Below, one piece after another: positions 1 through 64,000 of a stretch of DNA of 64,000 nt. This DNA comes from Camelus ferus. Its lineage: Eukaryota. The notes beneath the pieces are model-generated. The model ran no database searches. It had not been told where the DNA came from and worked only from the letters and a program-made list of their open reading frames with translations. The stretch is taken from contig NC_045696.1 of the NCBI RefSeq assembly GCF_009834535.1, positions 72,294,001 through 72,358,000 on the forward strand, in the 5' to 3' direction. The number at the start of each line of letters is the position of its first letter. Position 1 is the stretch's first letter. The position numbers and the translations under genes were made by a program.

Positions 1-44
1 TCACAGTGAGAGAAATTTAGAATATAGAACTTTTTAGTGGATTT

Positions 45-335
45 GGGACACACCATTTTAATCCTCTGTCTCCAAAAAAAGTGATAAGAATTAGAATTGC
101 AATGGAAACTCTGAAGGAAAATTCAAACTTCATGGACTTCATTCAGTATTCTATATTCATGGCAGTCTCACTTATAGCAGTAGTATTACCTTTATATTAA
201 TGGAAACATCTTTGGTTCCAGGGTGGTGTACTGATTTCCAAAATGAAACTAGGATTCTGTGGCCTTGTGGAATACAGTAAGTCCATAGTAAGATGATACA
301 TTTTTAGCATTGTATGATAAAGATTTTAACATGTA
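45..335 (-). pseudogene. Fossil CUB domain
   Basis: WTYCIPQGHRILVSF, QRCFH*Y, EY*, LITFFGDRGLK. Confidence 0.7.
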
Positions 336-664
336 GTATGCATGAGACTTAGCTCAAAGCTCTAATTTTCACTTACTGTGATTAATGTATTATGTTATTA
401 TGGAGTAGTATGGAATTTAGGGAGGACTTACACAGTAAAAGTGACCTATGGCTGACACACTGTATCTTTAGTAAGCTACAGATGACATGGGTCTCTTCTC
501 AGAGGGGATATTGGCTTTCTGTATATAATTAATAACAAGAAAACTGTATCCTGACTCTAAGGCCTGCAGTAGCATCCTGGAACAAAAAGGGCCATAAATT
601 AACATCAATTATGTATTAAAGTTCCAATTAACCTGGCTGACACTGATATACTTTAACAAGGCAC

Positions 665-1332
665 ATTTAGATAAAAGAAGAAACTCTCTAATTACTTGGG
701 ACAGGACCTTATGACCGATTTTGTTCTTTATCCCAATTCCAACCTAATGAAGAATGATGAGAGAGGGGAAAAGTTCCATAGAAGGTGACAATGCAGCACC
801 AGAAGATACCCTCTGGGATACCCTTTAACCATCAAAAACTCTCCACCATGAATATTTTATTATACTTATATTCTCAAAAGTAAATACCCCATTAAAGAAG
901 AAGGGTACCCTAAGGTTGAAAATGCTGTCATCCTTTGAGATTTCCCACCTGGACTGGTTGAGCATATTATAAACTTTAAATAGGAGCCCCCCATTCTGCC
1001 TGGGCCTATTTTAGATGTGTTCTCTAAGAGAGGAGCTCATTGGTCATGATTCCCTCAGCACTGCTCACTCTCTCCATCCTTCAAATATTTGGACAGCCTT
1101 TCTGTTTTCTGTTTCAGGCAAGAGAATTCTGGTCCCTGGTCCCCATCTGTTCTCCAGGTGGCTCCTTGGATTTTGTTCATCTTCATCCCCTGTCCATTGT
1201 CTGGGCATCTTGCCCACTTAGATCTCTAGGTCTTTGTGTCCCTCCTGGTGTCCCTTGGTCAGTTCAGTTTCATCCAAAATTGCCTGTGCTCCTTCTAGGC
1301 TGCACATTACATGCTTTGAAGTGTTTCTTCAT
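665..1332 (-). pseudogene. Fossil exon: acidic linker plus CUB domain
   Basis: Strong acceptor ctatttctgtattttcag. One frame runs SLEGAQAILDETEL...NGGLLF..NQSRWEI...KYSWWRVFDG; after a frameshift it gives IVTFYGTFP...IREFLL. Confidence 0.65.
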
Positions 1333-2244
1333 CTGAAAATACAGAAATAGTATATGAAGATGTGCATAGAGTGGATGGGAGAGAAAATGTGGTAACTGTG
1401 GGCTACAGGGAAGGAGTGGGAGCAAGATAGGTCTCAATAACTTAGGAGCCAGAGGAGGGAAGAACACACAAAATAAAATAAGAAGTTGCTTGTCTTTATT
1501 GTACTTCTGTCTTCTATGGATCATTATCAAATGTTATCATTTGCTTTCCTGCAGTGATCTCCTTTTAGGTACCTGCTCACTTCTTGACATTTCCTGGAGC
1601 CTCTGCTCTAACTCACCCTCCCAGCAGATAGAGGAGCCTTGTCTCACTCTGTATCCAATCAGGTTTCCCTGTTCATCCCCTTTTCTTCCCCCATCAAATA
1701 GTCTAAGGCATAAATAATTTCTTCAAGGCTCTTCCCTGCCTACATCCAAAATGAGACTAACTTTTTATAGACATGAACTCAGCTTTTAGCCAAATATGAA
1801 ATTAAAAAAAATTAAGAAATGCATCTAAATAGAGCAGAATTTCTACTTATACATTTGGATAAATATATCTCAGTTCTTTCAGGGCCACAGATATGTGTGA
1901 ATAGATACTTAGATCTATCTAAGTATCAGTAAGTATCTAGAAGAGATGCTGAATAGAGATGAAAGTAGACATACAGAAATTAAATGTTGGCAACATATGT
2001 GGCCAATAAAGTTATCTCCAAATATAATCCTGACTACTTTGTTTTTGTTTTTGTTGTTGTTGTTGGCAAAGGAACATGATAGTAAAAAAAAATAGGACAA
2101 AGGATGTTAGTCCAGCTTGGAGGGAATTGTTAAAAATCTAAGGTTAATTGATTTGAGCTGAGGCTGGTGGGGGAAGGGCAGCCACCCTGAAGCAGGTAAA
2201 GAAGGTCCCAAGAACAACTTTGTTTGAAAGCTTTCTACCCCTAC

Positions 2245-2490
2245 CATTTGCCTATGTACCCAGGCCCAGGGCTTCCAGTAGTTTCTTGTCCCCAATTTTG
2301 TGTTTTTCTGATCTTGATTTGACAATCCAGCTCTGTTCTTTGGTACCCTACTTAGTATGTCTTCAGCCTTCTTCATTGGAAATCTTAGTTCAAGGATAAT
2401 CAGAAAAGTCTTACAAGCTTCAAAATGGATATTCTTCACGGAGTGGGGAAAAAAAGACATTTGTTGATATGCAAGGACTCAGAGACCAGA
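2245..2490 (-). pseudogene. Fossil CUB C-terminal end plus linker
   Basis: SPCISTNVFF/PHSVKNIHFEACKTF; donor atg|gtaggg; a MER5-like insertion lies immediately upstream. Confidence 0.45.
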
Positions 2491-2499
2491 TTACGCACA

Positions 2500-2705
2500 A
2501 ACATCAATTCTCGAGAGAGATCGTGGAGTCACCCAGAAGGCTTGTTTAAAAAGAGTACATTTTCAGGCCTCAACTCGTATCAACAGAATCAGGATTTCTT
2601 AAAGAAAAACCTGGAATCTGAGTACTAAACTATTAAGTTGAATATTTCAAAAGGGCCTCATGTAATTGATTATGAATAATATAAAGCAAGTTTGAAAAAC
2701 TCTGT
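2500..2705. mobile_element. MER5-type hAT-Charlie MITE, decayed
   Basis: gagtcaccca...aacagaatcaggatttct...aagtttgaaaaactctg. Confidence 0.55.
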
Positions 2706-2944
2706 GGGTTTATCTTAAAATAAATGAATCTGAATAGACGTCAGTAGCAGGAAACTGCAGTGTATGTGTATGAGTGTATATAATACATAATTCTGTATCT
2801 ATGTATCTATCTACCTACCTATCTATATCTACCTTAGAGTTTAACTGGAAGTTTGCAATATAAATGCCACATAAGGGATTCTTGAAATAGAACAGATTTT
2901 TATTTGACCCATTCTTTAAATTGCTCATTTTTATTACCATTTAA

Positions 2945-3475
2945 TTAACAGTTAGCCCAGCTGTAGTGTTTCAGTACTAAGTTCCTTTTATCAACAGATG
3001 GATACAGATGGAAATGCATAGACATGACACTTGTACTTGTTAAAATGAACTCATCTGTCCATCTTAGTAGTGGGGAGGAGAGAAAAAGAGATATATGAGT
3101 CTCACTGTTAATACTTAATTTAAGAAACAGTAGGATTCTGTGGCTGATGTTTGGTATAAGGGCAAATTCTTCTATTCTCCAATATTCTTTGAGAGCATCG
3201 CTATGTTATAGCATTGTATCCTAACTGACATTCATACTGATAACACATGTTATAAAAAGTTAATTATGCTCACAATACTCAATTTATGAAGGCAGGGAAT
3301 TGTTAAAATGATTAAACATGGTTAATACAAAATACCATTTGATATTTACAGCAAACAATTGTTTGGGAAACACAATTATGGCAAAAGTTAATTCCTGGAT
3401 ATCAGATAAGTAAGGTACTATTTCATAAAATAAGATTCTTGAACATAAACTGCTTATAATCTGGTGGAGAGACAA
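2945..3475 (-). pseudogene. Fossil CUB domain (plus the possible end of a preceding CUB)
   Basis: Single frame: EYCE...VIS...YWRI...IPNISHRILLFLK...ILTSTSVMSMHFHLYPSVDKRNLVLKHY (cf. CUB W-x-I-x-x-P-x-G-x-R-I-x-L-x-F ... STSNxMxVxFxSDxSVxxRGFxxxY). Confidence 0.65.
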
Positions 3476-3949
3476 AGTTGTAAAGACATGAAATAATTAA
3501 AGAGTAATGAAATAGTGCTATTGTACAAGTTACTTAATCACTCTAGATGACACAGTATCCTCATCAATGAAATGGATATAATAATGTAAGTCTCCCAGGG
3601 AGGTCTGAGGTTTAAAGGAGATAATTTATGCCCTTGGTAAGTGGCATATAGTGCCACTAAGTGAGGAATGACAGAGGTCCAGGGAAACAAGTGATGGCTA
3701 AAGATCAACGTAGACAGGGAAGCCTCTAGAGAGGTGGAGAGATTGAAACTTGCTCTTAGAGAAAAAGGAGATAAGAATTCTAGGTAGGAGGATCAATATA
3801 AACAAAGGTGTGGAGGAGGGAAAAATTATGGTATTTTAGATGACAAAGAGACCATCTGAAGGTGTGGGTCATAAAAGATTAACTGGGTAGGTATACTTCT
3901 TCAAAGTGGAGAATAGACATAAACAAAAAGAAAAGAACAAGATTCCATG

Positions 3950-4440
3950 ATACTACCACCCAGAGATAACTATTTTGCGATATATACTTCTTTCTAACTT
4001 TTTTCCTATGCAAATATTTACTTTTATAATTAAAATATACAATACTATATACACACGTTTGTAGTTTACTTTTAACACTACATTTATCATTACATTCTCA
4101 GCATTTTTGCATGTTATTGTATCTCTCTTGGAAACATGATTTCTAATAGCCACATAGAACATTTTGTGATCTTGCTGTAAATTAATCAGTCTGTATTTTT
4201 GGACTTTAAGTTTGCTGCATTTTTTTCTAATATATAACACTATTATAAAAATGATTTTTTTAAAAGGCTCATTTTTTTCATAACGTGAAATGAATTACTA
4301 GAAAAGATACATCTTGGTCCAAAATATATGAATATTTTTAGTTATTGATGCATTTTGTTTAATATTTTGAAAGCTTGTGCCAATATATATTTCCACTACC
4401 GGAATTTGAGAGCGTGAATTCATTCCATTCTTGGCAAAGA
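3950..4440 (-). mobile_element. Old L1 (L1ME-like) 3' fragment
   Basis: ccaccacccagagataac-type start and antisense L1 3' motifs. Confidence 0.6.
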
Positions 4441-5039
4441 AATTTGGACTTAGCGGAATTCTTGATCAGAGGCAGAGTAGTCTGGCAGCAGTAGGTGGAG
4501 GGACAGGAGGAAGAGATTCCAGAGCCATGTTGTTTCTAGCAACATAGAGGCGCCATGACCAGGTACTGAGCTTCAGGGGTCCGAGTAAGAACAGAGAGGA
4601 AGGAATAAATCTAAAAATTCTCCCTGCTTTCTCTAGTCCCTTTTTTTCCTCCCTTTCTCATTCCCTTCCTTCCTAATAACTTGCTTTTCCCCTTTATTAA
4701 AAAAACACATACCATAGTAGAAAATTTATAAAATACAGACATATAAAGTTAATACTTTATTATATATCTTTTCAGTCCTTTTTTCAGTATATGAATTAAT
4801 AAATTTAAGCTTTATTTTCACATATTAAATATTCTTTGCAAAAGTGAAAGCATGGATATAGCAACCTGTTTATTTATTTGCCATTGATGGATATATGTGC
4901 CAGATATTTTCTATCTTTGTTCAAATTGTTGTCTTTGTTTCTGATTGTACTCTAGCAGAAAGGAATTACTGAGTAAATGCTATAGATAGATTTTAGATTT
5001 AAGAGGCATTTTAAAGCATCATTAACAGGTTTCATTACC

Positions 5040-5093
5040 TGTGTGTGTGCACATGCACAAGCGTGCGCACACACACACACACACACACACACA
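5040..5093. repeat. (TG)n/(CA)n microsatellite
   Basis: Seen directly. Confidence 0.95.
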
Positions 5094-6439
5094 ACCAGGA
5101 CAAATGAAAAATGACCCCTCTGTTTCTAAACTTGAAGAATGAACCACAAAATAGAAATTCCAAGTAAGAACTGGTTTTGGAGGGAAGTTGACAAATTCAG
5201 TTTTGAAGCTAAACTGAACAAATAAACATATATTAAAAAAAGTGAAAATGAAGATGGAAGTCATTTCAGAAAGTAAAGAGTTCACATAGTCAATAAATCC
5301 TATTTCCATTATTTACATTTTGTATCTTATGTTAACAAAATTCATAAGAAAAAAATAGAGATATCCAAGGCACTATTTTATATCTTCTACCCTGAAACAT
5401 TATTTCTGTAAATAGCTCTTAGCAGAAAGATGTGAGATTTCATCCCCCTTAAAATTTTATGCTCACCCTATTTTTTAGCCCTTCTTATATGCAATCATTA
5501 CTTAATCATTACTTAAGGAATATTAGCATATATCAGTGTGTGATCCCTTTTTGTTTGTGAATGGAAGAATAACTATCTTTTTCTATATGAAGTATCCAAT
5601 TAGGAAGACTTTTCCAAGCCAAGAATAGCATATGAAACTGATCCATCTGTTCCAAAGCTTCTCAAGTCAGATGTTGTAAAATTCAGTTTACTCTGTCTTC
5701 ATATAACTCAGCTGACCCTATTTTATTCAAGGCTGTCTTGATTTTCCTCTTTTCTTTTTTCTCCCTATATGTTTAATAAAAAATAAATACTTCCTCCAGA
5801 AGAAAGAAAGAATAAAAATTTAAAATTTTCTAAGTAGTATCTTACAGCATAAATATTAAATAACTAGATTGGCCTACTCACTAAGACCTGTTTCTTTTTG
5901 AAGGACTAAGTTTGAATCAAATAATGGGTAAGAGTTTTGCTAAAATATGACATCTCTATGCTCTCCACTGCGTTCTCTTGCTGTGGCAGTTGATGATATC
6001 TCAGCATTTTTATTTCAATGCGTTTCAGAGGCACACTTTAATCTGGCAGAGAATTAAAAATGGGAAATATTTTTTTCTTTGCCCATTACTAAATTGATGG
6101 TGCAGTCATTTTGCTTCATGGTTTTGAAACAAAACTTGTTTATGTTGATCATTTTCTGGTGCAGTGTAAACTTTTAGTTAGCTAGCAGGGGTTAAGCTTC
6201 TTTGTCTCTCACTAACTTTGAATGCTATGAATATATTCATTAAGATACATTTGTTGGATGCCTTCCATGTGCCAGATTCTGTTAAGTGCTAGGTATGTGA
6301 TATTGGTCCTGGTCCTCATGGACCTTACAGTTTATAGGAGAGAGAAATAGTAATGAGCACAGAAATCAACATACAATTTTAGTGTTATGAAAGAAACAAG
6401 ATGCTTTCTGAAGCCCTGAGTGATAGTCAGATCAAGAAT

Positions 6440-7100
6440 GAGAGCCATGGGGAGTACAGTTAGGATGATATGGCAGCATTTCAGGTTACCTTTTATCTAA
6501 GATATTTATATACAAGATGGAGTAGATTATTCATATTTAAAATTTTTATCCCAATTTTGATATGTTTTGGCAATCTGTATCCCACTTCCCTGACATACTG
6601 TACATTATATGATGGCCAGTATAAGTTTCTCTTCTTCAGGGCAAGCAATTTTATTGACCATTTACATAGGGCAGTTTTTTTTTTAAACAGAATCTCTTGA
6701 ATTGGCAATTACTTCTGAGTATATCATGGATTTGTTAATTTCTCCATGTAGTTTTATCAATATTTGCTTATATATATTTGAGGCCCTTTTATTTGGTACA
6801 TATAAATGTAAAATTAAATAATTCTAAATAATTGAGCATTTTATTATTATGTAGTAAACTCCAAATTCTAATTATGCTTGTAAAATTCTATTTTGGATGA
6901 TAATATAGCAACTCCAGATTTTTGTTTTCCAGGAATAATTGATTTCAACTTTATTTTTAGTGTATCTCTTGTAAACAGCATGTATCTGGATCTTTGTATT
7001 TTGTCCAATGTGTCACATTCTGTTTAAATTGGTTAAGTTTAGTCTTCTGAAGTTTCTGTTTTTAAATTACTGATACATTAGGGCTTGTTTCCATCTTTCT
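6440..7100 (-). mobile_element. Old L1 ORF2 fragment
   Basis: Antisense L1M-type text such as gtatctcttgtaaacagcat and atagcaactccag. Confidence 0.6.
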
Positions 7101-7375
7101 TTTGCTTTTTTCCCCGATCTGTTCCTTTATATTACCCTAAACATGTAATATTGTTATTGTTCAATTCTCTATCAATCAGAGTCACCTGGGAGATTTTAAA
7201 AACCTTAATATTCAGGCTCTACCACTAGGGATTTTATGCAAGGTATGCAGTGGGACCTGGACATTGGTATTTTGAAAACTTCCCCGGGTAATACATACTT
7301 CTATATTACAGGTACTTTTGGATAGTCAGAATTTTACATCTCCTTCCAACATCACATCATAACCACCTACAATAC

Positions 7376-7862
7376 CTGGAGAAACTACCTTTCTTTAATT
7401 ACTCTAATAAAATTCTAGAAATTATGAGGTTTGAGATTGGCATTCACACTATTTCCACCCTGTTCTCTTGGAACTGTCTCTCTGACTTGACTCCCATTCC
7501 CCACTGCCTCAGAGCCCTCAGACTCCCACACTCAACTCATAGCTTGACAGAGTCAGGTTTTCAGGTATTTGGAGTAAGGTATTGTTTAGATCTGGTGTTC
7601 TGGCTGTTAGATTCTCCAGTGGAATTCAGAGTTGGGGGCAGCTTAAGTTATAGTGTTGAGTTGATCCTGTTAAGTTTCAGTTAGATTCCTCCTTCTACTC
7701 CACTGGAATTATCAATCCCCACTTCTTAACTCCTCAGCAGATTCACCATTGCTTGGCTCTGGTCTACCAACCTGTTGCTGAAGATGCTAATAGCAACAGC
7801 ATTTAAATATTTACTGGAAAACCATAGATCCTGGTAGTTCTGGGATGTAGAGTTTCTTCTAT
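7376..7862 (-). pseudogene. Fossil exon: N-glycan-sequon-rich linker plus N-terminal half of a CUB domain
   Basis: Acceptor tttaacag. One frame carries NST/NSS/NST/NST sequons and then ECGSL...WG..KS...N...V*M.I....RILLE. Ends at donor cag|gtattg. Confidence 0.55.
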
Positions 7863-7900
7863 CTGTTAAAGCTAATAGTCAACAATAATGTTCTCTAGTC

Positions 7901-8089
7901 CAGTAGTTCTCAAAGTGTCATCCCTGGACCAGCACCATCAGCAACAACCAAAAACTTGCTGGAAATACAAATTCTCTGCTCCTCTCTCAGACCTACTGAA
8001 TCAGGAATACTGAAAAGTAGGGTCCAGCAATTTGTGTTTTAACAAATCTGCCAGCTGATTCTAATGCTCAGTCAAGTTTGAGAGCCATG
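7901..8089. mobile_element. MER5A hAT MITE
   Basis: cagtagttctcaaagtg...aagtttgagagccatg, with 8-bp TSD ctctagtc/ctctaatc. Confidence 0.85.
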
Positions 8090-8465
8090 CTCTAATCCAA
8101 GAGGTTTTCAATGTTCAATTTAATTAAGAAGACAGGAAAATTCTCTTTGTAGTGGCAACTGGTTAATTAACTAGGAAATCAGAATGGTACAATCAAGACT
8201 CAAAAAGGGAATGGACTATTCTCTGGGTAGTGCTGTATTTTCTAATATGGTATTTTAATTTATTTTGAACATTACCCCAGTATTTAGGCTAATCTTCATG
8301 TTAATCTGCTTTTCTTGAAATTGAAAGTTAGTATATATATTAAGTGAAGTGGGAGGGTCAAAGCAAGAATTGTGAGCAAATTATCTAAGTGGAATGTGGA
8401 CTCATACAAATTATTCACATTCAACCCTCCTATACAGAAACAATTACCATGATCTTTTAAAATTT

Positions 8466-8605
8466 ACAGCACAAGGAATGTAACCAACATTTTATAATAA
8501 CTTTATATGGAATATAATCTATAAAATATTGAATCACTATGTTGTATACCCGAAAGTAATATAATATTGTAATTCAAATATGTTTCAATAAAAAATAAAT
8601 AAAAT
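8466..8605 (+). mobile_element. L1 3' end fragment
   Basis: gaatcactatgttgtatacccgaaagtaatataatattgta followed by an A-rich tail. Confidence 0.75.
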
Positions 8606-9066
8606 TTAATATGGAGTCAAATTCTTTTGTTTCTGCTTCTACTAACTGTGATTTCTAAAACAGGAATAGAAAACTGTTATTTATCCTTCTATTATGCTCA
8701 TTAGGCATTTGCTAAGTATACAGCAGTACACAGAACCCTATGATATAACCGGGCCCCAGTGAGGTAAAGATATACAGGAAAGCTTTCTCTTTGTAAAATT
8801 TGGTCCTAGAAAAAAATTAATTTGGGGCTGAAAAAAACCAGATTTGACATCTGGAGTCTTAAATATCACATACTTGTTTTAGTTCTGATTTTTTTTTAAA
8901 TCCACTTTTATTCTATTTACTAGTTTCTAAACTCATTTTCCTTTGCTAAAAGCACCTTTTATCTATCCAATGGTTTTAATGGAAACATATACATATATAT
9001 TTTTCCCACAAGCAGTAAACTAAGGAGAAAGAAAATAATTCAGCCATTTTTTTCCCCCACCAAAAT

Positions 9067-10417
9067 CTAGTTTTCATATGTGCAATAGCATATTCTCACC
9101 CTTAAGGAAAAAATAACTCAGATTTTGTAATTATACTAATGAACTGTAACAGGGTTATTGAGGTTGTTTTTGGTGGGACTGTGGGCCATTCGCAGGAAGG
9201 GCCATGGTCTCTACAGCCACAGTGTGATGGGTGGTAGGAGATGGGGAGGGGGACATGTGATGCCGTCCACTGCAATAATGTGGCAGGTCACATGCTGAAG
9301 AGATCACAGAGAACCCTCTGAGCCAGAACAAGCATTTGTAGAGCCACATCAAGAAGCACATTAGCCATTTCTGGGATGGTAAGTTTCTTGTGGAGGATAT
9401 TTTGCAAACATTATTGCGGAAAGTAAACATTTCTTTAGAGATATATTTGATTATAACTCTGTAAATAAACACCATATTAAGGGACCAGGGACTCCAGTGG
9501 GTGACAATAACCTCACTGCTAGAGCTTCTTGGATCTGGAGTGACCTAGTTTAGGGTCTGTAACTCTGAGCTTGGCAGTTTGATTTTCCTAGTGTCCCAGG
9601 AGGTCTAGCCATGTGACTAAGTTTCCTATTTCCCTTTTTCTCCCTAATATGTATAAGTGAAAATTAAACAGGAGATTATTGTTCTTATCTTTAAGGTGAG
9701 GACCAAGCTTATCAACGTGCAAAATACTTCTGAATTCTCAAATGTTATCCGCAGGTAAACCAGGAGTCCAGCAGATGTTCTCTGTAGGGTCGGGAGCAAC
9801 CTCTTCACACTGGAGGCTTCCATGTATGGCCTGCTTTGCTTTCTCCCATCTCCCCCTACTTCTCCGTAACCTCAGACCCTCAGGCCTTCCAGGCAAAATT
9901 AGCCAGTAACCTGTCAAGTTATCTCAATCTCACCCCTGAGAGGCCTCTTAGGCTGCTGTTGCCTGTTTACACTACCTTCATCTCACATGCTCATCAAATC
10001 ACCCTGCAGTCAGGGTCTTCTGGGACGCCCAGTACTGTCATGATATCCTAAGTAGACTTGCAACCGGTCACAAGCTCTTTCAGGCTCCAAGCTGTCTGCA
10101 CAAATAAACCCCACGACTTTTCTCCCCTCTTCCACTACTGTGCTATAAGTGGAATTAGTGGGGACATGTGTTAATTTCTTCAGCTTATATTTATCTAATT
10201 GTTCCTAATTTAGTTGTGTTAGAGTTGTCATTGATTATAAGATCCTGGAGTTCAGGATGTGTGTTCTACCTGGTCTGAATGATGCTCATCTAGGGCCACA
10301 TGCAACTGGGTGCTTCATAATGATGAGAAGATGAACATTCCACCTTTGGGTCTAACTTGCATTGTCCCGAAAGGATAAAGTCCAGCCCCTCAGGTTTGTA
10401 ACATATCTATTTTGGCT
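9067..10417 (-). pseudogene. Fossil TSP1 cluster (about 5-6 repeats) ending in a PLAC-like module
   Basis: GQCKLDP/RWNV..PVACGPR; SGRGEKSRGVYLC; LEPERACDRLQ..GRP..QGD; VTHWSPWSL/YGVYLQS; ACSGSEG..QHVTCH...TCPP..RPWP; RICYCTYEN* (cf. PLAC CCxTC). Confidence 0.75.
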
Positions 10418-11014
10418 CTGATAAAATAGCTGGTTGTTAAATTCCTTTCTTTAGTCTATAGAATTTATACATTGATTTATGTCTCTAACATTCAATTTTG
10501 AGTTTATAAAATGGTATCCTTCCACTACAAAACCCTTTACAAAGGGTAATATTCTGTTTTGTCTGATGACAAAATCTACCGTTGCCACTCAAGGATATTC
10601 AAAATGAGAAAGGAAATGCCTCCTTTATATAGTAAGGATTTTAGCTTACATTTCAACACCATGGAAACTAGGCATTGGAATAGGATCTTTCCTGTCTAAA
10701 TATATCCTTGGCTTTCAATTATACTTTCTATTTCACCAATATGGCTTTTAAAATTCTTCCATCTTCACAACGTTTTTCTTTATGTTGGGTTGGCAGAATC
10801 ACCTTGAGCCCATCCCTCAGCTTTCATCAGCAAATATTGTCACTTCAGGAGAAGCATAAATTGGGGTAATGTGAGTGCAAAGGATTCTCTCTGAGAAACT
10901 ATTCTGACGTCACAGGAATATGATTAAAATTAAAGCACATCTCAGATTTGGGGTGGCCACTTTTTCTTTTTGTTTTCATAATCATTTTCATTATAGGTTA
11001 CTAGGAGTGGTCAC

Positions 11015-11445
11015 TTTTTTAATTGAAGTATAATCAGTTTACAAAGTTGTGCCAATTTCTGGTGTATAGCTTAATGTTTCAGTCATAGCATATATATACT
11101 TATATTTATTTTCATATTCTTTTTCATTATAGGTTACTAAAATGTATTAAATATAGTTCCCTGTGCTATACAGAATAAACTGGCTCATTTTATATACAGT
11201 TGTTAGTATCTGCAAATGTCAAACACCCAATTTATGCCTTCCCAACCCCTTCCTCCCCAGCAAGTGTAAGTTTGTTTTCTATGTCTGTGAATCTGTTTCT
11301 GTTTTGTAAATAAGTTCATTTGTGTCTTTTTGGTTTTTTTTAGATTCCACATATGAGTGATATCATATGGTATTCTTCTTTCTCTTTCTTGCTTACTTCA
11401 CTTAGAATGATGATCTCCAGGTCCATGCATGTTGCTGTAAATGTA
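11015..11445 (-). mobile_element. 5'-truncated cetartiodactyl (camelid-like) L1
   Basis: L1 3' UTR plus ORF2 C-terminus (MDLEIIILSEVS), flanked by gg(a/g)gtgg(t/c)cactttt target copies. Confidence 0.9.
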
Positions 11446-13719
11446 GGGGTGGCCACTTTTAACTCGGTAACTTCCACAGGAAATAGAATCATAAAAGGAT
11501 AAGGACCTTCCCTTGAGAATGGAGGATCAGGCCCTCCTCTGGGAAACACAAGCAAGATAATGTGGAGGCACCATGATTCGACTGCCAGATACTTGTGACT
11601 TTGGAAAATCATTTTGCTCCTCTAGGATTCAATATCTCCCTCTATGAAATAAAATGTTTTGTCTAGAAATTTTCTAAGGTTTCAAACTTATATGTCAACA
11701 AATATTTGTGAGCACCTATTAAGTTCCAGGCACTCGAGATGAAGTGATAAACCAGGGGAGTGGGGTCTCTAGTCTCCCAGAACTCAGGGGTAGTCTCGTA
11801 TTTAATAGTCTGTCTATGGAAGGATGACTGCCACTTATTTAATAAGGGTTTTAGTTTAATGTTAGCCCTCGGATTGTCTGATCTTATTCCAAGTCATGTT
11901 TCTTTTGTCCTTTTTCTACTTCCTGGTCTTCCTCAATCATTCCCAGAGAAATACAACATGGCACTAAATCAAACACTTGTCTAATAAGATGTGTTGAGAA
12001 AATGCCAAATGTATTTTATTGGTCAGAACTTGTTTTGATGAACTGTGGCTGATATTACTTGCATTCATGGATGTGACTTAGGGAGGGAGAACAGATATTG
12101 TGACCACGTTTGGGTCTTATTGCTGTGTCATAATTATATAGCTGTATGGATAAAACATAGTTCAAAATAAAACACAGTTGAAATCTCTTCTTGGCCTTAT
12201 AAAATCAGTCTATAAATTTATCTATTGCATTTAAGCAGTGGGTTTATATTTTTGAGTGCCAATGTGTGCTATTTTCCTACACAAACAGCTATACTTAAAG
12301 CTTAATGAAGTAAGAAAGGCATCCAGGAAGAGCTAGAGCCAACATCTTGTATATTTGAACCTGTCTGTTCTGTCAGTGACCCATAGAGTGAAGAGCTGTG
12401 TCAGCTAATCATTTAGCTGACCATTGCTGACAGACAAATACCTCATGCTGAGCTGGGAGGGAATGTCACAAAAACATCAGAAGTCAACAAGGTGACACAA
12501 TTCCTGTGGGGTCCTATGCTTATTTTTGCCATTGCTTGGAGCTGAGTGATTACACATAAAAATGCATCTTATCTGCAAATAACATACAGATTTTAAGACT
12601 TTAAATTACTTTGTTTTAAGAAGGTGTTTTTAAAACTACTTGGACACATATTTTTTCCAATGATGATAATTAGCTGATTAATAATATCATAGTCATCAAA
12701 AGAGATAGCATGTTTTCAAAATCGTGCAACAACAGATTAGCCCTTAGATGGCTTTAATTGGAATACCTAATAATTATAACCTTGTAGATCCAAGGGAAGA
12801 AATGTTTTCAACTGTAAACACAAACACAGAAAAAACAAAACAAAAATTTGTCAGCAGAAGACTGCCTACTTATATGACTACTAAGCCAGAAAGCAGCTGC
12901 TTCAGGGGACATAGTCTAATGAAACCACAGAAGTAGTGGTTTCCAACATAATAGCTAAAGTCCCATCATCCACCTGCCCTACCATCTACAAATTTTGAAA
13001 CATTTTTGCATGTCAAATTGTATTTCTTAAGTAATTATGGGTTTTCCATTTTAATAAGCAAAGACAATTTTAGCTACCAGTTTTTTTTTTACCATTATGA
13101 TGAATTCGAAACAATAGATATCCGAATACTGAATTGCTCTAATTCCCACCCAAACGAAAGAAACTTGTAGACATCAGAGACGCCCTTATGGTGATCAAGT
13201 ATGTGATTTCCTTTAAACATTTAAAAATATTGAAAATGGTACATGAAACCCATTGCTACTTTCTAGGAATTTCTAGAGTTGTAGAGATCTCTAGTGAGGA
13301 AACTCAATGACAAATAAAAATTATATGTGTGAATTGTGCAGTGTTTGATGCAGTTAAGATTTCTTTTTCTAAGAATGTGAAGAAGCAAGCTATGTTTTCC
13401 TAGCAGAGTTAAACAAACTTTCCCATTGCAAGACAAATTCAATGAGGTCCCTTATAGCCAAGTCTTTTGGTAATTGTCAAAAGATGTATGGCTCAACAAT
13501 GGGACTGTTTACTGTTCTTGGCAGACCTGTATGCGCACAGTAAGAAACAGGCTGGGATGCAAAGAACAAAATAAACTAAATAAATGACTAAAAAGTATTT
13601 TTCATAAAAATGTGAGCTACAAATTCCACTGTGAGATGGTTGATACTTCAAGATGTGGAGTATTTTTTCTCATTACTAGTTATACTGCCTCTGAGAATTA
13701 ATGTTGGCCCTTAGGGAGT

Positions 13720-13720
13720 A

Positions 13721-13752
<32 letters not shown>

Positions 13753-13757
13753 TGTGT
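13720..13757. repeat. (TG)n microsatellite
   Basis: Seen directly. Confidence 0.95.
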
Positions 13758-13803
13758 TCCAACAGCTATTTACTGAACAGACTGTATAGTGAACATGTGA
13801 TAC

Positions 13804-14209
13804 CAAAAGTGTTGCTTGGAATATTTAGGCCCACTCTGAACTGTTTTGTGATCTTTGAGCCTTAAAGGTATATCTGCCCTCCCCAACCATAGCCCCACAC
13901 TGTTTTTTAGGGCCTGATGTGTCAAATGCTAACCAGTCTGTTTCCCGGAGCCCTGAGAATGTTCTCCTCTAGACTTAATACTTCAGGTTCAGGGAAAGAC
14001 ATTGCTGGGGTAAAGAAGAAAGATACTTGAGGTGAGATCCCTTCTGGAAGGTAAGAAGTAAGATTTGCCAAGAGTGGGAGGAGGAGTGCATGACAGAGGT
14101 GTTCCATTAGAGAGGCATGGTTCTAAGCACAGGGAGCAAGCTTCGGAGTTAGGATGAGTGTGACTATGAGAACCTTCCTCCATCATGAAGTATTTCTCGG
14201 GTGGTCTAC
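13804..14209 (-). pseudogene. Possible fossil exon: TSR end plus linker
   Basis: AG/GT-bounded segment containing HSHTHPNSEACSLCLEPC. Weaker match than the other segments. Confidence 0.35.
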
Positions 14210-14586
14210 CTTTGAACATGAGAAAAGTCACATACAATTTTATGTTTGTCAATCTACCCTCTGCCCTTCCCCACCATGGTTTTTCACCCCAGGTTTATTG
14301 AGAAATAATTGACATATATCACTGTGTAAGTTTAAGGCATACAGCCTGATGGCTTGATTTACATATATTGTGAACTCCCTATGTTTTATTACTTTTAGTT
14401 ATGACAACCATTCCGTTAAGTCTGATGTATCTGAATAGGCTTGTGTGCTGTTGTTATGGAGAACAAAGAAAGGTAAAGCAAAAGGAGAAATGACCTTTCT
14501 TTTGAATCTGTCAGTTGTAGAGGAAGATGACGCTTACTTTAGGAGGGTGGGCTGACTGCTGAGCTTCACCTAAACATTGCCTCTAC

Positions 14587-14850
14587 AGGGTTCCCCAAAC
14601 AGTGTCTAAAACCATGTTAATAAGTGATCCACCCCAAGAAAGGGTTCTATGGCCAAATAAGTTTGGGACATGTTGTATGCCATGGGAGGTTCACAATATA
14701 CATTAACAGTCTAAAATAATCTGAAGAGCCCTGCAGTAGAGAAAATTATTTAACTTTGCTTAATCTAGTATTCCTCACTAGACCTAACTATAGACTTTAT
14801 TTCATGGGATGTGTTTTTCATGGAACAAAATTGACATATGGAGAACACTA
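14587..14850. mobile_element. hAT-Charlie-type DNA transposon relic
   Basis: Starts cagggttccccaaac; contains ggccaaataagtttggga; ends near ggagaacacta. Confidence 0.5.
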
Positions 14851-14899
14851 CCACATCTTTCTTAACATTCCACTCTTGATTTTCTTCTTACCTGTCTGG

Positions 14900-16780
14900 G
14901 TACCCCTTCTGCCTCCTTTGCTGGTTCATTGTCTCCTGGTTATTAGATACTAGATTTCCTCAAGGATTAGCCTAGGCTTTCTTCTCTTTTCATTCCTTAT
15001 TCTCCCTTTTTTCTCACCCATGCCTGTGTTTTTAATGACTGCCTCATGGAAATGCCTTACAAATCTCACAAATTATCTCTAGTCTAGACCTCTTCTCTAA
15101 AACTCAGCCCTGTATATTCACCAGCTTGTGTGACATCTCTACTTGGATGTCTGAAAGGACTTCCAATTTCAACGTTAAATTAAGATCATTGTCTTCCTGT
15201 CTTTGCCCGGTCTTCTTGCAGTCTTCCTTTTTTCAGGAAATTGCTTTATAATTTATTCAGTTATGGACGTCAGAAACCTGGAGTTATTCTCGATACAACC
15301 CTCCATTACACTCATCAGATCGGATAGATGTTACTTCCTAAGAACCTTAAATCCATCCACTTCTCTCCATCTCCATTTTCCCTGATTTGGTCCATGTTAC
15401 CAACTTTTCACACCTGGGATCCTACAAAGGCTTGTCTGGCTTTGTAGCATCTACTCTTGCCCTCTCTAATCCATTATTCACACTATTGCCCAAGTGATGA
15501 TTCTTATTACAAACCTAATAACATCTCCTTTCCCCTTAAAAGACTCCATTACTCTTAGACAAAGACCAAATCCTTATGTCACAAAAGCCCTGTGAGATTG
15601 GGCCTCTATCTCTTGTTTCAGCCTCATTTTGCATTACCCTACTGATAACCCTCTTTGCTTCTCTTGTGATTTACTTGTTTTAAAAAAATGAGATATCATT
15701 CACTCTTCTTGGTATTCACTTTTTATGGTATGTCATGCCATAAAATTCACTCTTTTGCAGTATACAATACAGTCATTTTAGTATAGTTTCAAGGTTGTGT
15801 AACTATCACCACGATATAATTCAAGACTTTCATCCCCTCTAAAAGAAATCCACTAGCAGTCATTCTCCATTTCCCTCTACTCTAGCCTCTTGCAATCACT
15901 AATTTATATTCTGCCTCTATGGATTTGCCTATTTTGGACATCTCATATAAGTAGAATCATATAAATGGAATATCGCCTTTTATGTCTGGCTTATACTGTT
16001 TTCAGGGTTCATCCATGTTACAGCATGTATTAGTATTTCATTCCTTTTTATTGCCAAATTATACATATATAGGGTATTTTGTGCATTCATCAGTTGGTAG
16101 ACATTTGGGTTGGTTTCCAGTTTTTTGGCTATTATGAATAATGCTTCTTTGAACATTCATGTACAAGTTTTTGTATAACATTTTCTTTTGGGTACATACT
16201 TAGCGGTAGAATTGCTTGGTCATTATGGTAGTTCGATGTTTAATTTTTTTGAGGATCTGCCAAACAGTTTTCCAAAGTGACTGTACCAGTTTACATTCTT
16301 ATCGGCAAGGTGTGAAGGTTCCAATTTCTCCACATCTTTGCCAACTTGTTATTGTCCACCTTTTTATTTTTATAGCTGTATTAATAGTTATGAAGTGGTA
16401 TCTCATTGTGGTTCTGATTTGCATTTCCCTAATGACTTACGTAGTTTTTGGTTTACTTTCAGGTTTCTGAAATGCATCATATTCCCTTTTGCTGCAGAGT
16501 TTTTGCATGTAAAGTTTCCTTTTCTCTGATATCCCTAGGTCAAATTCATTGATCTTAAGCTCTTGTAGGTTTATGTAATTCTCACTCAAAGTGCTTACCA
16601 CAATTGTAATTCTACATTTGTATGTGTGATCTTATGATCAGTTTCTTCTCTCCTGGAATATAAGTTTCATGAAGGTAGGGAAAACTGTTTCTATTACTCT
16701 CTGTTGCATTCTCAGCACAGACATGCTTGGCATATAATAGTTAGTCAATAAATATTTTCTGAATTAGTGAAAGAATAAAT
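14900..16780 (-). mobile_element. L2 fragment split by a nested L1MB-like element (~15680-16436)
   Basis: L2 motifs (gacatctctacttggatgtc; tcaataaatatt) on both sides of an antisense L1 3' end/ORF2 C-terminus. Confidence 0.75.
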
Positions 16781-17414
16781 AGATTGATTCTGTATTACAG
16801 AAATAGCTTTAATAGGTAAAGGCATTCAATGCCACAGTGTATTCCCACAGGATTTCTCAGAAGACAGTTTAAGGTCATGAATTCTCTATGTGAATAATTA
16901 TATACTTTGGTGAGTTAAAAAAGATAAATGGGTGGAGAAAATCAGAGCAGAGAGAAATGTCTGTAGGGATGAAGGATAGACAAATTCTATCGGATTACTT
17001 TTGCATACCCTACGAATTAAAAAGTGATGGGTTATTATGATTTTGGACAGTTGTGAAATCAACTCATTTGTCTTTTAAACTGATTTCCTCATGAATTAAT
17101 CTCCCTAAAATTATTAAAATGAAAATTCAGTTTCCTTTCAGTAGATTGACCCTTCTTCCATGAGCCTTTTACATTGGCATATAGGCACTATTTGCCAAGC
17201 CCTAGACTTCTTCAAAAAAAGCAAAATGGAAGAGTTCTAGCAACTTTTATCCACTGACACAAATTATCTCCATTGGTCATTTCTGTCTGAAACCCAAGAT
17301 TCTTATTCATTTCAGTTGAATGCTTTTGCTAAGCAGCAGATGACATTTACTTATACAAATGAAAGCTAGAATTTCAGGAAAATCTAATCTAACATCCTCT
17401 AACATTTATCATTT

Positions 17415-17628
17415 CAAATGACCCACAGTAAAGAGTAGCATGCACACCCTAGCACTCTGACACTCAGTGGGGATATCAGCTAGCAGTTAGGACCCTTTAC
17501 TCAAATGCATTGTATCTAGCAAAGGAAGAGAGTGACCAGTACTCCATGCACATCAACAAACAATGACATCCTGAAACATAATGACCACAAGCATGGTATC
17601 CCCCATCTCACCTGTGGCCAAGTGTAGC
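17415..17628 (-). pseudogene. Fossil TSP1 exon
   Basis: Acceptor ttttccacctttattccctaag, then GYTW/TGE/WG/ACGH, FVDVHGVLVTLFLC and PTECQSARVC..FTVGH. Confidence 0.6.
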
Positions 17629-17673
17629 CTTAGGGAATAAAGGTGGAAAATAGCAATACTAAAGAAAAGATAC

Positions 17674-18010
17674 CTGTAAAGGGGCTTTTACTAAATTGTT
17701 AAAGGTGTCAAGCTTCTTTTCCTTCTCCCTGTTAGTAAACTCTTCATGGTTGAAGGCATGGAGGCTTAATGACAGGAGATGGACATGCCACAGACAGAAG
17801 TGGCCCTTGGACCCTGGAGGTCACTGTGTGATGGTGTGTGTGAAGGAATGTGCATCCTTTTTACGTCTTTGTTCCAGAGGACATGGTCCACTGGCAAATC
17901 CTGTTGCACTAAGATAGGAGGGTACAGATAACCCAAACATAATGCAGACATGTGGACATTGTTTTCATGACATGGCATTCCGAATCCAAAGTGCACCACC
18001 CCTCTCAAAA
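17674..18010 (-). pseudogene. Fossil TSP1 repeats
   Basis: FGFGMPCHENNVHMSALCLGYLYPPIL/CNRICQWTMS; SCH*ASMPSTMKS; ends PFTG|gtatct (donor). Confidence 0.65.
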
Positions 18011-18399
18011 AACAAACAAGGCTTTGGTTTCTTTCTGCATGGAGAACTCTAGGTTTGTAAGTCCCTCGCATTTTCTCAATCTCTAACTCTTTTTCTCTCT
18101 GTGTTTCTGTTGATTTCAAGTCTCTTTCTCTTTGTCTCTATGTCTCTCTTCTTATGTCTCTATCCAGAAAATACTTTTACTTACATATGTGTTATATCTC
18201 CTAGACATTGTGCTCATTACCTATAGATACAATTGACTAATATATACAAAACATGTAGCATGTTTGTACAAATCATACACACACACGCACATACACACAC
18301 AAACACACACCCTACATACTTCTAACTCCCAAGTAAAAAGAAATTCTCAAGTCAATCTGTCATTGAATGGGCAAACACAAATTACTTTAACTATCTTTT

Positions 18400-20540
18400 A
18401 TGGAGGAAAGACAATTTAGTTTTTTCAGAAATAGTGTGAGGATGACTTGGATTTACTAATATTTGCTCTAATGGAATTGGTTCCCTGCCCATGGACTTGT
18501 GTTCTCTATTATCAGCTCTTGGTCTCCACTTGGGCTTCATCTTTGGAACATTTTCTTGGTACTTCTGTTATTTGTTGTTAACTTTGTACTGTGGAGTCTG
18601 TCCTGTTCTCTACATGCTCACCTGGACTTGTTCTTTTTATCTGTCTTGGCTCCCAGATCCTTCTTCCCCTGGGGTACTGATTTCAATACCCTGAAGCCAC
18701 AAGGAGGCAATGTCAGACATTTATTCCCATAGGCCCTGGTGTTTCCAGGGGGTTCCTTCTTGTCTCTGCTCAGGGATCTCTGCCTCCAAAGACCTACCCA
18801 GTACTTCAGCTGCAGCTGAACTGGGCTGCAGATTTTGGGGGAACATGGAACCCTTGTTGGGTGGTTCATTTCAGAAAGCACACCTGGGCCCCAGTGCCTG
18901 GGTTCCCATGACCAGGTGCCTCAACTTTAGGCCTCCAAACCACACAGAGGCCACAGAGTGACATACCAGGCTAGCAGTGAGCCCCACAGCCTCCTCCTCT
19001 TGCTACAACCAAGAAGGCTCATGTTCCACTGCAGAGCCTAGGACACCTGGTCCTATTGGCATTGTTTCTGCCCCAACCATGTAACAGCTGCACCAGGAGC
19101 AATTCACCTGCAACTCAAAGACATTGCTGTGCTTTTGCCTGTGGGTGCAATTATATCAGGACACATGGAGCTCCAGGTCCCCAAGGGGTTTCGTGGTTTG
19201 CTTTGTATTTGGTGAAAGCAGAGTTAAATAGAACATACTTCTAGATTAGGAAGCCTTCATTAGAGGACTTCATGAAACTTTTAGTATCATTAAGGCACAA
19301 ATTTGGGGCTGTGCTTGGTATAAGTTGGACTCAATATTATCATGATTTTGCCTAGAGGTGGGTAAATGGCTGGCTGTGCCATGTAATTTCAGAATGGAAT
19401 GACTGAGTCTTAGGACTTAAGTTTTAGGAAGGGCTAAGAGGTGTGATTTTTGGTGAACTGGTATGAATTCCTTCTCTTCTTCCCTTTTTCTAATATCTGA
19501 CCAATATCTCTCACACTGGCTGAATGTTGTGAGGTTCAGGATGTTCTCATCAAGATTTCACTCATCATCCTGCATTGCCCAAGCTGTGCTCCCATCTGCA
19601 TTCAATCTAGTTTGGAGGGCAGATTCTGGATTCAAGGTACATGGATTCAAGTCCTACTTCCAGTGTTTATTCATTATGTGGCCTTTATGTAAGTCACTTT
19701 ACCTCTGAGCCTTAATTTCTACATCTATAAAATGGCACTAATAACAGTAGGTACTACATGGGATAAAACAGTGCCTGACACAAAAAGAGACTAAAAAATA
19801 TTAGCTATTGTTATCATCGTCATTATGACCAGTCTGCCTTCACATCACCCAGAACCGTAACGTGTGACATCTCACTGGTCCAGTCTCTTAAAATCTGTCC
19901 ATCTTGGATAATCTACACTGACAATTGAGTAAAACTGCCACCAGGAGTTCCAAGAGGACCTATCTTGATATACCTATACAGGCATACCTTGCCACAGGGC
20001 AAGTCACACACAGAGAAATTCTCACAAAATAAGAACTGAAATTCTATCAGAATACCTGAATTTGGAGCCATTATGATATTTATCTCAGCCTCCTCAGGGA
20101 ACCTCTGCACTATTCCTGCAGTGTCATCAGGGCCCTGGAAGTTGACCAGTATCTGATACATTTTATGGGCCCTCAGGATGCCTGCTAACCTGCCAAAGTC
20201 AGGACCTGAGACATGTTCTCTAGCACTGGGACTTTTACAACACCATCCAAGAACAAAACAATGCCTGACTTCTCCCCTAGTGTTTACACAGCAAGAAGCT
20301 GCAGGACAACTTCTGGGGGCCTTTCACCCCAGGTGTTGTCCTCATTTTTCATTGCCTTCAAATAGAGTATTATTTGATCCAGCAGGACCAGATTTCCATC
20401 TGTACCCCAGAGAACTTAAACAGGGTATGAAGAGTGTTGTACAGGAAGTATTGGACTTAGAATGATCTCAGAATCAGTTCCGATATCCAGTCCACTGGAC
20501 CAAGGTAACCCAAGGAAGCCATCACAGAAACCCATTCCAC
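18400..20540 (-). pseudogene. Large fossil exon: Cys-rich end, ADAMTS spacer, 4-5 TSP1 repeats and a low-complexity linker (MIR inserted)
   Basis: GFCDGFLG; NTSCTT...LGY...PAGSNN...HLG; GP...PNSGILIEF; CENFSVCDLPCGK; PRW..DWT..YGSG.M*RQ; RLNADGS...DDE*NLDE; QVNCSWCS; AWYVTLWPLC..GGLKLRHLV; TRVPCSPKICSP. Confidence 0.8.
19612..19826 (+). mobile_element. MIR inserted inside a TSP1-coding region
   Basis: MIR core aagtcactttacctctgagccttaatttctacatctataaaatgg and 3' tail ttagctattgttatcat. Confidence 0.85.
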
Positions 20541-20789
20541 CTTTGAAGAACTTTAACTTACTACTAATCAAATCTGATTATCGCTTTAATCCACGGTTTA
20601 ATGGCAGAAGGGAAACTGAATGAGTAGTGCACCTGATATTGTATCAGTGTGATTTTGCTGGTTTGAACGCAGATGTTTCTGACTCTAAAGCCCAGAACTC
20701 TCTATCACACCTCACTTCTTTTTTCTGAGGATACAGCTGATACCCACCCTCAAACAGACTCAACTCCTAAAAGGACGTAAGAAATAATT

Positions 20790-21985
20790 TTATGTATGTA
20801 TGTATGTATGTATGTATGTATCTAAAGTATAATTGATCTACAAAACCATGTTAGTTCCAGGTGTACAGCATAGTGATTCAATATTTCTATATAGTACAAA
20901 ATGAATACTACAGTAAGTCTAATTACCACTTGTTGCCATACAAAGTTATCAAAATGTTACTGGCTATATTCCTCATGTCATATATTTCATTCCTGTGACT
21001 CATTTATTTTGTATCTGGAAGTTTGGTCCTCTTAATCTCCCCTCATTTATTTCACTCATTCCCTTCTCCCCTTCCCTCTGACAACCATCTGTTTGATGTC
21101 TGTATCTATGAGTCTGTTTCTGTTTTGTTATATTTGTTCATTTGTTTTGTTTTTTAGATTCACATTTAAATGAAATTATATAGTATTTAGATTTAGATCA
21201 TATAGAACTAGACTGACTATTTTGCTTGGCATAATACTCTCTAGGTCCATCCATGTTGTTGCAAATGGCAAGATTTCATTCTTTTTTTTCCTGGCTAATA
21301 TACCATTGTATATATACACCACATCTCTTTTATCCATTCATCTCTTGATGAGCACCTAGATTGTTTCCATATCTTGGCTATTGTAAATAGTGCTGCAATG
21401 AACATAGGGGTGTATATATCTACTCAAATTAGTGTTTCTATTTGCTTTGGAAAAATATCCAGGAGTGGAATAGCTGGATTTTATAGTAGTTCTAGTTTTA
21501 ATTTTTTGAGGAACCTCCATGCTGTTTTCCATCGTGGCTGCAGCAGTTTACATTTCCACCAACAGTGCATGAGGGTTCCTTTCTCTCCATACTTTGCCAG
21601 CACTTCTTATTTGCTGTCTTTTTGAAAATAGCCATTCTGACTGGTATGAGGTGAAATTCCACTGTGGTTTTGATTTGCTCTTCCCAGATGATTAGTGATG
21701 TTGAACATCTTTTCATGTGTCTGTTGGCCACCTGTATGTCTCTTTTGGAAAAATATCTGTTTAGGTGGTCTGCCCATTTTAAAATCTTTTTATTGTATTT
21801 TTGATGTTAAGTTGTGTGAGTTCTTTGTATATTTTGGATATTAATCTCTTATCAGATATATTGTCTGCAAATATCTTCTCCCATTCAGTAGGCTGCCTTT
21901 TGGTTTTCTGACAGTTTCCATCACTGTGCAAAAGCTTTTAAATTTTTGTCCCATTTGTTTATTTTTGCTTTTGTTTTCCTTGATA
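20790..21985 (-). mobile_element. 5'-truncated L1 with (TATG)n tail
   Basis: ORF2 C-terminal peptide [14 protein letters not shown] on the minus strand, plus L1 3' UTR. Confidence 0.9.
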
Positions 21986-22127
21986 AAAAGACATAAGAAA
22001 TAATTTAATTTATACAAGTACATTTGAGCTGCCTTTGACAACTAGGTGGAATGCAGTCATGAGGAAATGGGAAAAGGAGAGGACAACTCAGGCAGAAGGA
22101 ACAGAGTGAGGGCAGACATGAGGTGAG

Positions 22128-22233
22128 ACTCTGGAGTGCATCTCTGGGGAACATGTGTGTGAATGGTGCATGGATCCAGGGGAAGTAGCTATAACACCTC
22201 CCTGGGATGTAATGTGTTTGTGTAGTATGTGGA
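22128..22233 (-). pseudogene. Fossil exon start: second half of central TSR and start of Cys-rich domain
   Basis: Acceptor ttttttctag, then PHTTQTHYIPGRCYSYFPWIHAPF...PRDALQS. This fits PxPxxGGxYCxG...YxxCxxxPC...FRxxQC with Cys codons decayed. Confidence 0.45.
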
Positions 22234-23499
22234 CTAGAAAAAAAGACTAGGAATAAAATACCTACATGGCAATGGTGATTGTGCAGTACAGATGAATTAG
22301 AGGTAATTTCTTCTTTTCTCTAATTTTTATTGTGCAATGTGCATGTCCTCTGGCCTTGCCTGTGAATCAGTCCACTGTGTCTCATACTGCCTTTGTGTCA
22401 TTGTCACTGCTCTACTCTGGGCCCTGCCTCATGACCACTCTATGCTGCTGACATCATTTGCCTATAAGGCAGGCTTTTGTTTGGTCTGCCTAGCTACTCA
22501 CTCTAGAACTGCTGCACAGCATCTTTCCTAGACCTCAGCCAACCCAGGAACCCTGCTCCCTGCAGCACTCTCCTCACTGCTTGTGACTTTGACCACAACC
22601 TGCCCTCATGTCCTCACCCTGACTCCACCGCGCTCTTGCCAACAAACTGCCTGCTCTGGTCCTCCACTCATCTGGCCATTGCACTACCCTTGTGTAAAGC
22701 TCTTTGAAGTGACCCCAGACACAGTTGCTTGGGGTCCTAGGTCCTGCAGCTTCCACTTAGGATTCAGAGCAACACCCTTACAGCCTGGGCTCTGCTGGAC
22801 TGAGTACAATGTGGAAAAACATGTTCTCCTGTTCTTTATAAAGATGTACGTTAAAAAAAAAACCCAAACCAATCAATCAACCAACCAGCTAACCAACCAA
22901 AAAACCATACCTGTCATGGGTTGGATCATTACTTTTTCCCAGGGCATGTACACACCAGTAGGGTGGCTGATCTGGGTGGTTTCAGTGCCTACTATGTGCC
23001 TGACTGTTACGCCAGGTACTGGGACACACGAAGACAGGAGAATCCAAGTTCCACCTTCACAGAGCTCACGTGGCAATGAAGGAGACTGCCCACAAACAAG
23101 TCAACCAGCAAACAAATAATATAATTTTGTGTGGTTATAAGTGCTAAATCTAAGTTAGGGTGGGAAAGTCAATAGACAAAGTAAATACTTATGAAGGAAG
23201 AGATCTTAGCCTCACACAACCCAATTTCTATCTGAAGAGGACTTCTTTAACAAAAATACAAAGAAAAGACATTTTTATATTGCAATTGGTAGTCTGTTAG
23301 GTCACCTCTATGAAATTGAAAGTAGAAGTGTTGCAAATATTCATTCTACTTTTACGTAAATGCCCTTCTTGGGAAAACTTGGTGTCAGTTCCTTATGTGT
23401 TATGATCTGGCAACTTAAATACAGAAATATGTATTACAAAGTTATCACGTTGGAATAATTTTAAAAGCTAATTTACTGGTGGAATTCTAGATTCACAAT

Positions 23500-23820
23500 A
23501 TCCTTCCCAGAGCTGGCTAAGCGCTTGCAGTCCTAGCTCATTACCTTGCACTCCCCTTTGTGTTAATGATCGCACTAATTACCTGCAGGTGTCTTTAGTT
23601 CCACCTTTAAGGAATAGTGTTTTCACTTGGCTTAATTCCAATTAAGCTGTTTACCTCTCTATGCAAATTCTCCCTGCAACTGGAAGAATTCAAGTAAATT
23701 TTGTGTCCAGTTAAGTTTGTGCTGCTAAGATAATATTTAGATTTGAGGGGATAGTTTTTGCTCCCTATTGATTTGCATTCTACTTCATGAGCGCAACAAA
23801 CATATTTTCAAGATGAATTT
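23500..23820. promoter_or_regulatory. Candidate conserved enhancer inside an intron of the fossil gene
   Basis: Repeat-free; octamers ATGCAAAT (23661) and ATTTGCAT (23771); TGTTTAC; several TAAT/ATTA; retained CpGs. Confidence 0.35.
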
Positions 23821-24504
23821 GTATTAAAAATAAAAAAATTAAGATGATAATGGGAAATATTACATAGTTCCTTTTAGTTAAAAACTTCCAAGTGAAAAAT
23901 AAAGTTCAAAGGTTGTCTTTGTGATAGATATACATTTCCCCCCGACAACTGATAGTTATCTATAAACACACACATTTCTCCTACAAACTGTTTTTTGTTA
24001 ACATGGGTTTTGTGTGATGAGAATATAAACAATTTCCAAAAAATTGAGGTTAAATTTTACATGCAGTTAACTGTACAGGTCTTAAGTATAATAGTCAATG
24101 AATTTTGATAAATGTATTCACCTATGTGTCCACTACTCTAATTAAGGATATTTCCATTATTCCAGAAAATTATCTAATGTCACAGTTTGAAGTATGTAGC
24201 CTGTATTTGACTATAAGAATAATTGCAGTCTGAAATTATTCATGCCAATATGTTACAAATATAGGTCTCATGAATACATTTTACCAGTATCTTAACCAAA
24301 CAAGTCATTTTCTTTAACATCTGCTAGCAGTTAAATATTGTTCATTGCCCATGGGCTTATCAGCAGTGCCAAAATCATTTGGGGAAAACTTTACTCCTAA
24401 GGTAGCAAAGGCTTACTGATTTATTTAACAACAAGCTAATTATAATAGCTTCTTATAATTAGCTGAAGGCAGGAGGTTTTGTTTCATTTACATCAAACAT
24501 GTCC

Positions 24505-24590
24505 ATCATCAGTATCTTTTGGGTCCAGAAAGCAATCTCAGTTTTCCTATTGAAATGAACCAATGCCACCTGAAGAGACATGGACTGAAG
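24505..24590 (-). pseudogene. Fossil fragment: end of protease domain
   Basis: FSPCLFRWHWFISIGK/DCFLDPKD (one frameshift) resembles ADAMTS1 [25 protein letters not shown]. It resumes just beyond the L2 insertion. Confidence 0.65.
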
Positions 24591-24611
24591 CAAAACTGCA
24601 CAGATTTTATT

Positions 24612-26140
24612 TTCATTCATTCAATAGATTAACCTCTCATTATGTTCCAGGAATTGTGAAGTACTGGGGGTTACAGCAAAGATCAAAACAGAAGAAAATC
24701 TCTCTCCTCACTAAGAAAAGTGACCGAAAAAAGCGCCACCCTAAATGAATCCAGTAATATAATGTTAAGTAATGAAAAAAATAATAAAAATAAACAAGGT
24801 AGGTGGCTAGCGAAAGATGGGGATGAGTGTGACAGTTTTATTTCAGTTCTATCATGGAAAGGCTCTCTGAAAAAGTGACATTTAAGTAGAGGTCTGAGAA
24901 AAATGAAGACATGGGACCATGCAGGTTTCTGGGAACTGCAAATATATAGGCTCTGAGGTGAAAATGTGCTTGAAGCTTCTAAGAATAGCAAGGTGATGGG
25001 AATGGATGAGGAAGAGGCAAAGATGCCGGAGAAAAAAGATGGGTTAGATCATCAGATTTTATAGGATATAAAGGCCCTGGTGAAAACTTTGGAATTGGGA
25101 TTTTGGGAATTATATGGAGTCTTTTTTTTTTAAACCAAAAGTGAGTGAGTCTTATTCTGGAAGTATCTTGGCTACCTCAAAATGATAAAACTAAAAAGTT
25201 TTCCATCATTTACAGAAATGGGGTTTCAAACACTAAAGTTGATTACAGAAATATAAATAAAATTACATTTCTGCATGAGTTTTTAAAATAAACTCTTATT
25301 TAGGAATAATTTTAGATTTACAGAAAAGTTGCAAAGATATTACAGAGAGTTGCTGTATATCTCTTATCTAGTTTCCCTTATTGCAAACACCTTAAATTAC
25401 AGTGGTTCATAGGTCAAGACTAGGAAATTGACATTGGTATATTACTATTAACTAAATGCCAGATTTTATTAGTTTTTCTGTTACTGTCCTCTTTCTGTTC
25501 TAGGATTTAATCCATGGTAAGACATTGCATTTAATTGTCATTATCTCCCCAGTCATTGTTGGTCTGTGACAGTTTCGCAGTCTTTCCTTATTTTTCATGA
25601 CTGTGTCTTAAAGAGTACTGATCAGGTATCCAATAGAATGTTCTTCAATCTGGGTTAGTCTGTTGTTTTCCTTATGATTAGACCAGGGTTATGGGTTTTT
25701 TGAAAGTGTACCACAGATGTGAAATGTCCTTCTCATCATGTCATATCAAAGGGTACCAGACTGACCTCACTGGTGATGTTAACCTGCGTTATTTAGTTAA
25801 GGTAGGTTTGCCAGGTCTCTTTACCATAAAGTTACTATTTTCTCCTTTCCTACTCAATTCTTTGGAATCTAGCTCACCCTCAGGGAAACTGGGCTGGTGG
25901 GAATTAAGCTTCTTTGGAGTGTTTTTTGTTTTTTTTATTCGGAGTGTTTTAAGCAGAGGAATAACACAATTGTATTCATGCTTTAAAAGGGTCACTCTGT
26001 AGAGAACAGACTGCAGGGGGCATGAGCAGAAGCAGATGAGGCAGCATCCAGGTGAAAGATGGCGGCCTGGACTAGGGTGAGAGTTGTGAAATGATGAGAG
26101 TGCTGGATACCTGAGTATATCTAGGAGCTACTGCCTACAG
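24612..26140 (+). mobile_element. L2 remnant with a nested L1MB/MC fragment (~25283-25865), interrupting the protease domain
   Basis: Starts ttcattcattcaa; contains gaaaggctctctgaaaaagtgacattt and ttttaaaagggtcactctg-like L2 motifs; internal antisense L1 3' UTR. Confidence 0.75.
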
Positions 26141-26222
26141 GTCTTATGTTGCCTTTCTGCCTTCATTGCCATGATGCTAATGATGGATATTATCTTGTTT
26201 TTACTAATTATATCATCACTTC
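26139..26222 (-). pseudogene. Fossil fragment: third zinc-ligand position and Met-turn
   Basis: GSDD...SIMAMKAERQHKT resembles ADAMTS2 GMEHD...GSIMAP. It is cut off by an L2 fragment. Confidence 0.55.
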
Positions 26223-26453
26223 CTGGAAGGACAGTACTCTCCTTTTATAGTTGTGAGGTATTATAATTATTGTTGATTTATTTGTTTGCATTCTCAAAAT
26301 AAACCTAACTGGTTCTTTTAGCCAAGCTACAAATGTCACAGACTTTAAAGAGAGAGAAGGATTAGCATACACAATTACAGTAATTTAGGCTAGGGAGGCT
26401 AATTTCTTCAAAACCTCTTATGTACTAGGCCCCATCTCAGGTGCTTTATATTT

Positions 26454-27197
26454 GTTGTGAGTATGAGTTTCAAGGCCCACAAAAATGCAAGAATATAACT
26501 TTATTTTTCTATAAGTGAGCTTAAATTTTAAACTTTTTTTTATGGAGAAAACTTAGTCCAGCTATAGCTATGTCAACTCAGTTCCTTCAGTGATTACATT
26601 GGCCCTTTCATATTTAAACCCATGCAAATCTGGACTTCCCTTTTCTTTCTGATACTGATCCTCAAAACTGCAGAGATTTGTGAATATGCTGCTGTGTAAA
26701 TGGAAGAGAGGATAGTATATATTTCTTGACCTTGATCTGTTGAGATCTTGCTCCAGTGAGATATAGCTGCTTGGTTTATTCTTTGGGCCTGTCCATCTCC
26801 ACACTAGCAATCTCCTAAGAAATAAATGTATTCTCATTTAGCTCCCCCGAGGGATTGTACATATTGCGTCTTTCCTGCAGTGTCACCTAATTCAGCCTTG
26901 AGACCTCTTGTAGGTTTACCAGCAGACCCTCTCAGAACAAGTGGGATTTAAGTCCCCTCTCTTCAGGGATCCTCAAACCTACACCTCCCTCCCCTAGCAG
27001 TGCCTCTTCTTCTTGGGAGTTGGCATAAAGGTGCAGGATCTTGGCCTCTAAATCAGCATCTAATTTGTTCTCTTCAATTCTCCTAGCTTATAGATGGTTT
27101 TTGTTTCTGAAGGACTTAGAGGCAGAAGTGGAGGAACTAGAAAGGGGACCCACTCAGTCTGTAATCTTCCTAAATCTATTGTTTTTAGGATCTAGGT
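26454..27197 (-). pseudogene. Fossil exon: rest of prodomain, furin-like site, and N-terminal protease domain up to the zinc motif
   Basis: Acceptor ttttatttttccaaag, then T*ILKTIDLGRLQTEWVP...TIYK (cf. xGxIxTxDxxYxIEP...HxIYK), PKKKR/SLKR, EGLLV, NMYNPS, RIHLFLRRLLVW, TNLCSFEDQYQK, YERANVIT, IAGLSFL and AF-x-VGLETHTHN (cf. AFVVAHETGH). Confidence 0.7.
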
Positions 27198-28033
27198 CTT
27201 TGGAAAAATAAAATCAAGAATTTACTTATTTTGTGTGCACTAGGCAGTGATAAATGGAAGGCTGCATTAGAGGATGGGGTATGGTAGAGGCCAGGGTCTA
27301 ATTTTAGGAGTTGGATCAAAAAATGCAGGAGTGGAAAGTTGACTGGCAGGACAATGCATGGGCTAACACTTCATATATCACTGCCACATGATGATTTCAT
27401 TTGCTCTTTGTATTGGTTCTATGAGTTTCATCTTCTTATTGCCATTATGCAAATGAGAACGTTAATTAAGAGAAGTTAAAAAAATTGTCCAAGTCTGTAC
27501 AGATAGTATGTGTTGGTAGAACCAGGGATCAAAACCAGATCTGTTCTGACACTGAAGCCCATGTTTCATCCATTACAGCTCATAGTCAAACTCATATACT
27601 ATCATTTTCCTTCCATGTGAATGACCCAAAGCATTCTAGGGAAAGCAATGAATGGGCATGGGCTGTGGGTAGGAACTGTTGAGGGCACCGACCTGGTAAG
27701 TAGGTGTCTAACATTTCACTTTTTTTTCCCCAAATGTTAACCTTCTACCAATAAGTATTGAGTGTCCATAATGTGGTGCAGGAGTACAACAGCAAACAAG
27801 GCAGTTCTTATTCTTAACGAACCTAGAGCCAGGGATAGGAGAGAGACAAGTCAAAAGATACTTAAAATACAGCATTATGAAGTGTTACTAACAAAATAAG
27901 AGACCCAGGAGGAACCCTAACTCTAACCTGGAGGATCTGCAAAAGCTTCCTAGAAAAGGTAGGATTTAAAGCATAGAGTTTACAGAGGATATGGGATGTG
28001 GGGTGGTGGAGGGTGAAATGTGATGCCCATTAC

Positions 28034-28440
28034 AAACCTCCCAGGTCTTTTTGTAAGTGATGTCCTCCTCCTACTCCTTCAAAGCAGGGTGAACTGAACT
28101 CCAGCTGAGGCAGGGGCAAGGGAGGCCATCTATTCTTGGGCCCACCTGCTAAGACAATGAAATCTTTTTGTCCATAACCAAAGGTCAGCTGTCTCTTGTG
28201 CCCACTCAAACTATCCTCCAACGAATGCTGTGTCCTCTGTACCACTACTTCTTACTGATTGCCTCTGAAAACGTTTCCACTGTTCAGCATCCAGCCTGTT
28301 CACCTTCTAGCCCATGGAGTTCTTTTCACCGCCTCTTCTCCCCTCTGGCCTGGACTAGGCTACACTTGTGAGGTAAACACCACCAGGGCAATCAAGTGCC
28401 GCAGAAAAACAGCAGCAAGATGCAAAGCAAACTACACCAT
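28034..28440 (-). pseudogene. Fossil exon: signal peptide plus first half of ADAMTS prodomain
   Basis: ATG at 28440 reads MV*FALHLAAVFLRHLIALVVFTSQV; the alternative frame KKWCSLLCILLLFFCGT is also signal-like. Then EVVVQR...RQLTFGYGQKDFIVL...PCFEGVGG...LGGL followed by GTAATG. ADAMTS prodomain exons commonly end at 'C-x-G-L|'. Confidence 0.65.
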
Positions 28441-30030
28441 TTCTTCCTTTCCAGATTCAGAGACCCCAGGGAGAGCTGAGGGGAGGATGCTGCTGGAGAC
28501 TGCTTATTCTTACTTGAACAGGCAGTGTTTAAAAGAAAGAAAAGACATGTACTTATTTTCAAAATTTGGCCTTTTCCCTCCATTCTCTCCCTGCTACAAG
28601 CTTCTATTCAGAGACTCATTTTCTCCCTCAGACATTTTAGCTTCTGAATTTATTTCACAAAAAGCATGACATAAGTTTTCTTTCTTATATATTTTTTGAG
28701 GTGACAGTGAATTTCCCCAACTTCCAGCATTTTCTGCCAGTTGCTTCAGCAGGGGAGCACAGAACACACTTTAGGAGCTACGGCTGCCAGAAGGAAGCCC
28801 AAGGGCCAGTGGCAGGATGGTGCCCTCAGGTGTTTAAGTGCTCTAGGGAGCGTTTTACCCCAAGACTTTATTGCTTCTGGGGAAGAACAGAGTGTGATCT
28901 GATGGCCTGCGTGCTGGGCTGGGCTTCAGGAAGGCAAGAGCCTGGTGCTGCTTTGGGGAGGGAGCCTGGAGTAAGTCTCTTTCATTTCTGTCTGTTTCTG
29001 GACACAGGATTTGAGCTAGCCACAGTTCCTTTGCTGCCTTCAGAAATATGGTGGGGAATCCCTGCCCTCCAACCTCCCACCTGCATACTTCCTGGAGGCT
29101 GTACTTTAAGTGACCTTAAGAAAACCCCAAACAGAAAATCAGAATTTGTGGAAGTGATGATGGGAGAGAAAGGAAGAGGATATTGAACATTCATGCTACC
29201 ACATTTGTTTTTTATATAACAACATTTAAATGATGATTTAATTTAAAAAACTAATGTGACATACATCTTCTTCATGAGCAGATACATGTAGTTGACAGGG
29301 GAAAGGAAATAGAATATATTGAGTGACCTTTGTCCTCTGTTACCTTGTTGAGTCTTCACAACAACTGTATATTGCAGATAGCATTATTCATTTTTGGTGT
29401 GAGGAAATTGAGGCAGAGAGGTCACATAATTAGCAAATTAAGTAGCTAAAATTAGACAAGCCAAGATTCCAACCTGAGGCTAAGACGGGTGCTGTGAACC
29501 TCAAGAGGGCCTCTGTTGTGAGTCAGGGTCCCCTGCTAGTATCCTGGCAGTCACTTCCCTCCTCAGAGTCTGAATCTCAGGAGAATCTTGTCTTTCTGGC
29601 TTCACAGGGCTGTTGTGACAACCATGACCTCGAGACAACATGGGGAAGTGCTTGGTAAATGACAATACATTATACAAACACCAGAGGGAATCAGTATTAC
29701 TCCATTGTCATTGAGTGAGGCACACCTATTAATGAATTAATGAGCTATTCGACTGACGGACTTGCTGTGTAGTTTTGTCTCCTATAGCAGAATACTAACT
29801 GAGGCCTCTTGTCACCTGGGCACATTCTCAACACTGGTTTGTTACACACTGATGTGAAGTGCAGGTCATATAATGGGCACTTAATGCCCATGAAGAGGGT
29901 GTGTGGGGTAATCCTTAAAAGCAGGGCTGCTGGAGCCAAATTGCCTGCCTCTACCACTTGCCAGCTTTGTGCCTCTGGCCAAATTAATTAATTTCTCTGT
30001 GTCTCAGTTTTCTTTCTTTTTTAAAAAAAA

Positions 30031-31600
30031 TTTTTAATTGAAGTATAGTCAGTTTATAATGTGTCAATTTCTGGTGTACAGCTTCATGTTTCAGTCATAC
30101 ATATACATATATACATATATTCCTTTTCATATTCTTTTTCATTATAGGTTACTACAAGGTATTGGATATAGTTCCCTGTGTTATACAGTAGAAACTTGCT
30201 TATTTTATATACAGTATTAGTATCTGCAAATCTGAAACTCCCAATTTATCCCTTCCCAACCCCTTCCCCCACCCCTCAGCAACCATAAGTTTGTTTTCTA
30301 TGTCTGTGAGTCTGTTTCTATTTTCTAAATAAGTTCATTTGTGTATTTTTTTTTTTTAGATTCCACTTATGAGTGATACATGGTATTTTTCTTTCTCTTT
30401 CTGGCTTACTTCACTTAAAATGACGATCTATGGGTCCACCCATGTTGTTGCAAATGGCATTATTTTATTCGTTTTTTATGGCTGAGTACTATTCCATTGT
30501 ATAAATATATTACACCTTCTTTATCCAGTCATCTGTCAGTGGACATTTAGATTGTTTCCATGTCTTGACTATTGTATATAGTGCTGCTATGAACATTGGG
30601 GTACATGTATCTTTTCAAATTAGAGTTCCCTCTGGATATATGCCCAGGGGTGGGATGGCTGGATCCCATAGGTAAGTCTATTTTTAGTTTTTTAAGGAAT
30701 CTTCACACTGTTTTCCACAATGGCTGCACCAAATTACATTCCCACCAACAGTGTAGGAGGGTTTCCTTTTCTCCACACCCTCTCCAGCATTTATCATTTG
30801 TGGACTTCTGAATGATGGACATCCTTACTGGTGTCAGGTGATACTTCATTGTAGTTTTGACTTGTATTTCTCTGATAATTAGTGATATTGAGCATTTTTT
30901 CATGTGCCGATTGGCCATTTGTATGTCTTCAATGGAGAATTGCTTGTTTAAGTCTTCTGCTCATTTTTGGATTGGGTTGTTTGTTTTTTGGTTATTAAGC
31001 TGTATAAGCTGTTTGTATATTCTGGAAATTAAGCCCTTGTCAGTCACATCATTTTCAAATATTTTCTTCCATTCCTTAGGTTGTCTTTTTGTTTTGTTTA
31101 TGGTTTTCCTTGCTGTACAAAAGCTTGTAAGTTTAATTAGGTCCCATTTTTGTTGTTGTTGTTGTTGTTTTTATTTCTATTGCCTAGGTAGACTGACCTA
31201 GGAGAACACTGCTAAGATTTATGTCAGAAAATGTTTTGCCTATGTTTTCTTCTAGGAGGGTTTATCATGTCTTGTCTTATTTTTAAGTCTTTAAGCCATT
31301 TTGAATTTATTTTTGTGTATGGTGTGAGGGAATGTTCTAACTTCACTGATTTACATGTGGCTGTCGAATTTTCCCAACACCACTTGCTGAAGAGACTGTC
31401 TTTTCTCCATTGTATGTTCTTGCCTCCTTTGTTGAAGATTAATTGACCATAAGTGTGTGGGTTTATTTCTGGGCTCTCTATTCTGTTTCATTGATCCATA
31501 TGTCTGTTTTTGTGCCAATACCATGATGTTTAGATTACTGTAGCTCTGTAGTATTGTCTGAAGTCTTAGAGGGTTATTCATTCTTTTTCTTCAGTATTGC
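30031..31600 (-). mobile_element. 5'-truncated camelid-like L1 (ORF2 C-terminus plus 3' UTR)
   Basis: [31 protein letters not shown]; same 3' UTR family as the L1 at 11015. Confidence 0.92.
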
Positions 31601-31606
31601 TTTTCT

Positions 31607-32265
31607 GGGCATTTTTAAATTGGGTTATTTATTTATTTTTGTTGTTGTTGAATTGTAGGGATTATTTATATATTTTGGATATTAACCTCTTATCAGATAT
31701 GTGATTTGAAAATATTTTCTGTCATTTTCAATAGGTTGCCTTTTTGTTTTGATGATGGTTTCCTTTGCTGTGCATAAGCTTTTTAGTTTGATGTAGTGTG
31801 ATTTATTTCTGCTTTTGTTTCCCTTGCCTTTGGGGTCAGACCCACAAGAACATTGCTAAGATCTATGTCAATGAGGTTACTGCCTACTGAGGTTTTCTTC
31901 TGTGGATTTTATGGTTTCAGGTCTTACCTTCAAGTCTTTAATCCATTTTGATTTAAATTTTGTGTATGGTGTAAGATAGTGGTCTAGTTTAATTTTTTTT
32001 GCATGTGGCTGTCCATTTTTCTTAACACCATTTATTGAAGAGAGTATCCTTTCTCTACTGTATATTCTTTGTTCCTTTGTCATAAATTAATTGTCCATAT
32101 ATGGGTGGATTTATTTCTGGGCTCTCAATTCTGTTCCATTGGTCTGTGTCTGTCTTTGTGCTAGTATGATACTGTTTTAATTACTATAGCTTTGTAGTAT
32201 AATTTGAACTCAGGGAGCATGATACTTCCAGCTTTGCTCTTCTTTCTCAAGATTGTTTTAGCCAT
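31607..32265 (-). mobile_element. Second L1 ORF2 fragment from a different or older subfamily
   Basis: [28 protein letters not shown]. Confidence 0.85.
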
Positions 32266-33959
32266 TTTTTTACATTTTTTTCTTTCTTATTTTTAACCTA
32301 CCACATCTGTATTCCTGATTCTTATTTCAGTCCCTCTATTCCAGTTATACCTTCTTCAGAAAAGATTGTTAACACTTCTTTCCTTGCCCTCCTCATTACA
32401 ATGTTTTTTTTCTCTGTCTTTCACTTAGTTACTTCTGACTTTTTCTCACTGATGGGGGACAAGGAAAGCATGTAACATTAAATTTTAAGATATCCCGGGA
32501 TCCCTTTTTAGTTAGTGCTTAGGAATTTTCCTAAAAAAAGTTTTCATACAAGCTTTTTATAGGCATCAAAATAGAGTTTTAGTGTTTTACAAGCAATTAA
32601 TTATAAGGTAAATTAGCTATTGGAAATTGTGTTCTCACAGACCTTTGGCTAGATTTCCTGTTACAGGTCTAAAGGTCCTGTTGCTCACCATACATTTAAT
32701 GATAATTACCTCTTGCAAATATCTGGAAGTAGCAAGTTGTGACTCTATCTGCTGTTTTCTAGTATGTCTTACCAAGATCTGCCTGCACCTTTCTCAGGAA
32801 GATGAATTTTGCATTTCAACAAATAAAACATGTAATGCTTCCTTGCAAGAAATTGTGCAGGCTTCTTTTTAGTACTACAACCAAAGACTAGAGGAGGGTC
32901 CATCCCCTGAACCCATCTCAAATGAATTAACATGCTATGATTGAACTTCTTTACTGCCAATCATTTCTGTCTAAAGAGAGGTCGAAAAGGGAGTCAGAAT
33001 GCCCCTCTCTTCTGAAGCAAAACCCCTTGTATATAAAATTCATTGTGTATGTTCCACAAAAAAAATGGTGATCCAGATCTATTTGGATATTTAATTTTTT
33101 AAAAAGGTAGAAACTAGTATTATAAGTGTAACATACTATCTCATTGTTTGAACTGGTATTTCTTTACTTATGAGTCTGAGTATTTCCCCATATATTTATT
33201 AGATCTGTATCTATATCTTAATACACATTTCAATATAAATATATATCATTTTGAATATTTTTCTATTAATGCCCTTTGCATTCTTTTCAACTGCTATGAT
33301 TATTTCCATATTGATTTATATGAACTCTTCATGTATTCAGACACTATCCAACTATCCCATATGTTTCAAACATTATCATTTTCCAGTGTATTTGCCTTTT
33401 GGTTTTGTTTCTTATATGGAAAATAAAACATGTATGTAGTTGAATCTTGATCTTTTAAAAATGTGTTTTTAAAATTATGTCTTATACTCACAGACATAGA
33501 GAACAAACTTATGGTTACCAGGGGGTTAAAGGGGTGGGAAGGGATAAATTGGGAATTTGAAATTGCACCTCTTTGGGAGTGATGGAAATATTAGCTATCT
33601 TGATTGTGGTGTATACATCTATCAAAATTCATCAAATTGTACATCTGAAATATATGTAGTTTACTGTACAGGAATCATACCATAATAAAGGTGTTACAAA
33701 ATTACATCTTGTTTTCCCTTTTTCTAACACATTAGAAAGAGAGAGAGATAGAAGTAATCCAGTGTTTCTAGTGAGTTAATAATCAGCCTCTAAATGTTAT
33801 TGAATCTGAGGTTTAGAAATCAATTATGTCTCATTTATTTATTTAGGAAAAAATCAAGTAGTGGGAGGAGGGGAGAAACAGAAATTGGCATTAATTCTGA
33901 AGAAAAGTGGCTGTGGGTATGCTCATTGAAGCTCCCCATTTTACCATGCAGAACGGAAA

Positions 33960-34330
33960 GGGATCTCAGGTGTCAGAGGTCATCTCTTTCACTCGCCTTA
34001 CCCAGTGCAGGAATCCAGCCAGTATGACTTCCACAATCTCTGTGACAGTGGCCAGGATAGCTCAACTCTTCCACTACAACTTCAAATGTCAGCCCGACAT
34101 ATCTTCCTTATGTTTTGCTGCAATTTGCCTGACCTTCCTTATGTTTTGCTGCAATTTGCCTGCCTGTAAGTTCCACACATCAAGTCTAGCTCTGCCCTTT
34201 TGAGCCACAGAGATAAAGTTGGTTTGGCTTGGAAAACTTCAACAATTCAGAGAAAGTTGATGTATCTGAGATGCCTCTTTTCCAGGACAAACACCTTGAG
34301 ATCCTTTCTCTGTTCCTCCTCCCACACAGT
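33960..34330. mobile_element. L3/CR1-like relic containing a 31-bp-period tandem duplication
   Basis: cctgtaagttccac...ctagctctgccctt...gagccacag resembles the L3 3' region. Confidence 0.5.
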
Positions 34331-34651
34331 GTTGAGACTCCCCGCTAGCCTGTCTGCCATCTCCTGGACACATCCCAGTGTTCGTCTATCTCCTTGCCTG
34401 TGGGAGCCCCATACTGAATGCAGAATTCTGTGTGAGCCCGATGGGGGCAGAACCAGTGCAAATATAACCTCCTGAGGTCTCTTCTCTCCACGCAGACCTG
34501 TGTCTGCTCATTTCCCTTTGCTACTTTTTGCTTTCCCAGCCACTGTCTCTGTCTCAGGAACCCTGAAGCTGGTGGCCTGGGCATCTGGTCTTGCCTTTAC
34601 TCCATTCTACCCTATGTGGAAGTTTGTTCGTTTTCATTGGTTGGGCTTGTT

Positions 34652-34724
34652 ATTTTTTTTTAAATTAAAAAAATTTTTTATTTTTTAACATTTTTTTATT
34701 GATTTATAATCATTTTACAATGTT
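34652..34724 (-). mobile_element. Extremely truncated young L1 (poly-A plus ~30 nt)
   Basis: ttttattgatttataatcattttacaatgtt flanked by a gggcttgtt duplication. Confidence 0.65.
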
Positions 34725-37699
34725 TGGGGCTTGTTGTTGTTGACAGAACTCTGACAGACTTCTTACTTAGCTGCCTGGCAAGAGCTGTTTGGGGACCACT
34801 TATTTGCTTCCACTTCCCTTTCTCCTAGTTTGAAAGCCCCTGCCTTTTGCTGGCAGTGGCAGCAGTTTTCATCCTGGATTTGTGGGTCAAGGTTTTGGTT
34901 TTGGACTTTGGCCTCACTATCTAGTTAGACTGGTGCTCAGGCCTGGCTGGTCTAGAGACTTCCACTGAGACTTATCTGGGGTGGCTGGGGATGCAGTGCA
35001 GGGCAGGACAGGACTGGGGTAAAGCAAAGGTGGGGCGAGTAGAGCCCATGGGGCTGGGCTGCATGGAAAACTGACTCAGCTGGGCCCAGCGGTGGTAGAG
35101 CTGGTAGGTAGAAGAGGTAGGTGGCAGAGGTGCCACCTACCAACAGCTATGGGGGAAGTGGATTTAACTAAGTCATAGTCCTGGCTAACTAGCTGGGAGA
35201 CCCTGGACAAGTCGTGTATCCTCTCCCAGAAGATGACACTGGATGGCAATGCCAGCTGCTGCTTTCCTTCAAGCACTGACTCTGGCACTGTGCAGCTTCC
35301 AGCACCACAGGCATCGTCCCAACCAATTATAGCAGCAAACTCATGAGGAAGGTCCTATTCCTGCTCATTTTACAAAAGAAAAGATAGTAACTTAAAGAGG
35401 TTAAACAACTTGCCAAGACCACAGTGTTAGTAAGGAGCTGAGCTAGGATTTGATTCTAGGTGGCCTGAGTGCCTGTGCTCCTAACCACAATGCTATGCCC
35501 TTTCTGCCCCTCCCCCAATTCTGCTCAGTTCTTTGGCCTGTTATGGTTCAGCAGCAGCTCTAAGGGTTGGGCAGGACCATGTTCAGGCCATTTGTCTTTG
35601 GTGTGGCAGAACCTTCCTGGATACCTGTGGATTTATGCTCCTTAATTTTCCACCTCTGAGCTAAGGCCTCCCACGCTCTCCTAACGTGTGCAGGCAGCAA
35701 ATGTTCAGGTAGCAAGAGCACATTTCTACCAGAAGTGGTTTTATGTCAGTTTTGCTATCAGCATCTCCATATTTAGGGATAAAACTAGAAACAAAACCAA
35801 CTATGAGTTTCCCTAAGTGGGAAGCTTCTCTAAAATATTGTTATTAATTATTCATGTTAGCTGAGGTTGTTAAACTATTTCTTTCTTCTTGTAGACATAA
35901 GAAAAAGTAATTGCTCTGGCCTTCTCTCTTTTCTGATGTCTTGGCATGCCAAAGCCTGAGAAAACTTAACCCACAGAATGAGTAACACTTTGTAGCTACA
36001 GACTGGAAGTGCAATTGCCCAAGGTTGTGGAAATATTATTGCAACATGGGAGCCAGCCTCTTAGAAGAAGAGAGAGAGAGAGGCTGAGAGAGAGACAGAT
36101 CGAGAAAGAAGCCTACAGTTCTCTACTGAAAAAATTCTTTCCTCTTTAAAGTATTTAATTTGCCTTCGTTTAATGCAGCATAATATTGTAGTTATGATTT
36201 TCTTGGGTTTACACATTATATTGACAGGGCTCAGTAATCCCTGGGTTTGTGTAGTGTCCTCCCTAGAATTTTCATATTTTCATATTTATTATCACCACAT
36301 GTGTGTATGTGTGTGTGAGAGCCAGGATTAGAGAAATGTTTGTCTTGCCATTTACATAACAACTAAAATGAACTGATGCTGTTTCATAAAAGTTAGATTT
36401 CTGTGTCTCTGTAGTTGTTTACTTATAAGTTTATTTTGATCCCAATTACATCACTAGGAACCCTTCAGTACTATTTATCTAAATTACTTTTGGCTTCGTC
36501 TATGTTCTCTCTCTCATCTATTTGTATCCGGGTATAACTTAATCTTCTGCCTTTTTGTTTTCTTTCTGCCTAAGTGAAAAACAAGAATGCCGAGATTGCT
36601 CCACGACACACCTGTGCACTGTTGCAGAGGAGCTGATCTTGAGGGAAGGCTGGTTTTGCCACACAGGTGGTGACTGGGAGGCCTCAACAAGCCTCCAAAT
36701 AAAGAGGGGTTAAAAACAAAGCCCGGGTATGTGGAGGTGGAGGCTAGGATGGGGGGAAGGAAACACCTTTGACAAGAGTATTTAGCAGATGTTGCTTAAT
36801 TACTCTGAGTGCTAAATGGAATTAGAAAGCAAATGTCAAAGGGAAGTAGAATTTTAACGTGTGCACGCACACATACTCCCTCCTCTCCTCTCCCTCCTGA
36901 CTCTCTAAGGGGCACCCTTTCTACATTTTCTTTCTCATGTGGCTCCTGTTCCTTGATACCATGATAGAAAACGAAAGATTGAGAGACTCCATCCAGTTAA
37001 CTCCATGCACTTTTAGAGTCTCGGGTCAGAGGCGGACTGCTTCCAGATGGAGCTAATTTTTTCATTGGGGTTGAACTGCTTCTTTTTTCTCAACAGAATA
37101 TAATTGGTTTCAATTTTTTCACCAGACACTAAAGAAGAACTTAACACAATATAGTTACCATTGGCATTTTAGGTGCTAGTGCAGCAGGCAAAACAAGGGA
37201 TTTAGATTTTGAAGTTTTGGAACACAAACTCAAATGCTTTGTCAGATTGTTTGCTGTTGTTTGTTGTTGTATGTATAACTGGACCCTATATGGCTTAGAT
37301 TAGAATAGGGATAAATGTGAGTCATTTAATAATATTTCTGCTTTCTACTTTCTGTCTAGAGCACAGAGTATGCCCCATTCACTGTTTTGTTTGTTTGCTT
37401 CTGTTTTTTTCCAGAAGGAATATTAGCATTAGGAGGCTTGTCAACTATTTACTACCATTTAGCCATCTACTTAACTCAGCTTTTTCATCTATAAAATAGG
37501 AATGATTCTTTAATGTTGTGACAAATGGATAGTGGCCAATAAAGAAAGGGGTAGTTTCAATCTGTAAAATAGCATACAAAGAATTTTAACCTTAAAAAAT
37601 TAGATATCTTTACAATATTAAAGAAATGGTCATTTGAAAACATTCTCTTCCAGTAACCAAGAAATGTACCTGAAAGAATCATGACATTATATTTGGTGG

Positions 37700-38310
37700 T
37701 TATTTATGAGATTGGCAAAGATAAAAATATCGACCACATGTAGAGTTTATGAGAATGCAGGTATATTGAATCAACTTTTCTGCAAACTATAGTGTCAGTA
37801 TATTTCAAAATTTAGAATGGTCATACCTTCTGATGAAGTGACTCCTTTTCTAGAAATTTATTCACAGGAGAAAATCAGAAAGGTATTCAAAGATGTATTT
37901 ATAAGCTTGTTCATCTTAGCTTCATTAAAAACACTGAAAAGTGAGAAATAAGCCACATGCCCACTAATAGGAAATTATTTAAACAAATTATGACATGCCC
38001 CCAAATGGAATAATACTCATCCTCCTGTTCAAAGGAGGACGTAATTCTATACTTATTGATATGGAGAAATATCTAGAAAATGTTAAGTGAAAAATAAACC
38101 ATGGAACTATATGTTTAATATTATTCCAATTCCATGGATAGATTTATACTTATTTTATACATATAAAAATCTATTTGTATATAATGGTCTTTGGAAGAAG
38201 GGACTGTTGGAGAAAGACTTTCAATTTGTATTTTATACAGTTTTGACTTGCTTAAAAATATTTTTTATGGTGAGTGGTGTTATGTTTTATAATCAGCCAA
38301 AACAATAATA
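37700..38310 (+). mobile_element. L1ME-like 3' fragment
   Basis: gagattggcaaagat...ctagaaatttatt...aaacaaattatg. Confidence 0.6.
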
Positions 38311-41300
38311 ATAAAGAAGAAAGAAGAACCCAAGGGGCACTCAAATAAAAGAAACTGAATTTTACTGCTTCTCCTAATTTGTCTCATTTGTAATAGGACC
38401 TACTGAATTGGATACACTCAACTTCTGATCAGTTAAGTAGGTACACAGGCTTAGGCTATTTACAATGGACTAAAGAAACAGTAAAAGATAAACAAGTATG
38501 AGATAAACAGCATGAAAATATGATATAAATTGGTGGGGACTGTGCCATAAATAACACACTAGTCTATTTAATGAAATAATATATGACAGGCACCTGATGA
38601 GCTTGTGAACTGAGTATCATGTAAAAATAAGGTCATTGAATGTTAGAGTAAACGATAGGGGCCACCGCCGGGGGATGACAGGCACTGTATTCAATGCTGT
38701 GGGAAGTATGATTTCTCTCTCCAACCTCTTTTCTTTCTGAGAGACCCAGTGGTGGGCATTAGAGACTTTCAGTCTACTTTGCTTTTATTTTGGACTGAGA
38801 CCTAGATGCTATCATGTAAAAATATCCCTGCTAATGCATATTAAGATGTGACATGCTTCCTTTTTTTATTTTGTACGCCTTTGTATCATTAACCTGAGAG
38901 GAAAAAAAAGAACTCATATCCCTATGTGTAACTAAAAACCTCCCGGTGGGATTTGTTTAGTGTGAGAGAGTGATTAGTAATTTTTAGTGATTAGTAATTT
39001 TCTCCCTCAGGTGGTTTTTCTGCATTCCTGTAAAGATCGTGTACACAACAGGGCTGCCAAGAGAGAAGAAAAGGCTCAGGCAGAAAATACCACGCTTTGG
39101 AAAACAGTATGTGTGTGTGCGTGTGCATGTGTGCGTTTTAAACAACTATTTTAGTTACTTTGACTAATAAAGTGCTTTGATTTGGAATCATTATTTTTAT
39201 GTATTATATAATCTCTGGTCTTGCAAAAAGTTCCATTATGCAATCATTTTATATACAGGAATATCTCGCGTTTCTATCCATTTACAACCTGTCTCCCTCA
39301 CACCCTTTCTATTCCCCCACTGGTTTTGTAAAGCAAGCAATTTTAAAAAATCTTAGCTTAAGGAGGCCTCAGGACTTTTTTGCAGTTTTTTTAGGGCCCA
39401 CTGTGGAAATCACAGGATTGAGGCAGGAGTTTAGCTTTCTAATTAACAAAAGGGAAAAATGACTGCAGAGGTCTATAATGAGAGCTCCGGGAAGGATGGC
39501 CATTTTTTAGTGCCTCTGCAGGTCAACCCCAATCCACTTCCCAATAAACTGGGCCTTCACATGAACTCACACACAGCCCGACAGTTGGCTTGCCAGCAAG
39601 AGTGTGTGGTTGTTTTTCTTTTTGCCACTCCCTGGGGATTGAAGTTATTTAGCACAAAGATTAAGCAACCTGTGTGGCCTCAGGATTTTTCCACTTGAAT
39701 GTTTCATAATTTTTTTTTTTGCATATTCATAGACACATATACTGAGTCCAGTGATCTCTTTAGTAACTTTCAGCGCCTCAGAATGTTGCTCCATGAACCT
39801 ATGCAAATGATGCACTGTTTGAATTACTCCTTGGTTTCTAAGGCTAAAGTTGGCAGCTAGGACAGTAAGTGAAATAAGCTTGAAAGTTGAGAATTAATGC
39901 ACTTATGCTAACAAAATCAAATAATTTGCTGGCCAACCTTACCCAGCTGGTGAACTTAGTCATGTCTTTCATTACATCATCATCACTGTCGCTGGTGTCA
40001 TCATTGTCTCAGACATCTATTGCACTTTGCAGTTACAAGCACTTTATCATGCATTGCCTTATTTGGTCATTATGGCAGTTCTTTGAGGTCCAGGAGGGTG
40101 TTGATTGTTTCACCATCTTAGATATGAAGATGCTGAGTCTCTGAAACCTCACATCTAGCATCAGAGCAAGGAGGAGAATCTAGACTTTTTAATTTGAAAC
40201 TCTGAACTCTTTCTGAAGTACCTCAGGATGGGCTCTGGGAGCGGTACACCAAGGACATTAACTCTGACTGAGATCCTAGCCTGCCTTGAACTCTGATCTT
40301 GAGCATAGACTGAGCATACCTTTAGAATACAAGCCATGGCTTTGAACGGACGAATGAGTCATTCTGAGCTTCGGTATAATGATCTAAGAAAATAGAATTT
40401 CCCCCTCTTTTGTAAACTGGCCATGTGATGGTACAGGAAGATGTTCTGACAAGCCTGAGGTGTCACCTTGTGAGGTCCTTCCCAGAGACTGTTAAATGCA
40501 ATGGGTAAACTGCCCGCCTCCCAACCCCCCAGCCCTATCTCCATGGATACAAACATTGAACTTGCTCTCTTCAGTTCTCTAAACCTGAGTGTGAATGGGA
40601 GTTCCAAATTGGCTGTCCTTAGTCACTCAGAACGGCAGGAAGCATTTAAATTTTCACCATGTTAAAGGAACCAAAAATATAGGTGAGTGGGATTACTCAC
40701 GGCTGGGGAAGAGGCAAAGGTGGATGACTTTCTGTCGCCCTGGCTGGAGACCCTGGATAAACTGAAACACACCTTGTATTTAACCACATCTACCATCCCC
40801 CGCCCCACACCCATCACCTAGTTACTGCACCAGGACTGTAAGCTATTGTGCACTCCGGAGAGAAGAAAGGAGCCAGGGGTAGAGTAGGGGCTCAGAACAA
40901 AAGCTAGAACCAGAGAGCATTCAGATACTCCAGAAGAGAGGCAGAGACTTTTTCACTAGACTGTGAGCAACTCTAACAGGGAAACACATTCTATTTATTT
41001 TTATATTTCTTAAGTCTAGTGAGGCACATAGTAGGAACTGCTCATTAATATTTGTTAAAGGAATAATAATAAACTGATGTGGATCTTTACTAACATCACC
41101 CGCTATTTCCTCTATGGGTCAGGCTCCCAATTTAAACTGCCGGCCCTGCCTGATGCCAAAAGAATCGCCACTTCTGACCTTGTTCCCATTTGTGGACCCC
41201 TAGACTCTGACTGGCTTTGGGGGCAGCTTGAGCCCCCAGCCCTGCCTTCTATTTTATGCTGCCTGCACTGAGGTTCTGATGGAATCCTTGTCAGGTAGCC

Positions 41301-41489
41301 TGTTTCAAAATTTCTCTTCATTTAGTTATAATAAAACCCACATTGTTCTGGAAAATTGTAGGCCCTTTTAGAAAACTATTTGTGAAACAAATGATTTTTG
41401 TAACAACACGAGACTCCACATATGTGGTGGTGGTTTAACCAAAATTTTAGGTCTCATAAGTCCTGGCAAAGAAGTAAAAAATTTAGTTT

Positions 41490-42060
41490 TTTGGAAATAA
41501 CTTGGTAGTATCTGTCAAAAAAAAAAGTGTAAACACTTTGATCCAGTAATTTCAATTCCAGAAATCTAACTTACAAAAATACATGTGTGCAAGGGTATAA
41601 TTGCAAAGATGCTTAATGCTACATCATTTGTAATTATAAAAAACAGAAGCCACTGTAAGACCATTAGCAAGGAAACTGGTAAATAAATTATGGTGTATCC
41701 ATACTGGAAAAGAATATTGTATAGTGAAGTAAAAGGAATTAGGGAAATCCAGGATAATTTTTAGATTTAATATACGAGGGGCTGAATAATTTGCTTAGTA
41801 TGATCACATTGTTTTAAAAAACCTACATATAAGTGTATATATACGTATATATGTGTATATGCATAATGTATTATCATGTATAATAAAATGTTGCACATAT
41901 ATTATCATGTATGTACACACACTGATATACGTATTTTCTATTTGTCTGTACTCATATATATATATATTTATATTTATATTTGTGTATATTTGCATAGAGA
42001 AAGGTCTAAAAGGATACACACCAACTGGTTAAGAATGGATATCCATTGAGAGATGAAATG
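41490..42060 (+). mobile_element. L1ME-like 3' fragment
   Basis: tttgatccagtaattt...ggtaaataaattatggtgtatccatac. Confidence 0.6.
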
Positions 42061-45000
42061 GAATAGAATAATTATATAGTTAGCTGATCATCTACAGGTC
42101 TAATATCTTCCCTTTCCTTCTGCATTTTGGACCCTGTATCTCATGGGAAGATGAAATGAAATAATGATTAGCTTGGTTATATATTTCTTAGCATTTGTGC
42201 CTATGCCTCTTTTCTCCCTTATGGCCTGTGTGTGTGTAAATTGAAATTATTGTGAAACTGTTGGTGAAGCTGAGGTGGTAGATTAGCGTTCATGTATCTA
42301 TTTTTTCTTGTTTCCCTTGATTTTATCATCATAGATAATGCATACAGCCAGGAGTATGTAAAAGATATTTTAAAATGTGAGTGATGTATAATTTCCAAGG
42401 GTTTTATAATAGAATGCAGATGAATCCTCTCTCAGGTTCAGAGACAGCCTTGGGCAAATGATAAGAAAGAAGTGGGCTGTTTGGTACTTCCCCTTTCAGT
42501 GCCCCTACTCTCTTGTCATGAATGGCAGAGATTTTCAAGCAGACCTAAGTATAAATGTCAATTCCATCAGTCACCAACCATTTAGTCTTCGAAAGCCTTA
42601 GTTTTCTCCTTACACAATAGTATCCATCTAGTAGGGCTTTTGTGAGGAATAAGTGAGGTATCATGTGTGAAAATGCCTAGTTCACATTGCAGATGCTCAA
42701 TAACTGTTTTCTTCCTTCTGATCCTTATTTTAATGATTCTCCCCAAAATGTGTTTGCGTTTTGCTGTTCTCAGAGCATTTGAATCTGCACCAGTGCCGTA
42801 TAGTTTAGGAATGTCTGCAGCTATGTCACCTCTTTCCCCGCCCCTCCCTGACTCTGTTCCCCCTTTTTCCTCCTCATTCTTCCCTCCTCAGTCACTTCCT
42901 CTTGCTTTCTTCTCTTTTGCCTTTCACCTATTTCACTTGTTTTGCCCTTTTCTAATTCCATACCTTTTTATCTTCTACTTCTCCATTTATTTCCTAAGAC
43001 TATTGGGAGAGACATGTGGTGGACAGAGAAGAAAGAAACAGTACAGAATGGGAATAAAACCCTCTTCCTCCTTCACACTTGAGCCACACTGGATTTCTCC
43101 CAGTTCCCCAAATCATGCTTTGTCATACCACCATGTCTTTGCACATGCTGTTCCTTCTTTACCTTTCTCAACTTTACCTGGCAAAATTCAAGTTGTGCTT
43201 CAGTTCTCAGAGGCATTACCTCCAGGGGGCCTTGGTTCTGGGCATCTACTATGTCAGATGCTTATGCTCACTGTGCCCACAGTGCTCCATGCTTCCCAGA
43301 CCAAAATACTGACACTACTAAACTGTAATTGCTTATTTAACAGTCTCTCTTTCCTGCTATGCTATACTGTAAACTTTCATGCACAAGGATGTGTTTCACT
43401 TGTTTGTTTTTGCATTTCTAGTTCTTGGCACTTGGTAGGTATTTGCTGAAAGGAGCTGTAACTTGATGTGTTCATTGACAAGATTCTGGGAGAGCCAGCC
43501 TAGTTTTTCTCCAGCTGAATTCTAGTCTGTGACCTCTTTCTTGTTCTTACATGAAAGTTTTGGCCCACAATCTTGAGTAGCCCAAATAAAAGCATGAAAA
43601 ATCATCAAATAATATCTGTGCCTATTTCATTGCAATAAATTTCCAAACCCCCTTAGTCTGGGAGTAAAGGCTCCAAATGAACTTTTCAGCTCCTTTTCCC
43701 TCCAGGAATCTGATGATACAGTCACAAAAATCTGCCAGCTATCTTTACTTTCTTGTCCTTGCTCATGTAGTTTTCTCAACTTGCAGGGTTGATTTTTCAC
43801 ATTATTTGCCTATGAAAAGTCTTCTTATCCTCCAAGCTACAGTTCAAATAAGGGTTCTTACTTCTTGGAGTTATTGTGAGAGATATATATAAATGAGATA
43901 TATAAATGAGATAAATTCCATAAATGCATACATAGCACAGCGGTTGCTGTGGAGTAAGCCCTTCAAAAAGATTAGCTATTAACATCTTTTCTCAACCAGA
44001 CTTTAAGCTCAGAGAGAGTGAGAACTGTGTTTATATTATTTATATCTATACCCTAAGCACCCAGCATAAGGCTGAATATACAATAAGTGCTCAAGAAATG
44101 ATTGCTGAATAAATAAAGTGATAAATGGTCCAAATGATCATCCAATAGGGCAGACCAGTAAATGCAGCATTTCTACCCCTAGGCAAAGCCAGTTACCAGG
44201 GTATGGTGGGTTTATCCACATGAATTATTGATAACACCTCTAGTTGTTAAGATACCTAGATACAACTGAAAAGACTTTCCTTGAATCACCAATAAATGAT
44301 TGGTTAAATGTGCCTAGATGCTACAAAAGCAAAACAATATGTGGATTTCTTTGGTTAGCCAAAGGTTCTATTTGAATATGGAAATGTTAGGTTAGAATGA
44401 TTAAAGGAGATTTCATGTTTAATCTGGTCTGGTTCACCAGGACCATACAAATAGTCAACTATAGAAATCCTGCTTCCTCCCATTCTCCCACCTTAGTGTT
44501 TAAAGCCAATGTTAACAGTGAAAATCAAATATTCTGAGGTTTTGTTTGTTTGTTTGTTTTTGTGTGTTGAATTCACGTAGAGGAAGTCTGAAGTGGTCAA
44601 CTGATTGTTTTAACTAAATTGAACAGAGTGCTAGAAAGATCTTGAAATATTATAGTTTTAGTTTGACGAAAAGTCCATGTAAAATAAAAGTATATTTTGA
44701 ATGTAAAATATTACTTTGGCAGCATAGTCATACTTGTATGCAAAAGGTCAGAACTTACAGAGTAGTTTATAACCCAGTCTGCAGTATTTTGGGATAATAT
44801 GGCTTCCAAGTACAATTACATGTGGTCTTTCTGCCAATTCTTTTCTTATTCCACTTCCTTCTACATTTCTTTTCCTTTTCCCATTCTCCCTTCTTGTGAA
44901 TGATAGATAGCCTTATAACACCAGATTTCAGAAAGAGAAGCATTAAAAATTAAATTTAGAATGGTGTAGTCCTTCCTAGTGGTGGCTTTCACTTCTAACA

Positions 45001-46379
45001 ATAAGCAAAAACCTTGGATTTAAGATGATCACCACACCTGGCACACCAAACAAATAAAAATTAACAGCAAATAAGAAGCAGCCCTAAGACCTCTGAGACT
45101 AAGCAGTAGTGTCTCCCTGAGCTGATCATCTGGGCAGTCAGAAGCCCTCACAATTTCACCGAATGCTATGACAAGCTAGAAGAAGCAGGTGAGCCCTCTG
45201 CTTCTTCCTGCACTGGGGGTTATGGAGAAGATGACTCACACTTGCTGGTGTTTGGGCATGGCTCTGGAAATCTCAAGTTATTCCTGTTCTAGAGACTATG
45301 GAAAGAGGTAAACCAATTTGTGTAGACATATGACTGCTTCTCAAGGTGGAGGTCCATTCTCATCTTCTCTGAGATGTCAAAAATGCCTGTGAGGCTTCTG
45401 AGACCTTGCCCTTTCCCTGGGCTCTGGATTTCCAGTGAAGCCCAGTGCTGTGGAAAGACAGCACAGCTGTCTTCTGGTTGGGCTACTACTACTAGTCATT
45501 CACCCTTCCTATCACCATTACTAACCCATCAACCTGTCAAGCCCAGGAAGGGAATCTCAACAGCATCAAGTAGACCTCACCTTATCCTTTTGTTAGCTGT
45601 GTTTTTCTTTGTTGCTCTAGTGGGGGCCCTGATCTTAGGAACACTGGCACATATGTAGAAAGGCTGTCACTATATCCCAATAACCTCTGAGAAAATGAGT
45701 TGACATTAATAGCAATAACTCACATTTCAGTGGGTAATTTTAATGTTCTCATGTAGCACAAGTCTTTAAACCCTCTGTTCAAAATCATTCTCATTTACTT
45801 CTGGTATTACTCAGTTGCTTCTCAGTTACTTTATGGGGGCTTCCATGAGCTCATGAGCACTTCTATCCAGTTCTGCTCTAGACCCCCTTTTTGATGCCTG
45901 TGGGCATCAAAGCCAAATGTGTGAAGCCAAGTAAGAGTGATTCTTTTTTTTGCTAATCTTCAGGAGAATGTTGATGCTTTTCTAGTAAATGCCAAGGTTG
46001 AAAACTTGTGAAATGCCAAAACAGTACCTCACTTAGCTTCCATTTCACTGGAACCACACAGCCTCACATAGTAATTAGAATAAAGCTCCTCTTTCTCAGT
46101 ATATTGCCTTTTGTTACCTGGTTATGAGAAAAAACACTACCTGTGCTCCAATGTCTCAGTTCTCAAGAAAACAACTCTTTTGTTTTCTGACTGAAGCCTT
46201 GTTTTTCACAAGGCCCAGAGCTGGTATTCTGGGCTGAGTAAAAGAAACAGTCTTTTCTTTATCTTTCCATATCTTGCTCTACATGTCTACACCAAAACCT
46301 TTCCTTATGGACCTTTGGCTCCTGTTGGTACGCTTACATTTTGGGGGCATTCCTTCGCTCTTTTAAGGAGACTCCCAAC

Positions 46380-46535
46380 CCCTGTCACCTGGCCACATCT
46401 AGTTGCAAGGGAGGCTGAGTAGATGTGGTCTTTATTCCATGTGTTAATGCACCTAGCCAACAATAAGTATTCTGCTAAAATAAAAAGGAGGAGGAGAATG
46501 CATTTTGGCACAGACAACCAGCAACCTCTGTTACA
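46380..46535 (-). mobile_element. MLT1-type (MaLR) LTR fragment
   Basis: Minus strand reads cagcctcccttgcaactagatgtggcca. Confidence 0.65.
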
Positions 46536-47189
46536 GGTTTTAACACACTTTTCCAGTTTTTTCTCCTACCATTCACCCGTGTAAGTACATCTTGTGTGGA
46601 AAACTCCTAGTTTGCTTGCTGGTCTAAATATGGTACAACTTTTCCCACTTCTGTGTCCTTGCTCATCATGTTCCCTCATTTGAAATGCCTCTGGACTCCT
46701 TTTCTTGTTCTAAGTTCTCATCCTTAAGGCTCAAATTGGAGCTTTGCCCCTACATAAATTTTCTTCTAGATTCCAGTGCTCTTGTCTATACCATTCATGG
46801 CAATGTTCACCTTTTAAAATATACACCCTATGCCTTCCTTTTAAGCCTGTCAGTGCAAAGAATAATAGACTTTCTGAAGCAAAAAAACTAGCATGATGCC
46901 TTACTGACAGTCAGTGCTTGGCAATTATTTTTGTTGTTGCTGATAACCTAGGCTAAGGTTTGCTGAGGAGTATTAAGGGTTATGTAATAGATCTGGACTG
47001 AGAATAGTTGAGTCAAGTCATGGGACTATGCTATCTCTATACCTCTCGTCTAAGAATACAAACAATACTGGGAGCATTCATTCATTACAGTGGAGTAAGG
47101 AGAAGGATTAAGGAGTCTCAAAAATTATTGTAACCTTAATCCAAAAATTAAGCCCTATTATTTTTGAATAACATCAGAATTGGGATAAT

Positions 47190-48230
47190 ATATTTTTATT
47201 TTTTCAAATTGGTAATACATTCATGTGTTTTATTTTAAACACAAAATATATAAAAGCTATTTATTAAAAGACTGTTTTCCTTCCTTGCCCTCATCCAAAC
47301 ATCCCTATCCCTCTGATAAGTAACCACTATTATTGATCCTAAATATATCCTATCAGATATATTTCTTAACGCAAATAGAAGCCAATGTAAATATATATAT
47401 ACTCCTTTTCTGTCTCATTTTACTCCCATATATTAATATACTACACACACTTTACTTTTCATCATATAACTTAGAGATTTTTCCACATCTATACGAGTCA
47501 TTTCTCAATTCTGTTTTTACATTTACATAGTATTCCATTGTGTGCATGTACCATACTTTATTTAATCAGTCCCCTGTTGATGAACATTTAAGCTGTTGCC
47601 AAATTTTTTCCATTACAACAGTGCTCAGATAATATTCTTAAACTTAATTCATTTTGTATTTGTATATATGTAGCATAAATTCCTAGAAGTAGATTATCTG
47701 GGTCAATAGGATATGTATTTGAAGCTTTAGCAAGATACTGTCTGATAGCCCTCCCTAAGAATTCTACCAATTAATACTCTCACCAGTAACATATAGAAGT
47801 ATTTTTATGCAGTCTTGCCAACATGGGCTGCTTCTTCTCCCTCTCCTTCTCCTTCTTCTTCTTCCCTATTTAAGAACCATGTCTATTTTCTTTTCTATGA
47901 ATCCTCTGTATATCTTTGTGAACTTTTTAATCAGATAAATGATCTTTCATTTACTCATGGATTTGTAGGTACTCTTTATATATGTGAGAGATTAGCTATC
48001 TGTCTAAGTTTCCAGTAGCAAATATTTTTGCCTAATTGTTATTTGTTTTTTCATATGGCTTATTTTTTTCCCCCAGAAATTTTTTTTTTTTAACTCTTAC
48101 AAAGCGGATCTTATCACTCTTTTCTTCCATGACTTCTTAATTTTCTAAGTTAGAAAGGCTTTTAATACTCAAGGTTATAATTTTCTCAAATTTTTCATTT
48201 ATTTATTTTACATTGAACTATTGAATTTAT
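47190..48230 (-). mobile_element. Old L1 (L1ME/MD-like) 3' fragment
   Basis: tagtattccattgtgtgcatgtaccat...cccctgttgatgaacattt. Confidence 0.7.
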
Positions 48231-48282
48231 TTAAAATTTTAGGTTCCCTTTTAGGCCATCTCAAGCAGACATGTCCTTAGGA

Positions 48283-48484
48283 TAGGGTTGCTAGATTTTA
48301 CAAAGAAAAATACAAATACCCCATTAAATTTGAATTTCAGAAAAAGAACGTCATTTTTTAGTACAGTTATGTCCCATGTAATATTGGGAGCTTTACTGGG
48401 GACATACTTATACTAAATAATGACTCACTGTTTATCTGAAATTCTAATTTAACTGGGCATCCTGTATTTTATCTTGCAACCCTA
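48283..48484. mobile_element. MER53-like palindromic hAT MITE
   Basis: Terminal inverted repeats tagggttgctaga / tcttgcaacccta and near-palindromic interior. Confidence 0.85.
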
Positions 48485-48521
48485 GGTTGGAAGGCATTGG
48501 CCTCTCTGCTTAGACACTTTA

Positions 48522-49592
48522 TTATTTATTTATTTATAAAATAAAATAAAAATTTTTAATTGAAGCATAGTTGCTGTACAATATATGTTACAGGTGTACA
48601 ATATAGTGATTCACAGTTTTTAAAGTTTATACTCCATTTACAGTTATTATAAAATATTGGCTATATTCTTTGTGTTGCACAATATATCCTTCTAGCTTAT
48701 TTTCTACCTAACAGTTTGTATCTCTTACTCTTCTAACCTTATGCTGCCTTTTCTCTCTCCACTGGTAGTTTGTTCTCTATATCTCTGAGTCCGCTTCTTT
48801 TTTGTTATATTTTTTGTTGAATTTTTTAGATTCTACATATAAGTGATATACAGCATTTATCTTTCTCTGTCTGACTTATTTCACTACCATAATGCCCTCC
48901 AAGTCCAACCATGTTGCTGCAAATGGCAAAATTCTGTTCTTTTTTATAGCTGAGTAGTGTTCCATTGTATATAAATACACCACATCTTTAGCCATTCATC
49001 TGTTGATGGATAGTAAGGTTGTTTCCATATTTTGGTAATTGTAAATAATGCTGCTATGAATGCTGGAGTGCATGTATCTTATTGAATTAGTGTTTTCGTT
49101 TTTTTTTTTTTTTAGATATATACCCAGGAGTGGAATTTCTGGATCATATAATAGTTCTATTTTTGGTTTTTTTGAGAAAATTCCATACTGTTTTCTACAG
49201 AGGCTGCACCAATTTACATTCCTACCAACAGAGTATGAAGATTCCCTTTTCTCCACATTTTCACTAACATTTGTTATTTGTGTTTTTTTTTAATGGTAGC
49301 CTTTCTGACAAGTGTGAGGTGACATCTCATTGTGGTTTTGATTTGCATTTTCCTGATGATTAGTGATGTTGAGCATCTTTTCCTGTGCCTGTTGGCCATC
49401 TGCATTCCTTCTTTGGAAAGATGTCTGTTCAGGTCTTCTGCTCATTTCTCAATTGGGTTGTTTGTTTTTTTGATGCTGAGTTGCATGAGCTGTTTATGTA
49501 TGTTGGATATTAATCCCTTATCAGTCATATCATTTGCAGATATCTTCTCCCATTCAGTAGGTTGTCTTTTTGTTTTGTTGATGGTTTCCTTC
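48522..49592 (-). mobile_element. 5'-truncated L1 with 16-bp TSD
   Basis: TSD ctgcttaga(c/t)acttta at 48506-48521 and 49593-49608; ORF2 C-terminus. Confidence 0.92.
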
Positions 49593-50437
49593 CTGCTTAG
49601 ATACTTTAGATTGGTCTGATTCTCAGTTCAGGCTATGTCAGGGCCCTATTACTCTTCCTCATTTGCTATTTAAAAATTTTATGGTCTTATAATGTCTGCA
49701 TCCATCTCTCATAGGTTCTAAAGTTTGTGCAAACAATTTGTACTAGACAAATTGAAATCAGTTACCTATTGATGAATGAATAGATGACTAGTTTCCTTCT
49801 GACATTCTCTCCAATGTGTGCTACAAGAAAATCATTTCCAGGAGCCAGAAGAAACTACCCAGTGGTAGTGAAGAGCTAGTCCCCTGTCTCTTTTGTTCTA
49901 ATGAAACAACTGAGTTTCTAAGAATATTTGGTTGTCAAAATAATTGTCTCAATAGCTTAGAGGTTAGAGTTTCAGATTTATATAACATAGCTATTTTTTT
50001 CCTTACAGGAGTTTAAATAATAACATTAAAAATTATAAATATGATGTTTGACTAAACTGCACGAAAATAAATCTAATGTCTCTTTTTCACTTCTCTTGAA
50101 AACACAAAGTCAGGAATCTTAACTCTCTTAGCACTTCCATTATGATTAACAAAGCACAACGCTGAGATAATAGTCCACTTCCCTCAACAGAATTGCAGCA
50201 CAAATCACAACCATCATGATAAATAGAGACTATGATGTCACAGAAGCAGCAAGGTCCCGGTTATATTACAACTAGTGGAAGATACTATATTCACTTCTAC
50301 CTAATTTACTTCATTGCATCTCATCAACCCACTAATTCATTTCTTCAACAAATACTTCTTGAGTGCTTAGTGTCAGCACTGTGTTAGGTACTAGGTTGAA
50401 CAAAACAGTCCTAAACCCCGTCTTCATGAAGCTTTGC

Positions 50438-50656
50438 TAGCTGTGCTAGAGCCAGCTCCTACTGACTGGTTGAGAGCCTGTTGTGAAATGTTAGGAACTT
50501 TGTGAGCATTATAATTGGCAACGGTGAGAGTATTTATACACAAAAATGGGTTAACACTAAAAAAATCAGGGCTTTCTTTGTTGTTTCTTTTCTCTTCCAC
50601 TGCTCTGTCTATTTAAATGGAGGGCTGATTGTTAAACACCGACCAGCACGTCACTG
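50438..50656. mobile_element. MER63-like hAT element
   Basis: tgtgctagagccagctc...gagagcc...gttaaacaccgaccagcacgtcactg. Confidence 0.6.
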
Positions 50657-51629
50657 AGTTTACAGAGGTGCCTCTTGACTGAGTTACACTTCCTGCCTCT
50701 CTACCACCACACAAGGGCCCCACAACACCAATTTACCTTGCTTTTTACAAAAAATAGCTTCTTCGAGTGTTATGAAGGAATCAAATATAAGGTATTTTAG
50801 TTGACACATATTATAGGTTGCTGGCTATCTAAAGAAATCCAAAGTGAAACTTTTAAAGGAAACTCTGCAATGTTAAAAAAAATTTCTCATTTATACTTAG
50901 CTATGTAAGATGCAGGTAATAATAGCACCCCCCTCATAGGGTTGTTGTGGGGATTAAATGAGCTAATATGTGTAAAGAACTTTGGGAATTGCCTAGCACA
51001 GAGTCACAAAGATTATACAACATACAAGTCAAGGGCCACCCTGTTCTTATTTTACATGATATATGCAGATGAATTTTCTTTGTGGTACTGATAATATTGA
51101 AGGTAAGTAGGAAATTTCAGCTGTATCTCTCAGCTCCATTCAATAAGCTAAAATGACCTCTTTAATTTAGAAAGAAGCTTAAAGAATTTTAGATCTGGAA
51201 TCTTAACTGCTGGAAGAAAGTTAAGAAAGGCAGTATCATGTCTTTGGAGCCAGAAGAAATGCTGCAGCTGTTCCTTTTTTTTCCATCTGACAGTATTAAG
51301 GTGGTTTTTTTTTTTTTTTTAATGAAAAACCTTACTCTTTTTTCCTTTTTGTTATTTCATTAGCTTTCCTAAATGAGTTAGGGCACTCTGAGTATGCCAC
51401 TCCTGATTATGGCTCCCTTATTCCACAAGAAGAACACAGAAACGAGAAGGGGGCCAGAGAGCCTCTGATGGGCTACTAATCTTAGGATTTTGAAATCTAG
51501 AGTCTCACCTCTGGCAGAATTCTTCAGTCTTTACAAAGATAAAGAAAATATTTTATTAACCTATTTAATTTATTTAACCTATTTTTATATTTATTAACCT
51601 ATTTTATATACTAGAAGGTTTTCCTCTCT

Positions 51630-52135
51630 CTGTTGAAGGTAATTTGTCACATGCAGTTCCTATATGTATTTTGTTAGATTTATGACCACATTGTTCTTCT
51701 TCTTGGTAGTATTGTAAAGGGTATTGTTTCACAATTTCATATCCAAGTTGTTCGTAGCTAGCATGTAGGAAAGCAATGACTTTTGTATATTATTCTTATT
51801 TCCTGCATCCTTGCTATAATCACTATTAGTTCCATAAGTTTTTCTTTTTTTTGGTAGGACTCTTCAGAGTTCTTTACATTAACAATCACGTCATCTGCAA
51901 ATAAAGACAGCTTTATTTTTTCCTTTCTAATCAGTGCATCTTTTATTTATTTTTCTTGTGTTATTGCACTAGCTAGGACTTTGAATCGGAGTGATGAGAG
52001 AGGATATCTTTGCAGTGTTACGATCTTGGGGGGAAAGTCCCCTCTCTCTCATGATTAAGTATGAAGTTAGCTATAGGTTTTTCATGTATATTCTTTTTCA
52101 GATGTAAGTTCCCTTCTAGTTCTCATTTTCTGAGA
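51630..52135 (-). mobile_element. Old L1 ORF2 fragment
   Basis: tcatctgcaaataaagacag...ttattgcactagctaggact. Confidence 0.75.
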
Positions 52136-54379
52136 TGTAAGAATGTAAATGATTTGTTTTAATCTAATCTATTGAGAAAATTTATTTACGGTCATTCCTC
52201 TCAGGGCCGGGGTGGTTTGGAGGCGGTAGAGTGGAAAAAGGGACATTCCACCCTTGATCCCATGATGACTAGTCCCTGAGTCATCTCTCTGCTGTTTTCA
52301 TCCTCCACCCCTTGTCATAAAACCAGAGATCTGTAGCAGCTGCATTTGGGAAAGAGGCAGCGTGAGACGGAGTAATGAACTTTCTTTTAAATCTGAAGAG
52401 CTGCCACTTCTTATCTGTGTGAACCTGGATGAGTCATAAAATTTCGTTTCTAAAGTCAGAAGCTGAAGTGATGTAAACTTTAAAGTACTCTACAAATTTA
52501 GACTATAAATTCTTAGAGGGTGGGATCCATATCAGTTCATTTTTGAATCCCCTAAGTAGTCTGGGGCACAGTAAATGCTTACTATGTATCTAATTATTGT
52601 TATTGCATCCATTTATCCTCCAAGATCTCGTTGCTTGCCCTTGGGCTGTGCGTATGCGGTGCTAACTAGTGGGTATTACTGCATGGGTTACCACAATTGG
52701 GTTCTATGACATTGGACATGTCATTCAAACTCCCTAACAAATAAGTGGACTGTTTGGATGATTATGTGAGAGAACCCGGGTAAAGCACTTAGCAAAATAT
52801 TAACTCATGGAAAATGCTCATTAAATGCTAACTGTTATTTTTATTTGGGTAATACCTTCATTAAGGAACTAGAGAACTAGATAGTGAAAGCCATGGGGGT
52901 TTTGGTTTATTTATAGTTGTTTTTTGGTGTCTCCTTAAGGGAAATTTTTCATTTGCTCATGATAATAGAGGGACAAAGTAAGGGGGAAATGTGGGCCAAA
53001 GTAAGGGGGAAATGTGGCCCAAAGCTGACAGCTGGCCCAAATTGCCATTTGCGCCAATTCACTGGCTTTTTTCTTGTCCTGTCCACTAGGTGACACTGTT
53101 TACTCATCTATGCTACTCTGTTTAGCCCTTTCTATAAACCATTCAAAAGTAGCTTATTTTGTTTGGGGTAATGGTGGTGGTAGTAATGGGGGGTGGGGGT
53201 GGGGGTGGGAGTGAGGGAGTATGTTAGAAAAGAAAATATAAATGAACTGTCAGTGACCAATCTTTGAGGTACAATCACGGGCCATTGTCACCTATGGTTA
53301 TGTGACTTTTATGGAGTTAAGTTTCAAACTACTTTTTAAACTGATTTTAAGAGCAGCATTCAATTTCCATTTCTATTCCAAGAAATGAAAGAAAACAGGA
53401 ATTGCTCCCCTGCCCAAACCTTCACGAAAACAAAGGATAAAATAAAAATGTTGTGGCTTTGAATGTAGACATGAGTAGATGCTCTTAAATGTCAATGTTC
53501 CCCTCACTTCAACATTAGTTAATGAGGGAATCAACCACTAATAAGCAGTTGAAACAGTTTCTAGGCTACGCTTAAGTTGGGCCTTCACATCTAATAAAAA
53601 TAGTTATGCAGAGAAGAAAACAAATGCAGTGTGTTCATTTGGATGTGAAGTTTGCAGAGGCCCTCCTTGACTTGCAGGTTAGTTTTGATCCCATTTCTGT
53701 GTTGCTGTATTGCCACATACTCAGCAGAAGCTGTCATTTATCTGGATACCACCTGGTTAAACCCGTGATGATTCCAAAATGGCATATGTAAGATTTGGTA
53801 GAAACAAAATTCAAAATGATTTTCTTCCCTTGCATTTCCAGGCTACAAGCCAGGGGAAGCAATGTCAACCATATCAAACCAAAGGATCAAGAAATCCAAG
53901 ATATTGTCCATTTCCTTGGAGTTTGGGGTCCGTCTTTTCTATTCATCATCATCTCTTCGTTGTCCATTTTAACCTGAAAATTAACTTGTTTATACTGCTT
54001 GTTTAGGGCTTAGATTATTTTTGCCCTTGGAAGTAACCAAAATTCTCTAACAAATATTTCCCAGTTCAGAATTTCCCTAAAGCTTTCCTGGCCTCTCCTG
54101 CTAATGAGCTCCAATTTTCTTCGCTTTTCTGTGTGTCTACCAGCATGAACCACCTTGAGTTGGTGTGTAATAAACAACTAAATATAGTCACAGTTTTGTC
54201 AGCTAACTTTTGGAAGACTGTCACAAGGCCCCCTAAAACAGGAATTAAGCAGATTTAAAATGAACTGGCAAACTCTTGAGCTTGGGAAAAGAGGACTTTT
54301 TAATACGTTGTGAGCAGTAGTTACCACAACATCTTCTACACATTTATGCTCACTTTATTTAAGTTACAGTAATAACTTT

Positions 54380-54980
54380 AATGATTGTTAGCAAAGCACT
54401 GTTAAATGCTCAGCAAACCCTCTCTGAAATGGGCTTTTTCCAGAAAATTCTTAATGTGGAACCAACACTGTGTAATCAGCAGTTGCGTGAAGAGGTTTGG
54501 GCAGCAGAGCAGATAACAGCAGCCTCTGCTAGCCTCGCAGAATGGCCGTGGCTGAAACATGCATTTTGTTCCTCGATTCTGTGTAGAGCCCCCATGACAT
54601 CTGGGATTTACTTATTCTCTCTCTAGCTTGCGTGGTCCTCTGAGGAGGAAATGAGAGTGCAGGAAAAAAGAGAGGAGGGAAAAGGGAGACAGGAGGGGGA
54701 TATAGAGAAATTCAGGGCTGGCTTCAGTACATTTGAATTCTAACTGTTGGGGCATTCTCCTAAGTAGTGAATACTAATTATGCCGAGTGTGTCAAATCGT
54801 GCCCTGTTTTTGTAAATCAAACAAAAGTTCCCAGGAGAGGTGGAGGCCACCAAGCCTGTTTCATTTATGACGCTACCAGAATTGAAAGCTGGGATTCAAG
54901 AGGGTATAGGTTTTGTGAATTTAATTTTATGACATATGCCTTGTACCTTCAATGCCCTGCCATAAGGGCTGCAGGCTTTA
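54380..54980. promoter_or_regulatory. Candidate conserved non-coding element
   Basis: Unique sequence with locally elevated CpG and GATAA, TAAATCAA and TTTATGA motifs. Confidence 0.3.
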
Positions 54981-56284
54981 CTATAATGCTTTCATTCGAT
55001 CAGTTAATATGCTATTAGGGATGGCTATCCCACCTTTTAGGGATATTGAGAATAAATAAATAAATTTGAGGAACATGTTTTGTAGTGTTTTCTTCCAGGG
55101 AAAATGAGCAATAGATCATGGGGCACAGATGGTGTTGCTCTCATCAAAAGTGCCTATAGATACTTACCAGACTTTAGCTAGGTATTTGTATACCATCTAT
55201 TGCTGAAATTGTAACAGTGCTGCTTCCAAGAGGAAGCTTTGACATTCCATGTTACATTGGAGCACCATAGGCCCTCAATGATCCTGTCTTAGCTTTTAGA
55301 AGAAAGAAGTTTTTCTTTCTGTTACCAGATGGATCTTTCTAAAGCACCCTTGCTCTTCAAATCATCAGCAGTTTGCTGCTGTTTACTAACACCTCAACTT
55401 AGTGGAGACAAAAGCCTTCCCCAACCTAGCAGTGCCTTTTCCAGTTTTCATGCTCATGTTCCACTATGTCTCACACACTTACCAGATGGGACTCTGGATT
55501 TGGCTCTATGTCTTTGTTGAAGACTTTCACTCTTCCTGGGATGTTCTCAGAGACTCTCCTCCTTAAAACCCATCTTTTACCTTTAGAATACTGCTCACAA
55601 CTAAAAGAGCAGTTTTAAAATACTGCCTCTTCAACAAGTCCTCCCTGAGTCCCCTCTGCCTTTAGCCAGAAGTAATTTTTCATTTTTTGGAACACTGTAC
55701 CTCTTTAATATCACTTGAATCATGCTTTGGTTGGTAGGTACCTGTGTATGTAGCATCTTTCCTACAAGATTACAAGCTCCCAGGCATCAGGTATTTAATT
55801 TGCATCTGCCTCAGTGATTTTCACAGCACCACGTACAGAATATGTGGTCATGAATCTTTTGAGGTAAATAAATAGCATAAAGCATATACACTGCCTTGCT
55901 GGACTAACTTCAATAGCCATGTCTAAGGGCTCATAACACAAAAGGACAGTGTCAAGAATAAAGTAATTAGGAGTATATTTCTTTATATTGGTTTTGCTTC
56001 AATGATATTTTTTAAACTTACCTTTTTTCAGTGTGTTTGACACATAGTGGGTGCTCAGTCAACCAGCTTATGGCAGTAACGAATCAAATGAGATTCCATA
56101 ACAAGGCAAAGAGAGCTTTTAATCAGACTTTTTTGAATTTATGAACTGAAGAACAATTTTCCAGATTTACATGGAAACTGGAAAGCTAAAAAGGCAGAAT
56201 GAATCATTTCCATTCTTGATGCACATGAATCTGTGGATAGTTGACAGTAGAGGATGTGCAACATTTAAAAATGTGATATGAATT

Positions 56285-56710
56285 AATACTAACACTTATT
56301 GAGCACTTGTTGTATGCCAGGCACTCTGCGCATCAGCATACTTGCATTACTTCGTTTGGTTTCCCATTAGTTACTATTTCCATTTATAGATAAGAAAAAT
56401 GAGTTTTAGAAAAGTTAAGTGAATTGCCCAAAGACAGTGGCAGAACTGAGATTTGAATGCAGGCTGACTAACTCCAGGGCATGTAGCAATCTGCCTCCTT
56501 GCACAAAGTTATGTCCTTCCAGGAAAGAATATAATATAGTACATCTTAGACAGTGTTAGAACTTTTCATTCGGCCAAAATGTTCTCTTCTCAGTGCTCCT
56601 ATTTTACAGATGAAAGAACTGAGGCCCCAGTGAGGTTAAACAACTTTCCAGGGTCACAGAGCTAGTGAGATCTGGGATTAGACCACAGATACCTAGACTC
56701 CCAGTCTGAA
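56285..56710 (-). mobile_element. Two MIR fragments (representative; many more MIR/L2 relics at 27-30, 35, 40-44, 50-58 and 63 kb)
   Basis: cattatagataagaaaaatgag-like and ttttacagatgaaagaactgaggccc MIR cores. Confidence 0.75.
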
Positions 56711-59083
56711 GGGTGCCCTCCCTGCTACAAGCTGATGTGTTATCACACAGATTTGGATGTACATGAATCTAGCTAGGTTCCCTTAAACATAGGCCCTCTG
56801 TGCAGTGAAAGCCAGAGGCAGCTCAGCTGACCCTAGATGGTCTTAGTGCTGTCTGCTTTATAAAGAAGCCTGACTACCTCTTTTATGATTTATTGACTAA
56901 TCTAGTAGTACTCATTTCAATTACCAGAGGCCAAGACATTCCCTCTTCTGTGGCTGACTTTGCCTTCTTGTACAAGAACCAGGGTCTGAGAGCTGGCCTG
57001 GGTTGCCTGTGTGGTTCCATTTGGAATTCTCTCTGCTACTTGAGGGCCACAGGGTCTAAAATATCCACAATGAAATGTCTCCTAGCATTAAGGGATTTTC
57101 TAAGTCACAGATTCTGAGATTGTGGAAACAAAACAAAATAAATGAATAGAGATAACAAGGATGACAACAACATAACAAAGCACTTGGAATCAGAAAGCTA
57201 GAGGACCAGGCACCAAGGAGTCACGACTTGAGGGTGAGTGCTGGCTGCTTCCTTCCGAGTTAGGCAGGGGATGGCCCTGCTTGTGTTCCACCAGGAAGAT
57301 TATAAGCACTTAGGCTTCCAGATATTGGGATGAAATTTGAAATGAGAAATAACTGTCTCTTAATGTCAGCTGATCATGGAAAAGCTACTTAGTCTGTTTG
57401 GACCTCAGTTTCTTTTTCTGTAAAATGATATAAATCTTATGAGGCCGCTGTGGTGATTAGGTTAAATTGGACAATGTATCTGAAAGCTCTTAGTAAATGC
57501 AGTGCTCTGCACACACCTATTCTCCATTAATAACCAACTGATGCTTTTAGGAGGTCCTCATGAAAATGAAAATATAAATTTGGGGAGGGCAAACCAACTT
57601 AGTTATTTTTATATCCATACTACCTTAAAAAGTCAGTTTTATGTAAAAGGATGACTCTGGGTGAATAGGGCATAGGTAGGGGTAGGGGCATTTCTTTGGT
57701 TGGGGTGAGTGGGAGACAAAAGGAAAATAAAAAGTCAGGAGCTAGAGCTTCATCTAAGCAAAGGTCTCAATGGACAAACAATGTGAAGGCTATGTGTCGG
57801 GGTGCAGGGGATGAGTAAGAAGGTGTCAGTGAGGGCAAACATTTCTCGTATCACTGTCTGGCCTAGGGCTATCCTTTTGCAGTCTGAGTTACCTTAACGT
57901 GGTGTTTCTCAGTCACTGGTCTTTCAAGCTGCTGGCATCAAAATTACTATGGTGACCTAGCAACTTAAAGATCTTGTAGTCATCAGATAAGAGATCCCAG
58001 TAACAGGAACACTGGCAGTGCGAAGGGAGAAGAAAAATTGAAATGAGTTTTAACCATCATCTACATCTTCCAATTGTGTTTTGAATATCTATGACTTCTG
58101 TTTGGGGACGTGAAGTTAGGTTATATTTTCCATTTTCCATTTCAGAGAAAAAGAAACTTGAATTATGAGGGTGGATTTACCTTTATGTATAGGCAGACAG
58201 GTAATAGTAATCATTATAGTATCTACCATGTACATTATAACTTTCTTACCCAAGTATCAAATCAGGGTTTATAAAACCTTACAATTGAAAGTAGAGATAT
58301 TTTTTATCCTCTCTATATATTCAAGCCATCTTAAATAAAAATGAAATCTCATGCATCTAAATGAGATTCCCACAGTCCCTTGAAAACTCACTTTAATATT
58401 TTGCTAGTCTTCCCACTACATACTAAGTCTCACTGCTATTAATTTTTCTCTAATTGAAGATAGAGACTAGCTTATTGCCACACTTCTGCGGGTAATGTTT
58501 TGTGTCATATTCATATTTGCATTCCCATCACTTACCATTGTCCTCGGCATAAAGCAAGTATTCAATTAGTGTTTGTTGAATGAATGAATCAAAAAAAATG
58601 CATGAATGAATGCTTCTTGTTTCTAATTTACTCTATTGGTGTGTCTCCTTTTTAGTCAGAAAAATTCTAGTTCTTTAATGTTTCATAAGGAATCTGCCTT
58701 CTTTTGAACATCTGAACCTTTGATTGGCTCTTTACTCAATTCTCTCTAACTTTTTCACATTTCCTTTTGGTTTGAAGCTCAGAATTGGAGATCAGTGAGC
58801 CTATCAGGTAAAAATGCTAAAACATTTTGTCACTTATAGAATGGAGTAAAAAGCTTCAATTTTAAGGAAAGGATGGCTATAACTGACTAAGGTCTGGCTT
58901 GTGGGAGGTTTTGGGCCTTAAAGCGTTAGAATTGAAAGGGACTGCAGAAATTATTTCCATGTATTTTTGTTCTTTGTTTTTGGTTTTGTTGGCTTGTTTA
59001 TTTTGATGTAATGATAATGCAGCTTAAGGCAAAAGTATTTATCTCTTAGAAATATTCATTTACAGATTGAATGTAATGATGTC

Positions 59084-59839
59084 TATGGAAGCAAACTAAA
59101 TGTCCGTTGACAGATGATCAGATAAAGAAGATGTGGTATTTATATATGACGGAATACTACTCGGTCATAAAAAGAATGAAATAATGCCATTTGCAGCAAC
59201 ATGGATGGACAAAGAGATTGCCTAATAAGTGAAGTAAGCCAGAAGGAGAAAGAAAAATACCATATGATATCATTTATATGTGGAATCTAAAAAAAAAAAA
59301 AAAAAAAAGACACCAAGAACCTATTTATAAAACAGAGACAGACTTATAGACATAGAAAACAAACTTATGGTTAGCAGAGGGGAAAGGGGGTGGGGAGGGA
59401 TAAATTGGAAGTTTGGGTTTTGCAGATACTAACTACTGAATATAAAATAGACCAACAACAAGGTCATACTGTATAGCACAGGGAATTATATTCAATACCT
59501 TGTAATAGCCTATAATGAAAAAGAGTATGAAAATGAATATATATATACATACACATATATATATATAAAACAACTGAATCACTATGTTTGCACACCAGAA
59601 AATAATACAACATTGTAAATCAACTACACTTCAATTAAAAAATAGATAGACAACAGGTCATATTGTATAGCACAGGGAACTATATTTAACATCTTATAAT
59701 AACCTATATTGAAAAAGAATATGAAAAGAAATATATATATGCATAACTGAATCACTATGCTATACACCAGAAACTAACACAACATTGTAAATCAACTATA
59801 GTTAAATTAAAAAATTAAAATAATAATAATAATAAAATT
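59084..59839 (+). mobile_element. Camelid-like L1 3' end with a tandem second copy of the terminal ~175 nt
   Basis: Degenerate TSD aatg(ta/tt)atgat(g/a)tc at 59070-59083 and 59840-59853. Confidence 0.88.
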
Positions 59840-59937
59840 AATGTTATGATATCCAGAGTTTGCTTGAAAAAAGTCAGCAGGAAAGGATCAGGGAGAAATT
59901 AAGGCACTACAGATGAAAAGAGATATAGTGGTAATTT

Positions 59938-60786
59938 CAGAGAAATGCAAATCAAAACTACAATGAGGTATCACCTCACACCAGTCAGAATGACCATCAT
60001 TAAAATGTTCACAAACGATTCATGCTGGAGAGGCTATGGAGAAAAGGGAACCCTCCTACACTGTTGGTGGGAATGTAGTTTGGTGCAGCCATTATGGAAA
60101 ATGGTATGGAGATTCCTCAAAATACTAAAAATAGACATACCATATGATCCAGCAATCCCACTCCTGGGCATATATCCTGAGAGAATTCTAGTTTGAAAAG
60201 ATACATTCACCCCAATGTTCATAGCAACACTATTTACAATAGCCAAGACATAGGAACAACCTAAATGTCCATCAACAGATGACTGGATAAAGAAGTTGTG
60301 GTATATTTATACAATGGAATACTACTCAGGCATAAAAATGAATAAAATAATGCCATTTGTAGCAACATGGATGGACACGGAAATTGTCCTTCTAAATGAA
60401 TTAAGTCAGAAAGAGAAAGAAAAATACCATGTGATATCACTTATATGTGGAACCTAAAAAAAAAGGACACAAATGAACTTATTTACAAAACAGAAACAGA
60501 CTCACAGACATAGAAAACAAACTTATGGTTACCAGGGGGGAAGGGGGTGGGAAGGGATAAATTGGGAGCTCAAGATTTGCAGAGGCTATCTACTACATAT
60601 AAAATAGATAAATAACAAGTTTATACTGTATAGCACAGGGAACTATATTCAATATCTTGTAGTAACCTATAATGAAAAAGAATATGAAAATGAATATATG
60701 TATGTATAGGTGTGACTGAACTATTATGCTGTACATCAGAAACTGACACAACATTGTAAAGTGACTATACTTCAATTAAAAAAAAG
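59938..60786 (+). mobile_element. 5'-truncated camelid-like L1
   Basis: [18 protein letters not shown] atagtg(g/a)taattt at 59925-59937 and 60787-60799. Confidence 0.92.
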
Positions 60787-63700
60787 ATAGTGATAATTTT
60801 TGAAGCTGGGTTAACTGTACTATTCTCTCTACTTTTGTGAATGAGGTTTTTTTCTTTTTAATAATACAAAATCAGGAAAAATTAGATGAGAAAACCAAGA
60901 CCCAGATTGGTGAAGAGGCATGCATAACATCACAAAGCTAGATAACAGAGATCTTGGACTAGAAGGCAAGTCTATCTCCCACTCAAATGCTCTCTTCAGT
61001 ATATTATGTATTAGTTAGGCTTATTGTGCACTCTCTGTAGCCTTTACTCATGTCATCTTCATCTTGCTTATGATAATATTGCCATGCAAAGACCATTTAT
61101 GATTCTAGTCTACTTCCAACCTAACGTGGCTTACTATTCCTGTAATTTTAATAAGCACGAAGATTTCCCCAGTCCAGGTAACATTCAAAATAGAAAATAA
61201 TGTTGATATAACTCTTTAATAGTGTTCTTAGGGATGAAAATAAAACATTAACAGAGAACAAAACACACACATATGTGCAAGTAATTCTGACTGATAAACA
61301 GTCACTAAACATATTTAAACTTGTAAGTAAGAAATTGCAAATAACATAATATTGTAATCAACTATACTTTAATTAAAAAAAAGAAATTTCACATTGCAAC
61401 AGAAGCTAAATAGTGTCCCAGAAGTAATTGCTAATTTAAGTGTGTAATAAAATGATAAAATGCTTTGATAGGGCTCTGGCCTACAGAGCCTCTGTGATAT
61501 ATCCAGCAGCTTGGCAACCATCCAAAGCCCAGAGTGGCTTTAAGTTTGGAACGTCTATCTCATCAGAAGCCAGTACCATCTCAGGAATTTGCTTGTGCCC
61601 AGAACATTCAGGGTTACATGGTTTTACCCATGTTTCTCTTAAAAAAGAAAGGGCAAGCATCTCTTTATTTGGAGGAAAAGAACAGGGGTTGGTCTAAAGA
61701 AGAGAGGGGGTGGAAAACAATGTGTGTGTAGGAGTGAGGGGTGTCGAGAGGGAGGAAACTATTGGTGAGTTAACTCAGTCAGGTGTAGCCCTAAGATAAA
61801 TACCATGAAATGGTTAACAGCCAACTGCCAGAGTGTATAGTCCAGAATACAAGTCTGATAGTAGGAAACCTAAGTCTAGGTGTGGAGAAATGTTTCAGGG
61901 AGAACCTAACCAGGAAGTTACCCTCCTGTTCAGAACCAGGGGAGACCACATGTGAGATGGCTCTGTAAAACCAGTAAGTGCCATAAGGTGTTGGAAGTAC
62001 TAAGAAGGTATTCCTAAACTAATGTAGAATTCAAATAGCATTCACTTCCTTAAATAGGCTTCAAAACATTTTTTTTTTTGGATTATGTCTTTAAGTGATT
62101 GTACACATAGGCAACACACAGGTATTCTGTCCATTTTTTTCCCAATCAGACTTCTCTTTGTTTTAAGATGTGTGTCATCAGCATAAAATTATTTTTTTCT
62201 GATTATTTTTTCTTTGTACCCTCCAATTCTCAGGTGATATAAAACTTTTTAAGAGGTTAATGTTAACTATCGATTTCAATTTTAAACAAGTTTCTCAGGG
62301 AGAACCAGAAAGACATGAAAGCATAATTTCAAGTAAACTGTGTATTCATTTGAAGTTAAAAAAATAAAAACAAACCTTGCTCCATCCCCATCTAGTATGT
62401 GACTCTAGGTCACCATCCTTGGAACATTGTGTTTTGAGCTTTGGACTGGATTTGCTTCTGAGGTTAAGAGAAGTGTGTGGCAGATGTTGGGAGGCAGTTG
62501 GGGACAGGCGTGGGGAGCGGGGATGAAGGGGCTGCCAGATGTTGAGCGGGTGGGTGGAGTATGAGGATAAAAGCCTGCCAGATGTCTGCAGTACTGAGTG
62601 TTGGAGACCTGCTTTCGACAATCTTTGGAAGATGATTTATATCCTATCAGTAGGATCTCATAAAGGTCTTACTCCTCCCCAGCAAATGCTGAACCCAGGG
62701 TTCATATAAGCTATTTTCTGCATGGTTTCTTTCCTCGGATTATGTCTTTTTAAAAATTCAAGCTGAGGGTTATATGAATGAAAATACACAATAAACCAAT
62801 ATACTCATTTGTAAATAAAAGAGGGTGGGGGGGCTTTACATTTAAATCTGTTGTTCTGAATTATAAGGACAATCACCTTTTATTTTCTATTTATTTTATC
62901 TTTCCTATAAGGAATGATTTGCTCTTCTCTCTTCCCCACAATGAATTTAATAGATTTATTCATCAAGTTTTCTAAATTTAGACACCAAACTGATGTTTTT
63001 CTCCCACTGCTTAATTTTATTCTTAGCAGCACTTACATAAAGACAGGCAGTGAAAGATATGGCAAAATTACTAACTCGCTGTGACCTGGAATGCACTGAT
63101 AGAATAAAATAACAATAATGAAGATTGATATACCAGGGAGACTTAATACCATGTGCCCCTAATGAAATCTGTTTTATGCTTAGAGTTTTTCCCCACAGTG
63201 CTTTTGGCTACATGTTTCTTATGGTTTTTAGGAGTCTGTTTTTCCTAGTGATGCCTAAAATAGGCTCAATTCTTAGGCTAATAGATGAGCCACACAAAAG
63301 AAAATATGTGGATCTTGTAATTTCCTTGGATTTTGTCAACTGTACTGTTTTCTAGGACTAGATTTAATTACAGCAGGTAAAATTCTTCACTCTGCTCTTG
63401 TTTGAAAGTCTTAGAAATAATGGTATTTGGGGAGCTGAAGCGTGAACCAAGATTGGGAAGACTGAAAGAGAAGCTACATTTGTCCCAGTGGCCTCTCAAT
63501 TTTCAGAAAGCCAAGGCTCGTCATTTACCATGGACCACATGTAGCAGTGTTGATCATTGTTCCTCTAGATTGCACCGACACTCGTGTGTTCAGTAAATAA
63601 TTACCCAACACCTAATTACGGAGCACCTAGGAGCATGCTGCTAAGTTCTGGGACTATGTGGTGAAAGAAGTCCCTTCCTTCTTGGAAATCCTTGTCTATG

Positions 63701-64000
63701 GGGGAAGACAGACTTTGAACAGATAGTTGCTAAAATAATTATTCACAATGTGTGCAATGAGAGTATATAGTAGTGGGGACTTTGGTAGATGTCATCAGAT
63801 AACCATGGAATGAACTGCTTTATGATCTGGCAAATTGGTCTCTCATTTAGGATCTCCAGATATATTATCCACTTTGTTGGGTTAGCCAGCTTTCAGTGTG
63901 ATGGAGTGCAAGCATTTTGTTAGGTGATACTTTCTTGAGCACCACCAAGAAAACAAGAAAACTCTTCTAGCCTGCATTCCAGGATTATCTGGGGCCAATT

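Follow-up and report, generated by a model that had tools for sequence, protein, structure and literature searches.

The insert at 19606–19825 is an old dispersed SINE that is shared with other lineages, and we consider it roughly an even bet (about 0.48) that this SINE lies in non-coding DNA whose TSP1-like appearance is due to chance, such that no gene loss is dated here. The window, meaning the whole 64-kb stretch of DNA that was analysed, had been proposed in an initial annotation to carry a dead TSP1 gene whose loss was timed by a MIR element lodged within one of its repeats. The insertion proves to be old and shared, but its flanks score at background in TSP1 searches, and neither a named gene nor a date results. 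The presence at this locus of some true TSP1-gene sequence is given a little less than an even chance; as a TSP1 repeat of any gene, the flanks are unproven. The central features are as follows.

19606–19825, plus strand: MIR-type SINE copy, slightly truncated at its 5′ end, with a B-box-like motif at 19643 and a decayed A/T-rich tail at about 19800–19825
19829–19920, minus strand: ‘first half of TSP1 repeat’ (unproven), in pieces from three frames with two stops
19515–19605, minus strand: ‘continuation’ (LNADGS...DDE, a stop, NLDE), unique DNA that is present in other mammals too, with no match to TSP1 domains
19351–19514: left flank that still aligns to orthologue-like sequences past the end of the proposed repeat (P0001 to 19351; P0002 and P0004 to 19420)

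The surrounding sequence is A+T-rich mammalian DNA that contains 10 stop-to-stop frames of at least 120 amino acids and no long reading frames, and an Rfam search of the whole window returned no matches. Region 17500–24000 is present in 20 of the 24 sequencing runs listed, 15 of which carry 0.85–0.89 of its words, and thus it is no assembly artefact. RNA shares for this region are small (0.09–0.27) and carry no evidential weight. A literature search, mostly among papers outside subscription, found no description of the locus.

Several observations confirm that the insert is a genuine SINE copy. When positions 19590–19850 were used as a query, nhmmer detected two further copies in the window at 56583–56728 (E = 1e-4) and 35356–35490 (E = 5e-4), both of which begin to match at 19605–19607 and so fix the left edge of the element. 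Profile iteration raised the number of copies in the 64-kb window to 11, and the focal copy is 64–68% identical to five of its sisters, a pattern that matches the dispersed and highly decayed repeats of the MIR/CORE-SINE class, which are about 260 nt long or are truncated parts of that unit. The element spans about 220 nt on the plus strand, antisense to the proposed gene, and has a blurrier right edge, where local alignments to the sisters stop between 19732 and 19841. Its A/T-rich tail is seen directly in the sequence, and the motif at 19643 resembles a B box; these correspond to the tRNA-derived head with its RNA polymerase III B box and the simple A/T-rich tail of the class. No target-site duplication was found among seven short direct-repeat families. 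The insertion of about 215 nt described previously is therefore upheld by the sister copies, the edges and the B-box-like motif; we take the element to be MIR. Elsewhere in the window, repeats at 20785–21982, 30008–32294, 48524–49595 and 59084–60797 are similar to each other and presumably represent LINE-1 3′ ends.

The age of the insertion follows from its distribution. A phmmer search with the frame that crosses the SINE yielded 10 matches at E ≤ 0.001, comprising four orthologue-like peptides (P0001, P0002, P0004 and P0005), two that match only the SINE (P0007 and P0009) and four that are unrelated. The first six are gene calls on short contigs and most likely represent spurious frames on mammalian DNA. 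Alignments to P0001, P0002, P0004 and P0011 (the last of which shares a cluster with P0005) run unbroken from the SINE into the left flank, with identities of 15/23, 9/15, 10/15 and 5/11 inside the SINE and 44/77, 35/61, 26/62 and 28/51 in the flank, respectively. The edge between SINE and flank is crossed by a member of each of the four independent clusters of orthologue-like sequences, which share 46–68% amino-acid identity mutually and 51–59% with the window over 41 residues. Judging from simulation, such identity would correspond to roughly 15–30% nucleotide divergence. Because this edge is shared by four clusters and the window, the insertion took place before at least five lineages diverged, in keeping with a MIR/CORE-SINE insertion that predates the splits between mammalian lineages. 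The prediction that the insertion would be old and common to other mammals is thereby borne out. According to the available excerpts of two sources, placental CORE-SINEs have been inactive for at least 130 Myr, with longer activity in marsupials and monotremes (PMC3403934), and the spread of MIR preceded the separation of placental mammals (PMC8143547); the age and sharing seen here fit MIR activity before the placental radiation.

The peptides quoted in support of a TSP1 repeat are all present on the minus strand, but they form a mosaic drawn from three frames, interrupted by three stops and requiring three changes of frame, and their match to TSP1 is at background. Before the insert, YPRWTDF reads from 19910, DWT (19885–19877) lies in a second frame, a stop followed by DVTRYGSG (19874–19848) returns to the first, and the segment that reads M, a stop and RQ (19845–19834) lies in a third. 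Beyond the insert, RLNADGS begins at 19608 with its R codon overlapping the SINE edge, and DDE is followed by a stop codon at 19560–19558 and then by NLDE (19557–19546). The pattern W-x4-W-x2-C-x3-C-G-x-G-x3-R is not found in any one frame, and three frame changes are required to assemble it.

Aligned rows from other lineages bear on this reading in more than one way. The position of the stop that follows DDE is a Cys in five of five such rows, which is what a TSP1 reading requires and which, as judged from the aligned sequences, would favour it. The same rows carry D at the N of RLN and G at the first D of DDE (5/5 in each case), and thus part of the quoted peptide match is private to this genome. 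A second Cys in the second half is found in four of six rows including the window, and the profile match of this half is no better than that against reversed domains.

With TSP1 domains from phage contigs (PF19030 in 11 of 11 rows) as queries, 120 TSR-rich proteins were retrieved; most are ADAMTS9/20 and none is a vertebrate ADAMTSL. The TSP1 profile comprised 943 non-redundant domains. In the viral sequences themselves, IMG/VR contigs L002, L005, L006, L008, L009 and L016–L024 carry genes for proteins in which one or two TSP1 domains of the ADAMTS type (PF19030 in all 11 aligned rows) follow a short conserved lead-in, and one 302-kb contig has four TSP1 pattern matches; the domain is perhaps a virion adhesion domain.

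Searches with these and other resources place the flanks at background. Pfam returned no families for the three minus frames over the locus and no relevant family for other pieces of the window frames; with window frames as queries, PDB sequence searches gave only weak unrelated matches, an Atlas search gave no usable match, and word-index searches gave nothing besides three of the orthologue-like peptides. Use of the 120 TSR-rich proteins in tblastn produced 32 window matches at E ≤ 0.5, and among the matches listed none falls in 19450–20100. HHalign assigned a probability of 0.07 to the pairing of the flank profile with the TSP1 alignment, and hmmsearch of this profile against the 943 domains reached at best 4.9 bits in the forward direction and 6.8 bits when reversed. 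Metagenome loci compared with the same flank profile gave 70 pattern matches, of which none was confirmed. In a motif scan, the quoted piece lies outside the top 14 window matches, and even the best match (ending at 18894) scores 16.1 bits against a shuffle mean of 15.7 ± 2.1.

A frameshift-aware, decay-tolerant profile of the 943 domains likewise reached no more than 15.4 bits over the whole window, compared with shuffle maxima of 11.3–18.2 in 12 runs. With the SINE left out, the locus scores at best 4.3 bits over 320 choices of edge, a value that 28 of 376 ordinary tiles match. At the natural SINE edges, the joined halves score 4.1 bits and the left half alone scores −1.3, and in 10 of 100 controls a join of the left half to random DNA reaches as high a score. 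In a test that compared 220 of the 943 domains in forward and reversed form, the two chunks of the initial annotation rank 1495 and 199 of 1599; the neighbour chunk at 20200–19960 ranks 4 of 1599, and the 2-kb tile that contains the locus ranks 2 of 66.

The top TSP1-like chunk of the window lies on the minus strand at 46400–46600 (rank 1/1599; tblastn E = 0.003). This chunk, at 46598, runs into what we take to be the apparent start of an old LTR, and is counted as a presumed false positive. The second (34140–34490, minus strand; rank 2/1599; tblastn E = 0.066) is a G+C-rich patch that is negative in Pfam.

These values are to be read against the loss of signal with age. When real TSP1 domains were decayed in silico by 20, 25 and 30%, the frameshift-aware profile gave median scores of 9.2, 6.5 and 4.2 bits, and 26, 42 and 51% of the domains, respectively, scored no higher than the locus; true power is lower than this simulation suggests, as the decayed domains were part of the profile. 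A negative TSP1 result at this age is weak.

Three further stretches near the SINE carry possible traces of coding DNA.

19913–20323, minus strand: 136-codon stop-free frame, ending near the C-x3-C-G piece (about 20030–19990), with no family or fold
20191–20490: strongest three-base G+C periodicity of the window (chi2 = 18.3), located 300–600 nt from the proposed repeat
18830–19190, minus strand: G+C-rich stretch with TSP1-like pieces by eye (unproven), namely W..C near 19175 and C..H then WYVTLWPLC near 18990–18950

The stop-free frame is one of seven equally stop-poor stretches in the window. Shuffled windows match the periodicity at 20191–20490 in 35 of 300 and 51 of 300 cases, so that it is not significant window-wide; its base pattern fits a minus-strand frame, for which no protein family was found, and its closeness to the proposed repeat is a weak hint of old coding DNA. 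Strong three-base periodicity also occurs at 9301–9720 (chi2 = 21.6 in a 420-nt window). By a general coding score, the best tile at the locus ranks 31 of 424 and falls below the shuffle maxima. The G+C-rich stretch at 18830–19190 has no Pfam or PDB match on its minus strand, and the full ADAMTS9/20 profile, run on the window, picked out just G+C-rich patches on both strands. Motif and profile scans of the window for further ADAMTS-like exons with splice sites (N-terminal TSP1, Cys-rich, spacer and PLAC) track G+C content only, and Pfam found no relevant families in 11 candidate exon pieces.

Two other domain assignments were considered and rejected. A CUB reading of 20160–19829 is persuasive by eye, and it was negative against Pfam, the PDB and two stored CUB domains; a single-sequence AlphaFold model of it is all-beta with a pLDDT of 45.5 and has no fold match at E ≤ 0.001. 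An ADAMTS spacer reading of the locus is unsupported by the full ADAMTS9/20 profile.

Among the alternatives to a SINE in non-coding DNA, the one that survives best, itself doubtful, holds that a lost ADAMTS-like gene of the ADAMTSL1/3 type, in which an Ig domain is followed by several TSP1 repeats, left its 3′ part at minus-strand positions 20160–18850, and that the SINE hit a TSP1 exon that was dead by the end of MIR mobility, before the placental radiation. Several Cys and Trp pieces do occur in the expected order on one strand, and we presume that their order and spacing resemble the C-terminal Ig–TSP1 region of ADAMTSL1. Two of the stops fall at TSP1 Cys positions, at one of which other mammals keep the Cys. 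The rise in score from −1.3 to about 4 bits when the halves are joined, the Cys in all five rows, the tile rank of 2/66 and the nearby periodicity, whose base pattern suits a minus-strand frame, all count against the preferred explanation, and the rank of the neighbour chunk (4/1599) also favours a lost gene. Set against these points, no search gave a significant match, three frame changes are needed within about 25 codons, and N-terminal ADAMTS domains were found nowhere else in the window. The sole stored protein with both Ig and TSP1, the invertebrate-like P0106, shows no collinear signal and ranks the locus 38 of 126, and it is too distant. In its full form, this alternative posits an undescribed ADAMTSL1/3-type paralogue that would be dead in every placental but still intact in some non-placental vertebrates, its loss being fixed by this MIR before the placental radiation, which we consider unlikely. 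Zebrafish has ADAMTSL genes without a direct human orthologue, as stated in the available part of PMC1867822, and thus a lost paralogue is possible in principle; adamtsl7 is mentioned in a table row within the accessible portion of PMC5951578, and the supplement of PMC10195156 gave no matches.

A good deal less probable is that the TSP1 pieces are genuine but belong to a very old copy derived from an ADAMTS-like gene, whether a retrocopy or a duplicated fragment, that was never functional, in which case the SINE would set no more than a minimum age for this copy and no gene would have died. The pieces from 20160 to 19515 are continuous, without recognisable introns or strong splice sites, and no other exons were found in the 64 kb, as a retrocopy would predict. 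Such a copy likewise has no significant protein match, and the next pieces lie about 300 nt beyond 19515.

It is highly improbable that the flanks derive from a plus-strand LTR-retroelement integrase, now decayed, and that the TSP1 pieces are an antisense accident. Visual inspection does pick out short integrase-like motifs to either side of the SINE, in the order expected, and periodicity lies nearby. Yet three Gypsy-type and two ERV-like pieces gave no tblastn match at the locus, the one tblastx match (16 residues, E = 0.96) came from an unrelated locus, and pairwise ranks range from 11 to 354 of 3198 chunks. Pfam found no families in 11 plus-strand pieces, and neither the PDB nor Atlas gave a match, so that homology to known integrases was not detected, a result that is weak owing to the few references.

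The least credible alternative, that the SINE lies within a true intron of a TSP1 gene and is hence silent on gene death, can point to GT at 19848, 19843 and 19829 and AG at 19608 bordering the insert on the minus strand, but all of these sites fall short of 5 matches to the 7 donor consensus positions or of the pyrimidine cut-off for acceptors (a level met 2.4–2.6 times per kb on that strand), the SINE would occupy nearly the whole intron, and stops and frame changes persist in the flanks. Flanking splice sites had been named in the initial annotation as grounds for abandoning its dating, and by this simple minus-strand cut-off no strong ones border the SINE.

We therefore return to an old SINE in non-coding flanks. 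SINEs insert by retrotransposition, and a tRNA-derived CORE-type element (MIR) would have entered this site in an early mammal, as the decayed sequence and its occurrence in other lineages suggest, and the copy would then have drifted neutrally. The DNA on both sides would be old, unique and neutrally changing, and probably never coded. The TSP1 reading would be a pattern pieced together from three frames; patterns of this kind elsewhere in the window are just as good, and the locus would accordingly date no gene loss.

The significance of the locus depends on which reading holds. On what has been shown, the locus adds a further old SINE and is of little importance. A lost gene, if real, would add an extracellular-matrix gene to the early mammalian losses, with a known location and a clean upper date for its loss from a shared insertion. 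An exon that was real and had the SINE within it must have been non-functional at or after the insertion, before MIR became extinct in placentals. Even so, the SINE would date the loss of that exon only: a gene able to skip the exon would itself go undated, and for a dead-on-arrival copy there would be no loss to date.

Comparison with known systems sets these readings side by side. The insert has in common with MIR/CORE-SINE elements (MIR, MIRb and MIRc) a length of about 220 nt, a B-box-like motif, a shared core and about ten decayed copies in the 64 kb; identities of 64–68% between copies and the sharing of the insertion site by several lineages also fit, and no unusual feature was found. 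With the TSP1_ADAMTS repeat (PF19030), the locus shares scattered W, C, G and R residues whose order is about as expected if frames are mixed, and a comparable length of about 58–60 codons without the SINE, but it gives no significant match, and several expected Cys are other residues in all lineages seen. Were the gene real, it would belong with the unitary pseudogenes of paralogues lost in early mammals, a class surveyed in PMC3296468, in the available part of whose main text neither ADAMTS nor thrombospondin occurs; unlike members of that class, the locus has no parent gene, orthologue or synteny identified here. For such a gene the SINE could serve as a timer in a familiar way. Shared SINEs are an established method for dating pseudogenes, and therefore the gain, if the gene were real, would be the gene and not the principle.
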